DNA from: Candidatus Magasanikiibacteriota bacterium
Lineage (GTDB): Bacteria; Patescibacteriota; Patescibacteriia; Magasanikbacterales; UBA922
Length of the DNA stretch: 56,223 nucleotides
Assembly (NCBI GenBank): GCA_003482855.1
Contig: DMXO01000004.1
Location: 1 to 56,223, forward strand
Direction: 5' to 3'
The notes beneath the pieces are model-generated. The model was not told the DNA's origin. It ran no database searches and saw only the letters and a list, made by a program, of their open reading frames with translations. The position numbers and the translations under genes were made by a program. Below, piece after piece: positions 1-56,223 of this stretch (positions are counted from its first letter, which is position 1; every line of letters begins with the position of its first letter).

Positions 1-5
1 TGCAT

Positions 6-812
6 ATGGTGAAGTGTTTGTGTCATGGTGGCGCAAAAAGTGGGAGTGATCAAAGTTGTCAATATTATGAAGATGCACAGTTGGATTTTGATAGAACTTC
101 TGAAACTGAAGAAGCATTCCAAACTAAATATGCAACAAAATGTAATTCGTTCAATGATGCGGCGAAAAAATGTAGTGTTATTTCTGGATATACCAAAGAT
201 TCACAGGCAACTTCTGATCTCCCAGTATTGCCTGCATGCAACACTGATATAGATACAGCAAATACTGATTGCCCAAGTTTAAATGACCGAGGCAAAGATG
301 CCTGCGATATGAATACTCTTTGTTTTTGGTCAGAAAAGCTTAAATGTGTAAGTAAATTTGACGGAGGTATATGCAAAGATTTGACTGAAGAAGAATGTAA
401 AAAATCTGAAAATTGTGGGTGGAGTCCTGACCAAAAAACGTGCGTATCAAAAAGTTCTGCAGTCGTAGATGCGTATTTGAAAGATAAGTATGCTGTTCCC
501 CCTGGTTACAATGGCCCGTTGCCCCCCTGTGCTTTTTCCGGTACGTGCAATGATGTGAACCAACTGCTCGAAGTCTTTCTCAATTATGCGCGCATGATAT
601 TGGCAGGTGTAGCTGGTTTTGCTTTTGCCTTTTTTGCATACGGCGGATTTCTCATGATTTTCTCATTTGGTAATGCAGAACGAGTCAAGAAAGGACAACA
701 GGTACTTGTTGCTGCGGTTGTGGGTCTTGCAATTGTGTTTAGCGCATATATCATTGTCAATTTTGTACTTGATGCGCTTGGGGTAGAGGAATCATTTAGA
801 GGAATCACATAA
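6..812 (+). CDS. VirB2/TrbC-like (CPR-type) pilin with Cys-rich N-terminal region; may be 5'-truncated by the window edge
   Basis: C-terminal two-TM pilin core (YGGFLMIFSFGNAERVKKGQQVLVAAVVGLAIVFSAY); many Cys upstream. Confidence 0.8.
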   Translation: MVKCLCHGGAKSGSDQSCQYYEDAQLDFDRTSETEEAFQTKYATKCNSFNDAAKKCSVISGYTKDSQATSDLPVLPACNTDIDTANTDCPSLNDRGKDACDMNTLCFWSEKLKCVSKFDGGICKDLTEEECKKSENCGWSPDQKTCVSKSSAVVDAYLKDKYAVPPGYNGPLPPCAFSGTCNDVNQLLEVFLNYARMILAGVAGFAFAFFAYGGFLMIFSFGNAERVKKGQQVLVAAVVGLAIVFSAYIIVNFVLDALGVEESFRGIT

Positions 813-921
813 CTACGCATAACACATGACATAGATAACATGACTGACAGCCCGTAACTCATTAATAATGTGTCATGTTATCTGAGTTATGAGTCATATT
901 TTGAGTTATTATTTACGTTTT

Positions 922-1464
922 ATGTTACACAAAAATATTTTTATTGGGATAATTATCGCTTTGAGCTTCAGTCTGTTTGTATTCACCACGCCTCAAGCAA
1001 AAGCAGAGGGTGAATGGTGTCTCACTCCAGAAAAGACTTGTGTAAAAGGTGCGGGTGGACCATGTGCAGGATCTACCTATGCAAGTGAAGCGGAATGTAC
1101 CGCTGCAAAGGCCGCAACAACAGGGGGGGCGACTGCTGCTACACCGGCAGCAGACACACCTGCGAAGACAGACACAAGCTATGAATGCAAAGAGCCAGAC
1201 TGCACGTCTCTCAAAAATCCTTTGGGGGAGGTTAAAATGCTCCCTATAGTGTTTGGGAATATTATCCGCGCGCTTACGGGTATCATGGGGTCTGCAGCAT
1301 TGCTCGTCTTTGTGTATGGCGGTGTGATGTGGCTCATATCTGGCGGCAATGCAGAGCGAGTGAAAGCTGGTACACAGGCAATGATATGGGCAGTCATTGG
1401 AATTATTGTAGTTTTTAGCAGTTATGCTATAATTAGTTTAGTTTTAAAGGCTCTCGGAGTCTAA
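922..1464 (+). CDS. VirB2/TrbC-like pilin with small Cys-containing N-terminal domain (alternative start 889)
   Basis: Signal-peptide-like N-terminus; core YGGVMWLISGGNAERVKAG...W AVIG motif. Confidence 0.8.
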   Translation: MLHKNIFIGIIIALSFSLFVFTTPQAKAEGEWCLTPEKTCVKGAGGPCAGSTYASEAECTAAKAATTGGATAATPAADTPAKTDTSYECKEPDCTSLKNPLGEVKMLPIVFGNIIRALTGIMGSAALLVFVYGGVMWLISGGNAERVKAGTQAMIWAVIGIIVVFSSYAIISLVLKALGV

Positions 1465-1512
1465 ATAATGTTATGGTAACAATTATCTTACATTTGAAGG
1501 GAGGTGATACGC

Positions 1513-1956
1513 ATGTACTTGATGTATAAATTAGCACAATACAAAAAGGTGCTCGCTATTGTGTTTATATTTGCGCTTGGTCTTGTATTGTCACCTCAGT
1601 TGGTAGGCGCAGTAAGTGGAAGTGACCCATTTGGTGTCAAGGTTATCGAACAAGGTGATGGATCAGCAGGCAGTGCACTTTTGCTTGGCAGCCGTGACTT
1701 GAGAACAACCGCTACCAGTATTATCAATATTGCTTTGAGTTTACTTGGTATCGTGTCTGTTGTTATCGTGCTTATCGGTGGTTTTCGTTGGATGACTGCT
1801 GGTGGCAATGATGAAAAAGTTGCAGAAGCTCGCAAATGGATTTTCTCTGGTATTATTGGTCTTGCTATTGTCTTGTCAGCTTGGGCAATCGCTCGTTTCG
1901 TGTTGAAACAGCTTGCTACAGCTACAGACGTTACAGGAGCCTCTACCGCTTTCTAA
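1513..1956 (+). CDS. VirB2/TrbC-like pilin
   Basis: GGAGGTGA at 1500-1507 precedes ATG 1513; core GGFRWMTAGGNDEKVAEARK. Confidence 0.85.
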   Translation: MYLMYKLAQYKKVLAIVFIFALGLVLSPQLVGAVSGSDPFGVKVIEQGDGSAGSALLLGSRDLRTTATSIINIALSLLGIVSVVIVLIGGFRWMTAGGNDEKVAEARKWIFSGIIGLAIVLSAWAIARFVLKQLATATDVTGASTAF

Positions 1957-2077
1957 TATTAGAAAACTTTCTGATAAAGATATTAATATCTTTATCTCAT
2001 TCTCTTATCCCCGCGGGGGTAAGAGATAATCTGATAGACACTGTCATATTATCTCTTACTCTTCTCATATTATCCCT

Positions 2078-2509
2078 ATGCGCAAACAACATGTCAGGAC
2101 ATTTCTATTGTTGTGTCTTTTTTTGTTTTCTTTGTTTATTCCTCGTCTCGCTTATGGAGACGAGACTATGACCGCATATTGTGATGATGCCAATGACCCA
2201 CTCGGACTTGAGTGTGTGCGTGATAGTGGGCTGAGTGATCAGGATCCACGTATTGTCATTAGTCGTATTATCAATGTGAGTTTGGGATTGCTTGGCATCA
2301 TTGCTACAGTTCTTATTCTCTATGCTGGTTTCCGTTGGATGACGGCAGGAGGTAATTCAGAGAGTGTCGATACGGCACGTAAGACATTGTTTGCTGCAGT
2401 TATCGGTCTCATTATCATCTTGTCTGCATACGCCATTTCCAATTTTGTTTTGAGAAATTTGGCTCGAGCTACTACAGGTGTACAGTATGGCAATGATATA
2501 TTGCATTAA
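2078..2509 (+). CDS. VirB2/TrbC-like pilin
   Basis: Core YAGFRWMTAGGNSESVDTARK flanked by hydrophobic helices. Confidence 0.85.
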   Translation: MRKQHVRTFLLLCLFLFSLFIPRLAYGDETMTAYCDDANDPLGLECVRDSGLSDQDPRIVISRIINVSLGLLGIIATVLILYAGFRWMTAGGNSESVDTARKTLFAAVIGLIIILSAYAISNFVLRNLARATTGVQYGNDILH

Positions 2510-2521
2510 TCGCTATACTCT

Positions 2522-3310
2522 ATGAAACACAAACATATTTTTTATCTTCTCAGTGGCCTGTTTTTTGCAGGTGTTATATTGTTTGCTGGCACGCAAGTAC
2601 TTGCAGATGACTATGGACTAGGTGCAACAGCAGGGGCGGCAGGTCTCAACAAAGGAGATGTGCCGACAATCATAGGCAATGTCATAGGTACTGGTCTCTC
2701 ACTTATTTCAGTGCTGTTTTTTTTGCTTATGATATACGGGGGTATTCTCTGGATGACTGCTCGTGGCAAGGATGAACAAGCAAGCAAAGCGCTTGATACG
2801 ATTATCGCTGCTATCATTGGTATTGTTATTATTTTGGCAGCATACGCTATTACCAACTTCGTATTCAAGAGTGTGGGTGGCGGTGGCGCTACTGCAGGAG
2901 GCACGAGCGCTGGGTCAACCAGCAAAATGTTTAAAGTGTATGGAACTACATCTGAACACGGCTGTGATGATGGCACGTGTGATGGCGTACTGTGTGTTCA
3001 CTCGCCAGACACTACAAGTCCTTGCGCGGTTAACATACCAGAAGATACGTGTGTCGAATCTCTCAGTGAAAGCGATGGACAATGGCAGAAAGTGAAATAT
3101 TCTGGTACAGAAGGCTGGGCACATTCAAATTACTTGAATACAAGTCCAACAGATTGTGGAGAGACTGCTCCTGCTACTTGTACTGCTCCAGCAGCTTGTT
3201 CTGGTGCATCGGCTTCCGGAGGAACAAAAGCAGAAGATTACTGTATATGTATAGAAGATGGTGGAACATCCACAGATTGTGAGGAAGCCGCAGGATGTAC
3301 AGGAGATTGA
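2522..3310 (+). CDS. VirB2/TrbC-like pilin fused to C-terminal SH3b-like and Cys-rich domains
   Basis: Core YGGILWMTARGKDEQ; C-terminal GQWQKVKYSGTEGWAHSNYL matches the bacterial SH3 end pattern. Confidence 0.8.
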   Translation: MKHKHIFYLLSGLFFAGVILFAGTQVLADDYGLGATAGAAGLNKGDVPTIIGNVIGTGLSLISVLFFLLMIYGGILWMTARGKDEQASKALDTIIAAIIGIVIILAAYAITNFVFKSVGGGGATAGGTSAGSTSKMFKVYGTTSEHGCDDGTCDGVLCVHSPDTTSPCAVNIPEDTCVESLSESDGQWQKVKYSGTEGWAHSNYLNTSPTDCGETAPATCTAPAACSGASASGGTKAEDYCICIEDGGTSTDCEEAAGCTGD

Positions 3311-3321
3311 TGATTTTATTT

Positions 3322-3975
3322 ATGAAGAAGTTTTTTTTGATATTTTTTGTAAGCATCTTTTTAGGTGGGAGTTTGTTATGTGTTTTACCAGTTGAGGCAA
3401 AAAAAACTCTCAGTGACGCTAACTCAGCGCTAAGTACCGTGAGTGGCAAGACAGGTATCACCGAAGGTGAAGTGACGAGCATTGTCGGAAATGTTATCAA
3501 GGGTATATTGCTTATTTCAGGACTTATATTTTTTGTCCTCATGGTGTATGCAGGCCTCGTATGGATGACTGCACAGGGCAAAGATGAACAAGTAGAAAAG
3601 GGGCGCAAGACGCTTATTGCCGCGACTATTGGACTTGTGATAATTACCGGGTCATACGCACTTACCATCTTTGTGCAAAATATATTGCAAGCTAATTCAA
3701 CGACCCCGGGGGCTGATGTACCTGATACAGCAGGGGATGATTCACCGCTTGGTTGTTGCTATGATTGGGCAGCTGCCACGCAGGCAGGAGAGCTTACGGG
3801 TGGTATCAAGGCAAATAGAGGTATTGTAACAAGATTACAATGTGAATTAATGGGTACAGACAACCCCAGTGATCTTATTAATGACAAATGGGAATTTTAT
3901 GAAGGATGGGATGCAAAAAAGTGCGATGAAAATTTGTCTAGATGGTATCGGGATAATAAACCTATAGAAGAATAA
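3322..3975 (+). CDS. VirB2/TrbC-like pilin with C-terminal Cys-containing extension (alternative start 3310)
   Basis: Core YAGLVWMTAQGKDEQVEKGRK. Confidence 0.8.
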   Translation: MKKFFLIFFVSIFLGGSLLCVLPVEAKKTLSDANSALSTVSGKTGITEGEVTSIVGNVIKGILLISGLIFFVLMVYAGLVWMTAQGKDEQVEKGRKTLIAATIGLVIITGSYALTIFVQNILQANSTTPGADVPDTAGDDSPLGCCYDWAAATQAGELTGGIKANRGIVTRLQCELMGTDNPSDLINDKWEFYEGWDAKKCDENLSRWYRDNKPIEE

Positions 3976-3984
3976 TTATTTCTT

Positions 3985-4353
3985 ATGAGCATGAAGATAA
4001 AGTCAATGTATATTTTAGTAAGTTCTTTGTGTCTTTCGTTTGTAGCTACGGTCAAAGTTTATGCACAAGGCATAAATGATCCCAAACCTCTTGAGGATGT
4101 GGTAAAAAAGACAGGCCTTCAGAACAGTAGTAATATAGGTACTCTTGCAGGTTCATTTATCAATGCAGCTCTGAGTCTCGTAGGTATCATATTTTTGGTA
4201 CTTATGGTGTATGCCGGTGTCCTCTGGATGACTGCTCGTGGCGCAGATGAACAGATAGAGAAGTCAAAGAAAATTATTTATGCATCCATTATAGGACTTT
4301 TTATCACGGTAAGTGCATACGCTATTACTATTTTTGTTACCAAAAGATTTTAA
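3985..4353 (+). CDS. VirB2/TrbC-like pilin
   Basis: Core YAGVLWMTARGADEQIEKSKK. Confidence 0.85.
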   Translation: MSMKIKSMYILVSSLCLSFVATVKVYAQGINDPKPLEDVVKKTGLQNSSNIGTLAGSFINAALSLVGIIFLVLMVYAGVLWMTARGADEQIEKSKKIIYASIIGLFITVSAYAITIFVTKRF

Positions 4354-4363
4354 CTGTCTTTGT

Positions 4364-4756
4364 ATGAAACGTATTATAAATTTTCTTTTTTCTTTCATTT
4401 GTGTATGTATTTTTTGTGTGCCCGCGTATGTGTTTACGGTGGATTTGGGAGTGGAAAGCTATGTAACTGATGCTGGTAAAGCGGCTGGATATGATGTTGC
4501 CAATACTGATGAATTTTCTTTGTCAAAAAATATTGGGCAAGTAGTGAATATCGTGTTGTCCATCATTGGCGTGTTGTTCACCGTGCTCATGGTATACGCA
4601 GGGTATCTCTGGATGACTGCTCGTGGCGCAGATGAACAGATAGAGAAGGCAAAATCAATGATTACTGCTGCTATTATTGGTATTATTATTACACTCGGCG
4701 CATATAGTATCTCAGCATTTGTTGTGCCACGCATTTTGGCGAGTACTACGGTATAA
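4364..4756 (+). CDS. VirB2/TrbC-like pilin
   Basis: Core YAGYLWMTARGADEQIEKAK; ATG 4364 follows the upstream stop. Confidence 0.85.
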   Translation: MKRIINFLFSFICVCIFCVPAYVFTVDLGVESYVTDAGKAAGYDVANTDEFSLSKNIGQVVNIVLSIIGVLFTVLMVYAGYLWMTARGADEQIEKAKSMITAAIIGIIITLGAYSISAFVVPRILASTTV

Positions 4757-4759
4757 TGT

Positions 4760-5164
4760 ATGAAGTATTTTATTATTAGTTTCGTGTGTGTTGTAGGGAT
4801 TATAACCAGTCTATCTCCTGTTTTTGCTACTGATGTCAAAGATAAAGCTATAGAACAATTGCAAGCAGGTGGTGTACAGGCAGGCTATGGTGAGGAAGCT
4901 CAGGACCCTCGTGTCATTGCAGCTCGAGCGATTCAGATGTTTCTTGGTCTCATAGGCACTATATTCACGTTTTTGTTTGTATATTCTGGCTATCTTTTGA
5001 TTACGTCTCACGGCGAAGAAGACAAAATCACCAAAGCACGCAAGACTATGATGGGCGCAGTCATAGGATTGTTTGTTACACTGCTTGCTTTCAGTATTAC
5101 GTATTTTATTGGCACTCGCGTGCGTGAAGTCACCGGAGTCGGGTCATCTTCAATTATAGATTAA
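4760..5164 (+). CDS. VirB2/TrbC-like pilin
   Basis: Core YSGYLLITSHGEEDKITKARK. Confidence 0.8.
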   Translation: MKYFIISFVCVVGIITSLSPVFATDVKDKAIEQLQAGGVQAGYGEEAQDPRVIAARAIQMFLGLIGTIFTFLFVYSGYLLITSHGEEDKITKARKTMMGAVIGLFVTLLAFSITYFIGTRVREVTGVGSSSIID

Positions 5165-5171
5165 TGGGCAT

Positions 5172-5726
5172 ATGAAAGAATTTTTATATATATGTATAGT
5201 ATTTCTTGGATTATCTTTTTTTGTCCCGCAGATTGTACACGGAGAAGACGATGAGAATGTAGGAACTATTACTATGCCTAATATAGTATCTCAGATGCAA
5301 AATCAGAACCAGGCATTCGCAGGTGAAGATGGAGCAAATTTGGGTAATCCGTCAGATATACGTGTAATAGTTGCCCGCATTATCAAAATATTTTTGGGTC
5401 TTGTAGGGACACTTATGGTCATATATACGTTTTATGGAGGATTTCTATATATGACATCAGGAGGTGCTGAAGACAGGATAGAAAAGGGGCGCAAGATTAT
5501 TTTTTATGGGGTTCTAGGGAGTCTTATTGTTCTCATGTCATATAGTCTTGCATGGTTTGCGTATTATATTGCGTACAAAGGGGTTGAGCAAAATCCATAC
5601 GGCGGATTTTTCAACTGGGGCGTGTCTGTGGGCCCTGATACAAGCCAATTTTATCAGACTGATCCACTTGAGCAAAATACTGTGCCAGACCAATTACAAT
5701 TGGAAAATATGCTCAAAGGGAATTAA
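5172..5726 (+). CDS. VirB2/TrbC-like pilin with C-terminal extension
   Basis: Core YGGFLYMTSGGAEDRIEKGRK. Confidence 0.8.
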   Translation: MKEFLYICIVFLGLSFFVPQIVHGEDDENVGTITMPNIVSQMQNQNQAFAGEDGANLGNPSDIRVIVARIIKIFLGLVGTLMVIYTFYGGFLYMTSGGAEDRIEKGRKIIFYGVLGSLIVLMSYSLAWFAYYIAYKGVEQNPYGGFFNWGVSVGPDTSQFYQTDPLEQNTVPDQLQLENMLKGN

Positions 5727-5804
5727 GATGTATCGTATTAGAGACTTGGCCGTAGACGATGGCCAAGTTTTGTTTTTCAACATAGTTTGATACAATATAC
5801 ATGT

Positions 5805-6533
5805 ATGGAAAACAAAAAAATACTATTTTCTATTATTATACCTGCGTATAATGAAGAGCCTGTTATACAGGATTGTATCGTATCAATACAAAGCCAGACA
5901 GGAGATATACTGTATGAAATTATTGTTATTGATAATAATTCATCTGATCATACGAGAGATGTCGTGGGTAGGTATGCGGGAGTGAAGCTCATACAAGAAA
6001 AAAAACAAGGGGTTGGTGCAGCACGATACTCAGGGACGGCTATTGCACAAGGTGTGTTTGTTACTCATCTCGACGCAGATACACATTTGCCTCCAGATTA
6101 TCTCAAAAAAGTTTTTGATATATTTGAACATGATGCTAATTATGTCTGTGTCGGAGGACAGATGTTTTATTATGATGCTCCATGGTGGAAGAATATTATA
6201 AGGTATCCTGTTCATTGGGGATTTTGGTTCTTTGCACGTATTGTATCTCGTGGTACGGTTGGTCCTATGGGCAATAACATGACATTCAAAAAAGAGATAT
6301 ACGATAGGACTTCGGGATTTGATACAGATCTCCAATATGGAGAAGATATGGATTTGTGTCGCAAGCTGAGTGTGTATGGTAAAGTACGTCTTGATATGGG
6401 TCTTTCATGCCATGTCTCTATTCGTCGTTTTATGTTCAATAAGAAGCTGTTCGAATATTTTTTAAATTTTATGAAAATGTGTCTTGTTGGCAAGCCATAC
6501 AAAAATTCACTGCCTCATTCAAAAGATATATAA
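5805..6533 (+). CDS. Glycosyltransferase family 2
   Basis: SIIIPAYNEE, IIVIDNNSSD, HLDAD (DxD) and EDMDL motifs. Confidence 0.9.
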   Translation: MENKKILFSIIIPAYNEEPVIQDCIVSIQSQTGDILYEIIVIDNNSSDHTRDVVGRYAGVKLIQEKKQGVGAARYSGTAIAQGVFVTHLDADTHLPPDYLKKVFDIFEHDANYVCVGGQMFYYDAPWWKNIIRYPVHWGFWFFARIVSRGTVGPMGNNMTFKKEIYDRTSGFDTDLQYGEDMDLCRKLSVYGKVRLDMGLSCHVSIRRFMFNKKLFEYFLNFMKMCLVGKPYKNSLPHSKDI

Positions 6534-6549
6534 TTTAAATTATTTTAGT

Positions 6550-7731
6550 ATGATTAAAAAAATCATAATATTTATCAGCCTCGTATTTGTAAGTAGCATT
6601 ACTCTATTATCACAGGTGGATGCCGTGGGTTGCCCAGAATTGAATCCTGGAGATGTAGTAAAAGCGCAAAATGGTTCTGCCGTATATTTTATTACCGAGG
6701 ATTTGGAGAGTAAATATTATCCCAATGACGAAGTATATTTCACTTGGCATGATAGTTGGGATATCGTGAAATCTATTCAGGGTTCATGCCTTGATTTGTA
6801 TCCACTTGCCAATCCAGCTGGCATGACATATAGGCCAGGATCTCGTCTTGTGAAGCGCGTAGAGTCTCCCGCTATTTATGTTATTTTGTCTCAAGGTATC
6901 CGTTCAAAAGTGGCAGATCCTTCCATTCTCGAAGCACTGTATGGGTTTGCATGGGGCACGTTGGTGCGGGATGTGCCGTCGTATAACTGGTCTAATTATG
7001 CAAAAGGTTCTGACTTGGTGAGCGCGTCTCCTCACGATGGTCAACTATTAAAAATTTCTACACGTAATACTACATATTTTGTTGACAATGGAGGAATATA
7101 TAAGTTCGATGGAGATCTGGGTATCCTTGCCCAAGATATACGCACGGTTGACGAACACATATTTACGAGTTTACCTGAACGAGGACAGACAATTACCAAA
7201 GACGCTATCATTGCCAATTTACTTGGTACTTCAAGTGAGACAATAGATACGGTGCCAGACTCAAGTGTTGTTGAAAATCCATCAGTGGATATAGATACAG
7301 TCGTGATAGACAATAGTATTCCTTCAACTCCAGAAATTGACAATACTATTCCTGATTCACCTGCAAGTAACTTATATACGTTGAGTACATTGGAACAAGA
7401 GACTATCAACCAACTCAATGCATATAGGAAAGCCAATGATTTGGGGATAGTGGTCCATGACGATGCGCTGTATGAGTTGGCAAAAGAACACAGCCAGTAT
7501 ATGTATGATACAGATATTTTTGAGCATGTGGGGTTTGAGGATCGTTTCAATCGTGCGCAGAGGAATTTGTGTGTAGAAAATTTGGCGTGGAATTACCAGA
7601 GTGGATATGATGTTGTGTGGGTGGGATGGAAAAATTCACCAGGACATAATGTAAATATGTTGCAAAAAGATATCACCCATATAGGTTTGTCATGGGTAGG
7701 TCCTTATACAACCATGTTTGCATGTAAATAA
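6550..7731 (+). CDS. Secreted protein with repeated beta-rich N-terminal units and C-terminal CAP (SCP) domain
   Basis: Signal peptide; CAP pattern NAYRKANDL...AKEHSQYM...ENLAW...WKNSPGHNVNML. Confidence 0.8.
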   Translation: MIKKIIIFISLVFVSSITLLSQVDAVGCPELNPGDVVKAQNGSAVYFITEDLESKYYPNDEVYFTWHDSWDIVKSIQGSCLDLYPLANPAGMTYRPGSRLVKRVESPAIYVILSQGIRSKVADPSILEALYGFAWGTLVRDVPSYNWSNYAKGSDLVSASPHDGQLLKISTRNTTYFVDNGGIYKFDGDLGILAQDIRTVDEHIFTSLPERGQTITKDAIIANLLGTSSETIDTVPDSSVVENPSVDIDTVVIDNSIPSTPEIDNTIPDSPASNLYTLSTLEQETINQLNAYRKANDLGIVVHDDALYELAKEHSQYMYDTDIFEHVGFEDRFNRAQRNLCVENLAWNYQSGYDVVWVGWKNSPGHNVNMLQKDITHIGLSWVGPYTTMFACK

Positions 7732-7739
7732 TATATATT

Positions 7740-7766
7740 AAAATCAGGGTTCACTACCCTGATTTT
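7740..7766. terminator. Bidirectional intrinsic terminator between the CAP gene and tRNA-His
   Basis: AAAATCAGGGT / ACCCTGATTTT 11-bp inverted repeat with 5-nt loop. Confidence 0.75.
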
Positions 7767-7783
7767 GCTTGCAAGAAATACAT

Positions 7784-7859
7784 TGGGGTGGCCAACGGGA
7801 ATTGAACCCGTATTGTCGGTACCACAAACCGAAGTAATAACCTTTATACCATGGCCACC
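7784..7859 (-). tRNA. tRNA-His(GUG)
   Basis: Reverse complement folds as a cloverleaf: G-1, acceptor GTGGCCA/TGGCCAC, anticodon arm TCGGT-TTGTGGT-ACCGA, T-loop GGTTCAATTCC, encoded CCA. Confidence 0.95.
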
Positions 7860-7976
7860 ACAATATATTCCTTATAGAGATTTATATTTTGTAACGAAGG
7901 ATAGTATAGGAAAAATAAACTTATTTGTCAATAAAACCTCCCGAAAGGAGGTTTTATTTAGTATAATATTGATTGT

Positions 7977-8720
7977 CTACTTATTACCCATTCGTTCAAA
8001 TGCGCGTAATACTTCAAGAGGCATTGCAAATATCACTGTATTTGATTGGTCTGAGCTTAAATCGTTGATAGTGCTCAGTGTACGTAAATGTAAGGCTCCT
8101 GGAGAATGTGATAAGAGCTCAGCAGCTTTGGCAATATTTTCTGCGGCTTGCAGCTCACCACTTGCTTTGATAATGACTGATCGTTTTTCTCGCTCAGCTT
8201 CTGCTTGTTTTGCGATGACGCGTTGCATATCATCGGGCAAAGTCACATCTTTGAGTTCTACACTTTCGACTTTTATCCCCCATGGGTCAGTGGCCTTGTC
8301 TACGATCTCTTTTATTTTTTGTGCGGCTGCTTCTCTATTTGCCAAGAGTTCGTCAAGTTCAAGTTCACCTACTACATTACGCATCGTTGTCTGAGCAAGT
8401 TGACTCACTGCATACCAAAAATTTTCTACTTCAAGTATTGCTTTTGACGCATCGCTCACCTTGTAATATATAACAGCGTTTATTTTTGCTGAGATATTGT
8501 CTTTGGTAATAGCTTCTTGATAGGGGACATCAACAGCTTTTACACGCATATCTACTTTTATCATACTTTGGAACACAGGGACGATGAGACGCCAACCAGG
8601 ATTGACCACGCGGACGAATTTACCAAGTTGGAATTTAACGCCGCGTTGGTATTCATTTACCTGGCGGATGCTGATGAGCAATATGAATCCTACTATGATA
8701 AGTAGGGGTATTAATGCCAT
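7977..8720 (-). CDS. SPFH/band-7 (slipin/stomatin-like) membrane protein
   Basis: N-terminal TM; ITKDNISAKINAVIYYKV, AQTTMRNVVG, WGIKVESVELKDV and QAEAERE motifs. Confidence 0.9.
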   Translation of the reverse strand: MALIPLLIIVGFILLISIRQVNEYQRGVKFQLGKFVRVVNPGWRLIVPVFQSMIKVDMRVKAVDVPYQEAITKDNISAKINAVIYYKVSDASKAILEVENFWYAVSQLAQTTMRNVVGELELDELLANREAAAQKIKEIVDKATDPWGIKVESVELKDVTLPDDMQRVIAKQAEAEREKRSVIIKASGELQAAENIAKAAELLSHSPGALHLRTLSTINDLSSDQSNTVIFAMPLEVLRAFERMGNK

Positions 8721-8736
8721 ATTCTTATATTTAAGT

Positions 8737-8765
8737 ATAAAATCGCCTTTGTTAGGCGATTTTAT
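8737..8765. terminator. Hairpin downstream of the tRNA-Arg locus
   Basis: ATAAAATCGCCT / AGGCGATTTTAT 12-bp inverted repeat. Confidence 0.6.
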
Positions 8766-8825
8766 TATAGCAATTAGTCGAGCAGGTTGCAAGAAGCAAT
8801 TTTGACTCAAGATTTGGTTCTCATC

Positions 8826-8923
8826 TGTGTCCCGGCGAAGAATCGAACTTCGATCTAAAGCTTAGAAGGCTTCTATTCTATCCATTGTCAGCCCGAGGCT
8901 GATCCGCCTTTGGCGGAAACTAC
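8826..8923 (-). pseudogene. Interrupted near-duplicate of tRNA-Arg(UCU)
   Basis: 8826-8887 is identical to 8933-8994 (62 nt); then a 30-nt double-hairpin insert (8888-8917), AACTAC, and no 5' acceptor strand. Confidence 0.85.
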
Positions 8924-8934
8924 TCTATATTTTG

Positions 8935-9006
8935 TGTCCCGGCGAAGAATCGAACTTCGATCTAAAGCTTAGAAGGCTTCTATTCTATCCATTGAACTAC
9001 CGGGAC
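8935..9006 (-). tRNA. tRNA-Arg(UCU)
   Basis: Acceptor GTCCCGG/CCGGGAC; anticodon arm GAAGC-CTTCTAA-GCTTT; T-arm GAAGTTCGATTCTTC; CCA not encoded. Confidence 0.93.
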
Positions 9007-9045
9007 TTTTTACGTGGCTTATTTTAGCTCTTTTTTATTTATTTG

Positions 9046-10050
9046 TCAATCTTTACTACGTCTTTTATCATGAAATTTTTTATGTATATTGCGGAGTTCT
9101 TTATCAGTAATATGAGTGTAGATTTGCGTAGTAGTGATGGATGAGTGTCCAAGCATGGCTTGCACGCTGCGGATGTCAGCCCCATTTTGTAGTAAGTCAG
9201 TTGCATATGAATGGCGCATCGTGTGAGGGGTGACTGGTTTGGTAATACCTGCTTCGCGCGCATGTTTTTGTACAATACGTTCTACTGAACGAGCTGTGAG
9301 TGGTTCATCATTTTGTGTTTCAGCGCTCGTATGTTTCAGCGCTCGTATGTTTCCTGTTCGTTTGTCATGAGAAACAAAAAGGTATGGATTTACATCACCT
9401 CGCACATCAAGGTATTTTTTTACCCAATATTTTGCTTGTTCTGACAGGAAAACAACGCGGGTTTTTCTTCCTTTTCCGGTGATACTGAATTCGTCCCGCT
9501 TGAGATTCACGTCTTCTATTTTGAGTTTGACAAGTTCTGACACACGCAGACCAGTAGAAAATAAGAGTTCAAGAATAGCTTTATCTCTATATGCGATCAA
9601 TAATGTAGGAGGAGTTTTCTCTTTTGTTTTTTCGTGTTCGAGTGCTTTTGTGCTTATGTTTTTGAATGGAGATTCGAGCATTCTATTTAAATCACTGCCA
9701 TCAAGGAAACTTACCTCTCTATCGGGCATTTTCATAAGTTCTATTTTTTCTGAAGCAAGAGTATCTATATCACGTTTGGCCAGATATTTGAGAAATGATC
9801 GTAGCGCAATAAGATGATAATTTTGAGTATTTTTTTTAAGTTGTTCCCCGTGGACATCTACGAGACGGTTGAGCCACAGGCGATATTGTCGTACTTTTTC
9901 CATGGTAATATCATCGGGTTTTGTATTGTCCCCGAGCCATTCCAAAAACCTATGTAAATAAAAATCGTAATTTTGTACGGTTTTTTGGCTGCGGTTTTTT
10001 TCAATCTCGAGATGTTCAAGGAATTGGGTGAGGTAATCTTTTATGGTCAT
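9046..10050 (-). CDS. XerC/XerD-family tyrosine recombinase
   Basis: Catalytic set TGLRVSEL, GKGRK, HTMRH, LGH, TQIY; N-terminal SAM-like domain (RSQKTVQNY). Confidence 0.92.
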   Translation of the reverse strand: MTIKDYLTQFLEHLEIEKNRSQKTVQNYDFYLHRFLEWLGDNTKPDDITMEKVRQYRLWLNRLVDVHGEQLKKNTQNYHLIALRSFLKYLAKRDIDTLASEKIELMKMPDREVSFLDGSDLNRMLESPFKNISTKALEHEKTKEKTPPTLLIAYRDKAILELLFSTGLRVSELVKLKIEDVNLKRDEFSITGKGRKTRVVFLSEQAKYWVKKYLDVRGDVNPYLFVSHDKRTGNIRALKHTSAETQNDEPLTARSVERIVQKHAREAGITKPVTPHTMRHSYATDLLQNGADIRSVQAMLGHSSITTTQIYTHITDKELRNIHKKFHDKRRSKD

Positions 10051-10287
10051 ATGTTTATCACTCGTGATGCAGATAACATAACACAGATCATTCGAATCAT
10101 GTTATATGTGTTATGAATTATGTATATTGTACGACACTTTTTATAAAAATTCAACTTTGCTTGGTCATGTACTATCTGGCACAAGGTTGACAAAAGCGTT
10201 TTTTTGTGGTATTATAGTATTGTTACTATTGATTGTATTGGTTCGTTTGATCACAGCCAGCACATTTAGTAGTAATCAAACACACAT

Positions 10288-10407
10288 ATGCAAAACAAAC
10301 AGACAGAAGTTCAGGCAGATATGTCTTTTGTGTATTTTTATTTGGTGGCAGGTATTGCAATAGCAGTAGCTGTTTTTTTGTTTGTACCAAAAGTTTCTAT
10401 AGGATAA
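10288..10407 (+). CDS. Putative 39-aa single-TM small protein (not in the ORF track)
   Basis: MQNKQTEVQADMSFVYFYLVAGIAIAVAVFLFVPKVSIG*; ends 15 nt before the next gene. Confidence 0.5.
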   Translation: MQNKQTEVQADMSFVYFYLVAGIAIAVAVFLFVPKVSIG

Positions 10408-10422
10408 TTTATAATACTATTT

Positions 10423-11406
10423 ATGTTGATCAATACGAAAAGTGTCTATATAGTTTGTATATGTGTTCTTTCACTTTGTTTTTTTACACCAGCTTTAGCC
10501 TGGGAGGATGGCCTAGATCTAGTAAGCACTACGCAGACTACTCAAGAATCTGTTTCAACTGAGTCTGAGGAACTTGAGGGAATTGAAATAATTGTTCCTA
10601 CGGAAGTTCCGTCAGCGTTTGGTTTATGGTTGCGTGGAGTAAAAGAGCGTGTGAAAATTGTAACGACCCTTGATCCTATCAAAAAAGATGAATTAAGGCT
10701 CAAATATGCAGAAGAAAGGATGAAATTGGCTGAGTTGATTGCTGGAAAATCTGATAAATTAGAAGTCCAGGCAAAGGCGCAAAAAATGATAGAACGATCC
10801 CAAGAGCTTATGAATCGCGTCGAGGAACATAAAGATAAGTTTTTGGAAAATCCTGATGAGCGCGTTCAACGATTATTAAAAAATATCGGTCTGCACCAAA
10901 TCCATCGGGAACAAATGATGGACACTGTCGAAGAAAAATTGCAAGATAAATTAAGTGAAGAACAAATACAAAGGCTTCGTGAATTGCGAGAAAGAGGGCT
11001 TAAAGATGGAGAACGTTTATTGAATGCTATTAATAACGAGAAATTACCTGAAAAAGTTCGTGTACATTTACAACAAGTAAAAGAACGTGTCGAAGCTCAT
11101 TCTCAAACCGTTCAGCAATTTCAAGAACAAAAAAAAGATATCCTTGATGCAGTAAAAAATGGTGATGAACAAGCAAAAGAAAAATTACAACAATTATGGG
11201 AAGAGAGGAAATCTAGTTTGCAGGAAATTCGAGAAAATGCAAAGGAACAAATTAAATCAAATACCACAACACGCACTATGTTGGAAAAGGTAGAAGAGCG
11301 CGTTGAGGTGAAACCCGAACTACGCGCACTTGATAAGGTCCGTGCTCTCAAGGATAGAGTCAGAGATAAAGTAGGGGGCGCTCAAGAAGTTGAGAGTGTT
11401 GAATAA
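10423..11406 (+). CDS. Secreted coiled-coil protein, DUF5667-like
   Basis: Signal peptide; LRGVKERVKIVTTLDPIKKDELRLKYAEERM pattern; charged helical C-terminus. Confidence 0.7.
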   Translation: MLINTKSVYIVCICVLSLCFFTPALAWEDGLDLVSTTQTTQESVSTESEELEGIEIIVPTEVPSAFGLWLRGVKERVKIVTTLDPIKKDELRLKYAEERMKLAELIAGKSDKLEVQAKAQKMIERSQELMNRVEEHKDKFLENPDERVQRLLKNIGLHQIHREQMMDTVEEKLQDKLSEEQIQRLRELRERGLKDGERLLNAINNEKLPEKVRVHLQQVKERVEAHSQTVQQFQEQKKDILDAVKNGDEQAKEKLQQLWEERKSSLQEIRENAKEQIKSNTTTRTMLEKVEERVEVKPELRALDKVRALKDRVRDKVGGAQEVESVE

Positions 11407-11411
11407 TTTTT

Positions 11412-11444
11412 CAAAAGATCCGTTTCAAAAGACGGATCATTTTG
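11412..11444 (+). terminator. Intrinsic terminator
   Basis: GATCCGT/ACGGATC stem followed by a T-rich tail. Confidence 0.6.
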
Positions 11445-11534
11445 TTATACTACTATTGCTTGTAAACACTGATTACACTCCGTATACTCACTACGTTCGT
11501 ACGGGGTAGGCAGATAAAGAAAGATTATACAGAT

Positions 11535-11999
11535 ATGAAAAGACAGTTTTGCCTCATTTTACCTGATATTCGTTCTTGTCATAATGTGGGGGCAATGTTT
11601 AGAACAGCTGATGCCTTTGGTGTTACCAAGATTTTTTTGGTTGGATATACTTCTTGTCCTCCCAAACCACAGATTGATAAAGTGTCTCTTGGCGCAGAGA
11701 CATGGGTGCCCTGGGAACAGAGGAAAGATTTGAAACGTTTGATTAATTCTTTGAAGAAAAAGGGAGTGTTTGTTGTGGGATTGGAGAAAACCAAGACGAG
11801 TGAAGATATTGGGATATTGGATATTAAAGATATTAAGGATATTGCACTCATAGTAGGGAATGAAGTGGATGGGATCAGTGAAGACATTTTGAGATTGTGT
11901 GATAACGTTGTACATATACCTATGCACGGCAGGAAGGAAAGTTTGAATGTGAGTATTGCCGCTGGTATTGCTATGTATGAAATAAAAAAATTGTTATGA
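11535..11999 (+). CDS. SpoU/TrmH-family RNA methyltransferase
   Basis: HNVGAMFRTADAFG, VGNEVDGI and ESLNVSIAAGIAMYE motifs. Confidence 0.9.
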   Translation: MKRQFCLILPDIRSCHNVGAMFRTADAFGVTKIFLVGYTSCPPKPQIDKVSLGAETWVPWEQRKDLKRLINSLKKKGVFVVGLEKTKTSEDIGILDIKDIKDIALIVGNEVDGISEDILRLCDNVVHIPMHGRKESLNVSIAAGIAMYEIKKLL

Positions 12000-12688
12000 A
12001 TACTGTAATTTTTGATATTGAGACTGTCGGGATGGATTTTTCCAGTCTGGATGATGCCCAGAAATTTTATTTGTTCAAAGGCGCAGAGAACGACGAAGAC
12101 AAAGAGAAGGCAATTGATCAGATGGCATTATGGGCGCCCACTAATCAAATTGTGGCTATTGGTATGCTTAGTGTAGAGAGCGAAAAGGGGGCGATGTATT
12201 TTTCCGCTTCTGCTGAAGCTTTGGCGGACAAACAATCTTATAAAATCGAAGATTGGGAAGATAATGGTATTAAATATTGGGCGGGCGATGAAAAAGAAAT
12301 TTTGGAGAAATTTTGGAAAGCAATTAGCCATGCCAATAAATTTGTTACGTTCAATGGACGTGGGTTTGACTGTCCAGTTCTTATGCTTCGTTCTGCTATG
12401 CTTCAGGTGAAGCCAAGCAGAAATCTTATGACCTATCGTTATAGCACAGAGACACATGTTGATCTTTTGGAGCAACTTACATTTTATAATGCTACACGCA
12501 AGTTTAATTTGGATTTTTATTGCAAGGCTTTTGGCATAGAGAGCCCCAAATCGCATGGTGTAACTGGTCATGATGTAGGACCTATGTTCAAAAATGGTGA
12601 ATATGAAAAGATTGCCCGGTATTGTGCTGGTGATTTACACGCCACTCGCGAGCTGTATTTACGTTGGAAAAATTTTATGAATTTTTGA
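11996..12688 (+). CDS. PolB-related 3'-5' exonuclease (RNase H-like fold)
   Basis: Exo I FDIET, Exo II TFNGRGFD and Exo III YCAGD motifs. Confidence 0.85.
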   Translation: MNTVIFDIETVGMDFSSLDDAQKFYLFKGAENDEDKEKAIDQMALWAPTNQIVAIGMLSVESEKGAMYFSASAEALADKQSYKIEDWEDNGIKYWAGDEKEILEKFWKAISHANKFVTFNGRGFDCPVLMLRSAMLQVKPSRNLMTYRYSTETHVDLLEQLTFYNATRKFNLDFYCKAFGIESPKSHGVTGHDVGPMFKNGEYEKIARYCAGDLHATRELYLRWKNFMNF

Positions 12689-12766
12689 TGTTTGTGGTAG
12701 TGATTAATGTTTGATATACTAATCTTATAGAGCAAATGTTTATGTTAATTTAGAGTTATTTTTTAT

Positions 12767-13465
12767 ATGCGTCGTCCCGCTGTACAGCACACAATTACTA
12801 TCTTTGAAAAAATTCATCGTGATCTGCCTCCACTTGTGCCCGAAGATATTATCCAAGAAATGGGGCGTTATTTGAAGTCTTTGCAGACTAATAGTGATGT
12901 TTCTCTATTGGAGCTCGAACAGGTCATGATTGATATGGGTAAGCAGATATGGCCTTATATGCAGGCTTTTGGCGATATATATCGTGTATATGAAGATAAA
13001 CTTGCAGAAAAATTGCTTGCCCAAAAAGCATCCCCCATGATACGAGATAAGTATCACATGTTCAAAGAGATGGGGGGATCATTTAGAGATTTGTATCATG
13101 GATCTGTACACGAGATGTTTGATGAGAACGAGCGAGGAGAACTTGTAGAACTTTTGGTAGATTTGAAAGAAGATATTCGCAAACATGCAATACAGGCAAC
13201 AATGACGCACGATCAGGAGCTATATACTCAAAAGATAGAGGAATATGGCAAGATAATACATGAGATAAACAGTGTTATCAAAGATTTGCATGCACTTGCC
13301 AATGAAGAAGAGCATGAAGATTTTGCTCGAGATATACATGGCCGTGCGCATGCCATTGGGCAGAGTCTCATCTTTTTGGGACCGAAGATGAGTATAGAAG
13401 AAATTCGAGGATCTCATGATTATTACAAAGGGAAAAAAGAAGATCGTCGTATGCGTATCATGTAA
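12767..13465 (+). CDS. Hypothetical helical protein
   Basis: 232-aa ORF co-oriented with its neighbours; no recognised motif. Confidence 0.7.
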   Translation: MRRPAVQHTITIFEKIHRDLPPLVPEDIIQEMGRYLKSLQTNSDVSLLELEQVMIDMGKQIWPYMQAFGDIYRVYEDKLAEKLLAQKASPMIRDKYHMFKEMGGSFRDLYHGSVHEMFDENERGELVELLVDLKEDIRKHAIQATMTHDQELYTQKIEEYGKIIHEINSVIKDLHALANEEEHEDFARDIHGRAHAIGQSLIFLGPKMSIEEIRGSHDYYKGKKEDRRMRIM

Positions 13466-13466
13466 T

Positions 13467-13826
13467 ATGATTGATTCTGAACAAAGCCTTTCATCCTATG
13501 TCACTTCTTTGTCTGAAACACAGCGTAGGAATAGGCAAGAATTTATAAGATTGGCTTATGACGATGCAATAGTATGGAAAATTTTGCAAAGAGTGGGCGT
13601 TGCAATTGGGAAAGGTGGAGAGATAAAAGATAAAGATGTAGTGTATGCGGAGCAAATACTTGCAGGACAAAAAAATGATTTGTATATTCAGTTAAGAAAA
13701 ATTAGGACAGAAGACCAAGCACGATTGCCCGAGGTAGATGAGATGACACGGAAGCTCGATATGGTATTACGAGATTACCTTATTATTCACATGCGTGTGA
13801 CCGGAGAGCTAGATGAAAATTTTTAA
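13467..13826 (+). CDS. Hypothetical protein (~119 aa)
   Basis: ATG 13467 directly follows the upstream stop; followed by a terminator hairpin. Confidence 0.6.
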   Translation: MIDSEQSLSSYVTSLSETQRRNRQEFIRLAYDDAIVWKILQRVGVAIGKGGEIKDKDVVYAEQILAGQKNDLYIQLRKIRTEDQARLPEVDEMTRKLDMVLRDYLIIHMRVTGELDENF

Positions 13827-13847
13827 AACCAGCTTATCGCTGGTTTT
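13825..13847. terminator. Bidirectional terminator between convergent genes
   Basis: AAAACCAGC / GCTGGTTTT inverted repeat. Confidence 0.65.
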
Positions 13848-14718
13848 TTGTTATATTGTTTGTGATGTATTTTATTACATCTATTCCTGTGGTAGCTTCA
13901 AATCCTTTTATCATAGGGCTCTTGTTTACCTCTATGATAAAAGGCCCTTTTGCCGATCGTATAATGTCTACACCGGCCAAATCTATCTCAAGAATCTTCG
14001 CAGCTTTTTTAGCTGTTTTTTTCTCTTCATTTGTTAGCGTTACTTGTTTTGCTGATCCACCTTTACTCAAATTATTGTAGAATCCATCTTTTGAAGTTCG
14101 TTCAATAGCTCCAATAATGTTATTTTTATAGACAAGGATTCGCAGGTCAGCCTTATTTGGAATATATGTTTGGAGAATTATTATATCTTTGATAGAGTAT
14201 AATTTGTTTTTTAGTTCTTTTTTGTTGTTTATTTTCCATACGGCATTTCCTCGTCCTCCTTTTGCTTTCAAAACAAGAGGGAATGCAATGTGTTTATAAA
14301 TAGTTTTCTTATTTTTTTCAAATGATACATGCGTACAAATTACTGATGATGGATAGGGTAGACCTGCTTGAGAGAGTTTTATCGCTTGTGTTGGCTTGTC
14401 TGACTTTATGTGATATCTGTTTATGGCATCTTCTGTTTGAATCCCTCGTGCATGTGCTATATCGTAGATGAGTGATAGGAAATAGGAATATTTTCCGTGT
14501 ATTCTCGTGAAAAAAATGCTATTGGTAAGAGGTACATTTTTATTGTTTTGTATGAGTGATATACAGTTTTTTTTATCCAGTATAATAATGGTATCTTCAA
14601 GATATACTGGATACGTTTTTATATGTTTTATGTTTGTTTCTTTGCAAAAACGGTATATGAAATTGTGTACATTGCGCGTGACTTTTTTACTCGGGTTGAA
14701 TAGAATAATATGTTTCAT
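13834..14718 (-). CDS. RimK/LysX-family ATP-grasp ligase
   Basis: FPLVLKAKGGRG, ILQTYIP...DLRILV, NLSKGG, AGVDII and IEVNKSP motifs. Confidence 0.85.
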   Translation of the reverse strand: MKHIILFNPSKKVTRNVHNFIYRFCKETNIKHIKTYPVYLEDTIIILDKKNCISLIQNNKNVPLTNSIFFTRIHGKYSYFLSLIYDIAHARGIQTEDAINRYHIKSDKPTQAIKLSQAGLPYPSSVICTHVSFEKNKKTIYKHIAFPLVLKAKGGRGNAVWKINNKKELKNKLYSIKDIIILQTYIPNKADLRILVYKNNIIGAIERTSKDGFYNNLSKGGSAKQVTLTNEEKKTAKKAAKILEIDLAGVDIIRSAKGPFIIEVNKSPMIKGFEATTGIDVIKYITNNITKNQR

Positions 14719-14719
14719 A

Positions 14720-16003
14720 TTATTTTTTTGTTTCAATTACAATCATCTGTTCAAGCCGTCGTATATCTGCCAAGAGCTTTGATCTTTCTTTGTTGAACAT
14801 AATGATATTAAATACACTCCCTCCGCCATTTTTGGCATAGGTGCACATATCTCCAATGTGTTTGTTTATTTTGATGGTTTTGAATGATGCGAGTTTTTGG
14901 GCTTTTTTAATTCCTTTCAATTTTGTAAGACGTCCTTCTTTCTTTGCGAAAAATTTCATGGCTACAGTGTACCCTTTTCGTTTTCGTGGAATACTTAGTT
15001 TTTTACCTGCATGTATGAGTATGTCGTTCATGGTATGGTTGATACCGAATGAATATTCGTATAAGTTGTGCCTAAACCCACCAAGTCGTGGGCTAAGCTC
15101 TATTACTTTCCAGAGGTCTTCCATTTTCATGAGTTCAATATGCACGGTAGTACTGCGTAATCCGAGTGCATGTATAGCCTCACTAGCAACAGCATGTGCT
15201 TTTTCAATATTTTGATTTTTGAGTAGTGTCGGAGTAATTTGTCGGTAACCAAAGAAGTCATCAAACCCTATAGTATTTCCTGTTTTGACGTGTACCATGG
15301 GACAGAAGTGAATTTTGCCACGACTAGTCACATACGCATCAACCGAGTACATGTCACCCTCCATGAATTGTTCCACGAGTATTTTTTGTTCCTTGTGGGA
15401 CGTCTTTTTGTCAGCAGCTATTTGAATTTTTTTGAACATTTTTTTTAATATGGCCTCTAGTTCTTCTTTGTGGAAGCATATGCTTACAAATTGACTCGCG
15501 GCAAGTCCTGTCGGTTTCACGATGAGGGGGAATCCAATTTTTTTGTTTATTTTTTTCAATGTTTTTTTGGATGTATCTACCACGACTGTATATTTTGGAT
15601 TTATTTTTTTGTTATGAATATTTATGCGTCTGCGCATGAGTAGTTTGTCAGTCGCCCACAAGAGAGATTCACTGGTTGGATTCTTTATGTAAGGCACATG
15701 CGGTACAATACGCGCGAGGAGTGGTATGTGGTATTCTCCACGCGTAGTGACAGAAAATATTTGGTCCTTGTATGGAAGTAAAGACTTTTGTATAGAGGAT
15801 GGGTCGTGTGTATCACAGGTGATGATAATGTCTATGTTGGTGCTTTGTTTGGTTTCCTGGTGATTTTTTCTTTCTTTTATGTCACGAAGTAGACAAATAC
15901 GAAATTTCGTTTTTGTCTTTTTTTCATAACTATGTATTGCGCGTACCACTGATTTGAATAATGACCCTGTTAGTATGATTATATTTTTTTTGTGGGATAT
16001 CAT
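14720..16003 (-). CDS. ATP-grasp protein (L-amino-acid-ligase-like)
   Basis: FPLIVKPTGLAAS, LVEQFMEG, HIELM and IELSPRLGG motifs. Confidence 0.85.
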   Translation of the reverse strand: MISHKKNIIILTGSLFKSVVRAIHSYEKKTKTKFRICLLRDIKERKNHQETKQSTNIDIIITCDTHDPSSIQKSLLPYKDQIFSVTTRGEYHIPLLARIVPHVPYIKNPTSESLLWATDKLLMRRRINIHNKKINPKYTVVVDTSKKTLKKINKKIGFPLIVKPTGLAASQFVSICFHKEELEAILKKMFKKIQIAADKKTSHKEQKILVEQFMEGDMYSVDAYVTSRGKIHFCPMVHVKTGNTIGFDDFFGYRQITPTLLKNQNIEKAHAVASEAIHALGLRSTTVHIELMKMEDLWKVIELSPRLGGFRHNLYEYSFGINHTMNDILIHAGKKLSIPRKRKGYTVAMKFFAKKEGRLTKLKGIKKAQKLASFKTIKINKHIGDMCTYAKNGGGSVFNIIMFNKERSKLLADIRRLEQMIVIETKK

Positions 16004-16089
16004 AAAAGATAGGAATTGAGATGTCGCATTATACGGTCATATGTTGAAAAAGTCAATACCAAAATATTGGCGGATTAGTACCACCATTT

Positions 16090-17061
16090 TTATATTTTTT
16101 TTGGTTTGACACGAGGATATAGTGTGATGAGATGTTCTAGTTTTTGTTTTGAGAGGAGACCTTTTTGTGCTCCGAATTCTTGGATAACCCCCCCAGCGTT
16201 TGCAGTGCCCCATTGCATAGCCTCTGGTATGGATTTACCATACATAGTAGCGGCCAAGAAACCACTCGTATATGCATCACCTGCTCCAGTTTTTGCTTTT
16301 GCGACAATGGGATAGGGTGTCATAGCATAATATGTCCCTTGGTCAAATGTATAAGATCCTTTGAGACTGTCAGTTATGACAGCGTGTTTTACTCCTGTTT
16401 TTATAATGCTCGCGATAAGATTTTTTATATTATTTCCCCCCCCCACGAGTTTTTCAGCTTCTTCTTTGTTGACAAAGAGTATATCAATTTTTGGTAGTAA
16501 TTTTTTAATGTGATGTATTCCTTCTTCAGAAAGTTGGTATGACCCTGGATTTACTGCCAGTTTTGTAGAAGGATTTTTGACTAGATAAGCTTCAATTTTT
16601 GTTTGAATTTGTTCAAATGTTTTGCCAAGTGATGTGTAATATATCCATTTTGTCTGAGGAAGCCTTGGTAATGTGTAGTTTCTAGGTGCATGGTACGAGA
16701 GTATAGTACGTTCACTGCAATAATTGAGCACAATAGAATAACGTGTCTCTTTGTTTTTTATCAATTTAACATATGCAGTATCTACGCCAGTTTGTTCAAG
16801 TTCATACTTTATAGTATGGCCATTTATGTCATCACCTAATTCTGTTATGATAGTCGATCGTCTTCCTAGTTTTTGTATGCCAACAGCTACATTGGCAGCA
16901 TTACCCCCAATAGATTGCGCCGTATGTCTGATAGGAATTTTCTGGGCATAATTGAAACAAACAAGTTTTTTATCTTTCGTCAGTGTACATCCTTTTGCTC
17001 CGTCATCGAGTATGAGGAATGTATCAATAGTTGAGTCACCAATGGTGATAATATCAAACAT
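16090..17061 (-). CDS. PfkB-family carbohydrate kinase
   Basis: GGNAANVAVG, LFVNKEEA and TGAGDAYTSG motifs. Confidence 0.9.
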   Translation of the reverse strand: MFDIITIGDSTIDTFLILDDGAKGCTLTKDKKLVCFNYAQKIPIRHTAQSIGGNAANVAVGIQKLGRRSTIITELGDDINGHTIKYELEQTGVDTAYVKLIKNKETRYSIVLNYCSERTILSYHAPRNYTLPRLPQTKWIYYTSLGKTFEQIQTKIEAYLVKNPSTKLAVNPGSYQLSEEGIHHIKKLLPKIDILFVNKEEAEKLVGGGNNIKNLIASIIKTGVKHAVITDSLKGSYTFDQGTYYAMTPYPIVAKAKTGAGDAYTSGFLAATMYGKSIPEAMQWGTANAGGVIQEFGAQKGLLSKQKLEHLITLYPRVKPKKI

Positions 17062-17077
17062 ATGGCGTGGTCTAGGG

Positions 17078-17395
17078 TTATTGTTTATTAATTTGTTTCA
17101 TTTTTTTGAGTGTATGTTTCCCGTCTTCTTTGTGAAGACCAATAAGGATTTCTATAAATTCGACAAGTGACGCGAGTGCAAATCCAGCCATAGCAATCAT
17201 AAATATGCGATTACCAATATAGAGCGCATAGTCAAAAAGACATAGAGCTCCTACAAGAAATACAAGATCTTGCCTGCGTTCTGTCTCTAGAAATACTCCA
17301 TACGTAATGAGTATTATGCCGAGTGCTGCCACGATATAGATAAGTGTTTCAATAAGTTGGAGTGGCAAAAATGGGAATAATGTTTGTAAAAGCAT
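17078..17395 (-). CDS. Small multi-TM protein, paralog of 20498-20722
   Basis: Three hydrophobic segments; TYGVFL..E..QD.VF..G motif shared with the paralog. Confidence 0.7.
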   Translation of the reverse strand: MLLQTLFPFLPLQLIETLIYIVAALGIILITYGVFLETERRQDLVFLVGALCLFDYALYIGNRIFMIAMAGFALASLVEFIEILIGLHKEDGKHTLKKMKQINKQ

Positions 17396-17526
17396 ATATT
17401 AGATATTTAGGTAGGTTAGGTATTAAGTATTAGGTTGTAGGTATGTGTGTAGTATATCAGAGTTCTATGTTGTGAGAAAGGGTTTCCTCACGTATAATAC
17501 ACGAGTTGAAATAACAAATACGAGAT

Positions 17527-18891
17527 ATGAAATATGATCTAAAAAAGTTTTTACATGACCCTATTTTGATTTGCATGAGTATTTTTTTGGCTATATTAAG
17601 CATTATATATATACGAAATATATTTTATTATGAGACATATTGGGCGTATGATGGTGGGGCTCATGTCAATTATATTTTTACTATTATAGATGAAGGGAGA
17701 TTGCCAACTCCAGAAGAAAATTATCTCGCATGGCATGAACCCCTATTTTACGTCATTAGTGCTTTGCAAGCAAACACTTTTTTGACACTTGGTTTTTCAC
17801 GCGAGGCAGTCATATATATGATTCAGTTTAGCAGTGCTTTTATTGGGCTATGGTTTGTGGCGGGGTCAGAGGTTTTGTCTTATATAGTCACCAAGAAGAA
17901 AGATGTGTCATTGTTTGTAATGATTTTCGTTGGATTGCTTTATGTAGTATCATCTACAAGTCGTTATATTACCAATGAATTATTTTTTCACGCGCTTACC
18001 CTGTGGTGGCTTATATTGTTTTTTTATTGGCGCATGCATACACACAGCTTTTGGAACTGGAAGCGTTGGCTTGTATTGGTGCTCGGTTTGAGTATTTTGG
18101 TATGGGTTAAGTTGACAGCATGGGTCGTTGTTTTGGCAATTATTGTATGGCTTATCATATATAGTCTCACGCATAGATATTGGAGAGGACTACTTATAGC
18201 CGGGTTTATTTTTATAGTTGTGGGAGTATTGTATAGTCCGTGGCTCATACATAAATACAAGGTGTATGGCACAGCATTTACTATAAATAGTTATGAAATA
18301 GAAAAAGATACACATATGACCCGTAAATTTTTTGTACGTTGGAATAGTGATGTATTGGATTATCCTATCTGGGATAGCAGCAAAAATTCTTTTTGGTCAA
18401 TGTTTCTGGCAAGTACTTTTGTAGATTATGATAATGTGTTTGAAAATTACGAAAGTAGCCAGTATGAACAAGGAAAATTTTTTAAAACTTCAAATGAACG
18501 CGCTGTGTCTACAAAAAGTGTCGCAAAACAAACAATCCTTTTGTGGTTTTCTTTGCCTTATATATTATTTTTTGTAATTGGTGGATTTGTGTGGTTGGTA
18601 CAGATGGCGAGATCGAGATTCAAGAATAATGATTTACTTCTTGGCATTTTGGCAGCAGGCTTTTTTGCTTCGCTTGTTTATAATGTTTGGCAATACCCGT
18701 TTCTTGATCGGGGAACTATGAAAACAATTTTTATTTTAGTTTTTTTTCCTTTGGTTGCGTTACTTAGCGTTGGTTCATTGCAATGTATTGTAGAAAAATG
18801 GAAATACAAAACAGTGATGTATGCACTGTTTTGGGGTTACGTGGTTGTATGGAGTGTCTTGAGTGTGAATGTAATTTGGTTGCCAGTCTAA
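17527..18891 (+). CDS. Polytopic GT-C (PMT/ArnT-like) glycosyltransferase
   Basis: Multi-TM; first-loop YDGGAH, then ITNEL and WVKLT patterns. Confidence 0.65.
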   Translation: MKYDLKKFLHDPILICMSIFLAILSIIYIRNIFYYETYWAYDGGAHVNYIFTIIDEGRLPTPEENYLAWHEPLFYVISALQANTFLTLGFSREAVIYMIQFSSAFIGLWFVAGSEVLSYIVTKKKDVSLFVMIFVGLLYVVSSTSRYITNELFFHALTLWWLILFFYWRMHTHSFWNWKRWLVLVLGLSILVWVKLTAWVVVLAIIVWLIIYSLTHRYWRGLLIAGFIFIVVGVLYSPWLIHKYKVYGTAFTINSYEIEKDTHMTRKFFVRWNSDVLDYPIWDSSKNSFWSMFLASTFVDYDNVFENYESSQYEQGKFFKTSNERAVSTKSVAKQTILLWFSLPYILFFVIGGFVWLVQMARSRFKNNDLLLGILAAGFFASLVYNVWQYPFLDRGTMKTIFILVFFPLVALLSVGSLQCIVEKWKYKTVMYALFWGYVVVWSVLSVNVIWLPV

Positions 18892-20501
18892 TTTTCTTCC
18901 GTCTTTTCAAGTAAGTATAACGTGTTATTAGGATTCCAGCCGGGGATCTTTTTTGTTTCTTTGATTTTATATGGTTCAAGTGGCGAAAAGCTGACGATAT
19001 AGTTCTGCGTATTATTGACAAAAATATTGCGTATCCACCACGGTCCGTTCCATGCCCCGTGAGGTGTGCCATTTTGTTGTGCTTCATACGCAGACCAATA
19101 TGTATGCCAACCGTTCCATTCATAACCTGCGTCAATATGGTATGGCTCGATTCTTGTTTCATATAGTATATTATTTGCGAGCTTCCAACGTGTTTTATTC
19201 CAATTCAAATAAAATGCTGTTTGGTTAATACTAAAAAATGCAAAACCTATAAGAATTGCGATCGCCACTAGAGCAGATATTTTTTTGAATGTCAGGTATT
19301 GTGCGATGATGATTCCCATTATTATAAAGAGAGGCAAATAGTATCTGTCAAAGCTTTGGAAAATAAGTATAGGTATAAGATATATGAAACCAAACACATA
19401 GAATAGACCTTGTATTTTTTGGTTTGGTTGTTTGTTTTTTCCCATTATATATAAGAGCCATCCACCGCTTGCAGCACACGTAAGTGTAATAATGCCCCAT
19501 ATTTTGCTTGAGAAAATAGACTTCAAAATGCCATTTAGTGTATATTCCACTCCGCCAAGCCCATATTGGGTAATGATGTTCATGACATAGGGGAATTGTG
19601 TTTTTAACATTTGTCTTATGACAATAGCAATGATAACTGTGGTAAAAATGGTAAGAAGTAGTTTCCAATTTTTGAAATGGCTTTTTGTTCTTTTAAATGC
19701 GTATCCCATGGCGAAGGGAATGGAAAAGAATCCTAGGTATATAAGTGAATACCAGATCCACCACAGAATGTGTTTGAGCATTTCACTTGAAGCTACAGTG
19801 TGGTATGAGGAACCTTGAGGAAGTAGATTGTTGTTATCCAAAAAAATGTAGATAATTAGCCATAGTATAGAAGGTATTCCGAAAGACCAAAGTGAATGTT
19901 TTAATGGAATATTTTTTAATTGTGTAAGAGAATATATGCCGGCTGCTACCATGAGTAAAATATTTGTTTGTCTTGTATAGAATCCAATAATTGAAAAAAG
20001 AGATCCCCCCAAAATGTATAATGGTTTTTTTTCTGTAAAAGCAATGGAGTAAAAATAGAGTGATACGACAAATAAAAAGAGTGCGGGTATGTCAGTCATG
20101 AATGTAAATGAGAGGTTGTAGAAAATTGGATTGAACCAGAGGGCAAGGACGATGAGTAAGTTGATGTGAGGTTTGTGATTAAGTTTGTATAGTAGGAAGT
20201 TGAAAGTCAAAAGTGTTCCTAATGCTAAGATCAGTGTGGAGATACGTAAGATGGAGAATGAAAATCCAAATATTTTTGTAAGTGCCGCGCCATAGAGAAT
20301 AGGAACATAAAATGTGGGACCGGCATAGGTGGACATGCGAAATTCCCCCGAATCGACCCAATGTTTCATGATTTCAGTATGGACCCAATCGTCATTTAAG
20401 GCGAATTCACCAATAGGACTGATAAACAAAAATTGTCCCAAGAATAGGATAATAATTATCAAAGAATAATATATAGCCGGTCTTTTGAGAAAATTTTTCA
20501 T
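18888..20501 (-). CDS. Polytopic GT-C (ArnT/GT39-like) glycosyltransferase
   Basis: First-loop NDDW, FTFMTDIPAL, FYTRQ and FDRYYLP motifs; ATG overlaps the upstream TGA. Confidence 0.75.
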   Translation of the reverse strand: MKNFLKRPAIYYSLIIIILFLGQFLFISPIGEFALNDDWVHTEIMKHWVDSGEFRMSTYAGPTFYVPILYGAALTKIFGFSFSILRISTLILALGTLLTFNFLLYKLNHKPHINLLIVLALWFNPIFYNLSFTFMTDIPALFLFVVSLYFYSIAFTEKKPLYILGGSLFSIIGFYTRQTNILLMVAAGIYSLTQLKNIPLKHSLWSFGIPSILWLIIYIFLDNNNLLPQGSSYHTVASSEMLKHILWWIWYSLIYLGFFSIPFAMGYAFKRTKSHFKNWKLLLTIFTTVIIAIVIRQMLKTQFPYVMNIITQYGLGGVEYTLNGILKSIFSSKIWGIITLTCAASGGWLLYIMGKNKQPNQKIQGLFYVFGFIYLIPILIFQSFDRYYLPLFIIMGIIIAQYLTFKKISALVAIAILIGFAFFSINQTAFYLNWNKTRWKLANNILYETRIEPYHIDAGYEWNGWHTYWSAYEAQQNGTPHGAWNGPWWIRNIFVNNTQNYIVSFSPLEPYKIKETKKIPGWNPNNTLYLLEKTEEN

Positions 20502-20722
20502 TTTTTTGTTTTTATATGCCAGATTTCGTAGAGGCTCGCGAGTGTAAATACGATTTGTAATGGGATGAATATAGGATCTCTGAGCGATATACTGTATATC
20601 AGTAGCAGAAGTCCGCCGATGATGAATACCCAATCTTGTTTAATTTCATCTTTTATGAAGATTCCGTAGGTGATAAAAAGGAGACCGAAAGCTCCTAATA
20701 CTTTGGGCAGATATTCGAGCAT
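20498..20722 (-). CDS. Small three-TM protein (74 aa), paralog of 17078-17395
   Basis: TYGIFIKDEIKQDWVFIIGG; ATGA coupling to the GT-C gene. Confidence 0.7.
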   Translation of the reverse strand: MLEYLPKVLGAFGLLFITYGIFIKDEIKQDWVFIIGGLLLLIYSISLRDPIFIPLQIVFTLASLYEIWHIKTKK

Positions 20723-20777
20723 AGTGATATGTGTGAAATGTTTATTATAAACAGAGTATAGCAAAATGTCCTAAAAT

Positions 20778-21354
20778 AAAAAACCCTCGGTGATGTCGAA
20801 GTGTATTTAATTTGATGGGGAAGGGCGGCGCTATCAAGCAACCGCCCCATGTGTCTTCCTACGAGAACCTCGGTAGGAGTCCGGAGTGTTACACGAAGCT
20901 CGGTGTAACTCCAGAGGACCTACGAGATTGTGCGGTAGGTAGCCGGCATCGGATTTTCTACGAGAGAACGCGGTAGAAAACCGGCGACATACACCTACGA
21001 GAGACTCGGTAGGAATCCGGAGCCTGGACGAGAAACTAGGTCCAGCTCCGGAGATTTGTCCACGAGAAACGCGGTGACAAGCCAGCGACAGTTTTTCTCA
21101 CGAGATTCGCGGTGAGAAACCGGCGGCAAGTCCACGAGAATCTCGGTGGACATCCCGGAGCGTCTACGAGATTCGCGGTAGAACAGCCAGCGTCAGAATT
21201 TCCTACGAGATAATGCGGTAGGAAACCGGCAGTGGACTATCTACGAGAAACTCGGTAGATACCCGGAGGGTCATGAATTCCTCACGACGGTGTGTGCAAC
21301 TACTTAGTAGTGAGACACATCGTCGTGGAGAATTACTTTTTCATCTTTAAAGAA
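20778..21354 (-). ncRNA. Candidate ~575-nt structured ncRNA: 5' long hairpin, 12 tandem H-type pseudoknots, 3' hairpin and U-tract
   Basis: Minus-strand TTGACA-17-TATACT promoter at 21389-21361; flanking hairpins 21276-21334 and 20815-20850; weak hairpin plus U6 at 20801-20778; no ORF of 60 aa or more. Strand is inferred. Confidence 0.6.
20857..21268. repeat. Array of 12 degenerate ~35-nt units with covarying stems (not CRISPR)
   Basis: Each unit on + reads [stem]A-CGA(GA)-n-XXX-GG-T[stem']-n-CC-R-X'X'X'; the stems differ between units yet stay paired. Confidence 0.95.
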
Positions 21355-21360
21355 CAGCAT

Positions 21361-21389
21361 AGTATAACATGAAAACATAAATATGTCAA
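21361..21389 (-). promoter_or_regulatory. Sigma70 promoter pointing into the repeat array
   Basis: TTGACA (21389-21384), 17-nt spacer, TATACT (21366-21361). Confidence 0.75.
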
Positions 21390-21474
21390 GAGTATCAGGT
21401 ATATGTTTATTTTTTAAGCATAAAAAATGCTAAGATAAGCCATTTTAAAAAAAATAAATATGTTAACTAAATAC

Positions 21475-21503
21475 TTTACAAATTTGATATAATATGTTAT
21501 ACT
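21475..21503 (+). promoter_or_regulatory. Sigma70 promoter of the TrmB-like gene
   Basis: TTTACA-17-TATACT. Confidence 0.6.
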
Positions 21504-21578
21504 TAAGCTGTAATTAGCAAAAAGTTGTGTTAATTATATACAGCCAATATAATAAAAAATGGCTTAAATAAGCAAAAT

Positions 21579-22334
21579 ATGAAGTCTTTATATGAATCAC
21601 TTGTTTCTATAGGGTTTGAATCTCTTGCTGCTCAAGTATATGTCTTGCTTGTAGAAAAAGGCGAAATGACTGTTTCGCAAATAAAAAAAGATATTGGCCT
21701 ATCTCGTACAAGTATTTATGAGGCTTTTACTTATTTACTTGCGTATGATTTTGTCGAATATAGGAAACAAGGTAGGAACGCTTTATACAAAGCGAATCAT
21801 CCTAATAAAATTTTTGGAAGTATCGAACAAAAGCATAAAGATTTTGAATTAGAAGAACAGAGAGTAAAGAATGATGTGAAGACGCTTATAGGTATGTATA
21901 ATTTGGCAAATAAAAAACCAGGTATTAGATACTATGAAGGCAAGGAAAGTTTTTGGCAGTTATATAATGAGACGCTTGAAAGCAGAGATATTGTGTATAC
22001 TATTGAAAATGAAGAGGCTGCAATTGCAACGCAAGGTTCAATGGAACATTATGACAAGGACCGTGCTCAAAAGAAAATTACACAATATATTATTGTTCCA
22101 GATACGCCAGCTGGTCGTGCCCTGAAGTCACGGACAGAGAATGATCCATATACTCAAGTTCGTATATTGCCAAGTGACAAGCCATCATTTAAATCAACCA
22201 TAGATTTGTTTGGTGGCAAATTGCTTATAGCTACTCAACGTAGTGAAGAGCCAATAATGGTGGTGATAGAAGACCCTGATATTTACCAGATGCAGCGTCA
22301 AGTATTCGAGATGTTGTGGAGTTCACTTAAATAA
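21579..22334 (+). CDS. TrmB-family HTH transcriptional regulator
   Basis: LVSIGF...AQVY..L...GEMTVSQI...IGLSRTSIYE HTH; GIRYYEG and PLD-like C-terminal domain. Confidence 0.85.
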   Translation: MKSLYESLVSIGFESLAAQVYVLLVEKGEMTVSQIKKDIGLSRTSIYEAFTYLLAYDFVEYRKQGRNALYKANHPNKIFGSIEQKHKDFELEEQRVKNDVKTLIGMYNLANKKPGIRYYEGKESFWQLYNETLESRDIVYTIENEEAAIATQGSMEHYDKDRAQKKITQYIIVPDTPAGRALKSRTENDPYTQVRILPSDKPSFKSTIDLFGGKLLIATQRSEEPIMVVIEDPDIYQMQRQVFEMLWSSLK

Positions 22335-22358
22335 AAAGACGGGCATGAGCTCGTCTTT
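22335..22358. terminator. Bidirectional terminator
   Basis: AAAGACGGGC / GCTCGTCTTT stem between convergent genes. Confidence 0.65.
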
Positions 22359-22374
22359 GGTTTTGTGGCGTATT

Positions 22375-23346
22375 TTATTTTTTTTCTTCCCATTTATTTA
22401 TATATTCTATCGCGCTCAAAGCTGCGGTAACACCTTGTCCTGCCGCAATGGCAATTTGTTTGAACGGGACATTGGTCACATCACCTGCAGCAAAGACACC
22501 CGGACAATCAGTTTCGCATTTGGTAGTGACTTCTATCTCACCAATTTTATTTTTTTTGCCACACGTCACAAATTGTGAGTTGGGTATCATGCCGATATGT
22601 ACCATGACTCCTTGCACCTCAAGTTGTTTTTTTTCTCCAGACTTTGTATCTTCATATATTATTCCCGAGACCATCTCGTTGCCCAATATTTCTTTTGTGC
22701 TTGCATTGTAGATTATCTCGACATTATCAAGGGCTTTTATTTTGTCAATCAATATATTTTCCCCTTTGGGGAATCCGCCGTTATTTTCCTTAGTATCTGA
22801 GTATTTTGTTATGAGGTACACTTTGGACGCAATGCCCGCCATCATGAGAGCTGATTCAAGCGCTGAATTTCCAGCTCCGATAGTCGCTGTTATTTTTCCT
22901 TTATACAAAGGGCCGTCACATACGGTACAATATGTTACACCTTTGCCACGCATTTTTTCTTCTCCCGATATTCCCAATAGGCGTGGGTGAATGCCGCTGG
23001 CGATAATAACTGTCTTTGTTTTGTATGTGCGCATTTCTCCAGCGTAATCTTTTGCAATGACTACATGATAATTACTTTCTTTTTTTATATGTTCTATATT
23101 AAACCCCTCATCTATAGCAACGTGATATGATTTCATGTGTTCGTGGAAATTTTTTGCCAATTCAAAACCAGTAGTATGAATAATACCTGGCCAGTTTTCT
23201 ACTTCTCCGGAAAGCGCGACCTCACCGCCAACGTCTTTTGTGACTACCACAAAGTCGAGGTTTCTCCGGGCAGCATACACAGCAGCAGCAGATCCTGCAG
23301 CCGCGGCGCCGATGATCACAAGGTCTAACATTTTTTCATCTGACAT
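22375..23346 (-). CDS. trxB: Thioredoxin reductase-like FAD oxidoreductase
   Basis: IIGAAAAG, YCTVCDG (CxxC), IGAGNSALE and FAAGDV motifs. Confidence 0.85.
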   Translation of the reverse strand: MSDEKMLDLVIIGAAAAGSAAAVYAARRNLDFVVVTKDVGGEVALSGEVENWPGIIHTTGFELAKNFHEHMKSYHVAIDEGFNIEHIKKESNYHVVIAKDYAGEMRTYKTKTVIIASGIHPRLLGISGEEKMRGKGVTYCTVCDGPLYKGKITATIGAGNSALESALMMAGIASKVYLITKYSDTKENNGGFPKGENILIDKIKALDNVEIIYNASTKEILGNEMVSGIIYEDTKSGEKKQLEVQGVMVHIGMIPNSQFVTCGKKNKIGEIEVTTKCETDCPGVFAAGDVTNVPFKQIAIAAGQGVTAALSAIEYINKWEEKK

Positions 23347-23363
23347 AATTGATTATTAATAAT

Positions 23364-23527
23364 CAAGAAACAAGAAACAAATAAAATTCGAAATCCTAAA
23401 CTCTAAATCCGAAATAAATTCAAATTATTTAATTTCAAATGTTTAAAACATTGATAATTTAGACATTTATATTTGTTTAGGATTTAGTGCTTAGAGTTTT
23501 TATTGTTTGGAAATTGTATCTTGTATC
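23364..23527. repeat. Intergenic heptamer-rich imperfect palindrome (family element, apparently nested)
   Basis: Left end CAAGAAACAAGAAACAA is identical to 25632-25648; right end TTTGGAAATTGTATCTTGTATC nearly matches 25715-25736; interior resembles 24211-24305. Confidence 0.7.
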
Positions 23528-23532
23528 CTATA

Positions 23533-24177
23533 TTAGGTCAACCTGTTAATTATTTCCTCCATTCTTTTTACGTTATCCTTTGGTTCTCTGTCATTTTTAA
23601 AAATTGCGCTCCCTGGGCAGATAGCATCTACCCTTGTTTTTGTGATGTCAGGCAATGTTTCTTCATTTACTGCACCATCCAATTCAACAGATATTTGTGG
23701 ATGTTTTGTTTTGAATTGTTTTATTTTTTGTAATACTTCGGGAATAAGTTTTTGGCCTTGTTTGCCCGGATATACGCCCATAAACATGACTGTCTTTATT
23801 TCATGGATATATGGTTCGAGGACATCAATTGGCGTATCAGGATTAAGCACAATACCTATTTCCCAGCCATAGGCATGCAGAGTGGGCATAATCTCTGCCA
23901 AATTTTTTACAGATTCATAATGTACGAGAATTCGTATGACTTGGTCTACAGATCCCCAGCGCGCGAGTTCTTTGAGAGGGCTTTCTACCATGAGATGGAG
24001 CTCTATATCCATAGGTGTTTCCCTTTTTACTATTTCCGGATTAGCCCATGTCGTGTTTGGTACAAATTTTCCATCGGCAATATCAAGTTGAACCAAATCG
24101 AGAACATTGTCGAGAGCTTTGATTTGTTTTTTGAATTCGTCCTCTGATTGGACAAGAATTGAAGGAATAATTATCAT
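23533..24177 (-). CDS. rpe: Ribulose-phosphate 3-epimerase
   Basis: IIPSIL, QLDIADGKFVPN, ELHLMV, MGVYPGKQGQ and LDGAVN motifs. Confidence 0.88.
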   Translation of the reverse strand: MIIIPSILVQSEDEFKKQIKALDNVLDLVQLDIADGKFVPNTTWANPEIVKRETPMDIELHLMVESPLKELARWGSVDQVIRILVHYESVKNLAEIMPTLHAYGWEIGIVLNPDTPIDVLEPYIHEIKTVMFMGVYPGKQGQKLIPEVLQKIKQFKTKHPQISVELDGAVNEETLPDITKTRVDAICPGSAIFKNDREPKDNVKRMEEIINRLT

Positions 24178-24323
24178 AAAATTCACCTAATTATTTAATT
24201 CATCTAATAAAAATTCGAAATAAGAAATTCAAATATTCAAAATATTTAGAACATTAATTAATTTGAAAATTTGAATTTGTTTCGGATTTAGAATTTAGGA
24301 TTTTTGTTTAGGTGAATTGACTG

Positions 24324-24776
24324 CTATTTTTCTAGTTTTTCTATTTTTTCCAGACGTCGAATATGTCTCTCCTCCCCACTAAACTCCGTATCCAACCATT
24401 TCTTCATCACAGCCATAGCGTGTTCTTCGGATAGATGGTCGGCTGCAAGAGATAAAACATTTGTATTATCATCTTTCATCATGCTTTCTGCAGCTCCAAT
24501 ATTATAACCGATCCCACATTTTACACCTTTTATTTTATTTACCGCGATACATACGCCTATGCCATTTCGGCATATTACAATGCCGCGTCCTTTTTCTGCA
24601 ACTACTTTTTTTCCAAGCGGAATGACGAAATCAGGATAATCATCATTTGGATCGTGTTCAAGTGGGCCCACGTCTTCTATTTTTATATTTAACTCGTTTT
24701 CACCATAGCGAATAAGCCTTTTTTTTAGATTATAACCGCCATGGTCTGAGGCGATATATAGTTTGCCGTTGTACAT
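24324..24776 (-). CDS. rpiB: Ribose-5-phosphate isomerase B
   Basis: ASDHGG, DYPD, GIVICRNGIG and RHIRRLEKI motifs. Confidence 0.9.
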   Translation of the reverse strand: MYNGKLYIASDHGGYNLKKRLIRYGENELNIKIEDVGPLEHDPNDDYPDFVIPLGKKVVAEKGRGIVICRNGIGVCIAVNKIKGVKCGIGYNIGAAESMMKDDNTNVLSLAADHLSEEHAMAVMKKWLDTEFSGEERHIRRLEKIEKLEK

Positions 24777-24998
24777 AATGTTTACATTTAAGCATTAAAA
24801 GCACTCTAGCACATAAGCACTTGAGCATTTTTACTAAGGACATAGGACTCCAGTGCTGTAGTGTTTTGGTGCTCTAGTGACGTGAGTATTGTATCACGAG
24901 TGCATATTTGGCTCAACCTATAGTTGACCTCGCTTTATTTTTTTGATTATATTAATGTAACCAATAAAGCTCCCAACTGGGAGCGGAGGTGAGACGCC

Positions 24999-25337
24999 AT
25001 GTCATACGTACTGACGCGGTTCGACCTCTCGCTCCTGGTAGTTATCCAGGGGCTCGGAGGTGTGCCCGGCGCAGAGTCGGTGCACGGACGAAGTGTCGTT
25101 GAACTCGCCAGAGCGACCGGGGCTCTTGGTGAGTTTTCAACCGGCGAGCTTCTCGCCGCGACCAAACATCTCGCAGAGGTCCTCGGGCTTCTCGAGGTGG
25201 AGACCCCAAAGAAGGGGGGTCTCAGGTCGCGGCTTACGCCGTCTGGGGTCGAGCGGCTCGCAACCGAGCTCGAAGTGCAGTCGTGGGCTCATGAGCTCGC
25301 GACACGGCTTCGCGGCCACATGTCTGTGGCTGCTTGA
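24999..25337 (+). CDS. High-GC small protein, PadR-like winged helix (tentative)
   Basis: GGAGGTGA Shine-Dalgarno; STGELL...L...GLLE...RSRLTPSG..RL pattern; GC about 67% in two 60-nt lines counted. Confidence 0.55.
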   Translation: MSYVLTRFDLSLLVVIQGLGGVPGAESVHGRSVVELARATGALGEFSTGELLAATKHLAEVLGLLEVETPKKGGLRSRLTPSGVERLATELEVQSWAHELATRLRGHMSVAA

Positions 25338-25386
25338 CCCTGAGGGGGGGTGTCGATCGTTCTCCGGCCACGGTCGACAAACTCCA

Positions 25387-25414
25387 AAAAACATCAGTTA
25401 ATCTGGTGTTTTTT
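25387..25414 (+). terminator. Intrinsic terminator after the high-GC ORF
   Basis: AAAAAACATCAG / CTGGTGTTTTTT stem. Confidence 0.6.
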
Positions 25415-25467
25415 GATTTTGATATTGACAAACACTCTTGATTTAGTATACTTTCTATATAATTACA

Positions 25468-25620
25468 AAGCATTAAGCCGTCATCAGCGGCAAGCTGGGA
25501 GAAGAAAGTTTAAAAGACGAGTAGAACTCCACGGGTAAGCCCGTAAAAGCTGTAACGAAGCACCAAAACAGGGTGGTACCGTCCCACATCGGGGCCCCTG
25601 TAGGATAATTGGTGTTTTTT
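25468..25620 (+). promoter_or_regulatory. Ile T-box riboswitch with ultrashort stem I
   Basis: Stem I GCCG-UCAUCAG-CGGC with AUC specifier (25483-25485); stem II with AGAA/AGUA S-turn; IIA/B ACGGG-UAAG-CCCGU..GCU; antiterminator ACAGGG-UGGUACC-GUCCC..GGGGC-CCCUGU; U-tract; TTGACA-16-TATACT upstream; precedes ileS. Confidence 0.9.
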
Positions 25621-25631
25621 TATTTAATTTC

Positions 25632-25736
25632 CAAGAAACAAGAAACAATTTTCAAATAAATCTCAAATTACAATCTCCAAAATTTGAAATTATCTATTAG
25701 GAGATTGGAAATTATTTGGAAATTGTGTCTTGTTTC
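25632..25736. repeat. Heptamer-rich imperfect palindrome in the ileS 5' leader
   Basis: Shares both termini with 23364-23527. Confidence 0.65.
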
Positions 25737-25751
25737 TTATAATTTATTCTT

Positions 25752-28745
25752 ATGCCCTATAACGCCAACCAAAACGAACAAGAAATTCTTAAATATTGGG
25801 ATGAACATAATTGTTTTGGAAAATCAGTGAGTGAACGTCCGGAAGACAAACCGTACGTATTTTATGATGGTCCTCCATTTGCGACGGGTCTGCCTCATTA
25901 TGGTCACATTGTTGCCTCACTTATGAAAGATGTGGTGCCTCGTTATTGGACAATGCGTGGGTATCGCGTGGAACGTCGTTGGGGCTGGGATTGTCATGGA
26001 TTACCTATTGAAAATATTATTGAAGATCAACTCAATTTGAAAACAAAGAAAGACATTGAAGCAATGGGGGTGGCAAAGTTTAATGAAGCATGCCGTTCGA
26101 CCGTGCTCAAATACGCTGAAGAATGGAAACACACGATTCATCGTATGGGGCGATGGGTAGATATGGACAATGCGTACAAAACAATGGACATAGAATTCAT
26201 GGAAAGTGTATGGTGGGTATTTAAACAACTTTGGAATAAGGGTTTGATTTATGAAGGAAAAAAATCCATGCATATCTGTCCTCGTTGCGTGACACCACTT
26301 TCCAATTTTGAAGTTACCCAAGGGTACAAAGATGTAAAGGATTTGTCAGCCACTGTAAAATTTAGAATTACTAGCTTGGAATTTAAAGAAAAATTGGGGA
26401 TAGAGGGGGAATTATATATTTTGGCATGGACGACAACACCATGGACATTGCCAGGAAATGTGCTTTTGGCAGTTGGAGAGAATATTGAATATGTGCTCGT
26501 GCAGTGTTTGGAAAAAAATAATGGCTATTTTGTTTGTGCAAAAGACCGCGTCGGTGAAGTATTCAAGCAGTGCGAGAAGGACAAGTTTGAACTGGTAGGT
26601 AGTTTCAAGGGTTCAGATTTGCTTGGTCTCACCTATGAGCCGTTATTTCCTTATTTTGTAAATACTGAAAATGCGTTCCGTGTAGTTGCTGGAGATTTTG
26701 TAAGTACTGAAGATGGCACTGGAGTAGTACATATTGCACCTGCTTTTGGCGAGGATGATTACAAGGTAGGTGAACGGGAGAAAACAGGTTGGGTACAGCA
26801 TGTGAATATGGATGGTACATTTATCCCCGAAGTCACTGACTTCGCAGGCGTGGAAGTAAAGCCAAAAGAAGATCCGACACGCACGGATGTAGAAATTATT
26901 AAATATCTATCAGCGCATGGTACGCTTTTTGCAAAAGAAAAATTTGGGCATAGTTATCCGCATTGTTGGCGTTGTGACACACCGCTTTTGAATTATTCCA
27001 CTTCATCATGGTTTGTACGTGTGACCGAAATGAAGGACGAACTTTTAGAAAATAATAAAAAAACAAATTGGGTACCCGATCATATCAAAGATGGCCGGTT
27101 TGGTTTGTGGCTTGAGGGTGCGCGGGACTGGGCTATTTCGCGTAATCGTTTTTGGGGTTCGGCATTGCCTATTTGGCGTAGCGAAGATGGGGATACTCTT
27201 TGCATAGGCAGTGTAGATGAACTCGAAACCCTGTCTGGTCAAAAGGTAAAAGATCTCCATAAGCATATTGTAGACGAAATAGTTATTACAAAAGATGGGA
27301 AAGAATATCGTAGGATTCCGGAAGTTCTTGATTGTTGGTTTGAGTCTGGTGCCATGCCCTATGGTCAAATGCATTATCCCTTCGAAAACAAGGAAAAACT
27401 TGAGGCAGGTTTTCCCGCAGAATTTATTGCAGAAGGTCAAGATCAGACACGTGGGTGGTTTTATACACTTCATGTGCTTGCGACCGCACTTACTCGTGGT
27501 GATAATCCTTCTATACCTAAGAAAGAGATTTTACCTGCTTTTCGCAATGTGATTGTCAATGGCATAGTGCTTGCTGAAGATGGGAAAAAGATGAGTAAAC
27601 GTCTCAAAAATTATCCTGATCCTTTGGAAGTGCTTGAAAAATATGGGGCTGATGCTATGAGATTCTATTTAGTCAACTCCCCAGTCATGCATGCTGAAAG
27701 TCTTAATTTTTCTGAAAAGGGTGTGTGGGAAATGTATAATAAGCTTATCAATACATTGTGGAATGTATATACGTTTTATTCTATGTTTAACACAGATTCC
27801 ACTGATTATACAAAAGATTCCACTGGTTCAAATAACATTTTAGACAAATGGATTTTGGCTAAGTTGAATGTTTTGGTAAGAGAAGTAACTGGAAAAATGG
27901 ATGAATATAAGCTGGCTGAAGCAAGTCGTCCGATTGTAGATTTTGTTACTGAGTTATCCCAGTGGTATGTGCGTCGTTCGCGTGATCGATTTAAAGGTGA
28001 CGATGAAGAGGATAAACAAAACGCACTTTCTACTTTGCGTTTTGTACTTCTGACCTTATCTAAAGTGATGGCGCCGTTTACGCCTTTTATCGCGGAAAAG
28101 GTGTATCAAGAAATTACAAAAACACAGGAATCTGTGCACTTAGAACTATGGCCGAGCGTTGATAAAAATTTGGCTGATAAGAAGTTGCTAGAAGAAATGG
28201 ACAAGGTCCGTAAAGTTGTAGAAATGGGACTTGGTTTGCGGGCAGAAGCAGGTATAAAAGTTCGCCAACCACTTTCTCAATTCTCAATTCTCAACGAAAA
28301 GTTGCGTGGCAACCTCGTTGCTTTACGCAATTCTCAATTCTCAAACGAATTAAAAAATATTATCTCCGAAGAATTAAATGTAAAAGAAGTCGTAGATGGT
28401 GCGCAGATTGGGAACGATTGGATAGAGAAAGAGGACAATGGGATTAAGGTTGCTTTGAATATAAAAGTTACCGAAGATTTGAGAAAAGAAGGACTAGTGC
28501 GCGAAATCGTCCGCACTATAAACCAAATGCGTAAAGAGCAGAAAATGACCATTCACGATCGTGTTATAGTAGAATATTATACGCCCGATGAATTGTTGAA
28601 GTCCGTTTTTGCAGAGTTTAAAGATGATATCAAACGACAGGTACTGGCAAGTGATATTTGTGAGGAAAAGATTGAACTCGATGAATCAGACCAGACATTG
28701 GAGAATATCGACGGCAGGGCAGTGAGTCTTTCTGTGCATAAATAA
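25752..28745 (+). CDS. ileS: Isoleucine-tRNA ligase (type 2)
   Basis: GPPFATGLPHYGH (HIGH), WTTTPWTLP, SRNRFWG, KMSKR; Ile T-box upstream. Confidence 0.95.
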   Translation: MPYNANQNEQEILKYWDEHNCFGKSVSERPEDKPYVFYDGPPFATGLPHYGHIVASLMKDVVPRYWTMRGYRVERRWGWDCHGLPIENIIEDQLNLKTKKDIEAMGVAKFNEACRSTVLKYAEEWKHTIHRMGRWVDMDNAYKTMDIEFMESVWWVFKQLWNKGLIYEGKKSMHICPRCVTPLSNFEVTQGYKDVKDLSATVKFRITSLEFKEKLGIEGELYILAWTTTPWTLPGNVLLAVGENIEYVLVQCLEKNNGYFVCAKDRVGEVFKQCEKDKFELVGSFKGSDLLGLTYEPLFPYFVNTENAFRVVAGDFVSTEDGTGVVHIAPAFGEDDYKVGEREKTGWVQHVNMDGTFIPEVTDFAGVEVKPKEDPTRTDVEIIKYLSAHGTLFAKEKFGHSYPHCWRCDTPLLNYSTSSWFVRVTEMKDELLENNKKTNWVPDHIKDGRFGLWLEGARDWAISRNRFWGSALPIWRSEDGDTLCIGSVDELETLSGQKVKDLHKHIVDEIVITKDGKEYRRIPEVLDCWFESGAMPYGQMHYPFENKEKLEAGFPAEFIAEGQDQTRGWFYTLHVLATALTRGDNPSIPKKEILPAFRNVIVNGIVLAEDGKKMSKRLKNYPDPLEVLEKYGADAMRFYLVNSPVMHAESLNFSEKGVWEMYNKLINTLWNVYTFYSMFNTDSTDYTKDSTGSNNILDKWILAKLNVLVREVTGKMDEYKLAEASRPIVDFVTELSQWYVRRSRDRFKGDDEEDKQNALSTLRFVLLTLSKVMAPFTPFIAEKVYQEITKTQESVHLELWPSVDKNLADKKLLEEMDKVRKVVEMGLGLRAEAGIKVRQPLSQFSILNEKLRGNLVALRNSQFSNELKNIISEELNVKEVVDGAQIGNDWIEKEDNGIKVALNIKVTEDLRKEGLVREIVRTINQMRKEQKMTIHDRVIVEYYTPDELLKSVFAEFKDDIKRQVLASDICEEKIELDESDQTLENIDGRAVSLSVHK

Positions 28746-28949
28746 TATTGACGCACAGGCTCATGGTGATAAAATGATTGAGGAGTCATCGACTTCATTT
28801 CGTGGCGTCACCGTCGCGGGACAGAGCAAACGCTCTATTGTATTTGTATGGACCTCTTGAGGTCTCTAGACGAGGATCCTTTTCCTCAAAAATTTAAATA
28901 ATTTTTTACACCCAAGTAATTAGAGTTTACTTGGGTTTTAGTTTGTCTT

Positions 28950-31331
28950 ATGCATACAGAATCTATCGAAAGTCTTAAAGGGAAGACAATACTTCTTGTA
29001 AATACAGGGCCACACAAGAAACGTTTTATTGTACAACGTCTCAAGAAACTCGGTCTCGTGGTCGTTGTTCTCAATAAAGAAAAAAATTGGGCAGCTCCTT
29101 ACGTAGATCATTGGATTATTGCAGACACGTTCAATCATACTGAAGCGGTGAAGGCCGTGGAATCTTTTGTGAAGACAAATTCAGATATTCATATTGATGG
29201 TACTGTCACGTTTTGGGAGGATGACGTACTTTTGACATCAAAAATCGTCGACAAATTTAATTTTGTTGGGGTCCCATATAGCATTGCTCGTCAGACGAGG
29301 AATAAATATTTATTTCGAGAATTTTGTATGGCAAATGGCATACGAGCCCCGCGTCATCATCTACTCAAAGATGAAGATGATATTGATTATGTTTGTGATA
29401 ATCTACAATTTCCTTTGGTAGTAAAGCCTGCCTATGGAGCAAGTAGCGCTTATGTGGTAAAAGTGTATAGTCGAGATGATTTGGTCAATACATACAAATT
29501 TTTGAAACATAATATAAATACAGAGCTTGAAAGCGCATTATCAGATGGATTGGATATATTTGTTGAGGAGTATATTGATGGAGACGAAGTCGACGTGGAT
29601 ATCCTCATGCAGAATGGGAAAATAAAATTGAGCATTGTATCTGATAATTTCAACAAAGATAAAGGTATCTTTTTTGTCGATAGTGGTCAGACGACACCTT
29701 CGACACTCCCTACGCCACAAATTCAAGCATTGATCGATATAGCAGAGGAGACACTTGAGAAACTGGGTATCCAAAATGGATGTATACACTATGAGGCCAA
29801 ATCTACCAAGACTGGTCCCTGTCCTTTGGAAGTTAATCTACGCATGGGTGGAGACTATGTCTACTCATATATAAAAAATGCATGGGGTATAGATCTTATA
29901 GAATATTCAGTGAGGATTGCTATAGGTCAGTTTTTCAAAATTAAAGATATACAACCACGGCAATATATTATTGGTTGGGATTTACATCCAGATTCTTCAG
30001 GTCTCCTTGTTGAACTGTCTGTAGATGATAATTTGAAAAAGGAAAAATATTTTCAAGAAATAAATTTGTATAAAGAGGTTGGTGATCCTGTCTTACTGCC
30101 TCCCGAGGGTCAAGAGCATATAGGCTGGTTGACCGTATCTGGAGATAATTTTCTTGACGCACAAGATAATCTAAGAAACGCCCTTGAAAAAATACATTTT
30201 AAAGTGGTGAAATTTGATTCAGATTCGTCTGTGGGCAAGACACTTCGCAAGGACAGATTTTCTGCTGCAGTACTTAATAAAAATCTGTTGTTGCGTGCGG
30301 CAAAGCTTGAAAAAGTAAAACGTGTATCACATGGAGATCAAAAAGGGTTGCATATCGGGATTGCAGGAAATATGAGCGAAGAATTAAATGGCGACGATCC
30401 TATAGGGAAAGTAGTAGTAAAAACATTGCGCGAAAGAGGATACAAAGTGACTTTTTTTGATTTTAACAATTTGGCGAAGGCTTTTGGCGATTTGCGTCGC
30501 AGTGATGTAGACCTTGTATTCAATATGTGTAAAAAAATAAGTAATTCTACAGATCTTGAGCCTGCTGCCGCTGCACTGCTTGAATCACTACAAATCCCTT
30601 ATACAGGATCAGACAGCTTTGTATTGTCTCTATGCCGTGACAAAATAAAAGTCAAAAAATTACTTACGTATCATGATATCCCGACACCCAAATGGGACTA
30701 TGCATATGAGCTTGATGATGAGATACGAGATGATTTGCGTTTTCCACTCATTGTGAAGCCAGGTACGAGTGATAATTCTATAGGTATTACCAATGAATCT
30801 GTTGTCACCAATCGAGAACAAATGGAAAAACAGTTACGACGTATCATCGTAGACTATGGTAAGCCCGCAATAGTGGAAGAATATATAGAGGGTGATGAAT
30901 ATGATGTATCTATTCTTGGTTGTGATGATGATAATCTGCGGGTGTTGCCCTTATCGCGCGCAGTGTTCAAGGGACTCCCCAAGGATTATTGGCATATATA
31001 TACATATGTGGCAAAGCAAGGTGGAGACCCTACGTATAAAAAAATTGAGATTCAACATCCGCCCAAGAATATCGGCAGAAAATTGGAGTCACTCATTACC
31101 GAGATCGCGCTCGACACATATTCTATATTGGATTGTCGGGATTATGGTCGTGTTGAAGTACGTGTAGATGAAAATGATAATCCTTATGTATTAGAACTTG
31201 ACCCTAATCCGTCATTTGATGTCTCTTATGCACACTTACCTCAAGTAGCTGCACTCGTAGGTATGGATTTTGGAGATTTGTTGGAAGAGATTATTTATCT
31301 TGCAATTCAGCGATACAAACGTACTAGCTAG
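28950..31331 (+). CDS. Double ATP-grasp protein (N: L-amino-acid-ligase-like; C: D-Ala-D-Ala-ligase-like)
   Basis: VVKPAYGASS...EVNLRMGG, then IPYTGS, LIVKPGTSDNSIGI, DYGRVEVR and LELDPNP. Confidence 0.88.
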   Translation: MHTESIESLKGKTILLVNTGPHKKRFIVQRLKKLGLVVVVLNKEKNWAAPYVDHWIIADTFNHTEAVKAVESFVKTNSDIHIDGTVTFWEDDVLLTSKIVDKFNFVGVPYSIARQTRNKYLFREFCMANGIRAPRHHLLKDEDDIDYVCDNLQFPLVVKPAYGASSAYVVKVYSRDDLVNTYKFLKHNINTELESALSDGLDIFVEEYIDGDEVDVDILMQNGKIKLSIVSDNFNKDKGIFFVDSGQTTPSTLPTPQIQALIDIAEETLEKLGIQNGCIHYEAKSTKTGPCPLEVNLRMGGDYVYSYIKNAWGIDLIEYSVRIAIGQFFKIKDIQPRQYIIGWDLHPDSSGLLVELSVDDNLKKEKYFQEINLYKEVGDPVLLPPEGQEHIGWLTVSGDNFLDAQDNLRNALEKIHFKVVKFDSDSSVGKTLRKDRFSAAVLNKNLLLRAAKLEKVKRVSHGDQKGLHIGIAGNMSEELNGDDPIGKVVVKTLRERGYKVTFFDFNNLAKAFGDLRRSDVDLVFNMCKKISNSTDLEPAAAALLESLQIPYTGSDSFVLSLCRDKIKVKKLLTYHDIPTPKWDYAYELDDEIRDDLRFPLIVKPGTSDNSIGITNESVVTNREQMEKQLRRIIVDYGKPAIVEEYIEGDEYDVSILGCDDDNLRVLPLSRAVFKGLPKDYWHIYTYVAKQGGDPTYKKIEIQHPPKNIGRKLESLITEIALDTYSILDCRDYGRVEVRVDENDNPYVLELDPNPSFDVSYAHLPQVAALVGMDFGDLLEEIIYLAIQRYKRTS

Positions 31332-31355
31332 TTAATATATTATTGCTATTATTAT

Positions 31356-32729
31356 ATGGGTAAAAAGGATACAACTTTAAAGATTGAAGCTCATTTATTG
31401 AAAAATGGTCTATCAATTACTGTGAAAAACAAGACATACACTATAATATATCCAGCATACATATGGGCGCCTCTTTCTAAAGAAACAAAGAACATGCTCG
31501 TGGATAATATTGTCTTTACAAGCACCCATTTTCTTTCAGTTGTTTTAGATAAAGATACACTCGTATACAATACAAATTTTCCATTGTGTGAATCATTCAT
31601 ATTTAGAAATCATATAGAAGATATTCTTGATACTGAAAGGGTAGACGGCGTTCCTTTCCAGTCATACATGAAGAAATTGTATAATGCCACTTTTGAATTT
31701 ACTGATAAACAGACATCAGTGCCTCCATTTGTTGAATCGCCAGGTAAAGGCATACATACTTTGAAATCACCAGTTATTGTTCCGTTTACATTTGGAAAAG
31801 AGAGTTTGTTTGTCGCGCTGATGGCAAAGAAAATGGGAATGAACCCTATACTTGTTTATTTTGAAGATCCCATGGAACGTTATGAGACAGAGTACAAATT
31901 GAAACGGCTTTCTGCTATGGGCAAGATGTTGGATTGTCCTGTACATTTTGTTAAGAATGATGTTGGTCTATTTCGCGGAGGCCTTGCATTTGGTAAGCAT
32001 AGCGATGTCGGGTGGGGTGTACAGACTACATTATATACCATTATGTGTTTACCTTTTGTGTATTATTATAATGCCCACCACGTATTGTATGGTAATGAAT
32101 ATGCGAATAATGAATACGAGTATGCTCAAGGATGGAAACTGAATCATTCGTATGACCAGACAATTTTTTGGATGAAGCAACAAAGTGTTTTGGTGAATGT
32201 ACTGAGTAGCGGGCGATGTAGTGTGCAGAGTATGCTTGAACCTCTTGATGAACCAAATATTTTTTATCTTTTACACTCTTTGTATCCAGAGTTTGGTCGG
32301 CACCAATTTTCTTGTCGTGCGGAAAAGCCTTTGTTGAAAGGTTCTCAATGGTGTCACAAATGCTATAAATGTGCGCGTATGTATCTTTTTGCTTCAGCCT
32401 TTGGTGTAGACCCGTCAGCGATTGGCTTCAAAAAGAATTTATTGATCAAAGAAATGTTTAAAGATTATCTTTTTTCTTCGTTAGAAAGTGGAGATCCCAA
32501 AGATTTGGATTTTGCATTTTATACATTGTTGCAGAAAAAAGTTCAAAATGAAGTCGTTGACCTATTCAAGAAGAAGCGATTACCACATCTGAAGTCATGG
32601 TCATGGTATGTTGATTACTATACAAGTCTACGTACTATGCATAATGTGCCAAGCGTTCATGCCTCAAAGCTTATGTCTGTATATCGTAAAGGGTTAAAAG
32701 AATTTCGTTCATATTTATTGAATATATGA
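31356..32729 (+). CDS. PP-loop protein, MurL (peptide-glutamate epimerase)-like
   Basis: PFTFGKESL (GGKDS-like loop) and FSC...WCHKCYKC Cys cluster, as in MurL. Confidence 0.5.
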   Translation: MGKKDTTLKIEAHLLKNGLSITVKNKTYTIIYPAYIWAPLSKETKNMLVDNIVFTSTHFLSVVLDKDTLVYNTNFPLCESFIFRNHIEDILDTERVDGVPFQSYMKKLYNATFEFTDKQTSVPPFVESPGKGIHTLKSPVIVPFTFGKESLFVALMAKKMGMNPILVYFEDPMERYETEYKLKRLSAMGKMLDCPVHFVKNDVGLFRGGLAFGKHSDVGWGVQTTLYTIMCLPFVYYYNAHHVLYGNEYANNEYEYAQGWKLNHSYDQTIFWMKQQSVLVNVLSSGRCSVQSMLEPLDEPNIFYLLHSLYPEFGRHQFSCRAEKPLLKGSQWCHKCYKCARMYLFASAFGVDPSAIGFKKNLLIKEMFKDYLFSSLESGDPKDLDFAFYTLLQKKVQNEVVDLFKKKRLPHLKSWSWYVDYYTSLRTMHNVPSVHASKLMSVYRKGLKEFRSYLLNI

Positions 32730-32738
32730 CAGGTAATT

Positions 32739-33668
32739 ATGTTGCAAAATAAATTGTCTTCTCATCTTTCATTACTAACAAAAAAGGAACCGGTAATCAG
32801 TCGTCAATTCATCCCTTCAGAATGTGAAAATATAGTTACACAGTCCGCGTCTGAGGACCCTCTAAATGAGGAGATGTATAGTCCTGTTCGTGGTCTTGTT
32901 CATAAATATGAAAATCGTGTTCTCGTCCTTCTGACTATGAATTGCGCAGCATATTGTCGTTTTTGTGATCGACGACGCAGTGTATCTGAAATAAAAAAAG
33001 GAATTATCACTGCCAAAGATATTGATGTTATGTGTGCATATGTGACCAAGCATCCAGAGATTCATGAGGTAATTTTTTCTGGTGGAGATCCCCTCACAGT
33101 TCCTGAAATTCTTAAACAAGCATTACAAAAATTTACGTCATTATCCCAAATAAAGATTATTCGTATTGGATCGCGTTTACCTGTATCAAATCCTCTGCGT
33201 ATTACCTCTCAAGTGCTCGATGCCCTGCGCGTAGTAAAAAAACAGCCACTATATATGATGCTTCATTTTGAGCATCCTGCCGAAATCACTCCAGAGACGG
33301 TGAAAGCTGTCAAAAAATTACAATCGGTAAGTACCATGTCATTATCCCAGTCAGTATTTCTCAAAGGTGTGAATGATTCAGAAGACATATTGTGTGAGCT
33401 ATTTACTCGGCTGGTAGAAATAGGAGTTAAACCATATTATCTTTTTCGATGCGAGCCAGTGAGAGGCGCAGAACATTTTATTGTGCCTTTTGACAGAGAG
33501 GTGGAGATTGCCACTCGTCTGCATGAAAGATTGAGTGGTCTATCTGTACCTTCCTATGTCATCGATGTACCGGGAGGAGTAGGCAAGGTGCCTGTTGCAT
33601 TGAATTTTTGGAAGGTAAACAGAAGCTCATTTACAGATTTTCAGGGCAAAAAGGTCAAGACGGCTTAG
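32739..33668 (+). CDS. KamA-family radical SAM aminomutase (lysine 2,3-aminomutase/EpmB-like)
   Basis: VHKYENRVL, CAAYCRFC, SGGDPL, QSVFLKGVND, PYYLF and PGGVGK (PLP Lys) motifs. Confidence 0.9.
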   Translation: MLQNKLSSHLSLLTKKEPVISRQFIPSECENIVTQSASEDPLNEEMYSPVRGLVHKYENRVLVLLTMNCAAYCRFCDRRRSVSEIKKGIITAKDIDVMCAYVTKHPEIHEVIFSGGDPLTVPEILKQALQKFTSLSQIKIIRIGSRLPVSNPLRITSQVLDALRVVKKQPLYMMLHFEHPAEITPETVKAVKKLQSVSTMSLSQSVFLKGVNDSEDILCELFTRLVEIGVKPYYLFRCEPVRGAEHFIVPFDREVEIATRLHERLSGLSVPSYVIDVPGGVGKVPVALNFWKVNRSSFTDFQGKKVKTA

Positions 33669-33871
33669 TTTTTGACTCATTATACAACAAAATTCGTATA
33701 TTATTGACAACATATATGGTGCGTAGTATACTGTAGACTTCTATATTATATTTTTTATGGGCGTCGCTTGTCTAAGCGCTTCTGACAATTCAGAGCCAGA
33801 CAGTTTGCAAGTAAATTATTTATTTTATCTTTAGACCCAGTGGTTAACAGCCAGTTGGGTTTTTATTTTTT

Positions 33872-36259
33872 ATGAAAAAGAGATATATTCCACCAGAATG
33901 TAAAGGCAAAACACTTCTTGTTGTCCATGCTATGAGTCCAAGTAAATATTTTATCATGAAGCGGATTAAGCGAATGGGTGTGAAAGTTGTATGTCTCCAC
34001 CGTGAGCGAGTTAGCGCGCTTGAGGAATATGTGGATGAATGGATTATTGCTGATTTGGGCAATACAACAGAGAGTCTTCATGCTGTCAAAACTTTTTTGG
34101 TTACAAAACCTGAGTTTGCTTTTGATGGTGCTGTGACATTTTGGGATGAAGCAGTACTTTTGACTTCTCGTATTGTTGATACTCTTCATCTTAATGGCAT
34201 ACCATATCATATTGCCGAATTGGTTAAAAACAAATTTACCTTTCGTAATTTTTGTGAAAAAAATGGTTTACCTGCCCCGAAGCATCATGTTTTGCACAGT
34301 AAGAAAGATATACCTTCTCTTGAAAAAAGACTTTCATATCCTCTAGTAGTGAAGCCTATGTATGGAGCTTCAAGTGCATATGTAGTTAAAGTTTTCAATC
34401 GTCAGGATTTGGAAGAAACATATGATTATATTAAAAACAACATGAAATCATTTTGGCTTGCTTCTGAGTGGGAGAATCTTGAGATTTTTGCTGAGGAATA
34501 TATTGATGGCGACGAAGTAGATATTGATATCCTGCTTCAAAATGGCAAAGTTAAATTTTATTGTATTTCGGATAATTTTAATAAGAGTCGGGAAAAATTT
34601 TTTGTAGATAGTGGCCAGTCATTGCCTTCCAGTTTGCCTGTGGGTCAGCAAGATGCACTCATTAATATGGCAGAAGAAATACTTGAAAAGCTTGGAATTC
34701 TGAATGGGTGTATTCATTTTGAGGCTAAATATGGAGAAAAGGGACCATATCCTATTGAAGTAAATATGCGTATGGGAGGAGATTATGTATATTCATATGT
34801 GAAAAGTGCATGGAGAGTTGACTTGGTAGAGGCATCAGTCCACATCGCATTGGGTATATATGTTAAGTACGAAAAACCAGAAAATCCATACCAATATATA
34901 GTTGGATGGGATTTGCAGCCAGATGCATCAGGCATGCTTACTGCCCTTGAAATATCTCCAGAATTAAAGAAAAAATCTTATCTTGAAGAAATATATATTA
35001 CGCAGGAGGTCGGAGACGCGATTTTGAGGCCACCTGAAGGATACAACAGTCTAGGTTGGCTTACAGTTTCTGGAAATAATTTGCTTGATGCCAAGGACAA
35101 TCTACAAGAAGCATTGTCTTTTATCCATTACAAAGTGGTAGAATTTGATGAGGAGTCGGCCTTGGGCAAGACAGCACGCAAAAGTACACTCTCAACCGCT
35201 ATTTTGAAAAAGAATATTTTACTTCAGGCTGAAAAAATTGAACGTGTACACCGCGCTACCTTCAAGAGTCAACGTCATCTGAAGATTGGGATTGCAGGTA
35301 ATAAAGTACATGGAGGAGCTAAAAATAACCCGTCAAATGCTCCACTTACGAGTCTTATTGAAGATACTTTACTTTCTCGAGGGTATGAAATTTTTGTATT
35401 TGATTTTAATAATTTAGGTAAAGCCTTCAGCGAATTACGTCAGACGAATGTCGATTTTGTGTTTAACGTAACAGATGGAATTAATAATAACATGCATTTA
35501 CAGCCGCAAGCTGCCGCGATTCTTGAATCTTTGCAAATTCCTTACACGGGCACTAGTTCAGCAAATCTAGCGTTTTGTCGGGATAAAATTAGACTTAAGA
35601 AGTTATTTGAATACCATGACATACCTACTCCTGAATGGGATTATGTATATAAGATAGGTGAAACTATTAGCGATAAACTCAGATATCCACTTTTAGTAAA
35701 ACCTAGTGATAGAGATGATTCATTTGGTATATCCAATGCTTCGGTTGTAACTGATAAAAAATCTCTTCATAAACAGATTTCTTATATTATTAATAAACTC
35801 AAATGTTCTGTCCTTATTGAAGAATATCTCGATGGGGATGAATATGAAGTGTCTATTATTGGAAATGATGAGGGAGATGTACAAGTATTGCCACTTACAC
35901 GTTCTATATTTACTGGAATGCCAAAAGGCTATTGGCATATTTATCCAGAAGGTAAAAGGGAAACCCCACCATCTGCGTATCGAAAAATTATACGTCAGAA
36001 TCCTCTTAAAAGTGTAAGTCCAAAATTACAATCACTTATCACTGAGATAGCCTTGGATGCTTACCATGTATCTCGGTGTTATGATTATGGACGAGTCGAT
36101 ATCCGTTTGGATAAAGAGGACAATCCTTATGTTCTCGAAGTAGATCCGAATCCTCCATTGAGTCGCGAATCCGAGTTTGTAAAAGCTGCCAAAGTGGCAG
36201 GCATGGATTACGGAGATCTTTTGGAAGAAATCATCGCAGCAGCAGTGAAACGATATTAA
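33872..36259 (+). CDS. Double ATP-grasp protein, paralog of 28950-31331
   Basis: Same architecture; shared EEYIDGDEVD, EVN.RMGGDYVYSY and LEVDPNP motifs. Confidence 0.88.
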   Translation: MKKRYIPPECKGKTLLVVHAMSPSKYFIMKRIKRMGVKVVCLHRERVSALEEYVDEWIIADLGNTTESLHAVKTFLVTKPEFAFDGAVTFWDEAVLLTSRIVDTLHLNGIPYHIAELVKNKFTFRNFCEKNGLPAPKHHVLHSKKDIPSLEKRLSYPLVVKPMYGASSAYVVKVFNRQDLEETYDYIKNNMKSFWLASEWENLEIFAEEYIDGDEVDIDILLQNGKVKFYCISDNFNKSREKFFVDSGQSLPSSLPVGQQDALINMAEEILEKLGILNGCIHFEAKYGEKGPYPIEVNMRMGGDYVYSYVKSAWRVDLVEASVHIALGIYVKYEKPENPYQYIVGWDLQPDASGMLTALEISPELKKKSYLEEIYITQEVGDAILRPPEGYNSLGWLTVSGNNLLDAKDNLQEALSFIHYKVVEFDEESALGKTARKSTLSTAILKKNILLQAEKIERVHRATFKSQRHLKIGIAGNKVHGGAKNNPSNAPLTSLIEDTLLSRGYEIFVFDFNNLGKAFSELRQTNVDFVFNVTDGINNNMHLQPQAAAILESLQIPYTGTSSANLAFCRDKIRLKKLFEYHDIPTPEWDYVYKIGETISDKLRYPLLVKPSDRDDSFGISNASVVTDKKSLHKQISYIINKLKCSVLIEEYLDGDEYEVSIIGNDEGDVQVLPLTRSIFTGMPKGYWHIYPEGKRETPPSAYRKIIRQNPLKSVSPKLQSLITEIALDAYHVSRCYDYGRVDIRLDKEDNPYVLEVDPNPPLSRESEFVKAAKVAGMDYGDLLEEIIAAAVKRY

Positions 36260-36300
36260 AAAATTTTAATTCATCCCATATAGTTAATTAGACAATATAT

Positions 36301-36846
36301 ATGTCACTAAAGTTTAAAAAGATTTTCATGGAATTGAAGCCATCAAAAATTCATCAGGGTGGAGTTGGTTTATTTGCTACAGTAAATATTAAAAAGAATG
36401 AGGTTGTAGAAAAAGGTACTTCAAAAGAAGACCACCAAAAAGTGACCGCATGGAGTGAATTGAAAGGACAGCCGTCTCTTGTCCGCCGTCTTGTGAAAGA
36501 CTTTTGTATTGGTATACCAAATGGTTTCCGTCCGCCTTCAGATTTGGATTTTAATCATTTGTCTATCTCATGGTATTTGAATCATTCTTGTGATGGTAAT
36601 TTGGGGTTTAATGAAGATGGCGATTTCATTGCTTTGAGGTATATTCGTAAAGGAGAGGAACTCTCTTATGACTATGGCTTGGCAGAGTCTAATCCGAAGT
36701 TCAAAATGGTTTGTTATTGTGGTGCTAAACAGTGCCGAGGTGTGATTACAGGGAATGATTGGAAAAATAAAAATTATCAACAAAAATATTTTCATTATTT
36801 TATCCCTATTTTGCGTGAATTTGCAGGAAAATTTTCTAAGAATTGA
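36301..36846 (+). CDS. SET-domain methyltransferase with post-SET Cys cluster
   Basis: GVGLFAT, YLNHSC, GEELSYDY and CYCGAKQC motifs. Confidence 0.9.
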   Translation: MSLKFKKIFMELKPSKIHQGGVGLFATVNIKKNEVVEKGTSKEDHQKVTAWSELKGQPSLVRRLVKDFCIGIPNGFRPPSDLDFNHLSISWYLNHSCDGNLGFNEDGDFIALRYIRKGEELSYDYGLAESNPKFKMVCYCGAKQCRGVITGNDWKNKNYQQKYFHYFIPILREFAGKFSKN

Positions 36847-37037
36847 ATCAAAGGTTTAATATATTTTTGTTTTTTCGGTTTAAGGGATGATTTTTTTAGT
36901 TATTTGCGTTGTGTGGGTAGAATGGGGTGGAAGGTCTTTTGTATATAATAGATACGACGGTATTATCTTGGGTGTTGTTTTTTATTGACTAAGCTTTCTT
37001 TTCACGTTACAATGACCTAATAATATATTAAATTGGT

Positions 37038-38573
37038 ATGCTTATGATTCGTTATAATACTTCGAAACAATGCCACGGCACAGATTGTCTCATTATCCCT
37101 GTATTTGAAGGTCAAAAATTCAAGGGATCTCATTTTTATGGTGTTACCTTAGACCGTTCAATTGAACAATTGGTAGAGGGGGACATTACGGGGAAAAAGA
37201 TGGAAGTATGCATGATGCACGCTACGCATAGTACGGTCAGAAAAGTTTTGTTTGTGGGCTTTGGTAAAGAAAAGGATCTCACTCTCAAACGCTACAAAGA
37301 AACCATTGGCACTGCGGTTGTATATGCACAGGACAGGAAAAATCAGAAAATTTCTATAGCTTTGCCTTTGGAAGTTATGAAAAAGTGGGACATGAAGACC
37401 TTGGGAAAGGAAACGGCTGTGGCAGTAGAAGTTGCTTCTTATGCATATGATGAACACAAAACAGATGAAGACGCGCGAGTTCTTCCCATTACACATGTGG
37501 AATATATTTTGGATGTTAAGTCTGGAGAAAAAAAGAAATTTGAATTGGGTCTAGAAGTAGGACGCGTGGTTGGACAAGGTATTAATCTTGCGCGACATCT
37601 GGGGAATCATCCACCAAGTATCATGACTCCCACATATTTGGCGAGGGAGGCGCGATTGCACACCAAAAAATTGAAAGCTCTTAATGTTAAGATATTATCA
37701 AAGCAGGATTTGGAAAAGATGGGTATGGGGCTGTTGCTCGGGGTTGCGCGCGGTTCAGCAGAAGAACCAAAGTTTATCATTATCGAATATCGTGGTAGTC
37801 AAAAACCTACAGAGAAACCTACCGTACTTGTAGGCAAGGGTGTTACCTATGACTCGGGTGGGCTTAGTTTGAAGCCACGCGATTTTCTTATTGATATGAA
37901 GTATGACATGCTTGGTGCAGCTGCTGTTTTGAGTACTATGTATGTAGTTGCTACTTTGAAATTAAAACGAAATGTGGTGGCTCTTATACCAGCTGTAGAA
38001 AATATGCCAAGTGGTTCTGCCTTTAGACCTGATGATATCCTCAAGGCTTTGAATGGGAAAACAGTAGAAATAAAAAACACAGATGCTGAAGGACGCTTAA
38101 TTCTTGCTGATGCTCTGTGCTATGCTATGAAATATAATCCAAAAGAAGTGATTGATTTGGCGACGCTTACTGGTGGTTGCATGATTGCTGTTGGGCTCGA
38201 ACGCTCAGGCCTTTTTAGCTCAGAAAAAAATATGGTTGAAAGTTTACTTAGATCATCAGAAGCTTGTGGAGAACAATTGTGGCAATTGCCTTTGGGGGAG
38301 GAATTCGATGAAGTAAACAAAAGTGAAATTGCTGACATTAGAAACTCTGCAGGAACCAATGCGGATAGGTTTGGTCAGGCAAGTATCGGCGCTTCATTTC
38401 TTGAATTTTTTACCAAAGATAAAAAAGGAAATCCTCTATATCCATGGGCGCATATTGATCTGGCAGGCGCTATTTATAGTGGTAAAGGCAAGGCTTGGAT
38501 GCGAGCTGGGGCCAATGGTTTTGGCGTACAAATACTGGTGGAATATTTGGACCGGAAGTATATATGGGAATAG
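37038..38573 (+). CDS. pepA: Leucyl aminopeptidase (M17)
   Basis: KGVTYDSGG, MKYDM, NTDAEGRL, DLATLTG and HIDLAG motifs. Confidence 0.92.
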   Translation: MLMIRYNTSKQCHGTDCLIIPVFEGQKFKGSHFYGVTLDRSIEQLVEGDITGKKMEVCMMHATHSTVRKVLFVGFGKEKDLTLKRYKETIGTAVVYAQDRKNQKISIALPLEVMKKWDMKTLGKETAVAVEVASYAYDEHKTDEDARVLPITHVEYILDVKSGEKKKFELGLEVGRVVGQGINLARHLGNHPPSIMTPTYLAREARLHTKKLKALNVKILSKQDLEKMGMGLLLGVARGSAEEPKFIIIEYRGSQKPTEKPTVLVGKGVTYDSGGLSLKPRDFLIDMKYDMLGAAAVLSTMYVVATLKLKRNVVALIPAVENMPSGSAFRPDDILKALNGKTVEIKNTDAEGRLILADALCYAMKYNPKEVIDLATLTGGCMIAVGLERSGLFSSEKNMVESLLRSSEACGEQLWQLPLGEEFDEVNKSEIADIRNSAGTNADRFGQASIGASFLEFFTKDKKGNPLYPWAHIDLAGAIYSGKGKAWMRAGANGFGVQILVEYLDRKYIWE

Positions 38574-38854
38574 ATTCACTAAGCCCTCTTGAAGAGGCGC
38601 GGAAAAAAGCGCAAGCTCTTCTGGCAGAAAATGTTCGGATATTTTTTGATGATTTTGGTGAAAGTGAAGATGCAATAGAGGCTTTCGCTATGAGTATAGA
38701 GGGATTTGATAAATCTCAATTACAAGAATATCGTCAAGCTCTTGCTCTCACGCTAAGCAATTTTTCCAGAGATAGCAGGGCTGGTAATCCTCTTGTTATA
38801 TTTTATGAAAAATGTCTTGAAAAGGTTGATGCTCAAATGGAAAATGTAGAATAA
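38564..38854 (+). CDS. Hypothetical protein (~96 aa)
   Basis: ATG overlaps the pepA end; acidic helical ORF within the operon. Confidence 0.55.
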   Translation: MGIDSLSPLEEARKKAQALLAENVRIFFDDFGESEDAIEAFAMSIEGFDKSQLQEYRQALALTLSNFSRDSRAGNPLVIFYEKCLEKVDAQMENVE

Positions 38855-38861
38855 TTATAGT

Positions 38862-40160
38862 ATGGGAATTCATAAGAAAAAATTAGAACTCCTCGCTCCT
38901 GCGGGGAGTCTTGAAAAAATGAAGTATGCCTTTGCCTACGGGGCAGATGCGGTATATATGGGTATACCGGATTTTAGTTTGCGCGTGCGTATCAATCAAT
39001 TTACTATGGATAATGTGAAAGAGGCGATTGAGTACGCGCACGTATTAAAAAAGAAAATTTATGTGACGGTCAATGTCGTTGCTCACAATGAACATCTGGA
39101 AAAACTTCCTTCCTATCTAAAAAAATTGAACGTGTGGAAACCAGATGCGCTTATTGTGTCAGATCCTGGCGTCATGGTATATGCAAAGAAGTACGCATCA
39201 GATGTGAAGATCCATCTTTCAACCCAAGCAAACGCAACAAATTGGGAAACAGTAAAATTTTGGTATGATCAGGGCCTTGAACGCGTCGTCCTTGGTCGAG
39301 AGGTGACTCTCAAAGAATTGAAAGAAATTCATGTGAAAGTACCTAGATGCGAGTTGGAGTATTTTATTCACGGTGCGATGTGTATGAGTTATTCTGGCCG
39401 ATGTATGCTCTCCGCATGGCTTACGGGACGCAGTGCAAATTTGGGTGATTGTACACAGCCATGCCGATGGAAATATAATGTAGACAATGCACAGATGTAC
39501 GTGCTTCAAGCTGAAGTAGAGGAGCCTTTGCGTCCCGGAGAAAAAATTCCTGTTGAACAAGATGTACATGGCACCTATATATTCAATTCGAAGGATATGT
39601 GTCTCATAGAATATCTTCCCGAACTTATTGATGCAGGAGTCGTGAGCTTCAAGATAGAGGGTCGTGCAAAGAGTGCCGCATATTTGGCAAGCGTAGTAAA
39701 AGCATATAGACAAGCATTTGATTATATATTGCATGAAGGACAACATAAAGATATAAAAATACAAAGAAGAACATTGAAACACATCAAAAAGAATGTATTG
39801 GATAAACTTGTTCATCGAGGTTATACGACGGGTTTCCTTTTTGGTCGTGATACAGTAGAACAAAATATAGATAATAGTCATAAGGGAAGTGATGCAGAAT
39901 ATGTTGGCGAAGTAATAAGCTCTGTACGCGTAGGGAAAAAATGGAAGACAACAGTACGCCCGCATAATGCTCTGCGTGTGGGAGACAGAATTCGTATTAT
40001 GCAACCAAAACATGATGATTTGCGTATGATAATCAAAGAGATGTATAATGAACAAGGAGAATCTATCGGCAGCGGACATGGAGGCAGCGGCAGGCGTATA
40101 GTGATATATACAAGTCGCGAGGTAAAAGAGTTTGGTATTTTGTTTTTGTGTAATACATAG
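38862..40160 (+). CDS. U32 family protein (TrhP/YegQ-like RNA hydroxylation factor)
   Basis: ELLAPAG, HLSTQ, HGAMCMSYSGRC, CTQPCR and KIEGR motifs; C-terminal beta domain. Confidence 0.88.
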   Translation: MGIHKKKLELLAPAGSLEKMKYAFAYGADAVYMGIPDFSLRVRINQFTMDNVKEAIEYAHVLKKKIYVTVNVVAHNEHLEKLPSYLKKLNVWKPDALIVSDPGVMVYAKKYASDVKIHLSTQANATNWETVKFWYDQGLERVVLGREVTLKELKEIHVKVPRCELEYFIHGAMCMSYSGRCMLSAWLTGRSANLGDCTQPCRWKYNVDNAQMYVLQAEVEEPLRPGEKIPVEQDVHGTYIFNSKDMCLIEYLPELIDAGVVSFKIEGRAKSAAYLASVVKAYRQAFDYILHEGQHKDIKIQRRTLKHIKKNVLDKLVHRGYTTGFLFGRDTVEQNIDNSHKGSDAEYVGEVISSVRVGKKWKTTVRPHNALRVGDRIRIMQPKHDDLRMIIKEMYNEQGESIGSGHGGSGRRIVIYTSREVKEFGILFLCNT

Positions 40161-40163
40161 TCT

Positions 40164-40733
40164 ATGATTGCCTATTTGAAAGGAATTATTATTCAAAAAG
40201 AAAAAAATTGTTTTGTCGTCATGACTGAGAGTGGCGTTGGATATGAGATACATGTACCATCGTCATTTTTTTTGAAATTGAAAGAAGGTCAAGAATGTGT
40301 ATCATATACATATCTCAAGGTATCAGAAAATAATATGGAGCTTTTTGGATTTGAAACAGCACAAGAGAAACAATTTTTTGAATTATTAATTACCGTGAGT
40401 GGTATTGGCCCGCGGACAGCAATGAATATTTTTGGTTTGGGGAGTATTGATGAAATCAGGCAGGCAATTTCGCGAGGGGACGTATCATATCTCACCCAAG
40501 TGAGTGGTATGGGCAAAAAGACAGCAGAGAGACTGTGTGTGGAGCTCAAGAATAAGGTGGGGCAAGAGACGTGGGGACATGGAGAAGAAGCCGCAAGTGG
40601 CAAGCTTGGAGAAATAATTGAAGGGCTCATGACAATGGGATATAGTAGAGAACAGGCTCGGGCTGCTATTGTTGGTTTGGATAATAGTTTGCCTATTGAA
40701 GAATTATTGCGTCAAGCATTACAACATATATAA
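40164..40733 (+). CDS. ruvA: Holliday junction branch migration protein RuvA
   Basis: MIAYLKG, GVGYEI, LITVSGIGPRTA and GMGKKTAERL motifs. Confidence 0.93.
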   Translation: MIAYLKGIIIQKEKNCFVVMTESGVGYEIHVPSSFFLKLKEGQECVSYTYLKVSENNMELFGFETAQEKQFFELLITVSGIGPRTAMNIFGLGSIDEIRQAISRGDVSYLTQVSGMGKKTAERLCVELKNKVGQETWGHGEEAASGKLGEIIEGLMTMGYSREQARAAIVGLDNSLPIEELLRQALQHI

Positions 40734-40748
40734 TTTTTATTTTATACT

Positions 40749-41510
40749 ATGGAAACACCTTCCAATCCAGTAGTAGTGGGTGAATCAAATTTCACCTTTG
40801 GTAGCATCGTGAGGCATGTCTATGCTCTTATGAGAGAATTTTATAAGGAAATTCTCATTATCGTTGCTATCGTGTATATACCACTCAATGTGGTATATGA
40901 GTTATTGCTTACTTCTCTACAAAATGAGACAGCATGGGCTAGCTTCCGTACGGCCAATAGAGCGTGGACATGGCTTGAGATGCTTATCGGTGTTATTGCG
41001 TCTATAGCTATTATTATTCTCGTGCAGGCATTTTTGGAGAAAAAAGAAAAAATGATATGGCAAGACAGTATAAAACAGGCTCTTTCATTTTGGTCACGAG
41101 TGTTTACGACACAAATCACCCAAGGAATATTGCTTGTAGGTTTGTTTCTTTTGTTGGTAATACCGGGGATTATATATTCTGTATATTGGTCACTCATTAT
41201 ACCCATTGTGGTTGTACTTGGTAAAAAGAATATGGAAGCTCTTGATCATAGTAAAAAACTTGTATCAGGAGATTGGTGGAAAATATTTGGTTGGTTTGTT
41301 GGGTTATTTTTGGTTGCAGTAGTGGCTGCTTTCATCTTGTCTATTCCTTTTATGTTTCTGCCTGATTATATGGTAGTCAATGTGTTGAGTGATACGGTTA
41401 TGGATTTTACATTTGTTGGTATTACTATTGGCTCATTGCTTATTTTTAGACATTTGCAGGAGAAAAAGGGTAGGGAAGTACAGACACAAGTCGACAACGC
41501 AGTAAAATAA
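40749..41510 (+). CDS. Hypothetical polytopic membrane protein
   Basis: About six TM segments; ALDHSKKLVSGDWWK pattern. Confidence 0.7.
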   Translation: METPSNPVVVGESNFTFGSIVRHVYALMREFYKEILIIVAIVYIPLNVVYELLLTSLQNETAWASFRTANRAWTWLEMLIGVIASIAIIILVQAFLEKKEKMIWQDSIKQALSFWSRVFTTQITQGILLVGLFLLLVIPGIIYSVYWSLIIPIVVVLGKKNMEALDHSKKLVSGDWWKIFGWFVGLFLVAVVAAFILSIPFMFLPDYMVVNVLSDTVMDFTFVGITIGSLLIFRHLQEKKGREVQTQVDNAVK

Positions 41511-41519
41511 TACAAACAT

Positions 41520-41843
41520 ATGAGTAGAATTGGACGAGAAGAAGGAGAAGGTTCAGAAGCTGTAGTGCAAGAGCGTATTCGGCAGGCAGAAGAAGATTTA
41601 CAATATATTGAACAGGGTGATTATATGCTTCCTGCAAGTAGAGATGCACAGGGGAGTAAGACGTACTGGCTAACTTTGAAACAAGGTTTGGAACGGTCAC
41701 CACAATTTGGACCTGAGCATATCGTAACAAAAGAAGCAGCTCGTATTTTTGATGTATTGGATAATGGCGGACAAATACGGGAACAGAGTCTCGTTGCATT
41801 CAAAGATCTTGTTAATCGTTTAGCTCTTCAACAGGCAGCTTAA
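41520..41843 (+). CDS. Hypothetical protein
   Basis: 107-aa ORF in the operon, followed by a terminator. Confidence 0.55.
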   Translation: MSRIGREEGEGSEAVVQERIRQAEEDLQYIEQGDYMLPASRDAQGSKTYWLTLKQGLERSPQFGPEHIVTKEAARIFDVLDNGGQIREQSLVAFKDLVNRLALQQAA

Positions 41844-41859
41844 AATGAATAACTAAAAT

Positions 41860-41886
41860 AAAACACTCCTTTGCCAGGAGTGTTTT
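41860..41886. terminator. Bidirectional terminator
   Basis: AAAACACTCCT / AGGAGTGTTTT inverted repeat. Confidence 0.75.
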
Positions 41887-41899
41887 TAGTTTGACTATG

Positions 41900-44428
41900 T
41901 CAGCCTTCAAGTAATGCTGTACTTGCCACTCTATCTCCATCTTCTTTGAATCTCATCACACGCACACCTTGGGTTGCACGTCCGAGCGTAGATACGCTCT
42001 TGAGAGGAGTACGTACGACTTGACCATTGACTGAGATCATCATGAGGTCTTTATTTTCTGTATTATTTATAATGCGTGCGCTGATGATAGGGCCTGTCTT
42101 TTGTGTGACAGCCATCGTTTTTATACCGCTACCACCTCGTCCTTGGACTTTATATTCAGTGAGATTGGTACGTTTGCCAAGCCCATGTTCAGAGACAACG
42201 AGGAGCTCGAGGACTTTCTTTTTTACAAGATCAGATGATACGACGTCCATGCCTACTACGTGGTCATTTGATTTGAGTTTCATGCCTCGTACGCCGCTTG
42301 CGGTACGTCCCATACCGCGCACATTTTTTTCTTGAAATCTGATTGCTTGTCCTTGTGCTGTGATAATCATGATATCATTGGTGCCAGTCGACGGGCGCAC
42401 CCATTCGAGCATGTCATCTTCTCGTAATTTGAGTGCGATGAGACCTGACCTGCGAACGTTTTTGAAATCATCAAGCGCTGTCTTTTTGATAGTTCCTTTG
42501 GTTGTCAACATGACGAGGTATTGATATTTGTTCATATCTTCCATAGAGAGTATGGCTGATACTTTTTCATTGGGCGCAAGTTGCAAAAAGTTGACGAGGG
42601 CCTGTCCTTTTGATGTCCTACTTGCTTGTGGAATATCATATGCACGGAGTTGAAACACACGGCCACGTGTAGTGAAGAAAAGAATATTGTCATGTGTATT
42701 GGTTGTAATGAGTTCATCCACCACGTCTTCTTCTTTTGTTGCAAGACCAATAACACCTTTGCCACCGCGAGATTGTGTTTTGAATGTGTCTGGTGGCAAA
42801 CGTTTGATATAGCCATCACGGGTTGTAATGATAAGCGTCGGTTCATTGGGCACGAGATCTTCTATACTAAATTCTTTTACACCATGAGCAATGATTTCAG
42901 TGCGTCGTTCGCTCGCGTATGTTTTTTTGATATCTATCACCTCATTTTTGATAACGCCAAGGATTTTCTTGGGACTGGCAAGGAGCGCTTCGAGCTCAGC
43001 AATAAGTTGTTTCTTTTCCTTCAACTCATCTTCGATTTTTTGTCGTTCGAGATTAGCAAGCTGTTGTAATTTCATTTCAAGAATGGCTACTGTCTGGCGT
43101 TCAGTAAATCCAAATTTTTTCATGAGATTAACTTTTGCTTCATCTTTGTCCTTTGATTTGCGTATGGTAGTTATGATGAGATCTATTTTATCAAGTGCTT
43201 TTTTGAGCCCTTCAAGTATGTGCGCACGATCTTTGGCCTTTTCGAGATCAAATTCAGTTCGTCTGCGGACGACTTCTTGTCTGTGTTTGATATATTCTTC
43301 GAGAACTGTCTTCAGGTTGAGGACTCGTGGTTGTATACCGTCTACGAGCGCAAGTAGATTTACATGGAATGTTGTTTGTAGATCTGTTAATTTAAAAAGT
43401 CTGTTCAAAATCTTTTTTGGATACGCGTCTTTTTTGAGTTCAATAACAACGCGTACGCCATCTTTGTTACTTTCGTCGCGCAAATCTCTGATGCCTTCGA
43501 TCTTTTTTTCTTGGACAAGTAAAGCGATTTTTTCAAGCAATACAGCTTTGTTCACTTGATAAGGCACTTCAGACACAATGATCTTGAATTGTCCAGCTTT
43601 GTCTTCTTGGATATCTGTCTTTGCACGCAATACAATACCTCCGCGTCCTGTTGCATATGCAGCTGCAATATCATTTTTGTTGTAGATAATGCCACCTGTT
43701 GGGAAGTCTGGTCCTTTGATATCCTCCATGAGTTCTTCTGTGGTTGTTTTTGGATTATCTATGATCCGCATGATACCGTCGCATAGCTCACCAAGATTAT
43801 GTGGAGGAATATTTGTTGCCATACCAACAGCAATACCCATACTTCCGTTCAAGAGTAGGTTTGGTAGTTTACTGGGGAGCACACGGGGTTCTCTATGTGA
43901 GCCATCATACGTAGGGGAGAAGTCTACAGTATTTTTTTCGATATCATAGAGGAGTTCTTCTGCAAGGGCTTCAAGCTTTGCTTCTGTATAACGCATGGCA
44001 GCAGCATTGTCGCCATCCATAGAACCAAAGTTACCTTGTCCATTTACCAATGTCTGGCGCATGTTGAAATCTTGCGCCATACGTACCATAGAATCATAGA
44101 TAGCGGCGTCACCGTGTGGATGATACTTTGCCATTACTTCACCAACAACGTGCGCTGATTTTTTGAATTTTGCATTATGTTTGAGCCCAATACCCCACAT
44201 TGCATAGAGGATTCTACGATGGACAGGCTTGAGACCATCACGAACGTCTGGTAGCGCGCGGGATACGATCACGCTCATGGCGTAATCCAAATATGATCTC
44301 TGCATTTCGTCTACGAGATTGACTGGTTCTACCTTTCCTTCAGGAGATATAACTTCAAATTTTTCTTGGGTAGGTTTTTGTGCTGAGCGTGATGCTTCAG
44401 CAGAAATTTTTTTGTTCATGCGGGGCAT
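41900..44428 (-). CDS. gyrA: DNA gyrase subunit A
   Basis: YHPHGD, AAMRYTEA, GyrA-box QSRGGKG and C-terminal pinwheel repeats. Confidence 0.97.
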   Translation of the reverse strand: MPRMNKKISAEASRSAQKPTQEKFEVISPEGKVEPVNLVDEMQRSYLDYAMSVIVSRALPDVRDGLKPVHRRILYAMWGIGLKHNAKFKKSAHVVGEVMAKYHPHGDAAIYDSMVRMAQDFNMRQTLVNGQGNFGSMDGDNAAAMRYTEAKLEALAEELLYDIEKNTVDFSPTYDGSHREPRVLPSKLPNLLLNGSMGIAVGMATNIPPHNLGELCDGIMRIIDNPKTTTEELMEDIKGPDFPTGGIIYNKNDIAAAYATGRGGIVLRAKTDIQEDKAGQFKIIVSEVPYQVNKAVLLEKIALLVQEKKIEGIRDLRDESNKDGVRVVIELKKDAYPKKILNRLFKLTDLQTTFHVNLLALVDGIQPRVLNLKTVLEEYIKHRQEVVRRRTEFDLEKAKDRAHILEGLKKALDKIDLIITTIRKSKDKDEAKVNLMKKFGFTERQTVAILEMKLQQLANLERQKIEDELKEKKQLIAELEALLASPKKILGVIKNEVIDIKKTYASERRTEIIAHGVKEFSIEDLVPNEPTLIITTRDGYIKRLPPDTFKTQSRGGKGVIGLATKEEDVVDELITTNTHDNILFFTTRGRVFQLRAYDIPQASRTSKGQALVNFLQLAPNEKVSAILSMEDMNKYQYLVMLTTKGTIKKTALDDFKNVRRSGLIALKLREDDMLEWVRPSTGTNDIMIITAQGQAIRFQEKNVRGMGRTASGVRGMKLKSNDHVVGMDVVSSDLVKKKVLELLVVSEHGLGKRTNLTEYKVQGRGGSGIKTMAVTQKTGPIISARIINNTENKDLMMISVNGQVVRTPLKSVSTLGRATQGVRVMRFKEDGDRVASTALLEG

Positions 44429-44434
44429 ACATTG

Positions 44435-44857
44435 CTAAGGTTGTGATTGAATAGTAGTAGTATTGCTGTTGGATTCGGTATTCGTTGTGCTACTTACGAA
44501 GAGAGGTAAGAGTGTTTCAGACAAAGCTTGTTGTATTTTTTGTTCTTGTGAGATGGTTGTTGTTGGAGCGGTTGGTGCATCTGTGAGTTCTTCCTCTATA
44601 TCTATCTCTTGCCCGGCGAATGTTTTTATAATTGCTTGCAAATCATTCTTGCTCGTATTGAGCATCTCTTTTGCTGGGTCTTGCACTTGGCTTGATTCAT
44701 AAAAGAGGGTTATGAGATTCATACCCCATAGGGCGAAGATGGCAACCATAAATATAATAACTCCTGTCCACATCCACATTTTGCTTTTGTGTGGAGTGAT
44801 ATATGGTTCAACAATTTTTTTTGCTGCCGGAGTATTATCTTCAGGAATAGAAGACAT
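44435..44857 (-). CDS. Hypothetical single-TM protein
   Basis: One TM segment followed by a low-complexity tail. Confidence 0.6.
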   Translation of the reverse strand: MSSIPEDNTPAAKKIVEPYITPHKSKMWMWTGVIIFMVAIFALWGMNLITLFYESSQVQDPAKEMLNTSKNDLQAIIKTFAGQEIDIEEELTDAPTAPTTTISQEQKIQQALSETLLPLFVSSTTNTESNSNTTTIQSQP

Positions 44858-44873
44858 AGTGGGTATATTATAT

Positions 44874-45488
44874 TTATTCTTTTTCTAGTATTCTGACTTC
44901 TAGTTCTTCTTGAGGCAAGTCTTTCTTTTTGAGAATTATCTTTTTTTCAGGTTCGTTATTTTTTGCTCCTATTTCTTTGAGAAATGAATCTATAGGTTTT
45001 GCCTCTGGGTCATTATCTGATTTGAATGCACAAGGTATGACTATGCGAGGTTCAATGGCATTTACTATTTTTACTGCTTCTTCTGCGTCAAAAGAGTCTG
45101 GATGGCCCACAGGTATACAGAGAATATCTACCCCCGCAAGCATAGCAAGCTGTTTTTCAGTGAGAGATTTTTTGGTGAGCCCTACATGACCAAGGCTAAG
45201 TCCTTCCGTGTCTATTCGTACCATAGTGTTGCCAGGCTCGTGCCCCTCGACTGCACTTGCAAGTACGCCATGTACATCTATTTCACCAGGTGTTGAAAGT
45301 ACAAAAGGATTGCCAGATAGTGTGACACTGTCTTTTTCTCCCCGTGTGTATAGTCCCATATGAGGTGTGAGACTACGGGGGAATAGTCCTTTTTCTGGTC
45401 TGTATGGGTCTATGACAACAGTAATTTCTTTGTCAAAAGGTTTTGTCTGTATTTTGATAGCTGTTGTGCCGAGCCAAGATATGTGCAT
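44874..45488 (-). CDS. Metallo-beta-lactamase-fold protein (degenerate metal site)
   Basis: ISWLG..., VVIDPY, PGEIDVHG and EPRIVIP motifs. Confidence 0.75.
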   Translation of the reverse strand: MHISWLGTTAIKIQTKPFDKEITVVIDPYRPEKGLFPRSLTPHMGLYTRGEKDSVTLSGNPFVLSTPGEIDVHGVLASAVEGHEPGNTMVRIDTEGLSLGHVGLTKKSLTEKQLAMLAGVDILCIPVGHPDSFDAEEAVKIVNAIEPRIVIPCAFKSDNDPEAKPIDSFLKEIGAKNNEPEKKIILKKKDLPQEELEVRILEKE

Positions 45489-45690
45489 ATTAAAAGGCTT
45501 ACGAGGTTTAAAAAGCTTATAATGCTTACAAGGGGCCTTACTTACGTCTTGTAGGTCTATTGAGCCTTCCAAACTCTTTTGTTACGCCATTATTATACAG
45601 GATTTTTGGCTGTGACGCAAGGTAAAAATATGTGTATAACATGTTGATTTTGTGGCTTAATTTAGATGAAAATGTTTATTTCTTAGACAC

Positions 45691-45719
45691 TTGACTATTT
45701 GGAAAACAGGTGGTATAGT
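45691..45719 (+). promoter_or_regulatory. Sigma70 promoter of rpsA
   Basis: TTGACT-17-TATAGT. Confidence 0.6.
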
Positions 45720-45845
45720 ATGCGGGCTCCAAATAGAGCCACTGGCCTGTTTGGCATAGGTATTTATTTAGCCTCTGCAATTACCTAAGAGGGCTCGGGC
45801 AACCCCGGGTTAATACGCAGCAAAGCTGCAGTATTTATTCTTAAT

Positions 45846-47012
45846 ATGGCTGAACAAAAATTTGAGGATCTCCTAAAGGATTATTTTGCCAATATTCCAA
45901 AAGTTGGGGATCTAGTAAAAGGTAAAATAATCTCTATTGATAAAGGGGAAGTGCGTATTGATATCAATGGTATTATCATTGGTGTGGTGCGTGGAGAAGA
46001 ACTTTTTTCTGAATCAAAAGAATTTACACATATCAAAGCAGGTGATGAAGTCGAAGCCACTGTTGTGGAAGATGAGAATGAAAATGGTGAAATGGAGCTT
46101 TCATTCCGTGTTGCTGGCCACCGATTGGTATGGGAGCGCATGGCAAAGCATGTGAAGGACGGAGATGTCATCACCGCAAAGATATTGGCTGCAAATAAGG
46201 GTGGTCTCATGATTCAAGCAGACGCACTTGTTGGTTTCATGCCAGTATCTCAACTCAATCCGGACAATTATCCTCGCGTACAAGGTGGAGATAAAAATAG
46301 AATTTTTGAACACCTCAAGAAATTTGTAGGCAAGGCTATCCGTGTCAAAGTAATAAATGCTGACATGGATGAAGAGAAATTAATTTTCTCTGAAAAAGAA
46401 GTTTGGGAAGAGGAACAAAAGAATATTTTGGATGCATACAAAGTCGGAGATGCTATTGAAGGAGAAATCAGTGCGCTTACCCCATTTGGCGCATTTGTCA
46501 AATTTGGTGAAGGGCTTGAAGGTCTTTGCCATATTTCTGAAATCGTATGGCAACGCATTGATCATCCAAAAGATATTTTGAAGATTGGTGACCATGTCAA
46601 GGCTCAAATTATAGACCTCAATAAATCAAAGATTTACCTTTCTCTCAAACGTCTTATTGACGACCCATGGAAACATGTGAAGGAAAAATATAAAGTGGGA
46701 CAGGTAATTGCAGGTGAAATACATAAAGTAGAACCATTTGGTCTCATGATCAAACTTGATGAGGAAATTCATGGTCTTGCTCACATATCAGATCTTACTG
46801 ATAAACGTGTGAGTGACCCAAAAGTATTACTTTCAAAATTTGTGGTAGGAGAAAAACATAATTTTGAAATTATTTCCATGGAACCTGCAGAACATCGTCT
46901 CGGTTTGCGTCTCGAGGGCGTACAGGTGAAGCAGGAAGAACCAAAAGAAGAGGTAAAACAAGAAAAGCAAGAACCTGCAAAATCTGAGACAGCAGAAGAA
47001 AAAAGTGAGTAA
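45846..47012 (+). CDS. rpsA: 30S ribosomal protein S1 (four S1 domains)
   Basis: Repeated S1 motifs (NKGGL, FGAFV, GLCHISEI, GLAHISDL). Confidence 0.9.
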   Translation: MAEQKFEDLLKDYFANIPKVGDLVKGKIISIDKGEVRIDINGIIIGVVRGEELFSESKEFTHIKAGDEVEATVVEDENENGEMELSFRVAGHRLVWERMAKHVKDGDVITAKILAANKGGLMIQADALVGFMPVSQLNPDNYPRVQGGDKNRIFEHLKKFVGKAIRVKVINADMDEEKLIFSEKEVWEEEQKNILDAYKVGDAIEGEISALTPFGAFVKFGEGLEGLCHISEIVWQRIDHPKDILKIGDHVKAQIIDLNKSKIYLSLKRLIDDPWKHVKEKYKVGQVIAGEIHKVEPFGLMIKLDEEIHGLAHISDLTDKRVSDPKVLLSKFVVGEKHNFEIISMEPAEHRLGLRLEGVQVKQEEPKEEVKQEKQEPAKSETAEEKSE

Positions 47013-47043
47013 TTGCTTAGGATACATTAGCTCAATATACATC

Positions 47044-47071
47044 AATCCACCCCAAGTACTTGGGGTGGATT
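47044..47071 (+). terminator. Terminator after rpsA
   Basis: Perfect 28-nt palindrome AATCCACCCCAAGTACTTGGGGTGGATT. Confidence 0.75.
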
Positions 47072-47087
47072 TGTTATATAGAGAGGA

Positions 47088-47116
47088 TTGACAAATTCAT
47101 ATCAATTTCATATACT
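47088..47116 (+). promoter_or_regulatory. Sigma70 promoter of ftsH
   Basis: TTGACA-17-TATACT. Confidence 0.7.
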
Positions 47117-47151
47117 TCGGTATACTCTTGTATATCTAATGGTTTATTTTT

Positions 47152-49008
47152 ATGAAGAATTTGATAAAAAATTTTGTTCTCGTGTTTCTTGTGCTTTTAC
47201 TTGTCGCAGCTCTTTTGAGTTCGGCCAATTTGGGTAGTGAAAAACCAGAGCAGGTAGGTATCACACGTCTTGTTCAGGAGATCAATAACGAACAAGTACA
47301 GAGTATTGAAGTGCGAGGGGACACCCTGAGTATTAAGCTCAAAGATACTAATGCTAAATTACTTGAAGTACGCAAAGAGCTTGGACAATCATTTTCAGAG
47401 CTTATGGATAATTATGGTGTGGATGCTACCAAATTATCCCAGGTGGATGTGCAAGTAAAGGATGAGACAGGATGGAAGTTTTGGCTTAGTGTCATAGCAC
47501 CATGGATCATTCCACTTTTGTTATTTATTGCATTGATTTATTTTTTTTCTCGACAAGTACAAGGGGTCAATAATAAAGCGATGGGCTTTGGACAATCACA
47601 AGCAAAGCAAGCAAAGCCAGATGATAAAAATAAGAAGACATTGAAAGATGTCGCTGGGGCAAGAGAAGCCAAAAATGAAGTGCTTGAAATTGTAGATTTT
47701 CTCAAAGATCCCAAGAAATTTACTGACATGGGAGCAAAAATACCCAAAGGTTTGTTGCTCATGGGTCCTCCAGGTACTGGTAAAACATTACTTGCCAAGG
47801 CTATTGCAGGAGAAGCAGGTGTACCTTTTTTCCACATGAGTGGCTCTGAATTTGTAGAGATGTTTGTCGGAGTTGGCGCAAGTAGAGTGCGTGATTTATT
47901 CAACAAAGCCAAGAAAGCGGCCCCTGCCATCGTTTTTATTGATGAAATGGATGCTGTGGGACGCAAACGTGGTGCTGGTCTTGGAGGAAGTCATGATGAG
48001 CGCGAACAAACACTCAACCAAATTTTGGTTGAAATGGATGGATTTGATCCAAATCTTGGTGTCATTGTCATCGCTGCGACCAATAGGCCTGATGTACTTG
48101 ATTCAGCACTACTTCGTCCTGGTCGTTTTGATCGCCGTGTTGTCATAGATATGCCAGATATCAATGACAGAGAAGAGATCCTCGCTATTCATGCATCAGG
48201 CAAGCCATTTGCAAAAAATGTTTCTCTGCACAAAATAGCAGAGCGTACGCCAGGATTCTCTGGTGCTGATCTTGCCAATTTACTCAATGAAGCTGCAATA
48301 CTTGCCGTCCGTAGAAATAAAAAACAAATAGACGAAATAGAGGTTTTGGAAAGTATTGAAAAAGTAATGCTCGGACCGGAAAAGAGATCACGTGTGATGA
48401 CTGACGAGGAACGAGAGATGACAGCTTATCATGAGGCAGGGCATGCAGTAGTTGGTCATTTTCTCGAGAATTGTGACCCTGTTCGCAAAGTGTCTATCAT
48501 CGGGCGTGGTATGGCAGGTGGATATACACTTTCTATGCCAGAACGAGATGTGCATTATACAACACGGGTGAAATTTACTGATGACCTTGCTATGATTCTC
48601 GGGGGCTACGTTACTGAACGCATGATATATGGGGATGATCGATTATCTACTGGCCCTTCAAGTGACCTCAAGAAGGCTACACAAATGGCGCGTAATATGG
48701 TTCTTCGCTATGGTATGAGTGACAAGCTTGGCCCACGCCAATATGGTGAAAATGAAGAACTTATTTTTCTTGCTCAGGAAATACATGATAAGAAAAATTA
48801 TAGTGAGAAGACCGCAGAGCTTATTGATGCCGAGATAGACCGACTTTTGTTAGAAGCTAGGAAGCAATCCGAACATATTATCACCAAACATAGACATCAG
48901 ATGGATGAACTGGTGAAAGTGCTTCTTGAGAAAGAAACAGTGGAAGAAGATGTATTCAAAGAAATTATGGGTAAAGGTGTCGCACATGCCGAAGAAGTAA
49001 GCAAATAA
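47152..49008 (+). CDS. ftsH: ATP-dependent zinc metalloprotease FtsH
   Basis: Two TMs; [17 protein letters not shown] (ATNRPDVLD) and HEAGH motifs. Confidence 0.96.
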
Positions 49009-49041
49009 ATATTGGGAAATTGTTACATTGTTAAATTATTG

Positions 49042-49062
49042 AACCCGCTAAGCGCGGGTTTT
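49042..49062 (+). terminator. Terminator after ftsH
   Basis: AACCCGC/GCGGGTT stem followed by T's. Confidence 0.6.
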
Positions 49063-49073
49063 CGTTAGAACAT

Positions 49074-50261
49074 ATGACTACTAAGTTGCCACAATTAATT
49101 CTCAAACCAGGCAAAGAAAAGCCGATAAAGAATTTTCATCATTGGATTTTTTCTGGTGCTATAAAACAATTTCCTAAAGAAGCAAAAGATGGTGATTTTG
49201 TAAGTGTGTATGGTTCAAACGGCGAATTGCTTGGTAGTGCCTATATAAATCGCAAAACATCAATTACCGCACGCATGGTGTCTTTTGATAATACTGAGCC
49301 TATAGATTCAATTGTCAGCCATATGGATAAGGCAATTGCAGTGAGAAATAATTTTTTTGATGATACACAGACAAATGCATTTCGTTTGATAAATAGCGAA
49401 GGAGATGGTATTCCTGGCTTAGTTGTAGACAAGTATGATGATGTGATTGTGGTACAGATAACAACACTCGGTATTGAAAAAATAAAAGCGGATATTGTAG
49501 ATTATTTGGTCAACAAATTAAAACCAATTTGTATTTACGAGCGGTCAGACATGCCCTCACGTAGAGAAGAAGGATTAAAAAATCAGGTTGGGCTGCTGTA
49601 TGGTGAAGGCGTAAAAGAAAAAGCGATAAAAGAATACGGGGCGTTGTTTAAGGTAGATTTTGTTGATTCACAAAAGACAGGGTTTTTTCTCGATCAGCGC
49701 GAAATGAGGCAGCAAGTAAAAAAATTGGCAAAAAATAAAAAAGTTTTAAACTGTTTTTCATATACTGGGGGATTTTCAGTTATGGCAGGGATTGGGGGCG
49801 CACAGAAAGTTGATTCAGTAGACATTTCAGATCCGGCGATTGAATTAGCCAAGGAAAATTTTTGTTTAAATGATCTTGATATCAAACATAACTCTTTTAT
49901 TGTTGAGGATGTTTTCGAATTTTTGCGCAAAGATTCTGTAAAAAATATATACGATTTTATTATTCTTGACCCGCCAGCATTTGCAAAAAAAAGAGGAGAT
50001 ATTGTGAAGGCTTGCAGAGGATACAAAGATATCAATCGTCTCGCATTACAAAACATTCAGTCATCTGGAATTCTTATTACCTCATCGTGTTCGTATTATG
50101 TGGATGAGAAGTTGTTTCAGCAAGTTGTATTTGAGGCCGCGGTAGAAGCAAAACGGTCTGTTCGTATTATTGACAAACATCATTACGCGCCTGATCATCC
50201 AATAAATATTTTTCATCCGGAAGGAAATTATTTGAAGAGTTTGGTGTTGTGGGTGGAATGA
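49074..50261 (+). CDS. rlmI: RlmI-family class I SAM-dependent RNA methyltransferase with PUA domain
   Basis: HHWIFSG, NSEGDGIPGLVVD, QKTGFFLDQ, LNCFSYTGGF and LDPPAF motifs. Confidence 0.8.
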   Translation: MTTKLPQLILKPGKEKPIKNFHHWIFSGAIKQFPKEAKDGDFVSVYGSNGELLGSAYINRKTSITARMVSFDNTEPIDSIVSHMDKAIAVRNNFFDDTQTNAFRLINSEGDGIPGLVVDKYDDVIVVQITTLGIEKIKADIVDYLVNKLKPICIYERSDMPSRREEGLKNQVGLLYGEGVKEKAIKEYGALFKVDFVDSQKTGFFLDQREMRQQVKKLAKNKKVLNCFSYTGGFSVMAGIGGAQKVDSVDISDPAIELAKENFCLNDLDIKHNSFIVEDVFEFLRKDSVKNIYDFIILDPPAFAKKRGDIVKACRGYKDINRLALQNIQSSGILITSSCSYYVDEKLFQQVVFEAAVEAKRSVRIIDKHHYAPDHPINIFHPEGNYLKSLVLWVE

Positions 50262-50344
50262 ACGAATGGGATATTGGATATTGAATATTAAGATATTTTT
50301 AAACAAAAAATCCGCTGGTAAGGTGGATTTTAATTACAATTTTT

Positions 50345-51064
50345 TTAATCAAACTCTCCTACAAATACCTTTTTCATCGCGTCACTTTTTTTGAGGTTGC
50401 AACACAAATCATGCGCGATAACTCCGCCTTGAACGAGGATATATCCTTCATCAGCTATGTCCATTATACTTTTGAGATTGTGTTCAACTACGAGAATCGT
50501 AGTACCAAAGTTGTCGCGTATATTTTTGATATGCTGAAACATTTCTTTGACAAGCTTTGGTGACAGTCCCAAAGATGGTTCATCCATAAGCAAAAGTTTG
50601 GGAGAGCTCATGAGTGCACGTCCGATTGCGAGCATCTGCTGTTGTCCACCAGACAAGCTAAATGCATATTCTTTTTGTTTTTCTTTGAGTATAGGGAATT
50701 GTGTGTATATCTCTTCAAGTTTTTTTTCTACAGTATTCGCATCTTTGATCCGGTGGATACCCATGAGTAGATTGTCTCTCACTGAAAGAATTCCAAAATT
50801 GATTTTTCCCTGTGGTACGTATGAGATTCCTTTTCCTATAAGTTTGTAAGCAGGGAGTTTGGTGATATTTTCGTGTTCAAAATAAATATTTCCTGATGTA
50901 ATTTTTGTAATGTTAAATATTGATTTGAGAAGTGTAGACTTGCCTGCACCGTTTGGCCCCATGAGGACAGACATCTTTCCTTTTTCCAATTCAAAATTGA
51001 TGTCTGTCAAGACTTTGAGTTCTCCATAGCCGGCATGTAGGTTTTTGATTTCGAGTAATGGCAT
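50345..51064 (-). CDS. livF: Branched-chain amino acid ABC transporter ATPase
   Basis: GPNGAGKST, LSGGQQQM and MDEPSLGLSP motifs. Confidence 0.9.
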   Translation of the reverse strand: MPLLEIKNLHAGYGELKVLTDINFELEKGKMSVLMGPNGAGKSTLLKSIFNITKITSGNIYFEHENITKLPAYKLIGKGISYVPQGKINFGILSVRDNLLMGIHRIKDANTVEKKLEEIYTQFPILKEKQKEYAFSLSGGQQQMLAIGRALMSSPKLLLMDEPSLGLSPKLVKEMFQHIKNIRDNFGTTILVVEHNLKSIMDIADEGYILVQGGVIAHDLCCNLKKSDAMKKVFVGEFD

Positions 51065-51065
51065 A

Positions 51066-51812
51066 TTATTCTCCGAGATACGCTTCCAAAACTTTTGGAT
51101 TTTTTAATACTTCATTTGGTGCTCCTTCACAAATGACGATACCTGCATCAAGTGCAATTACATGGTCGGCAAGTCTATGTACGAGTTCTATGTCATGATC
51201 TATGAGTAAAATAGTTTCATTTTTTTCTTTGAGTTTGAGCAAGAGGTTTTCGATTTCAGTTTGGATTACTTTGTTGACCCCTGCGACTGGTTCATCGAGC
51301 ATAAGGAGTTTGTGTGGTTTTTGGAGAGCCATAGCGATCTGGAGGAGTTTTCGTTGCCCGAAACTTAGATCATTGATATGTGTCTCAAGTGTTTGCTTGA
51401 TGCCAAAGTCTTCCAATACTTGTTCGTATGTTTCTTGTTTCACTCGTTTCACTTTTTTCTTTCGGAAAATATTTTTTATGAGATTCATGTCCCCATTATT
51501 TTCCACCATACTTAGATGGTCGCCAATAGTCAGATTTTTGAAAAGTCGTACTTGTTGGAATGTTCTGCTAATTCCCAGATTTGCAATGATATGGGGTTCT
51601 TTGTCGGTAATGTCTTCTCCTTCATATAGCACACGACCTTCATCAGGCCGAGTAAATCCTGCGATAATATCAAAGAGTGTTGTCTTGCCTGCGCCATTTG
51701 GTCCAATGAGCGCGGTGATTTTATTTTTTTCAATTATAAAATTTGAGCCTTTGATTGCTTCTACACCGCCAAATGATTTTTTTATTCCTTGTATCTCAAG
51801 CATATTAGTCAA
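51066..51812 (-). CDS. livG: Branched-chain amino acid ABC transporter ATPase
   Basis: GPNGAGKTT, SRTFQ, LSFGQRK, LDEPVAG and LEAYLG motifs. Confidence 0.9.
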   Translation of the reverse strand: MTNMLEIQGIKKSFGGVEAIKGSNFIIEKNKITALIGPNGAGKTTLFDIIAGFTRPDEGRVLYEGEDITDKEPHIIANLGISRTFQQVRLFKNLTIGDHLSMVENNGDMNLIKNIFRKKKVKRVKQETYEQVLEDFGIKQTLETHINDLSFGQRKLLQIAMALQKPHKLLMLDEPVAGVNKVIQTEIENLLLKLKEKNETILLIDHDIELVHRLADHVIALDAGIVICEGAPNEVLKNPKVLEAYLGE

Positions 51813-52677
51813 GGTCTATACGACCAAAAATTCCTCGTGGTCTAAACATGAGAATCAAAATGAGAATAACTGCGTATATCATTTGTCGCATCGGCCCTAT
51901 CATACTTGAGGGTATGTCAATGAAACGCAGTAACTCAGGTAGTGCAATGATAATAATTGCTGCGATAATGCTTCCACGCAGAGACGCAAGTCCTCCGACA
52001 ATCACGATCGTAAAAATAATAATAATGTCAGACAAAAAGAAAGTAGATGGATCAATATAGCTAATATAGTGAGCATAGAGACTACCCGCAATTCCTGCAA
52101 AAAAAGCAGAGATCATCATACTTTGCACTTTGAGGTGATAGATATTTTTTCCGAGAGCCTGTGCACCTATGGCGTCATCTCGTACTGCTTCGAGAAGTTT
52201 CCCATAGCGTGAATGCACTATCCGATAAATAATGAGAACAATAAATAGGGCAATTACAGAGGCAAAGATAAGATAACTTCCTGCGCCGGTGATCTGCCAT
52301 CCGAAGATATTTGGTTTTTGTATACCCGGAATGCCCAGAGGACCTCTAGTTAATTTCGTCCAATTGAGCATAACCGCATATACAACAAAACCAAATCCGA
52401 GTGTTGCAAGGGCAAGGTAGTCTCCTTTTAGTTTTGCAGTGATTTTTGCGAGTAACCAGCCAAATAGCGATGCCATGATGCCTGATGCGCACAGAGCTAG
52501 TGTATAGGGTACATCATTTTTGGTGAGGATCGCTGACGCGTATGCGCCAATGCCAAAAAATGCAATATGACCTAAGTTTAATAGGCCTGTGTAACCAACA
52601 GCCACATTCAAACTCACCGCAAGTATGGCGTATATGACGATGATGATGGCGATGTGGATTAGGTAAGCGCTTAACAT
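51805..52677 (-). CDS. livM: Branched-chain amino acid ABC transporter permease
   Basis: GYTGLLNLGH, GDYLALATLGF and LTRGPLG motifs. Confidence 0.9.
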   Translation of the reverse strand: MLSAYLIHIAIIIVIYAILAVSLNVAVGYTGLLNLGHIAFFGIGAYASAILTKNDVPYTLALCASGIMASLFGWLLAKITAKLKGDYLALATLGFGFVVYAVMLNWTKLTRGPLGIPGIQKPNIFGWQITGAGSYLIFASVIALFIVLIIYRIVHSRYGKLLEAVRDDAIGAQALGKNIYHLKVQSMMISAFFAGIAGSLYAHYISYIDPSTFFLSDIIIIFTIVIVGGLASLRGSIIAAIIIIALPELLRFIDIPSSMIGPMRQMIYAVILILILMFRPRGIFGRIDLD

Positions 52678-52760
52678 ATTCAGTTCATAGATAATAGTTT
52701 ATAGCCAATAGTATTTTGCCAAAAGTCACTATGAACTGTTGATTATTGGCTATGAACTAT

Positions 52761-53636
52761 TTATTCACGTGCTCCTTTATTTATTCCAAATATTCCCTGT
52801 GGTCGTACAAGCAAAAATGCGAGGAGGAGTACAAATGCAATTGCGCTTTTGTATCCAGACGGCAACCACCAAATACCAAAATTTTCTACAAGTCCCAAGA
52901 CATATGCGCCAACGATAGATCCAGGCAATGAGGTGACGCCTCCAATAACTGCCGCGGTAAACCCTTGGATCATCAGATGCGTGCCCATGCTTGGTTCAAT
53001 GTTGTGTTCAAGCGCTATGAGGATACCGGCGAGCCCTGCGATTGCAGAACCGATAACAAAACTCCAGTGTTGAATTCGTACACTATTGATGCCAGTTGTT
53101 TTTGCAAGTTCTGGATTGTCTGCCACTGCGCGCATAATTTTGCCAAGCCTTGAGTATTTCGAGAATGTCCATAGGCCGACAAAAAGGATGAGTACGATAA
53201 TCAAAATGGCAATTTGGATAGGGGTGATGTACGCCCCCAAAAATTCAATACCTCTGCCATGGGGGAAGATAGAAAGAATTTTTACATTAGCTCCAAATAA
53301 CAACTGCATAAGATTGTCACAAAAAATCATGATGCCAATGCTTGCGATAAGCAGTATAACGCTTGATGTTTTGCGTTTTTTGAGCGGAAGATATATGACG
53401 AGATGTATGAGAAAACCAAACAATGCGGCGACAAAAATGGTGAGAGGAAACGTAATGTATATAGGTATTCCAAGTCCTGAAAATGTCCAATACAAAAAGT
53501 ATGCAGCAACTGTCGCTGTTGATCCATGCGCGAAATGCACAAATTTGTTGGTTGTGTAGATAATCGAAAAGCCGGATGAAATAAGCGCATATATTGATCC
53601 AGCAATGAGACCATTTATGAGGAGTTGGAGAAACAT
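52761..53636 (-). CDS. livH: Branched-chain amino acid ABC transporter permease
   Basis: NGLIAGSIYAL, HFAHG and LLVRPQG motifs. Confidence 0.9.
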   Translation of the reverse strand: MFLQLLINGLIAGSIYALISSGFSIIYTTNKFVHFAHGSTATVAAYFLYWTFSGLGIPIYITFPLTIFVAALFGFLIHLVIYLPLKKRKTSSVILLIASIGIMIFCDNLMQLLFGANVKILSIFPHGRGIEFLGAYITPIQIAILIIVLILFVGLWTFSKYSRLGKIMRAVADNPELAKTTGINSVRIQHWSFVIGSAIAGLAGILIALEHNIEPSMGTHLMIQGFTAAVIGGVTSLPGSIVGAYVLGLVENFGIWWLPSGYKSAIAFVLLLAFLLVRPQGIFGINKGARE

Positions 53637-53760
53637 TTTTTTAAAAACTTAGAATCTCTACGAGGCTGTGAACTATATTTGATTATATTTTAGCACAAAA
53701 ATGATATTTTTCAAATAAAATCACCCCTAGTTAGAGGGATGATTTTTTGTTTGCTATGGC

Positions 53761-54921
53761 TTATTGAGCACTGTATTTTTCTGACTTATTGTTTTTGATT
53801 ACCATGATTTCATAATTTGCCGTAGCTAGATCGCCATTTTTGTCAAAAGTAATTTCTCCAGAAACACCTTGGTAATTTTTAACATTATATAATTCGTTTT
53901 TTATCATTTCTTTATCTGTGCCGACCTTTTTTATAGTTTCTAAGAGAATTTTTGTAGCATCATACGCATGTGTTGTGTATATAGGTACGTCGGTTCTCTT
54001 TGTGGCAGCCATAAATTTATTATTGAAACTTTCATTTTCTGGGGATACAGGGGCTGTGTACATAGTATCGTGTGTTCCTTCAGCAGCTACTATTTTTGGA
54101 TCAGCATAACCTTCAGGACCTATGATAGAAATTGAGAGACCTAGCTCTTTCATCTGTTTGAAGCCAACAACAGCTGCCTCAGTATATGTCGGAAAATAAA
54201 GTGCCTCAGCCTCTGAGTTTTTAACTTTGGTCAATTGGGTTTTTAAATCACGATCTGTTTGAAGAAATGTATCAGTTAAAACAACCTCGCCGCCTAGTTT
54301 TTTGTATTCATCTATGAATACTTGTGCGATACCTTCTGTATAATCGGTCTTCGCATAAAGTACTGCAACTTTTTTCTTCCCGAGTGTTGAATATACAAAA
54401 TTTGCAGCATATTTTCCTTGGTAACTGTCTGATGGTACTACGCGAAATATATAATCCCCTGCTGTTGTAAGAGAAGGGGCAGTAGAACCATAGGCAACCA
54501 TAACTACTTTATTTTCTTCGGCTACTGTTGTATTGGCGAGTGTTTCTCCCGAACATAGCCCTCCCACGATTGCAGTTACCTTTTCAACATTTATCAACTT
54601 GTTACCAGCGTTGCTTGCTGTTTTTGAGTCACATGCACCATCTTCATATACTACTTCAACTTTTCTTCCATTTATACCACCTGCGTCATTAATTTCTTTT
54701 ACTGCAAGCTCTGTACCCTCTCTATTTGCTGTTCCTACAGAAGATACATCACCAGTCAAAGGACCAAGCCAACCTAATTTAATAGGACTTGTATCCTTTA
54801 CAGCAGGTGTTTCAGTGGCACCTGACGTATTGGTCGTTGGCGCATCTGTGCGTGAGCATCCTCCCCCTATGAGCAGGAACAATGCAAGTCCTGCAATCAT
54901 GATACCTAATTTTTTAGGCAT
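53761..54921 (-). CDS. livK: Branched-chain amino acid ABC substrate-binding lipoprotein
   Basis: Lipobox-like GGGC; IKLGWLGPLTG, GGLCSG and FRVVPSD motifs. Confidence 0.85.
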   Translation of the reverse strand: MPKKLGIMIAGLALFLLIGGGCSRTDAPTTNTSGATETPAVKDTSPIKLGWLGPLTGDVSSVGTANREGTELAVKEINDAGGINGRKVEVVYEDGACDSKTASNAGNKLINVEKVTAIVGGLCSGETLANTTVAEENKVVMVAYGSTAPSLTTAGDYIFRVVPSDSYQGKYAANFVYSTLGKKKVAVLYAKTDYTEGIAQVFIDEYKKLGGEVVLTDTFLQTDRDLKTQLTKVKNSEAEALYFPTYTEAAVVGFKQMKELGLSISIIGPEGYADPKIVAAEGTHDTMYTAPVSPENESFNNKFMAATKRTDVPIYTTHAYDATKILLETIKKVGTDKEMIKNELYNVKNYQGVSGEITFDKNGDLATANYEIMVIKNNKSEKYSAQ

Positions 54922-55159
54922 AGTTTTTAATTTAATAAATTAAACACCCTTATATAGTAGGTGAAACTAGATTAAATGTAAATACTCTCGTTCGTTTGTA
55001 TACATAAACAGGTTTAGTTTACTAGTTTTTGTATTATTGACAAGCGTAGTTATCAACAGTTTTTATATTTTTTGGCTAAATTTAAATAATTTTATTAATA
55101 TCTTATATTTTTGTCGGAGTAGTTTGACATTTTTAGTTTTTGTATTATACTATGCTTAT

Positions 55160-55972
55160 ATGCATGTGAAATTAATCAAACATTTGGTCGATCTAGGATT
55201 TCAGGAGAATGAGTCAAGAATATATCTCGCGATTCTTGAGCTTGGCAGTGGTACTGTAACTGACATTAGCAAAGTCGCAGGACTCAATAGAACAACGGGT
55301 TATGATATTTTGGAACGTTTGTGTCTTTATGGCATGGTACATCGTAGTGTGACTGGGAAGAAACGTATATATGCAGCAGAACCGCTATCTCGTCTCGGTC
55401 ATTTTTTGGAAAATAAAAAGAAACAAGCAGAGCGTCGGCTTGAAGATTTGAAACATGTGTTGCCTGATTTACAGTCAGTCCATAAGACTGAACTAAAGCC
55501 AGTTATAAAATTTGCCGAAGGGACCGATGCAATGCAGAATCTTTATTTGAATATACTTGATGCAAAAAGCACTATCTATTCTATTTTAAATTTGAAGAAT
55601 TATGCTGAGACGTTTCATGAATTTGGTGATTATCAGTTGGCTGAGAGGATGAAACGTGGTATAAAACAAAAATGTCTGACTATAGACACTGACATGTCGA
55701 GATGGTGGTATGACAAAACATACAAAGGTAATAAAAAAAGAGAAGAAAACACCCAGTATCGGTGGTTGCCGTGGGATGGAAGATATTCGACCGGAGGCGA
55801 GATAATGATTTTCGATGACAAAGTGATTGGTATGCTTTCGCGCGCAAGTGAAAACGTCGCGTTTGAGATTACCAGCCAGACAGTTTCAGATTTTTTGAAA
55901 ATTATTTTTGAAATGGCGTGGGAAAAGACAGGAGAGACTAAGATTGAGACCAAAATTAAGAAAAAGAATTAG
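55160..55972 (+). CDS. TrmB-family HTH transcriptional regulator
   Basis: LGFQENESRIYLAILELG...ISKVAGLNRTTGY HTH; IMIFDDKV C-terminal domain; divergent from livK. Confidence 0.85.
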   Translation: MHVKLIKHLVDLGFQENESRIYLAILELGSGTVTDISKVAGLNRTTGYDILERLCLYGMVHRSVTGKKRIYAAEPLSRLGHFLENKKKQAERRLEDLKHVLPDLQSVHKTELKPVIKFAEGTDAMQNLYLNILDAKSTIYSILNLKNYAETFHEFGDYQLAERMKRGIKQKCLTIDTDMSRWWYDKTYKGNKKREENTQYRWLPWDGRYSTGGEIMIFDDKVIGMLSRASENVAFEITSQTVSDFLKIIFEMAWEKTGETKIETKIKKKN

Positions 55973-56002
55973 ATATTATGATATTGGGATATTAAAATAT
56001 TA

Positions 56003-56034
56003 AAAAACCGTTCGAGATAATTCGAACGGTTTTA
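56003..56034. terminator. Bidirectional terminator
   Basis: AAAAACCGTTCGA / TCGAACGGTTTTT inverted repeat. Confidence 0.75.
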
Positions 56035-56047
56035 GTATATAAAGAAT

Positions 56048-56223
56048 TTATCTTGCATCTACAATTGCGTCGTTCATAAATTCTTTTATCTCGTAATTGG
56101 CGCTACTCATATCGCCGTTTGTATCAAACGAATAGGTATCAGCAATACCTTTGTAGTTTTGGATTTTGTAGAGTTCTTGCTTTATTTTTTCTGTATCAGT
56201 GCCCACTTTGTCTATGACAAATC
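56048..56223 (-). CDS. C-terminal part of a second LivK-like binding protein (runs off the window)
   Basis: Manual translation ...IDKVGTDTEKIKQELYKIQNYKGIADTYSFDTNGDMSSANYEI...* aligns to the C-terminus of 53761-54921 (KKVGTDKEMIKNELYNVKNYQG...FDKNGDLATANYEI). Confidence 0.8.
   Translation of the reverse strand, partial: FVIDKVGTDTEKIKQELYKIQNYKGIADTYSFDTNGDMSSANYEIKEFMNDAIVDAR

Follow-up and report, generated by a model that had tools for sequence, protein, structure and literature searches.

Type III toxin-antitoxin (TA) loci are recognized by short tandem nucleotide repeats with a promoter before them and a palindromic terminator after them; the ToxI repeat units are 31-46 nt long and each folds as a pseudoknot, and further type III families are expected (PMC3401426). 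At the locus described here, which belongs to an ultra-small groundwater bacterium, Candidatus Magasanikbacteria, a promoter (21389-21361), 12 repeat units and a terminator (20801-20785) follow one another in the same order, and the covariation of two helices indicates, computationally, a pseudoknot in each repeat. The locus departs from the type III plan in its genes and in its repeats. No ToxN/AbiQ, CptN or TenpN gene lies directly 3' of the terminator, and the gene that accompanies the array is a divergent TrmB-family regulator, not an endoribonuclease toxin gene. Whereas ToxI, CptI and TenpI arrays hold about 2-6 near-identical units of the kind that Tandem Repeats Finder detects with its defaults, here 12 diverged units keep a common structure, and the same program does not report the array even at a minimum score of 30.

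Other described RNAs resemble the array in part. CsrB and RsmZ are protein-sponge small RNAs with repeated sites for CsrA. Like them, the predicted array RNA is one non-coding transcript with many copies of a short motif, local structures, bracketing hairpins and a terminator; unlike them, it contains pseudoknots with a UCUCG loop in place of GGA hairpin loops, and its spacing and geometry are far more regular. No exposed GGA was found in the units: their loop sequence is NNUCUCG when read on minus and CGAGAnn when read on +, and GGA is confined to stems. The autoregulatory pseudoknot of phage T2/T4 gene 32 is a protein-recognition element that occurs as a single copy in an mRNA leader. Its geometry matches that of the units, with a very short first loop against a second stem of 6-7 bp and a loop of ~7 nt against a first stem of 5-6 bp, but there is no sequence similarity, and here twelve copies stand in a non-coding transcript. 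Several H-type pseudoknots also lie head to tail in tmRNA, the FMDV 5' UTR and the TMV upstream pseudoknot domain; these strings comprise 2-4 pseudoknots inside a larger RNA or viral UTR, in contrast to 12 in a stand-alone bacterial one. preQ1-I, guanidine-III and SAM-II are small H-type pseudoknot aptamers of 30-40 nt, and the units share with them the H-type fold and conserved junction and loop nucleotides. Finally, REP/BIME elements are dispersed conserved palindromes, often in alternating orientation, whereas all units of the array share one orientation and their stem sequences are not conserved. Among the readings considered, we favour, with a probability of about 0.45, a stand-alone structured minus-strand RNA of ~575 nt that would act as a multivalent pseudoknot sponge or scaffold under the control of a TrmBL2-like protein.

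Repeat units and their crossing helices

Within the window (the whole 56,223-nt stretch of DNA analysed), the array stands out as an island with a GC content of 54-57%, against about 38% (53.5-56.5% as compared with 32-40% in the flanks), and with fold z-scores of -8.8 on the minus strand and -5.5 on the + strand. A coding reading was rejected: the lengths of the units are not divisible by three, and on ten independent contigs the gene callers place nothing within the array. Twelve tandem units span 20856-21268, with a mean period of 34.7 nt between the positions of their ACGA anchors (units 1-6: 20861, 20893, 20922, 20960, 20997 and 21028; units 7-12: 21062, 21100, 21134, 21166, 21205 and 21243). 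Read on the + strand, each follows the layout arm(4-7)-A / CGAGAnn / XXXGG / T-arm' / 0-4 nt / CC-R-YYY; units are 29-39 nt long, are separated by linkers of 0-7 nt and share 60-90% pairwise identity. The variable stem consists of 4-7 contiguous Watson-Crick pairs in all units except unit 7. The triplets XXX/YYY are CTC/GAG in five units, CGC/GCG in four and TGC/GCA in two, with a single CTA/GAG mismatch, and the distance from GG to CC is 7 nt in 10 of the 12 units and 8 nt in the other 2, independent of stem length. The initial annotation had described twelve units with a mean period of ~35 nt, unit-specific flanking stems that stay paired (with a bulge in unit 7), triplet covariation including the one CTA-GAG mismatch, and the two GG-CC distances; our parsing of the units reproduced all of these. 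The junction between units 3 and 4 is 83% identical to that between units 11 and 12, and this likeness is a sign of segmental duplication.

Table 1. Coordinates of the array and of neighbouring features in the window.
Feature	Position	Strand	Basis or remark
Intrinsic terminator	20778..20801	-	CUUCG-7 nt-CGAGG, then G and six U (GUUUUUU)
GC-rich hairpin, unit 1 to terminator interval	20822..20849	-	Fold z-score
Unit 1	20856..20886	-	Last in minus-strand transcription order
Unit 2	20888..20916	-	Long loop short, 5 nt; ACGAAG on +
Unit 3	20918..20948	-	UGC/GCA type
Unit 4	20954..20986	-	CGC/GCG type; variable stem 7 bp
Unit 5	20994..21022	-	Unit parse and covariance model
Unit 6	21024..21053	-	Sole unit with pseudoknot-triplet mismatch, CTA/GAG on +
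Unit 7	21056..21087	-	CGC/GCG type; variable stem 6 bp with one bulged base
Unit 8	21094..21125	-	CGC/GCG type; variable stem 7 bp
Unit 9	21130..21160	-	CUC/GAG type; GG-CC spacing 8 nt
Unit 10	21163..21192	-	CGC/GCG type; variable stem 4 bp; GG-CC spacing 8 nt
Unit 11	21199..21231	-	UGC/GCA type; variable stem 7 bp
Unit 12	21238..21268	-	First in minus-strand transcription order; covariance model 43.5 bits
Long 5'-proximal hairpin	21276..21336	-	Folding energy and z-score
Sigma-70-type promoter	21361..21389	-	TTGACA, 17-nt spacer, TG-extended TATACT
Operator-like site 1	21428..21446		TGCTAAGATAAGCCATTTT; between the divergent promoters
Promoter-like site of TrmB gene	21475..21503	+	TTTACA-17-TGnTATACT
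Operator-like site 2	21556..21574		AAAATGGCTTAAATAAGCA; just 5' of TrmB start codon
TrmB-family (TrmBL2-like) winged-helix gene, 251 aa	21579..22334	+	Pfam TrmB 7.7e-13

On the minus strand, a unit comprises a first stem of 5 bp with one bulged pyrimidine (YNC-Y-GG / CCGNR), a first loop of 0-4 nt, a second stem of 4-7 bp that is free in sequence except for an A-U junction pair, and a last loop of mostly 7-8 nt with an invariant UCUCG at its end; unit 12, for example, reads CUC-C-GG / G / UAUCUA / CCGAG / UUUCUCG / UAGAUA. Through this shared architecture all twelve units present a common surface, made up of the GG/CC pairs, the A-U junction pair, the bulge and UCUCG.

Both helices exceed the pairing seen in controls. 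In the variable stem, 63 contiguous pairs are observed, as compared with a mean of 27 after the 3' arms are dealt among the units, and none of 100,000 permutations reaches the observed value. Perfect triplet matches number 11 out of 12 against a permuted mean of 4.2 (7 of 100,000 permutations). The initial annotation had proposed a covariation test on the 12 aligned units; with a MAFFT alignment, which puts three units out of register, the covariation score is 0.417 versus 0.184 for shuffled controls (0/500), and the pseudoknot structure pairs 83.8% of cells versus 69.3% after shuffling and 27-51% when the structure is slid along the alignment. Units 4 and 11 differ at six bases, four of which form two compensatory pairs, one in each helix; in these same two units the GG of the first stem could alternatively lengthen the second stem. 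Loop and junction bases are invariant across units while the stems diverge. Since the full array is found in one species and is 100% identical in every contig that carries it, all covariation comes from paralogous units. A CGAG/CUCG mini-hairpin was considered as the source of the covariation and rejected: it can form in CUC-type units only and thus leaves the covariation unexplained. When the entire transcript is folded with nested pairs, arms from separate units come together, because the method cannot represent pseudoknots; this fold was not used for the model. Taken together, these comparisons support the earlier proposal that what selection maintains is a pair of crossing helices and not their sequence, and covariation provides computational evidence that the units fold as pseudoknots.

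Genomic setting and searches for relatives

Together, the array and the TrmB gene make up an insertion of 1.6 kb, which is missing in the closest relatives. In relatives whose GT39 is 74%, 59% and 54% identical, the gene order is RpiB-RPE-TrxB-small ORF-GT39, with neither TrmB nor array. Here, the genes 3' of the terminator, on the same strand as the array, are a membrane ORF of 74 aa followed by a GT39/PMT_2 glycosyltransferase. This small ORF was considered as a toxin and rejected: it is 82% identical in a relative that lacks the array, where GT39 is 74% identical, and such conservation indicates that it is not a toxin held in check by the array. Small ORF and GT39 are not partners of the array.

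The regulator that the initial annotation had placed divergently from the array is present as described, its product giving a full-length profile match to the TrmBL2 structures 5box/5bqt. TrmBL2 proteins bind DNA with little sequence specificity. The promoters of the array and of the TrmB gene diverge ~90 nt apart, and the two operator-like sites are an inverted repeat of one another. A short contig from a second lineage (L254) carries a TrmB that is 51% identical, together with the array promoter, a counterpart of the TrmB promoter-like site, an identical operator-like 15-mer (TGCTAAGATAAGCCA) and, at the contig edge, one divergent and degenerate unit (E = 0.0028 within its contig); a related operator-like sequence, AGCTTAAAATAAGCCA, is found at a further locus. 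A full HMMER search recovers the TrmB subfamily, whose closest members lie on contigs of 597-1245 nt, whereas word-based searches gave few matches and a cluster look-up no longer contigs. No array is seen in the sampled DNA of TrmB homologues whose identities are 49%, 39% and 36%. One further contig has an array identical to the reference, and that of a strain variant starts just past the array. A shorter array in an NCBI MAG was rejected as a copy-number variant, being an N gap. Because assemblies break or carry N gaps inside the array, and repeat finders are blind to it, similar arrays may be commoner than databases suggest.

This setting bears on a type III TA-like interpretation, according to which the array would be cut into ~35-nt RNAs, each neutralizing one copy of a protein, an endoribonuclease or another toxin, whose gene lies elsewhere or whose family has gone unrecognized. 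In type III systems it is the toxin that trims the precursor to unit-length RNAs, with which it then assembles into a closed RNA-protein complex. The order of promoter, tandem pseudoknots of 29-39 nt, terminator and genes is that of ToxIN (PMC3401426), and the joint insertion of array and TrmB has the character of accessory DNA. However, the initial annotation had seen no ToxN-like gene, and our searches agree, the neighbours having no match to ToxN, CptN, TenpN or, in PADLOC run on the array neighbourhood, to any family; the genes 3' of the terminator are conserved in the array-less relative; the units have diverged where known antitoxin repeats are near-identical; and the linkers hold no conserved sequence that might serve as a cleavage site. 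We therefore regard a TA-like role as unlikely.

The array matches no catalogued RNA family. In the Rfam 15 search that the initial annotation had suggested, which covered tmRNA, preQ1, guanidine-III, fluoride and SAM-II among other families, only tRNAs pass the gathering thresholds over the window, and at 20600-21600, with E up to 10, the best sub-threshold scores are at most 21 bits against thresholds of 41-80 bits; the look-alikes PK-BYV, mir-15_2 and sX13, far under threshold, were rejected. In the window ARAGORN finds no tmRNA, an RNA that would have a tRNA-like domain and a tag frame with pseudoknots on either side. A covariance model of the unit detects no copy outside the array, neither elsewhere in the 56-kb window nor at related loci. 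Exact patterns of two units in genome contigs and of three units in metagenome contigs yielded no array among the matches listed (at least 119 in each case), which consist of unrelated tandem repeats in coding sequence and of matches that GC-rich genomes produce by chance, and an array detector applied to ~270 unrelated loci from the matches listed in the pattern scans, IMG/VR included, found no such array. A full scan of IMG/VR returned 28 stretches, none of them an array, and blastn against plasmid and phage collections gave no match. No homologous full array was recovered among the loci examined, and literature searches found no description of such a twelve-pseudoknot array.

It is about equally improbable that the units are twelve tandem aptamers for a small molecule or ion, lacking an expression platform and serving as a ligand buffer or highly cooperative sensor. 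At ~30 nt, with an H-type fold and conserved junction and loop nucleotides, they do resemble preQ1-I and guanidine-III, and their fixed 7-8-nt geometry hints at a precise pocket; the ACGA of the + strand even recalls the ACGR motifs of guanidine riboswitches, but the + strand is unlikely to be transcribed. Against aptamers stand the lack of a match to Rfam riboswitch families at E up to 10 and the absence of an expression platform or regulated ORF: linkers are at most 7 nt, the array has its own terminator and the operon beyond it has its own promoter. Moreover, the tandem riboswitches known to us comprise two or three aptamers, and we know of no riboswitch precedent for twelve-fold repetition.

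Transcription signals and strand

The predicted minus-strand promoter agrees with the consensus at 11 of 12 positions and carries the TG extension, which would place the transcription start of the array RNA near 21354. In L254, both hexamers and the TG are identical although the spacer is different at about half of its positions. For the long 21276-21336 hairpin the folding energy is -26.4 kcal/mol (z -4.1) on the minus strand and -32.4 kcal/mol (z -4.9) on the + strand, and L254 has a hairpin at the equivalent position that also folds better on +. By contrast, the 20822-20849 region reaches a z-score of -2.6 on the minus strand versus -0.4 on +, and the terminator hairpin contains a U.G wobble pair that is possible on the minus strand only. 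Promoter and intrinsic terminator around the array thus support the stand-alone transcription unit proposed earlier, a putative RNA gene of ~575 nt; its consensus promoter (TTGACA-17-TATACT), bracketing hairpins and terminal U-tract, all named in that proposal, were each found again, the hairpins by folding and the U-tract as a T-run after the terminator.

In H-type pseudoknots, 1-2 nt can be enough to span the deep groove where the stem is 6-7 bp long, but the shallow groove, over a stem of 5-7 bp, takes several nucleotides. Given these limits, the observed loops of 0-4 nt and 7-8 nt fit the minus strand only, in line with the H-type geometry originally assigned to that strand. The divergent unit of L254 has G.U pairs that likewise form on the minus strand only. 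Conserved promoter, terminator wobble, these G.U pairs and the loop lengths narrow the choice to the minus strand, which is probably the functional one. The initial annotation had left the strand unsettled on account of the long hairpin; its observation holds, in that the 21276-21336 hairpin folds better on +, whereas its indecision yields to four lines that favour minus.

The same hairpin lends itself to another view, in which the + strand or the DNA itself is functional, each unit is a plain hairpin around a loop of 12-13 nt, and what looks like a pseudoknot reflects a switch or an alternative pairing. Such an element might yield a + RNA that stops at the long hairpin and TTTTT, or it might offer hairpins of single-stranded DNA for the TrmBL2-like protein to bind. 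Besides its greater stability on +, where it is followed by ACTTTTTC, the hairpin has an equivalent in L254 with a wobble pair on +, and the regulator here has the fold of a low-specificity DNA binder. Nevertheless, the sole promoter-like site upstream of the array on + is weak (9/12), and the strong promoter conserved across lineages lies on minus. On the + strand a loop of 0-4 nt would have to cross a stem of 4-7 bp, so that the two covarying helices could not coexist, although both are under selection; nor would double-stranded DNA binding sites covary in this manner. We rate this view slightly below the TA-like and aptamer interpretations.

Less credible still is a cis-acting leader or attenuator that governs read-through into the small ORF-GT39 operon. 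The array does lie directly upstream of this operon on the same strand, with a terminator between them, but the operon has its own TG-extended -10 promoter in array-less relatives and the homologous promoter sequence persists here 3' of the terminator; in addition, the array arrived with TrmB as an insertion, and with twelve repeats and 575 nt it exceeds any known leader by far. Least plausible of all is a neutral minisatellite whose pairings are remnants of a founder unit that was a palindrome, for although restriction to a single species and the signs of segmental duplication (units 3-4 versus 11-12) would suit it, decay of a founder would destroy pairing and not yield compensatory double changes in two helices, loop and junction bases stay invariant while stems diverge, and the signals for transcription remain intact, part of them being shared with the second lineage.

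A proposed multivalent RNA under TrmBL2-like control

On the favoured reading, a sponge or scaffold RNA transcribed from the minus strand, the transcript would start near 21354 from a strong sigma-70-type promoter and would contain, in order, the long stabilizing hairpin, twelve compact H-type pseudoknots, the GC hairpin and the terminator at 20778. The variable stems would keep each unit folding locally. The resulting RNA may serve as a platform for a single kind of partner, a protein most likely, and bind as many as twelve copies of it; this partner would be either sequestered (sponge) or assembled (scaffold). The sole RNA-binding protein seen in the 56-kb window is ribosomal protein S1, 25 kb from the array. 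The divergent TrmBL2-like regulator could set the level of the array RNA through the shared operator-like sites. Transcription of the array, multivalent binding, the type of partner and control by TrmB are what we infer from these features.

A wider proposal, which we hold to be possible though doubtful, is that the TrmBL2-like regulator and the dozen-pseudoknot RNA make up a mobile two-part module and represent a new modular class of RNA. Each pseudoknot would then be a docking or aptamer site, and the RNA a scaffold or buffer for a protein or metabolite in episymbiotic CPR life. Were such a class to exist, it would escape notice systematically, since assemblies from short reads are interrupted within its arrays.

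The genomes of CPR/Patescibacteria are tiny, and to our knowledge almost nothing is known of their regulatory RNAs. For a tiny genome, a 575-nt gene of twelve pseudoknots is a large outlay, and the compensatory changes clearly point to a function. Should the units prove to be binding modules, no bacterial RNA sponge or scaffold of high valency built from pseudoknots would precede the array, and nature would have supplied in it twelve sequence-orthogonal variants of a single fold, of use in the study of pseudoknot recognition and in RNA design.

Twelve covarying units in a non-coding island

The stretch 20500-21700, read directly and anchored on ACGA, contains twelve tandem units that recur on average every 34.7 nt. 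On the + strand the triplet YYY is complementary to XXX (CTC/GAG in five units, CGC/GCG in four, TGC/GCA in two), the exception being one mismatched pair, CTA/GAG. GG and CC lie 7 nt apart in ten units and 8 nt apart in the other two, independent of stem length; the stem of unit 7 carries one bulged base, and unit 2 has CGAAG in place of CGAGAnn. All figures in the initial annotation for unit count, period, triplets, GG-CC spacing and the unit 7 bulge were reproduced.

Features of the array, the proposed transcript and the remainder of the window
Feature	Coordinates	Strand	Description
Array units	20856-21268		n = 12
ACGA anchors	20861, 20893, 20922, 20960, 20997, 21028, 21062, 21100, 21134, 21166, 21205, 21243	+	
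Unit layout		+	variable 4-7-nt arm ending A; CGAGAnn; XXXGG; complementary T-starting arm; 0-4 nt; CC-R-YYY
Promoter	21389-21361	minus	TTGACA-17-TGnTATACT; 11/12 positions matched, plus TG
Transcript (inferred)	~21354 to 20778	minus	
Long hairpin	21276-21336		
Stem A		minus	5 bp, YNC-Y-GG with CCGNR; bulged C in 9 units, U in 3
Hairpin loop		minus	7-8 nt; its 3' part is the 5' arm of stem B
Stem B		minus	4-7 bp; sequence free except closing A-U pair stacked on stem A
Last loop		minus	NN(N)UCUCG
GC hairpin	~20849-20822	minus	
Terminator	20801-20778	minus	CUUCG-N7-CGAGG, then GUUUUUU
Complementary segments	20849-20862 / 21307-21320		14 nt, 12/14 paired
Operator-like inverted pair	21428-21446 and 21556-21574		TGCTAAGATAAGCCATTTT / AAAATGGCTTAAATAAGCA; flanks TrmB promoter
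Array plus TrmB gene	~20780-22374		
Pilin-domain genes	6-5726		ten consecutive paralogues, PF18895
tRNA region	7784-10050		tRNA-His, tRNA-like (8828-8899), tRNA-Arg; recombinase 9046-10050
GC-rich ORF	24999-25337		112 aa
Highest-GC kb	25001-26000		48% vs ~38%
T-box-like element	25471-25602		canonical AGGGTGGTACCG motif
Palindrome	25633-25738		~105 nt, near-perfect
IleRS gene	25752-28745		
Double ATP-grasp genes	28950-31331, 33872-36259		cluster 28950-36259
ABC transporter operon	50345-54921		branched-chain amino acids
Second TrmB-family gene	55037-55972		311 aa

The array has a GC content of 53.5-56.5%, compared with 32-40% for the flanking DNA and 19% for the promoter region. Gene callers place no gene across it in 10 independent contigs, unit lengths are not multiples of three, and the 576-nt stretch outfolds its shuffles on both strands (z -8.8 on minus, -5.5 on +). 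Tandem Repeats Finder reported no repeat in the array, to which it is blind because the units are merely 60-90% alike. No known RNA family was recovered: Rfam 15 gave no match at gathering thresholds and only meaningless look-alikes up to E 10. ARAGORN called no tmRNA, and the element has no catalogued counterpart.

Covariation across aligned units, a check put forward earlier, supports both helices; it is drawn entirely from paralogous units within one array, whose sequence is 100% identical across all contigs of the species. The variable stems of the units together contain 63 contiguous Watson-Crick pairs compared with 27 +/- 5 when 3' arms are permuted among units (0 of 100,000), and XXX matches YYY perfectly in 11 of the 12 units compared with a permuted mean of 4.2 (7 of 100,000). 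Pairs were also counted after plain MAFFT alignment of the units as read on the minus strand, an alignment biased against the model because units 2, 9 and 10 are partly out of register; even so, the pseudoknot structure pairs 83.8% of cells (shuffles, 69.3%), with a covariation score of 0.417 versus 0.184 (0 of 500), and sliding the partners by 1-3 columns reduces pairing to 27-51%. Units 4 and 11 provide the cleanest single comparison for compensatory change: of the six positions at which they differ, one falls in the flank and another in the variable portion of the loop, and four make up two compensatory pairs (variable stem, T-A replaced by C-G; pseudoknot stem, C-G replaced by T-A). With the same detector, a comparable array was absent from ~270 unrelated loci among the matches listed. 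The covariance-model search proposed for homologous arrays, run with a model built from the units on the window and related loci, returned no further copy. That the array is a real feature, a structured RNA element, is strongly supported, and a neutral repeat is barely credible.

Strand and anatomy of the proposed transcript

The initial annotation left the strand unsettled; the functional strand is probably minus. The promoter and U-tract ending that it had placed on this strand were both found, and a wobble pair in the terminator hairpin is possible on minus only. L254, a 1245-nt contig from a relative whose TrmB is 51% identical, has both promoter hexamers and the TG unchanged and about half of the spacer different. 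At its end lies a divergent unit (13.9 bits, E = 0.0028 within the contig; all other hits have E of at least 2), truncated, degenerate and the sole unit seen in this second lineage, whose altered positions form G.U pairs on minus and A.C mismatches on +. In H-type pseudoknots, 1-2 nt can be enough for a loop spanning the deep groove of a 6-7-bp stem, and several nucleotides are required to span the shallow groove of a 5-7-bp stem. The minus-strand loops fit this geometry, with 0-4 nt over the 4-7-bp stem and 7-8 nt over the 5-bp stem; on +, where each loop would have to span the other stem, the two helices would be mutually exclusive. The long hairpin still speaks for +, with -32.4 kcal/mol there versus -26.4 kcal/mol on minus and ACTTTTTC directly after it; the hairpin at the equivalent place in L254 likewise has its wobble pair on +. 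We nevertheless regard a + strand RNA, or a hairpin array at the DNA level, as rather improbable.

The minus-strand transcript would comprise the long hairpin at its 5' end, the twelve pseudoknots, the GC hairpin and the terminator. Its invariant or near-invariant bases (GG, A, CC(G), UCUCG and U) fall at the helix junction and within the long loop; all units thus share one common surface while their stems differ. Isolated stem A hairpins fold at ~0 to -4.5 kcal/mol and nested single units at -5 to -11 kcal/mol; linkers of 0-7 nt show no conserved sequence. The likeness between units 3-4 and units 11-12 (83% over 47 nt) suggests that the array grew by segmental duplication. One arm of the 5' long hairpin is complementary to the stretch just beyond the 3' end of the last unit and could thereby clamp the array ends together, a pairing absent from the minimum-energy fold.

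Genomic setting

The window is DNA of a Candidatus Magasanikbacteria (CPR) population, also present in GCA_001783195.1 and several groundwater metagenomes. Downstream of the array terminator, the minus strand carries an ORF for a 74-aa membrane protein and the gene of a GT39/PMT_2 glycosyltransferase; on the opposite side lie a divergent 251-aa TrmB-family gene and then TrxB-like, RPE and RpiB genes. Relatives with a GT39 74%, 59% or 54% identical have the order RpiB-RPE-TrxB-small ORF-GT39 and neither TrmB nor array, which makes the array and TrmB gene a 1.6-kb insertion. Since these array-less relatives keep the small ORF (82% identical in one of them) and GT39, the array has no partner among the downstream genes, and their operon retains its own promoter; a leader for the GT39 operon is very improbable.

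The TrmB protein gives a full-length match to TrmBL2 structures. Its nearest subfamily members are few and lie on very short contigs, and no array occurs in the DNA available for homologues at 49%, 39% and 36% identity. The operator-like pair is located upstream of the array promoter, at a distance of ~40 nt; L254 (141-155) carries its 15-mer unchanged, and a related sequence occurs in L293 (96-111), the contig with the 49%-identical TrmB. The repeat is probably where proteins of this TrmB subfamily bind, and the conserved sites support, rather than prove, control of both divergent promoters by the regulator. The second TrmB-family gene, divergent from the ABC transporter operon, has no adjoining array.

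Elsewhere in the window, the T-box-like element upstream of the isoleucyl-tRNA synthetase gene scores below threshold (27 bits versus a gathering score of 93) and looks like a shortened CPR T-box. Models of plant microRNA precursors match the palindrome that separates this element from the IleRS start codon, but with equal strength on either strand, which marks the palindrome as simply a long hairpin. The GC-rich ORF, called as a gene in just one assembly and without a Pfam match, may be foreign DNA. Each of the ten paralogous genes at the window's start has a type IV secretion system pilin domain. The tRNA region adjoins a tyrosine recombinase gene and includes a tRNA-like sequence that ARAGORN did not call (Rfam 31.9 bits); the region may be a hotspot of integration. 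The two paralogous double ATP-grasp proteins (~795 aa), with a 457-aa protein of no known family and a radical-SAM protein encoded between them, may belong to a peptide-ligase or modification cluster.

Distribution and proposed role

No array was found in IMG/VR or in plasmid and phage collections, and no description of one in the papers searched. Contigs break off within or beside the array (L126-L129, and L292, a strain variant starting just past it), L254 ends in it, and NCBI MAG MFQX01000004.1 (L122, 9572-9613) has a run of N replacing units 7-10; such elements are therefore probably under-represented in public assemblies.

The repeated conserved surface, the locally folding individual scaffolds and the protective end structures favour a multivalent binding RNA. 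Our tentative main reading, at a probability of roughly 0.45, is an RNA whose level the neighbouring regulator sets and which acts as a sponge or scaffold for a partner, most likely a protein. Closest in architecture are type III toxin-antitoxin loci, likewise built of promoter, pseudoknot repeats and terminator (PMC3401426). The array differs from them in two tested defining features, in that it is not followed by a toxin gene and its repeats fall short of near-identity, both differences having been noted when the ToxI parallel was drawn earlier; a processed type III-antitoxin-like array with its partner encoded elsewhere is unlikely. We give little credence, too, to tandem ligand aptamers.

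The array is akin to non-coding RNAs built as repeat arrays or sponges; a new class of modular RNA is conceivable, if doubtful. The RNA would be protected by its end structures and would present many copies of one surface on sequence-individual, locally folding scaffolds.
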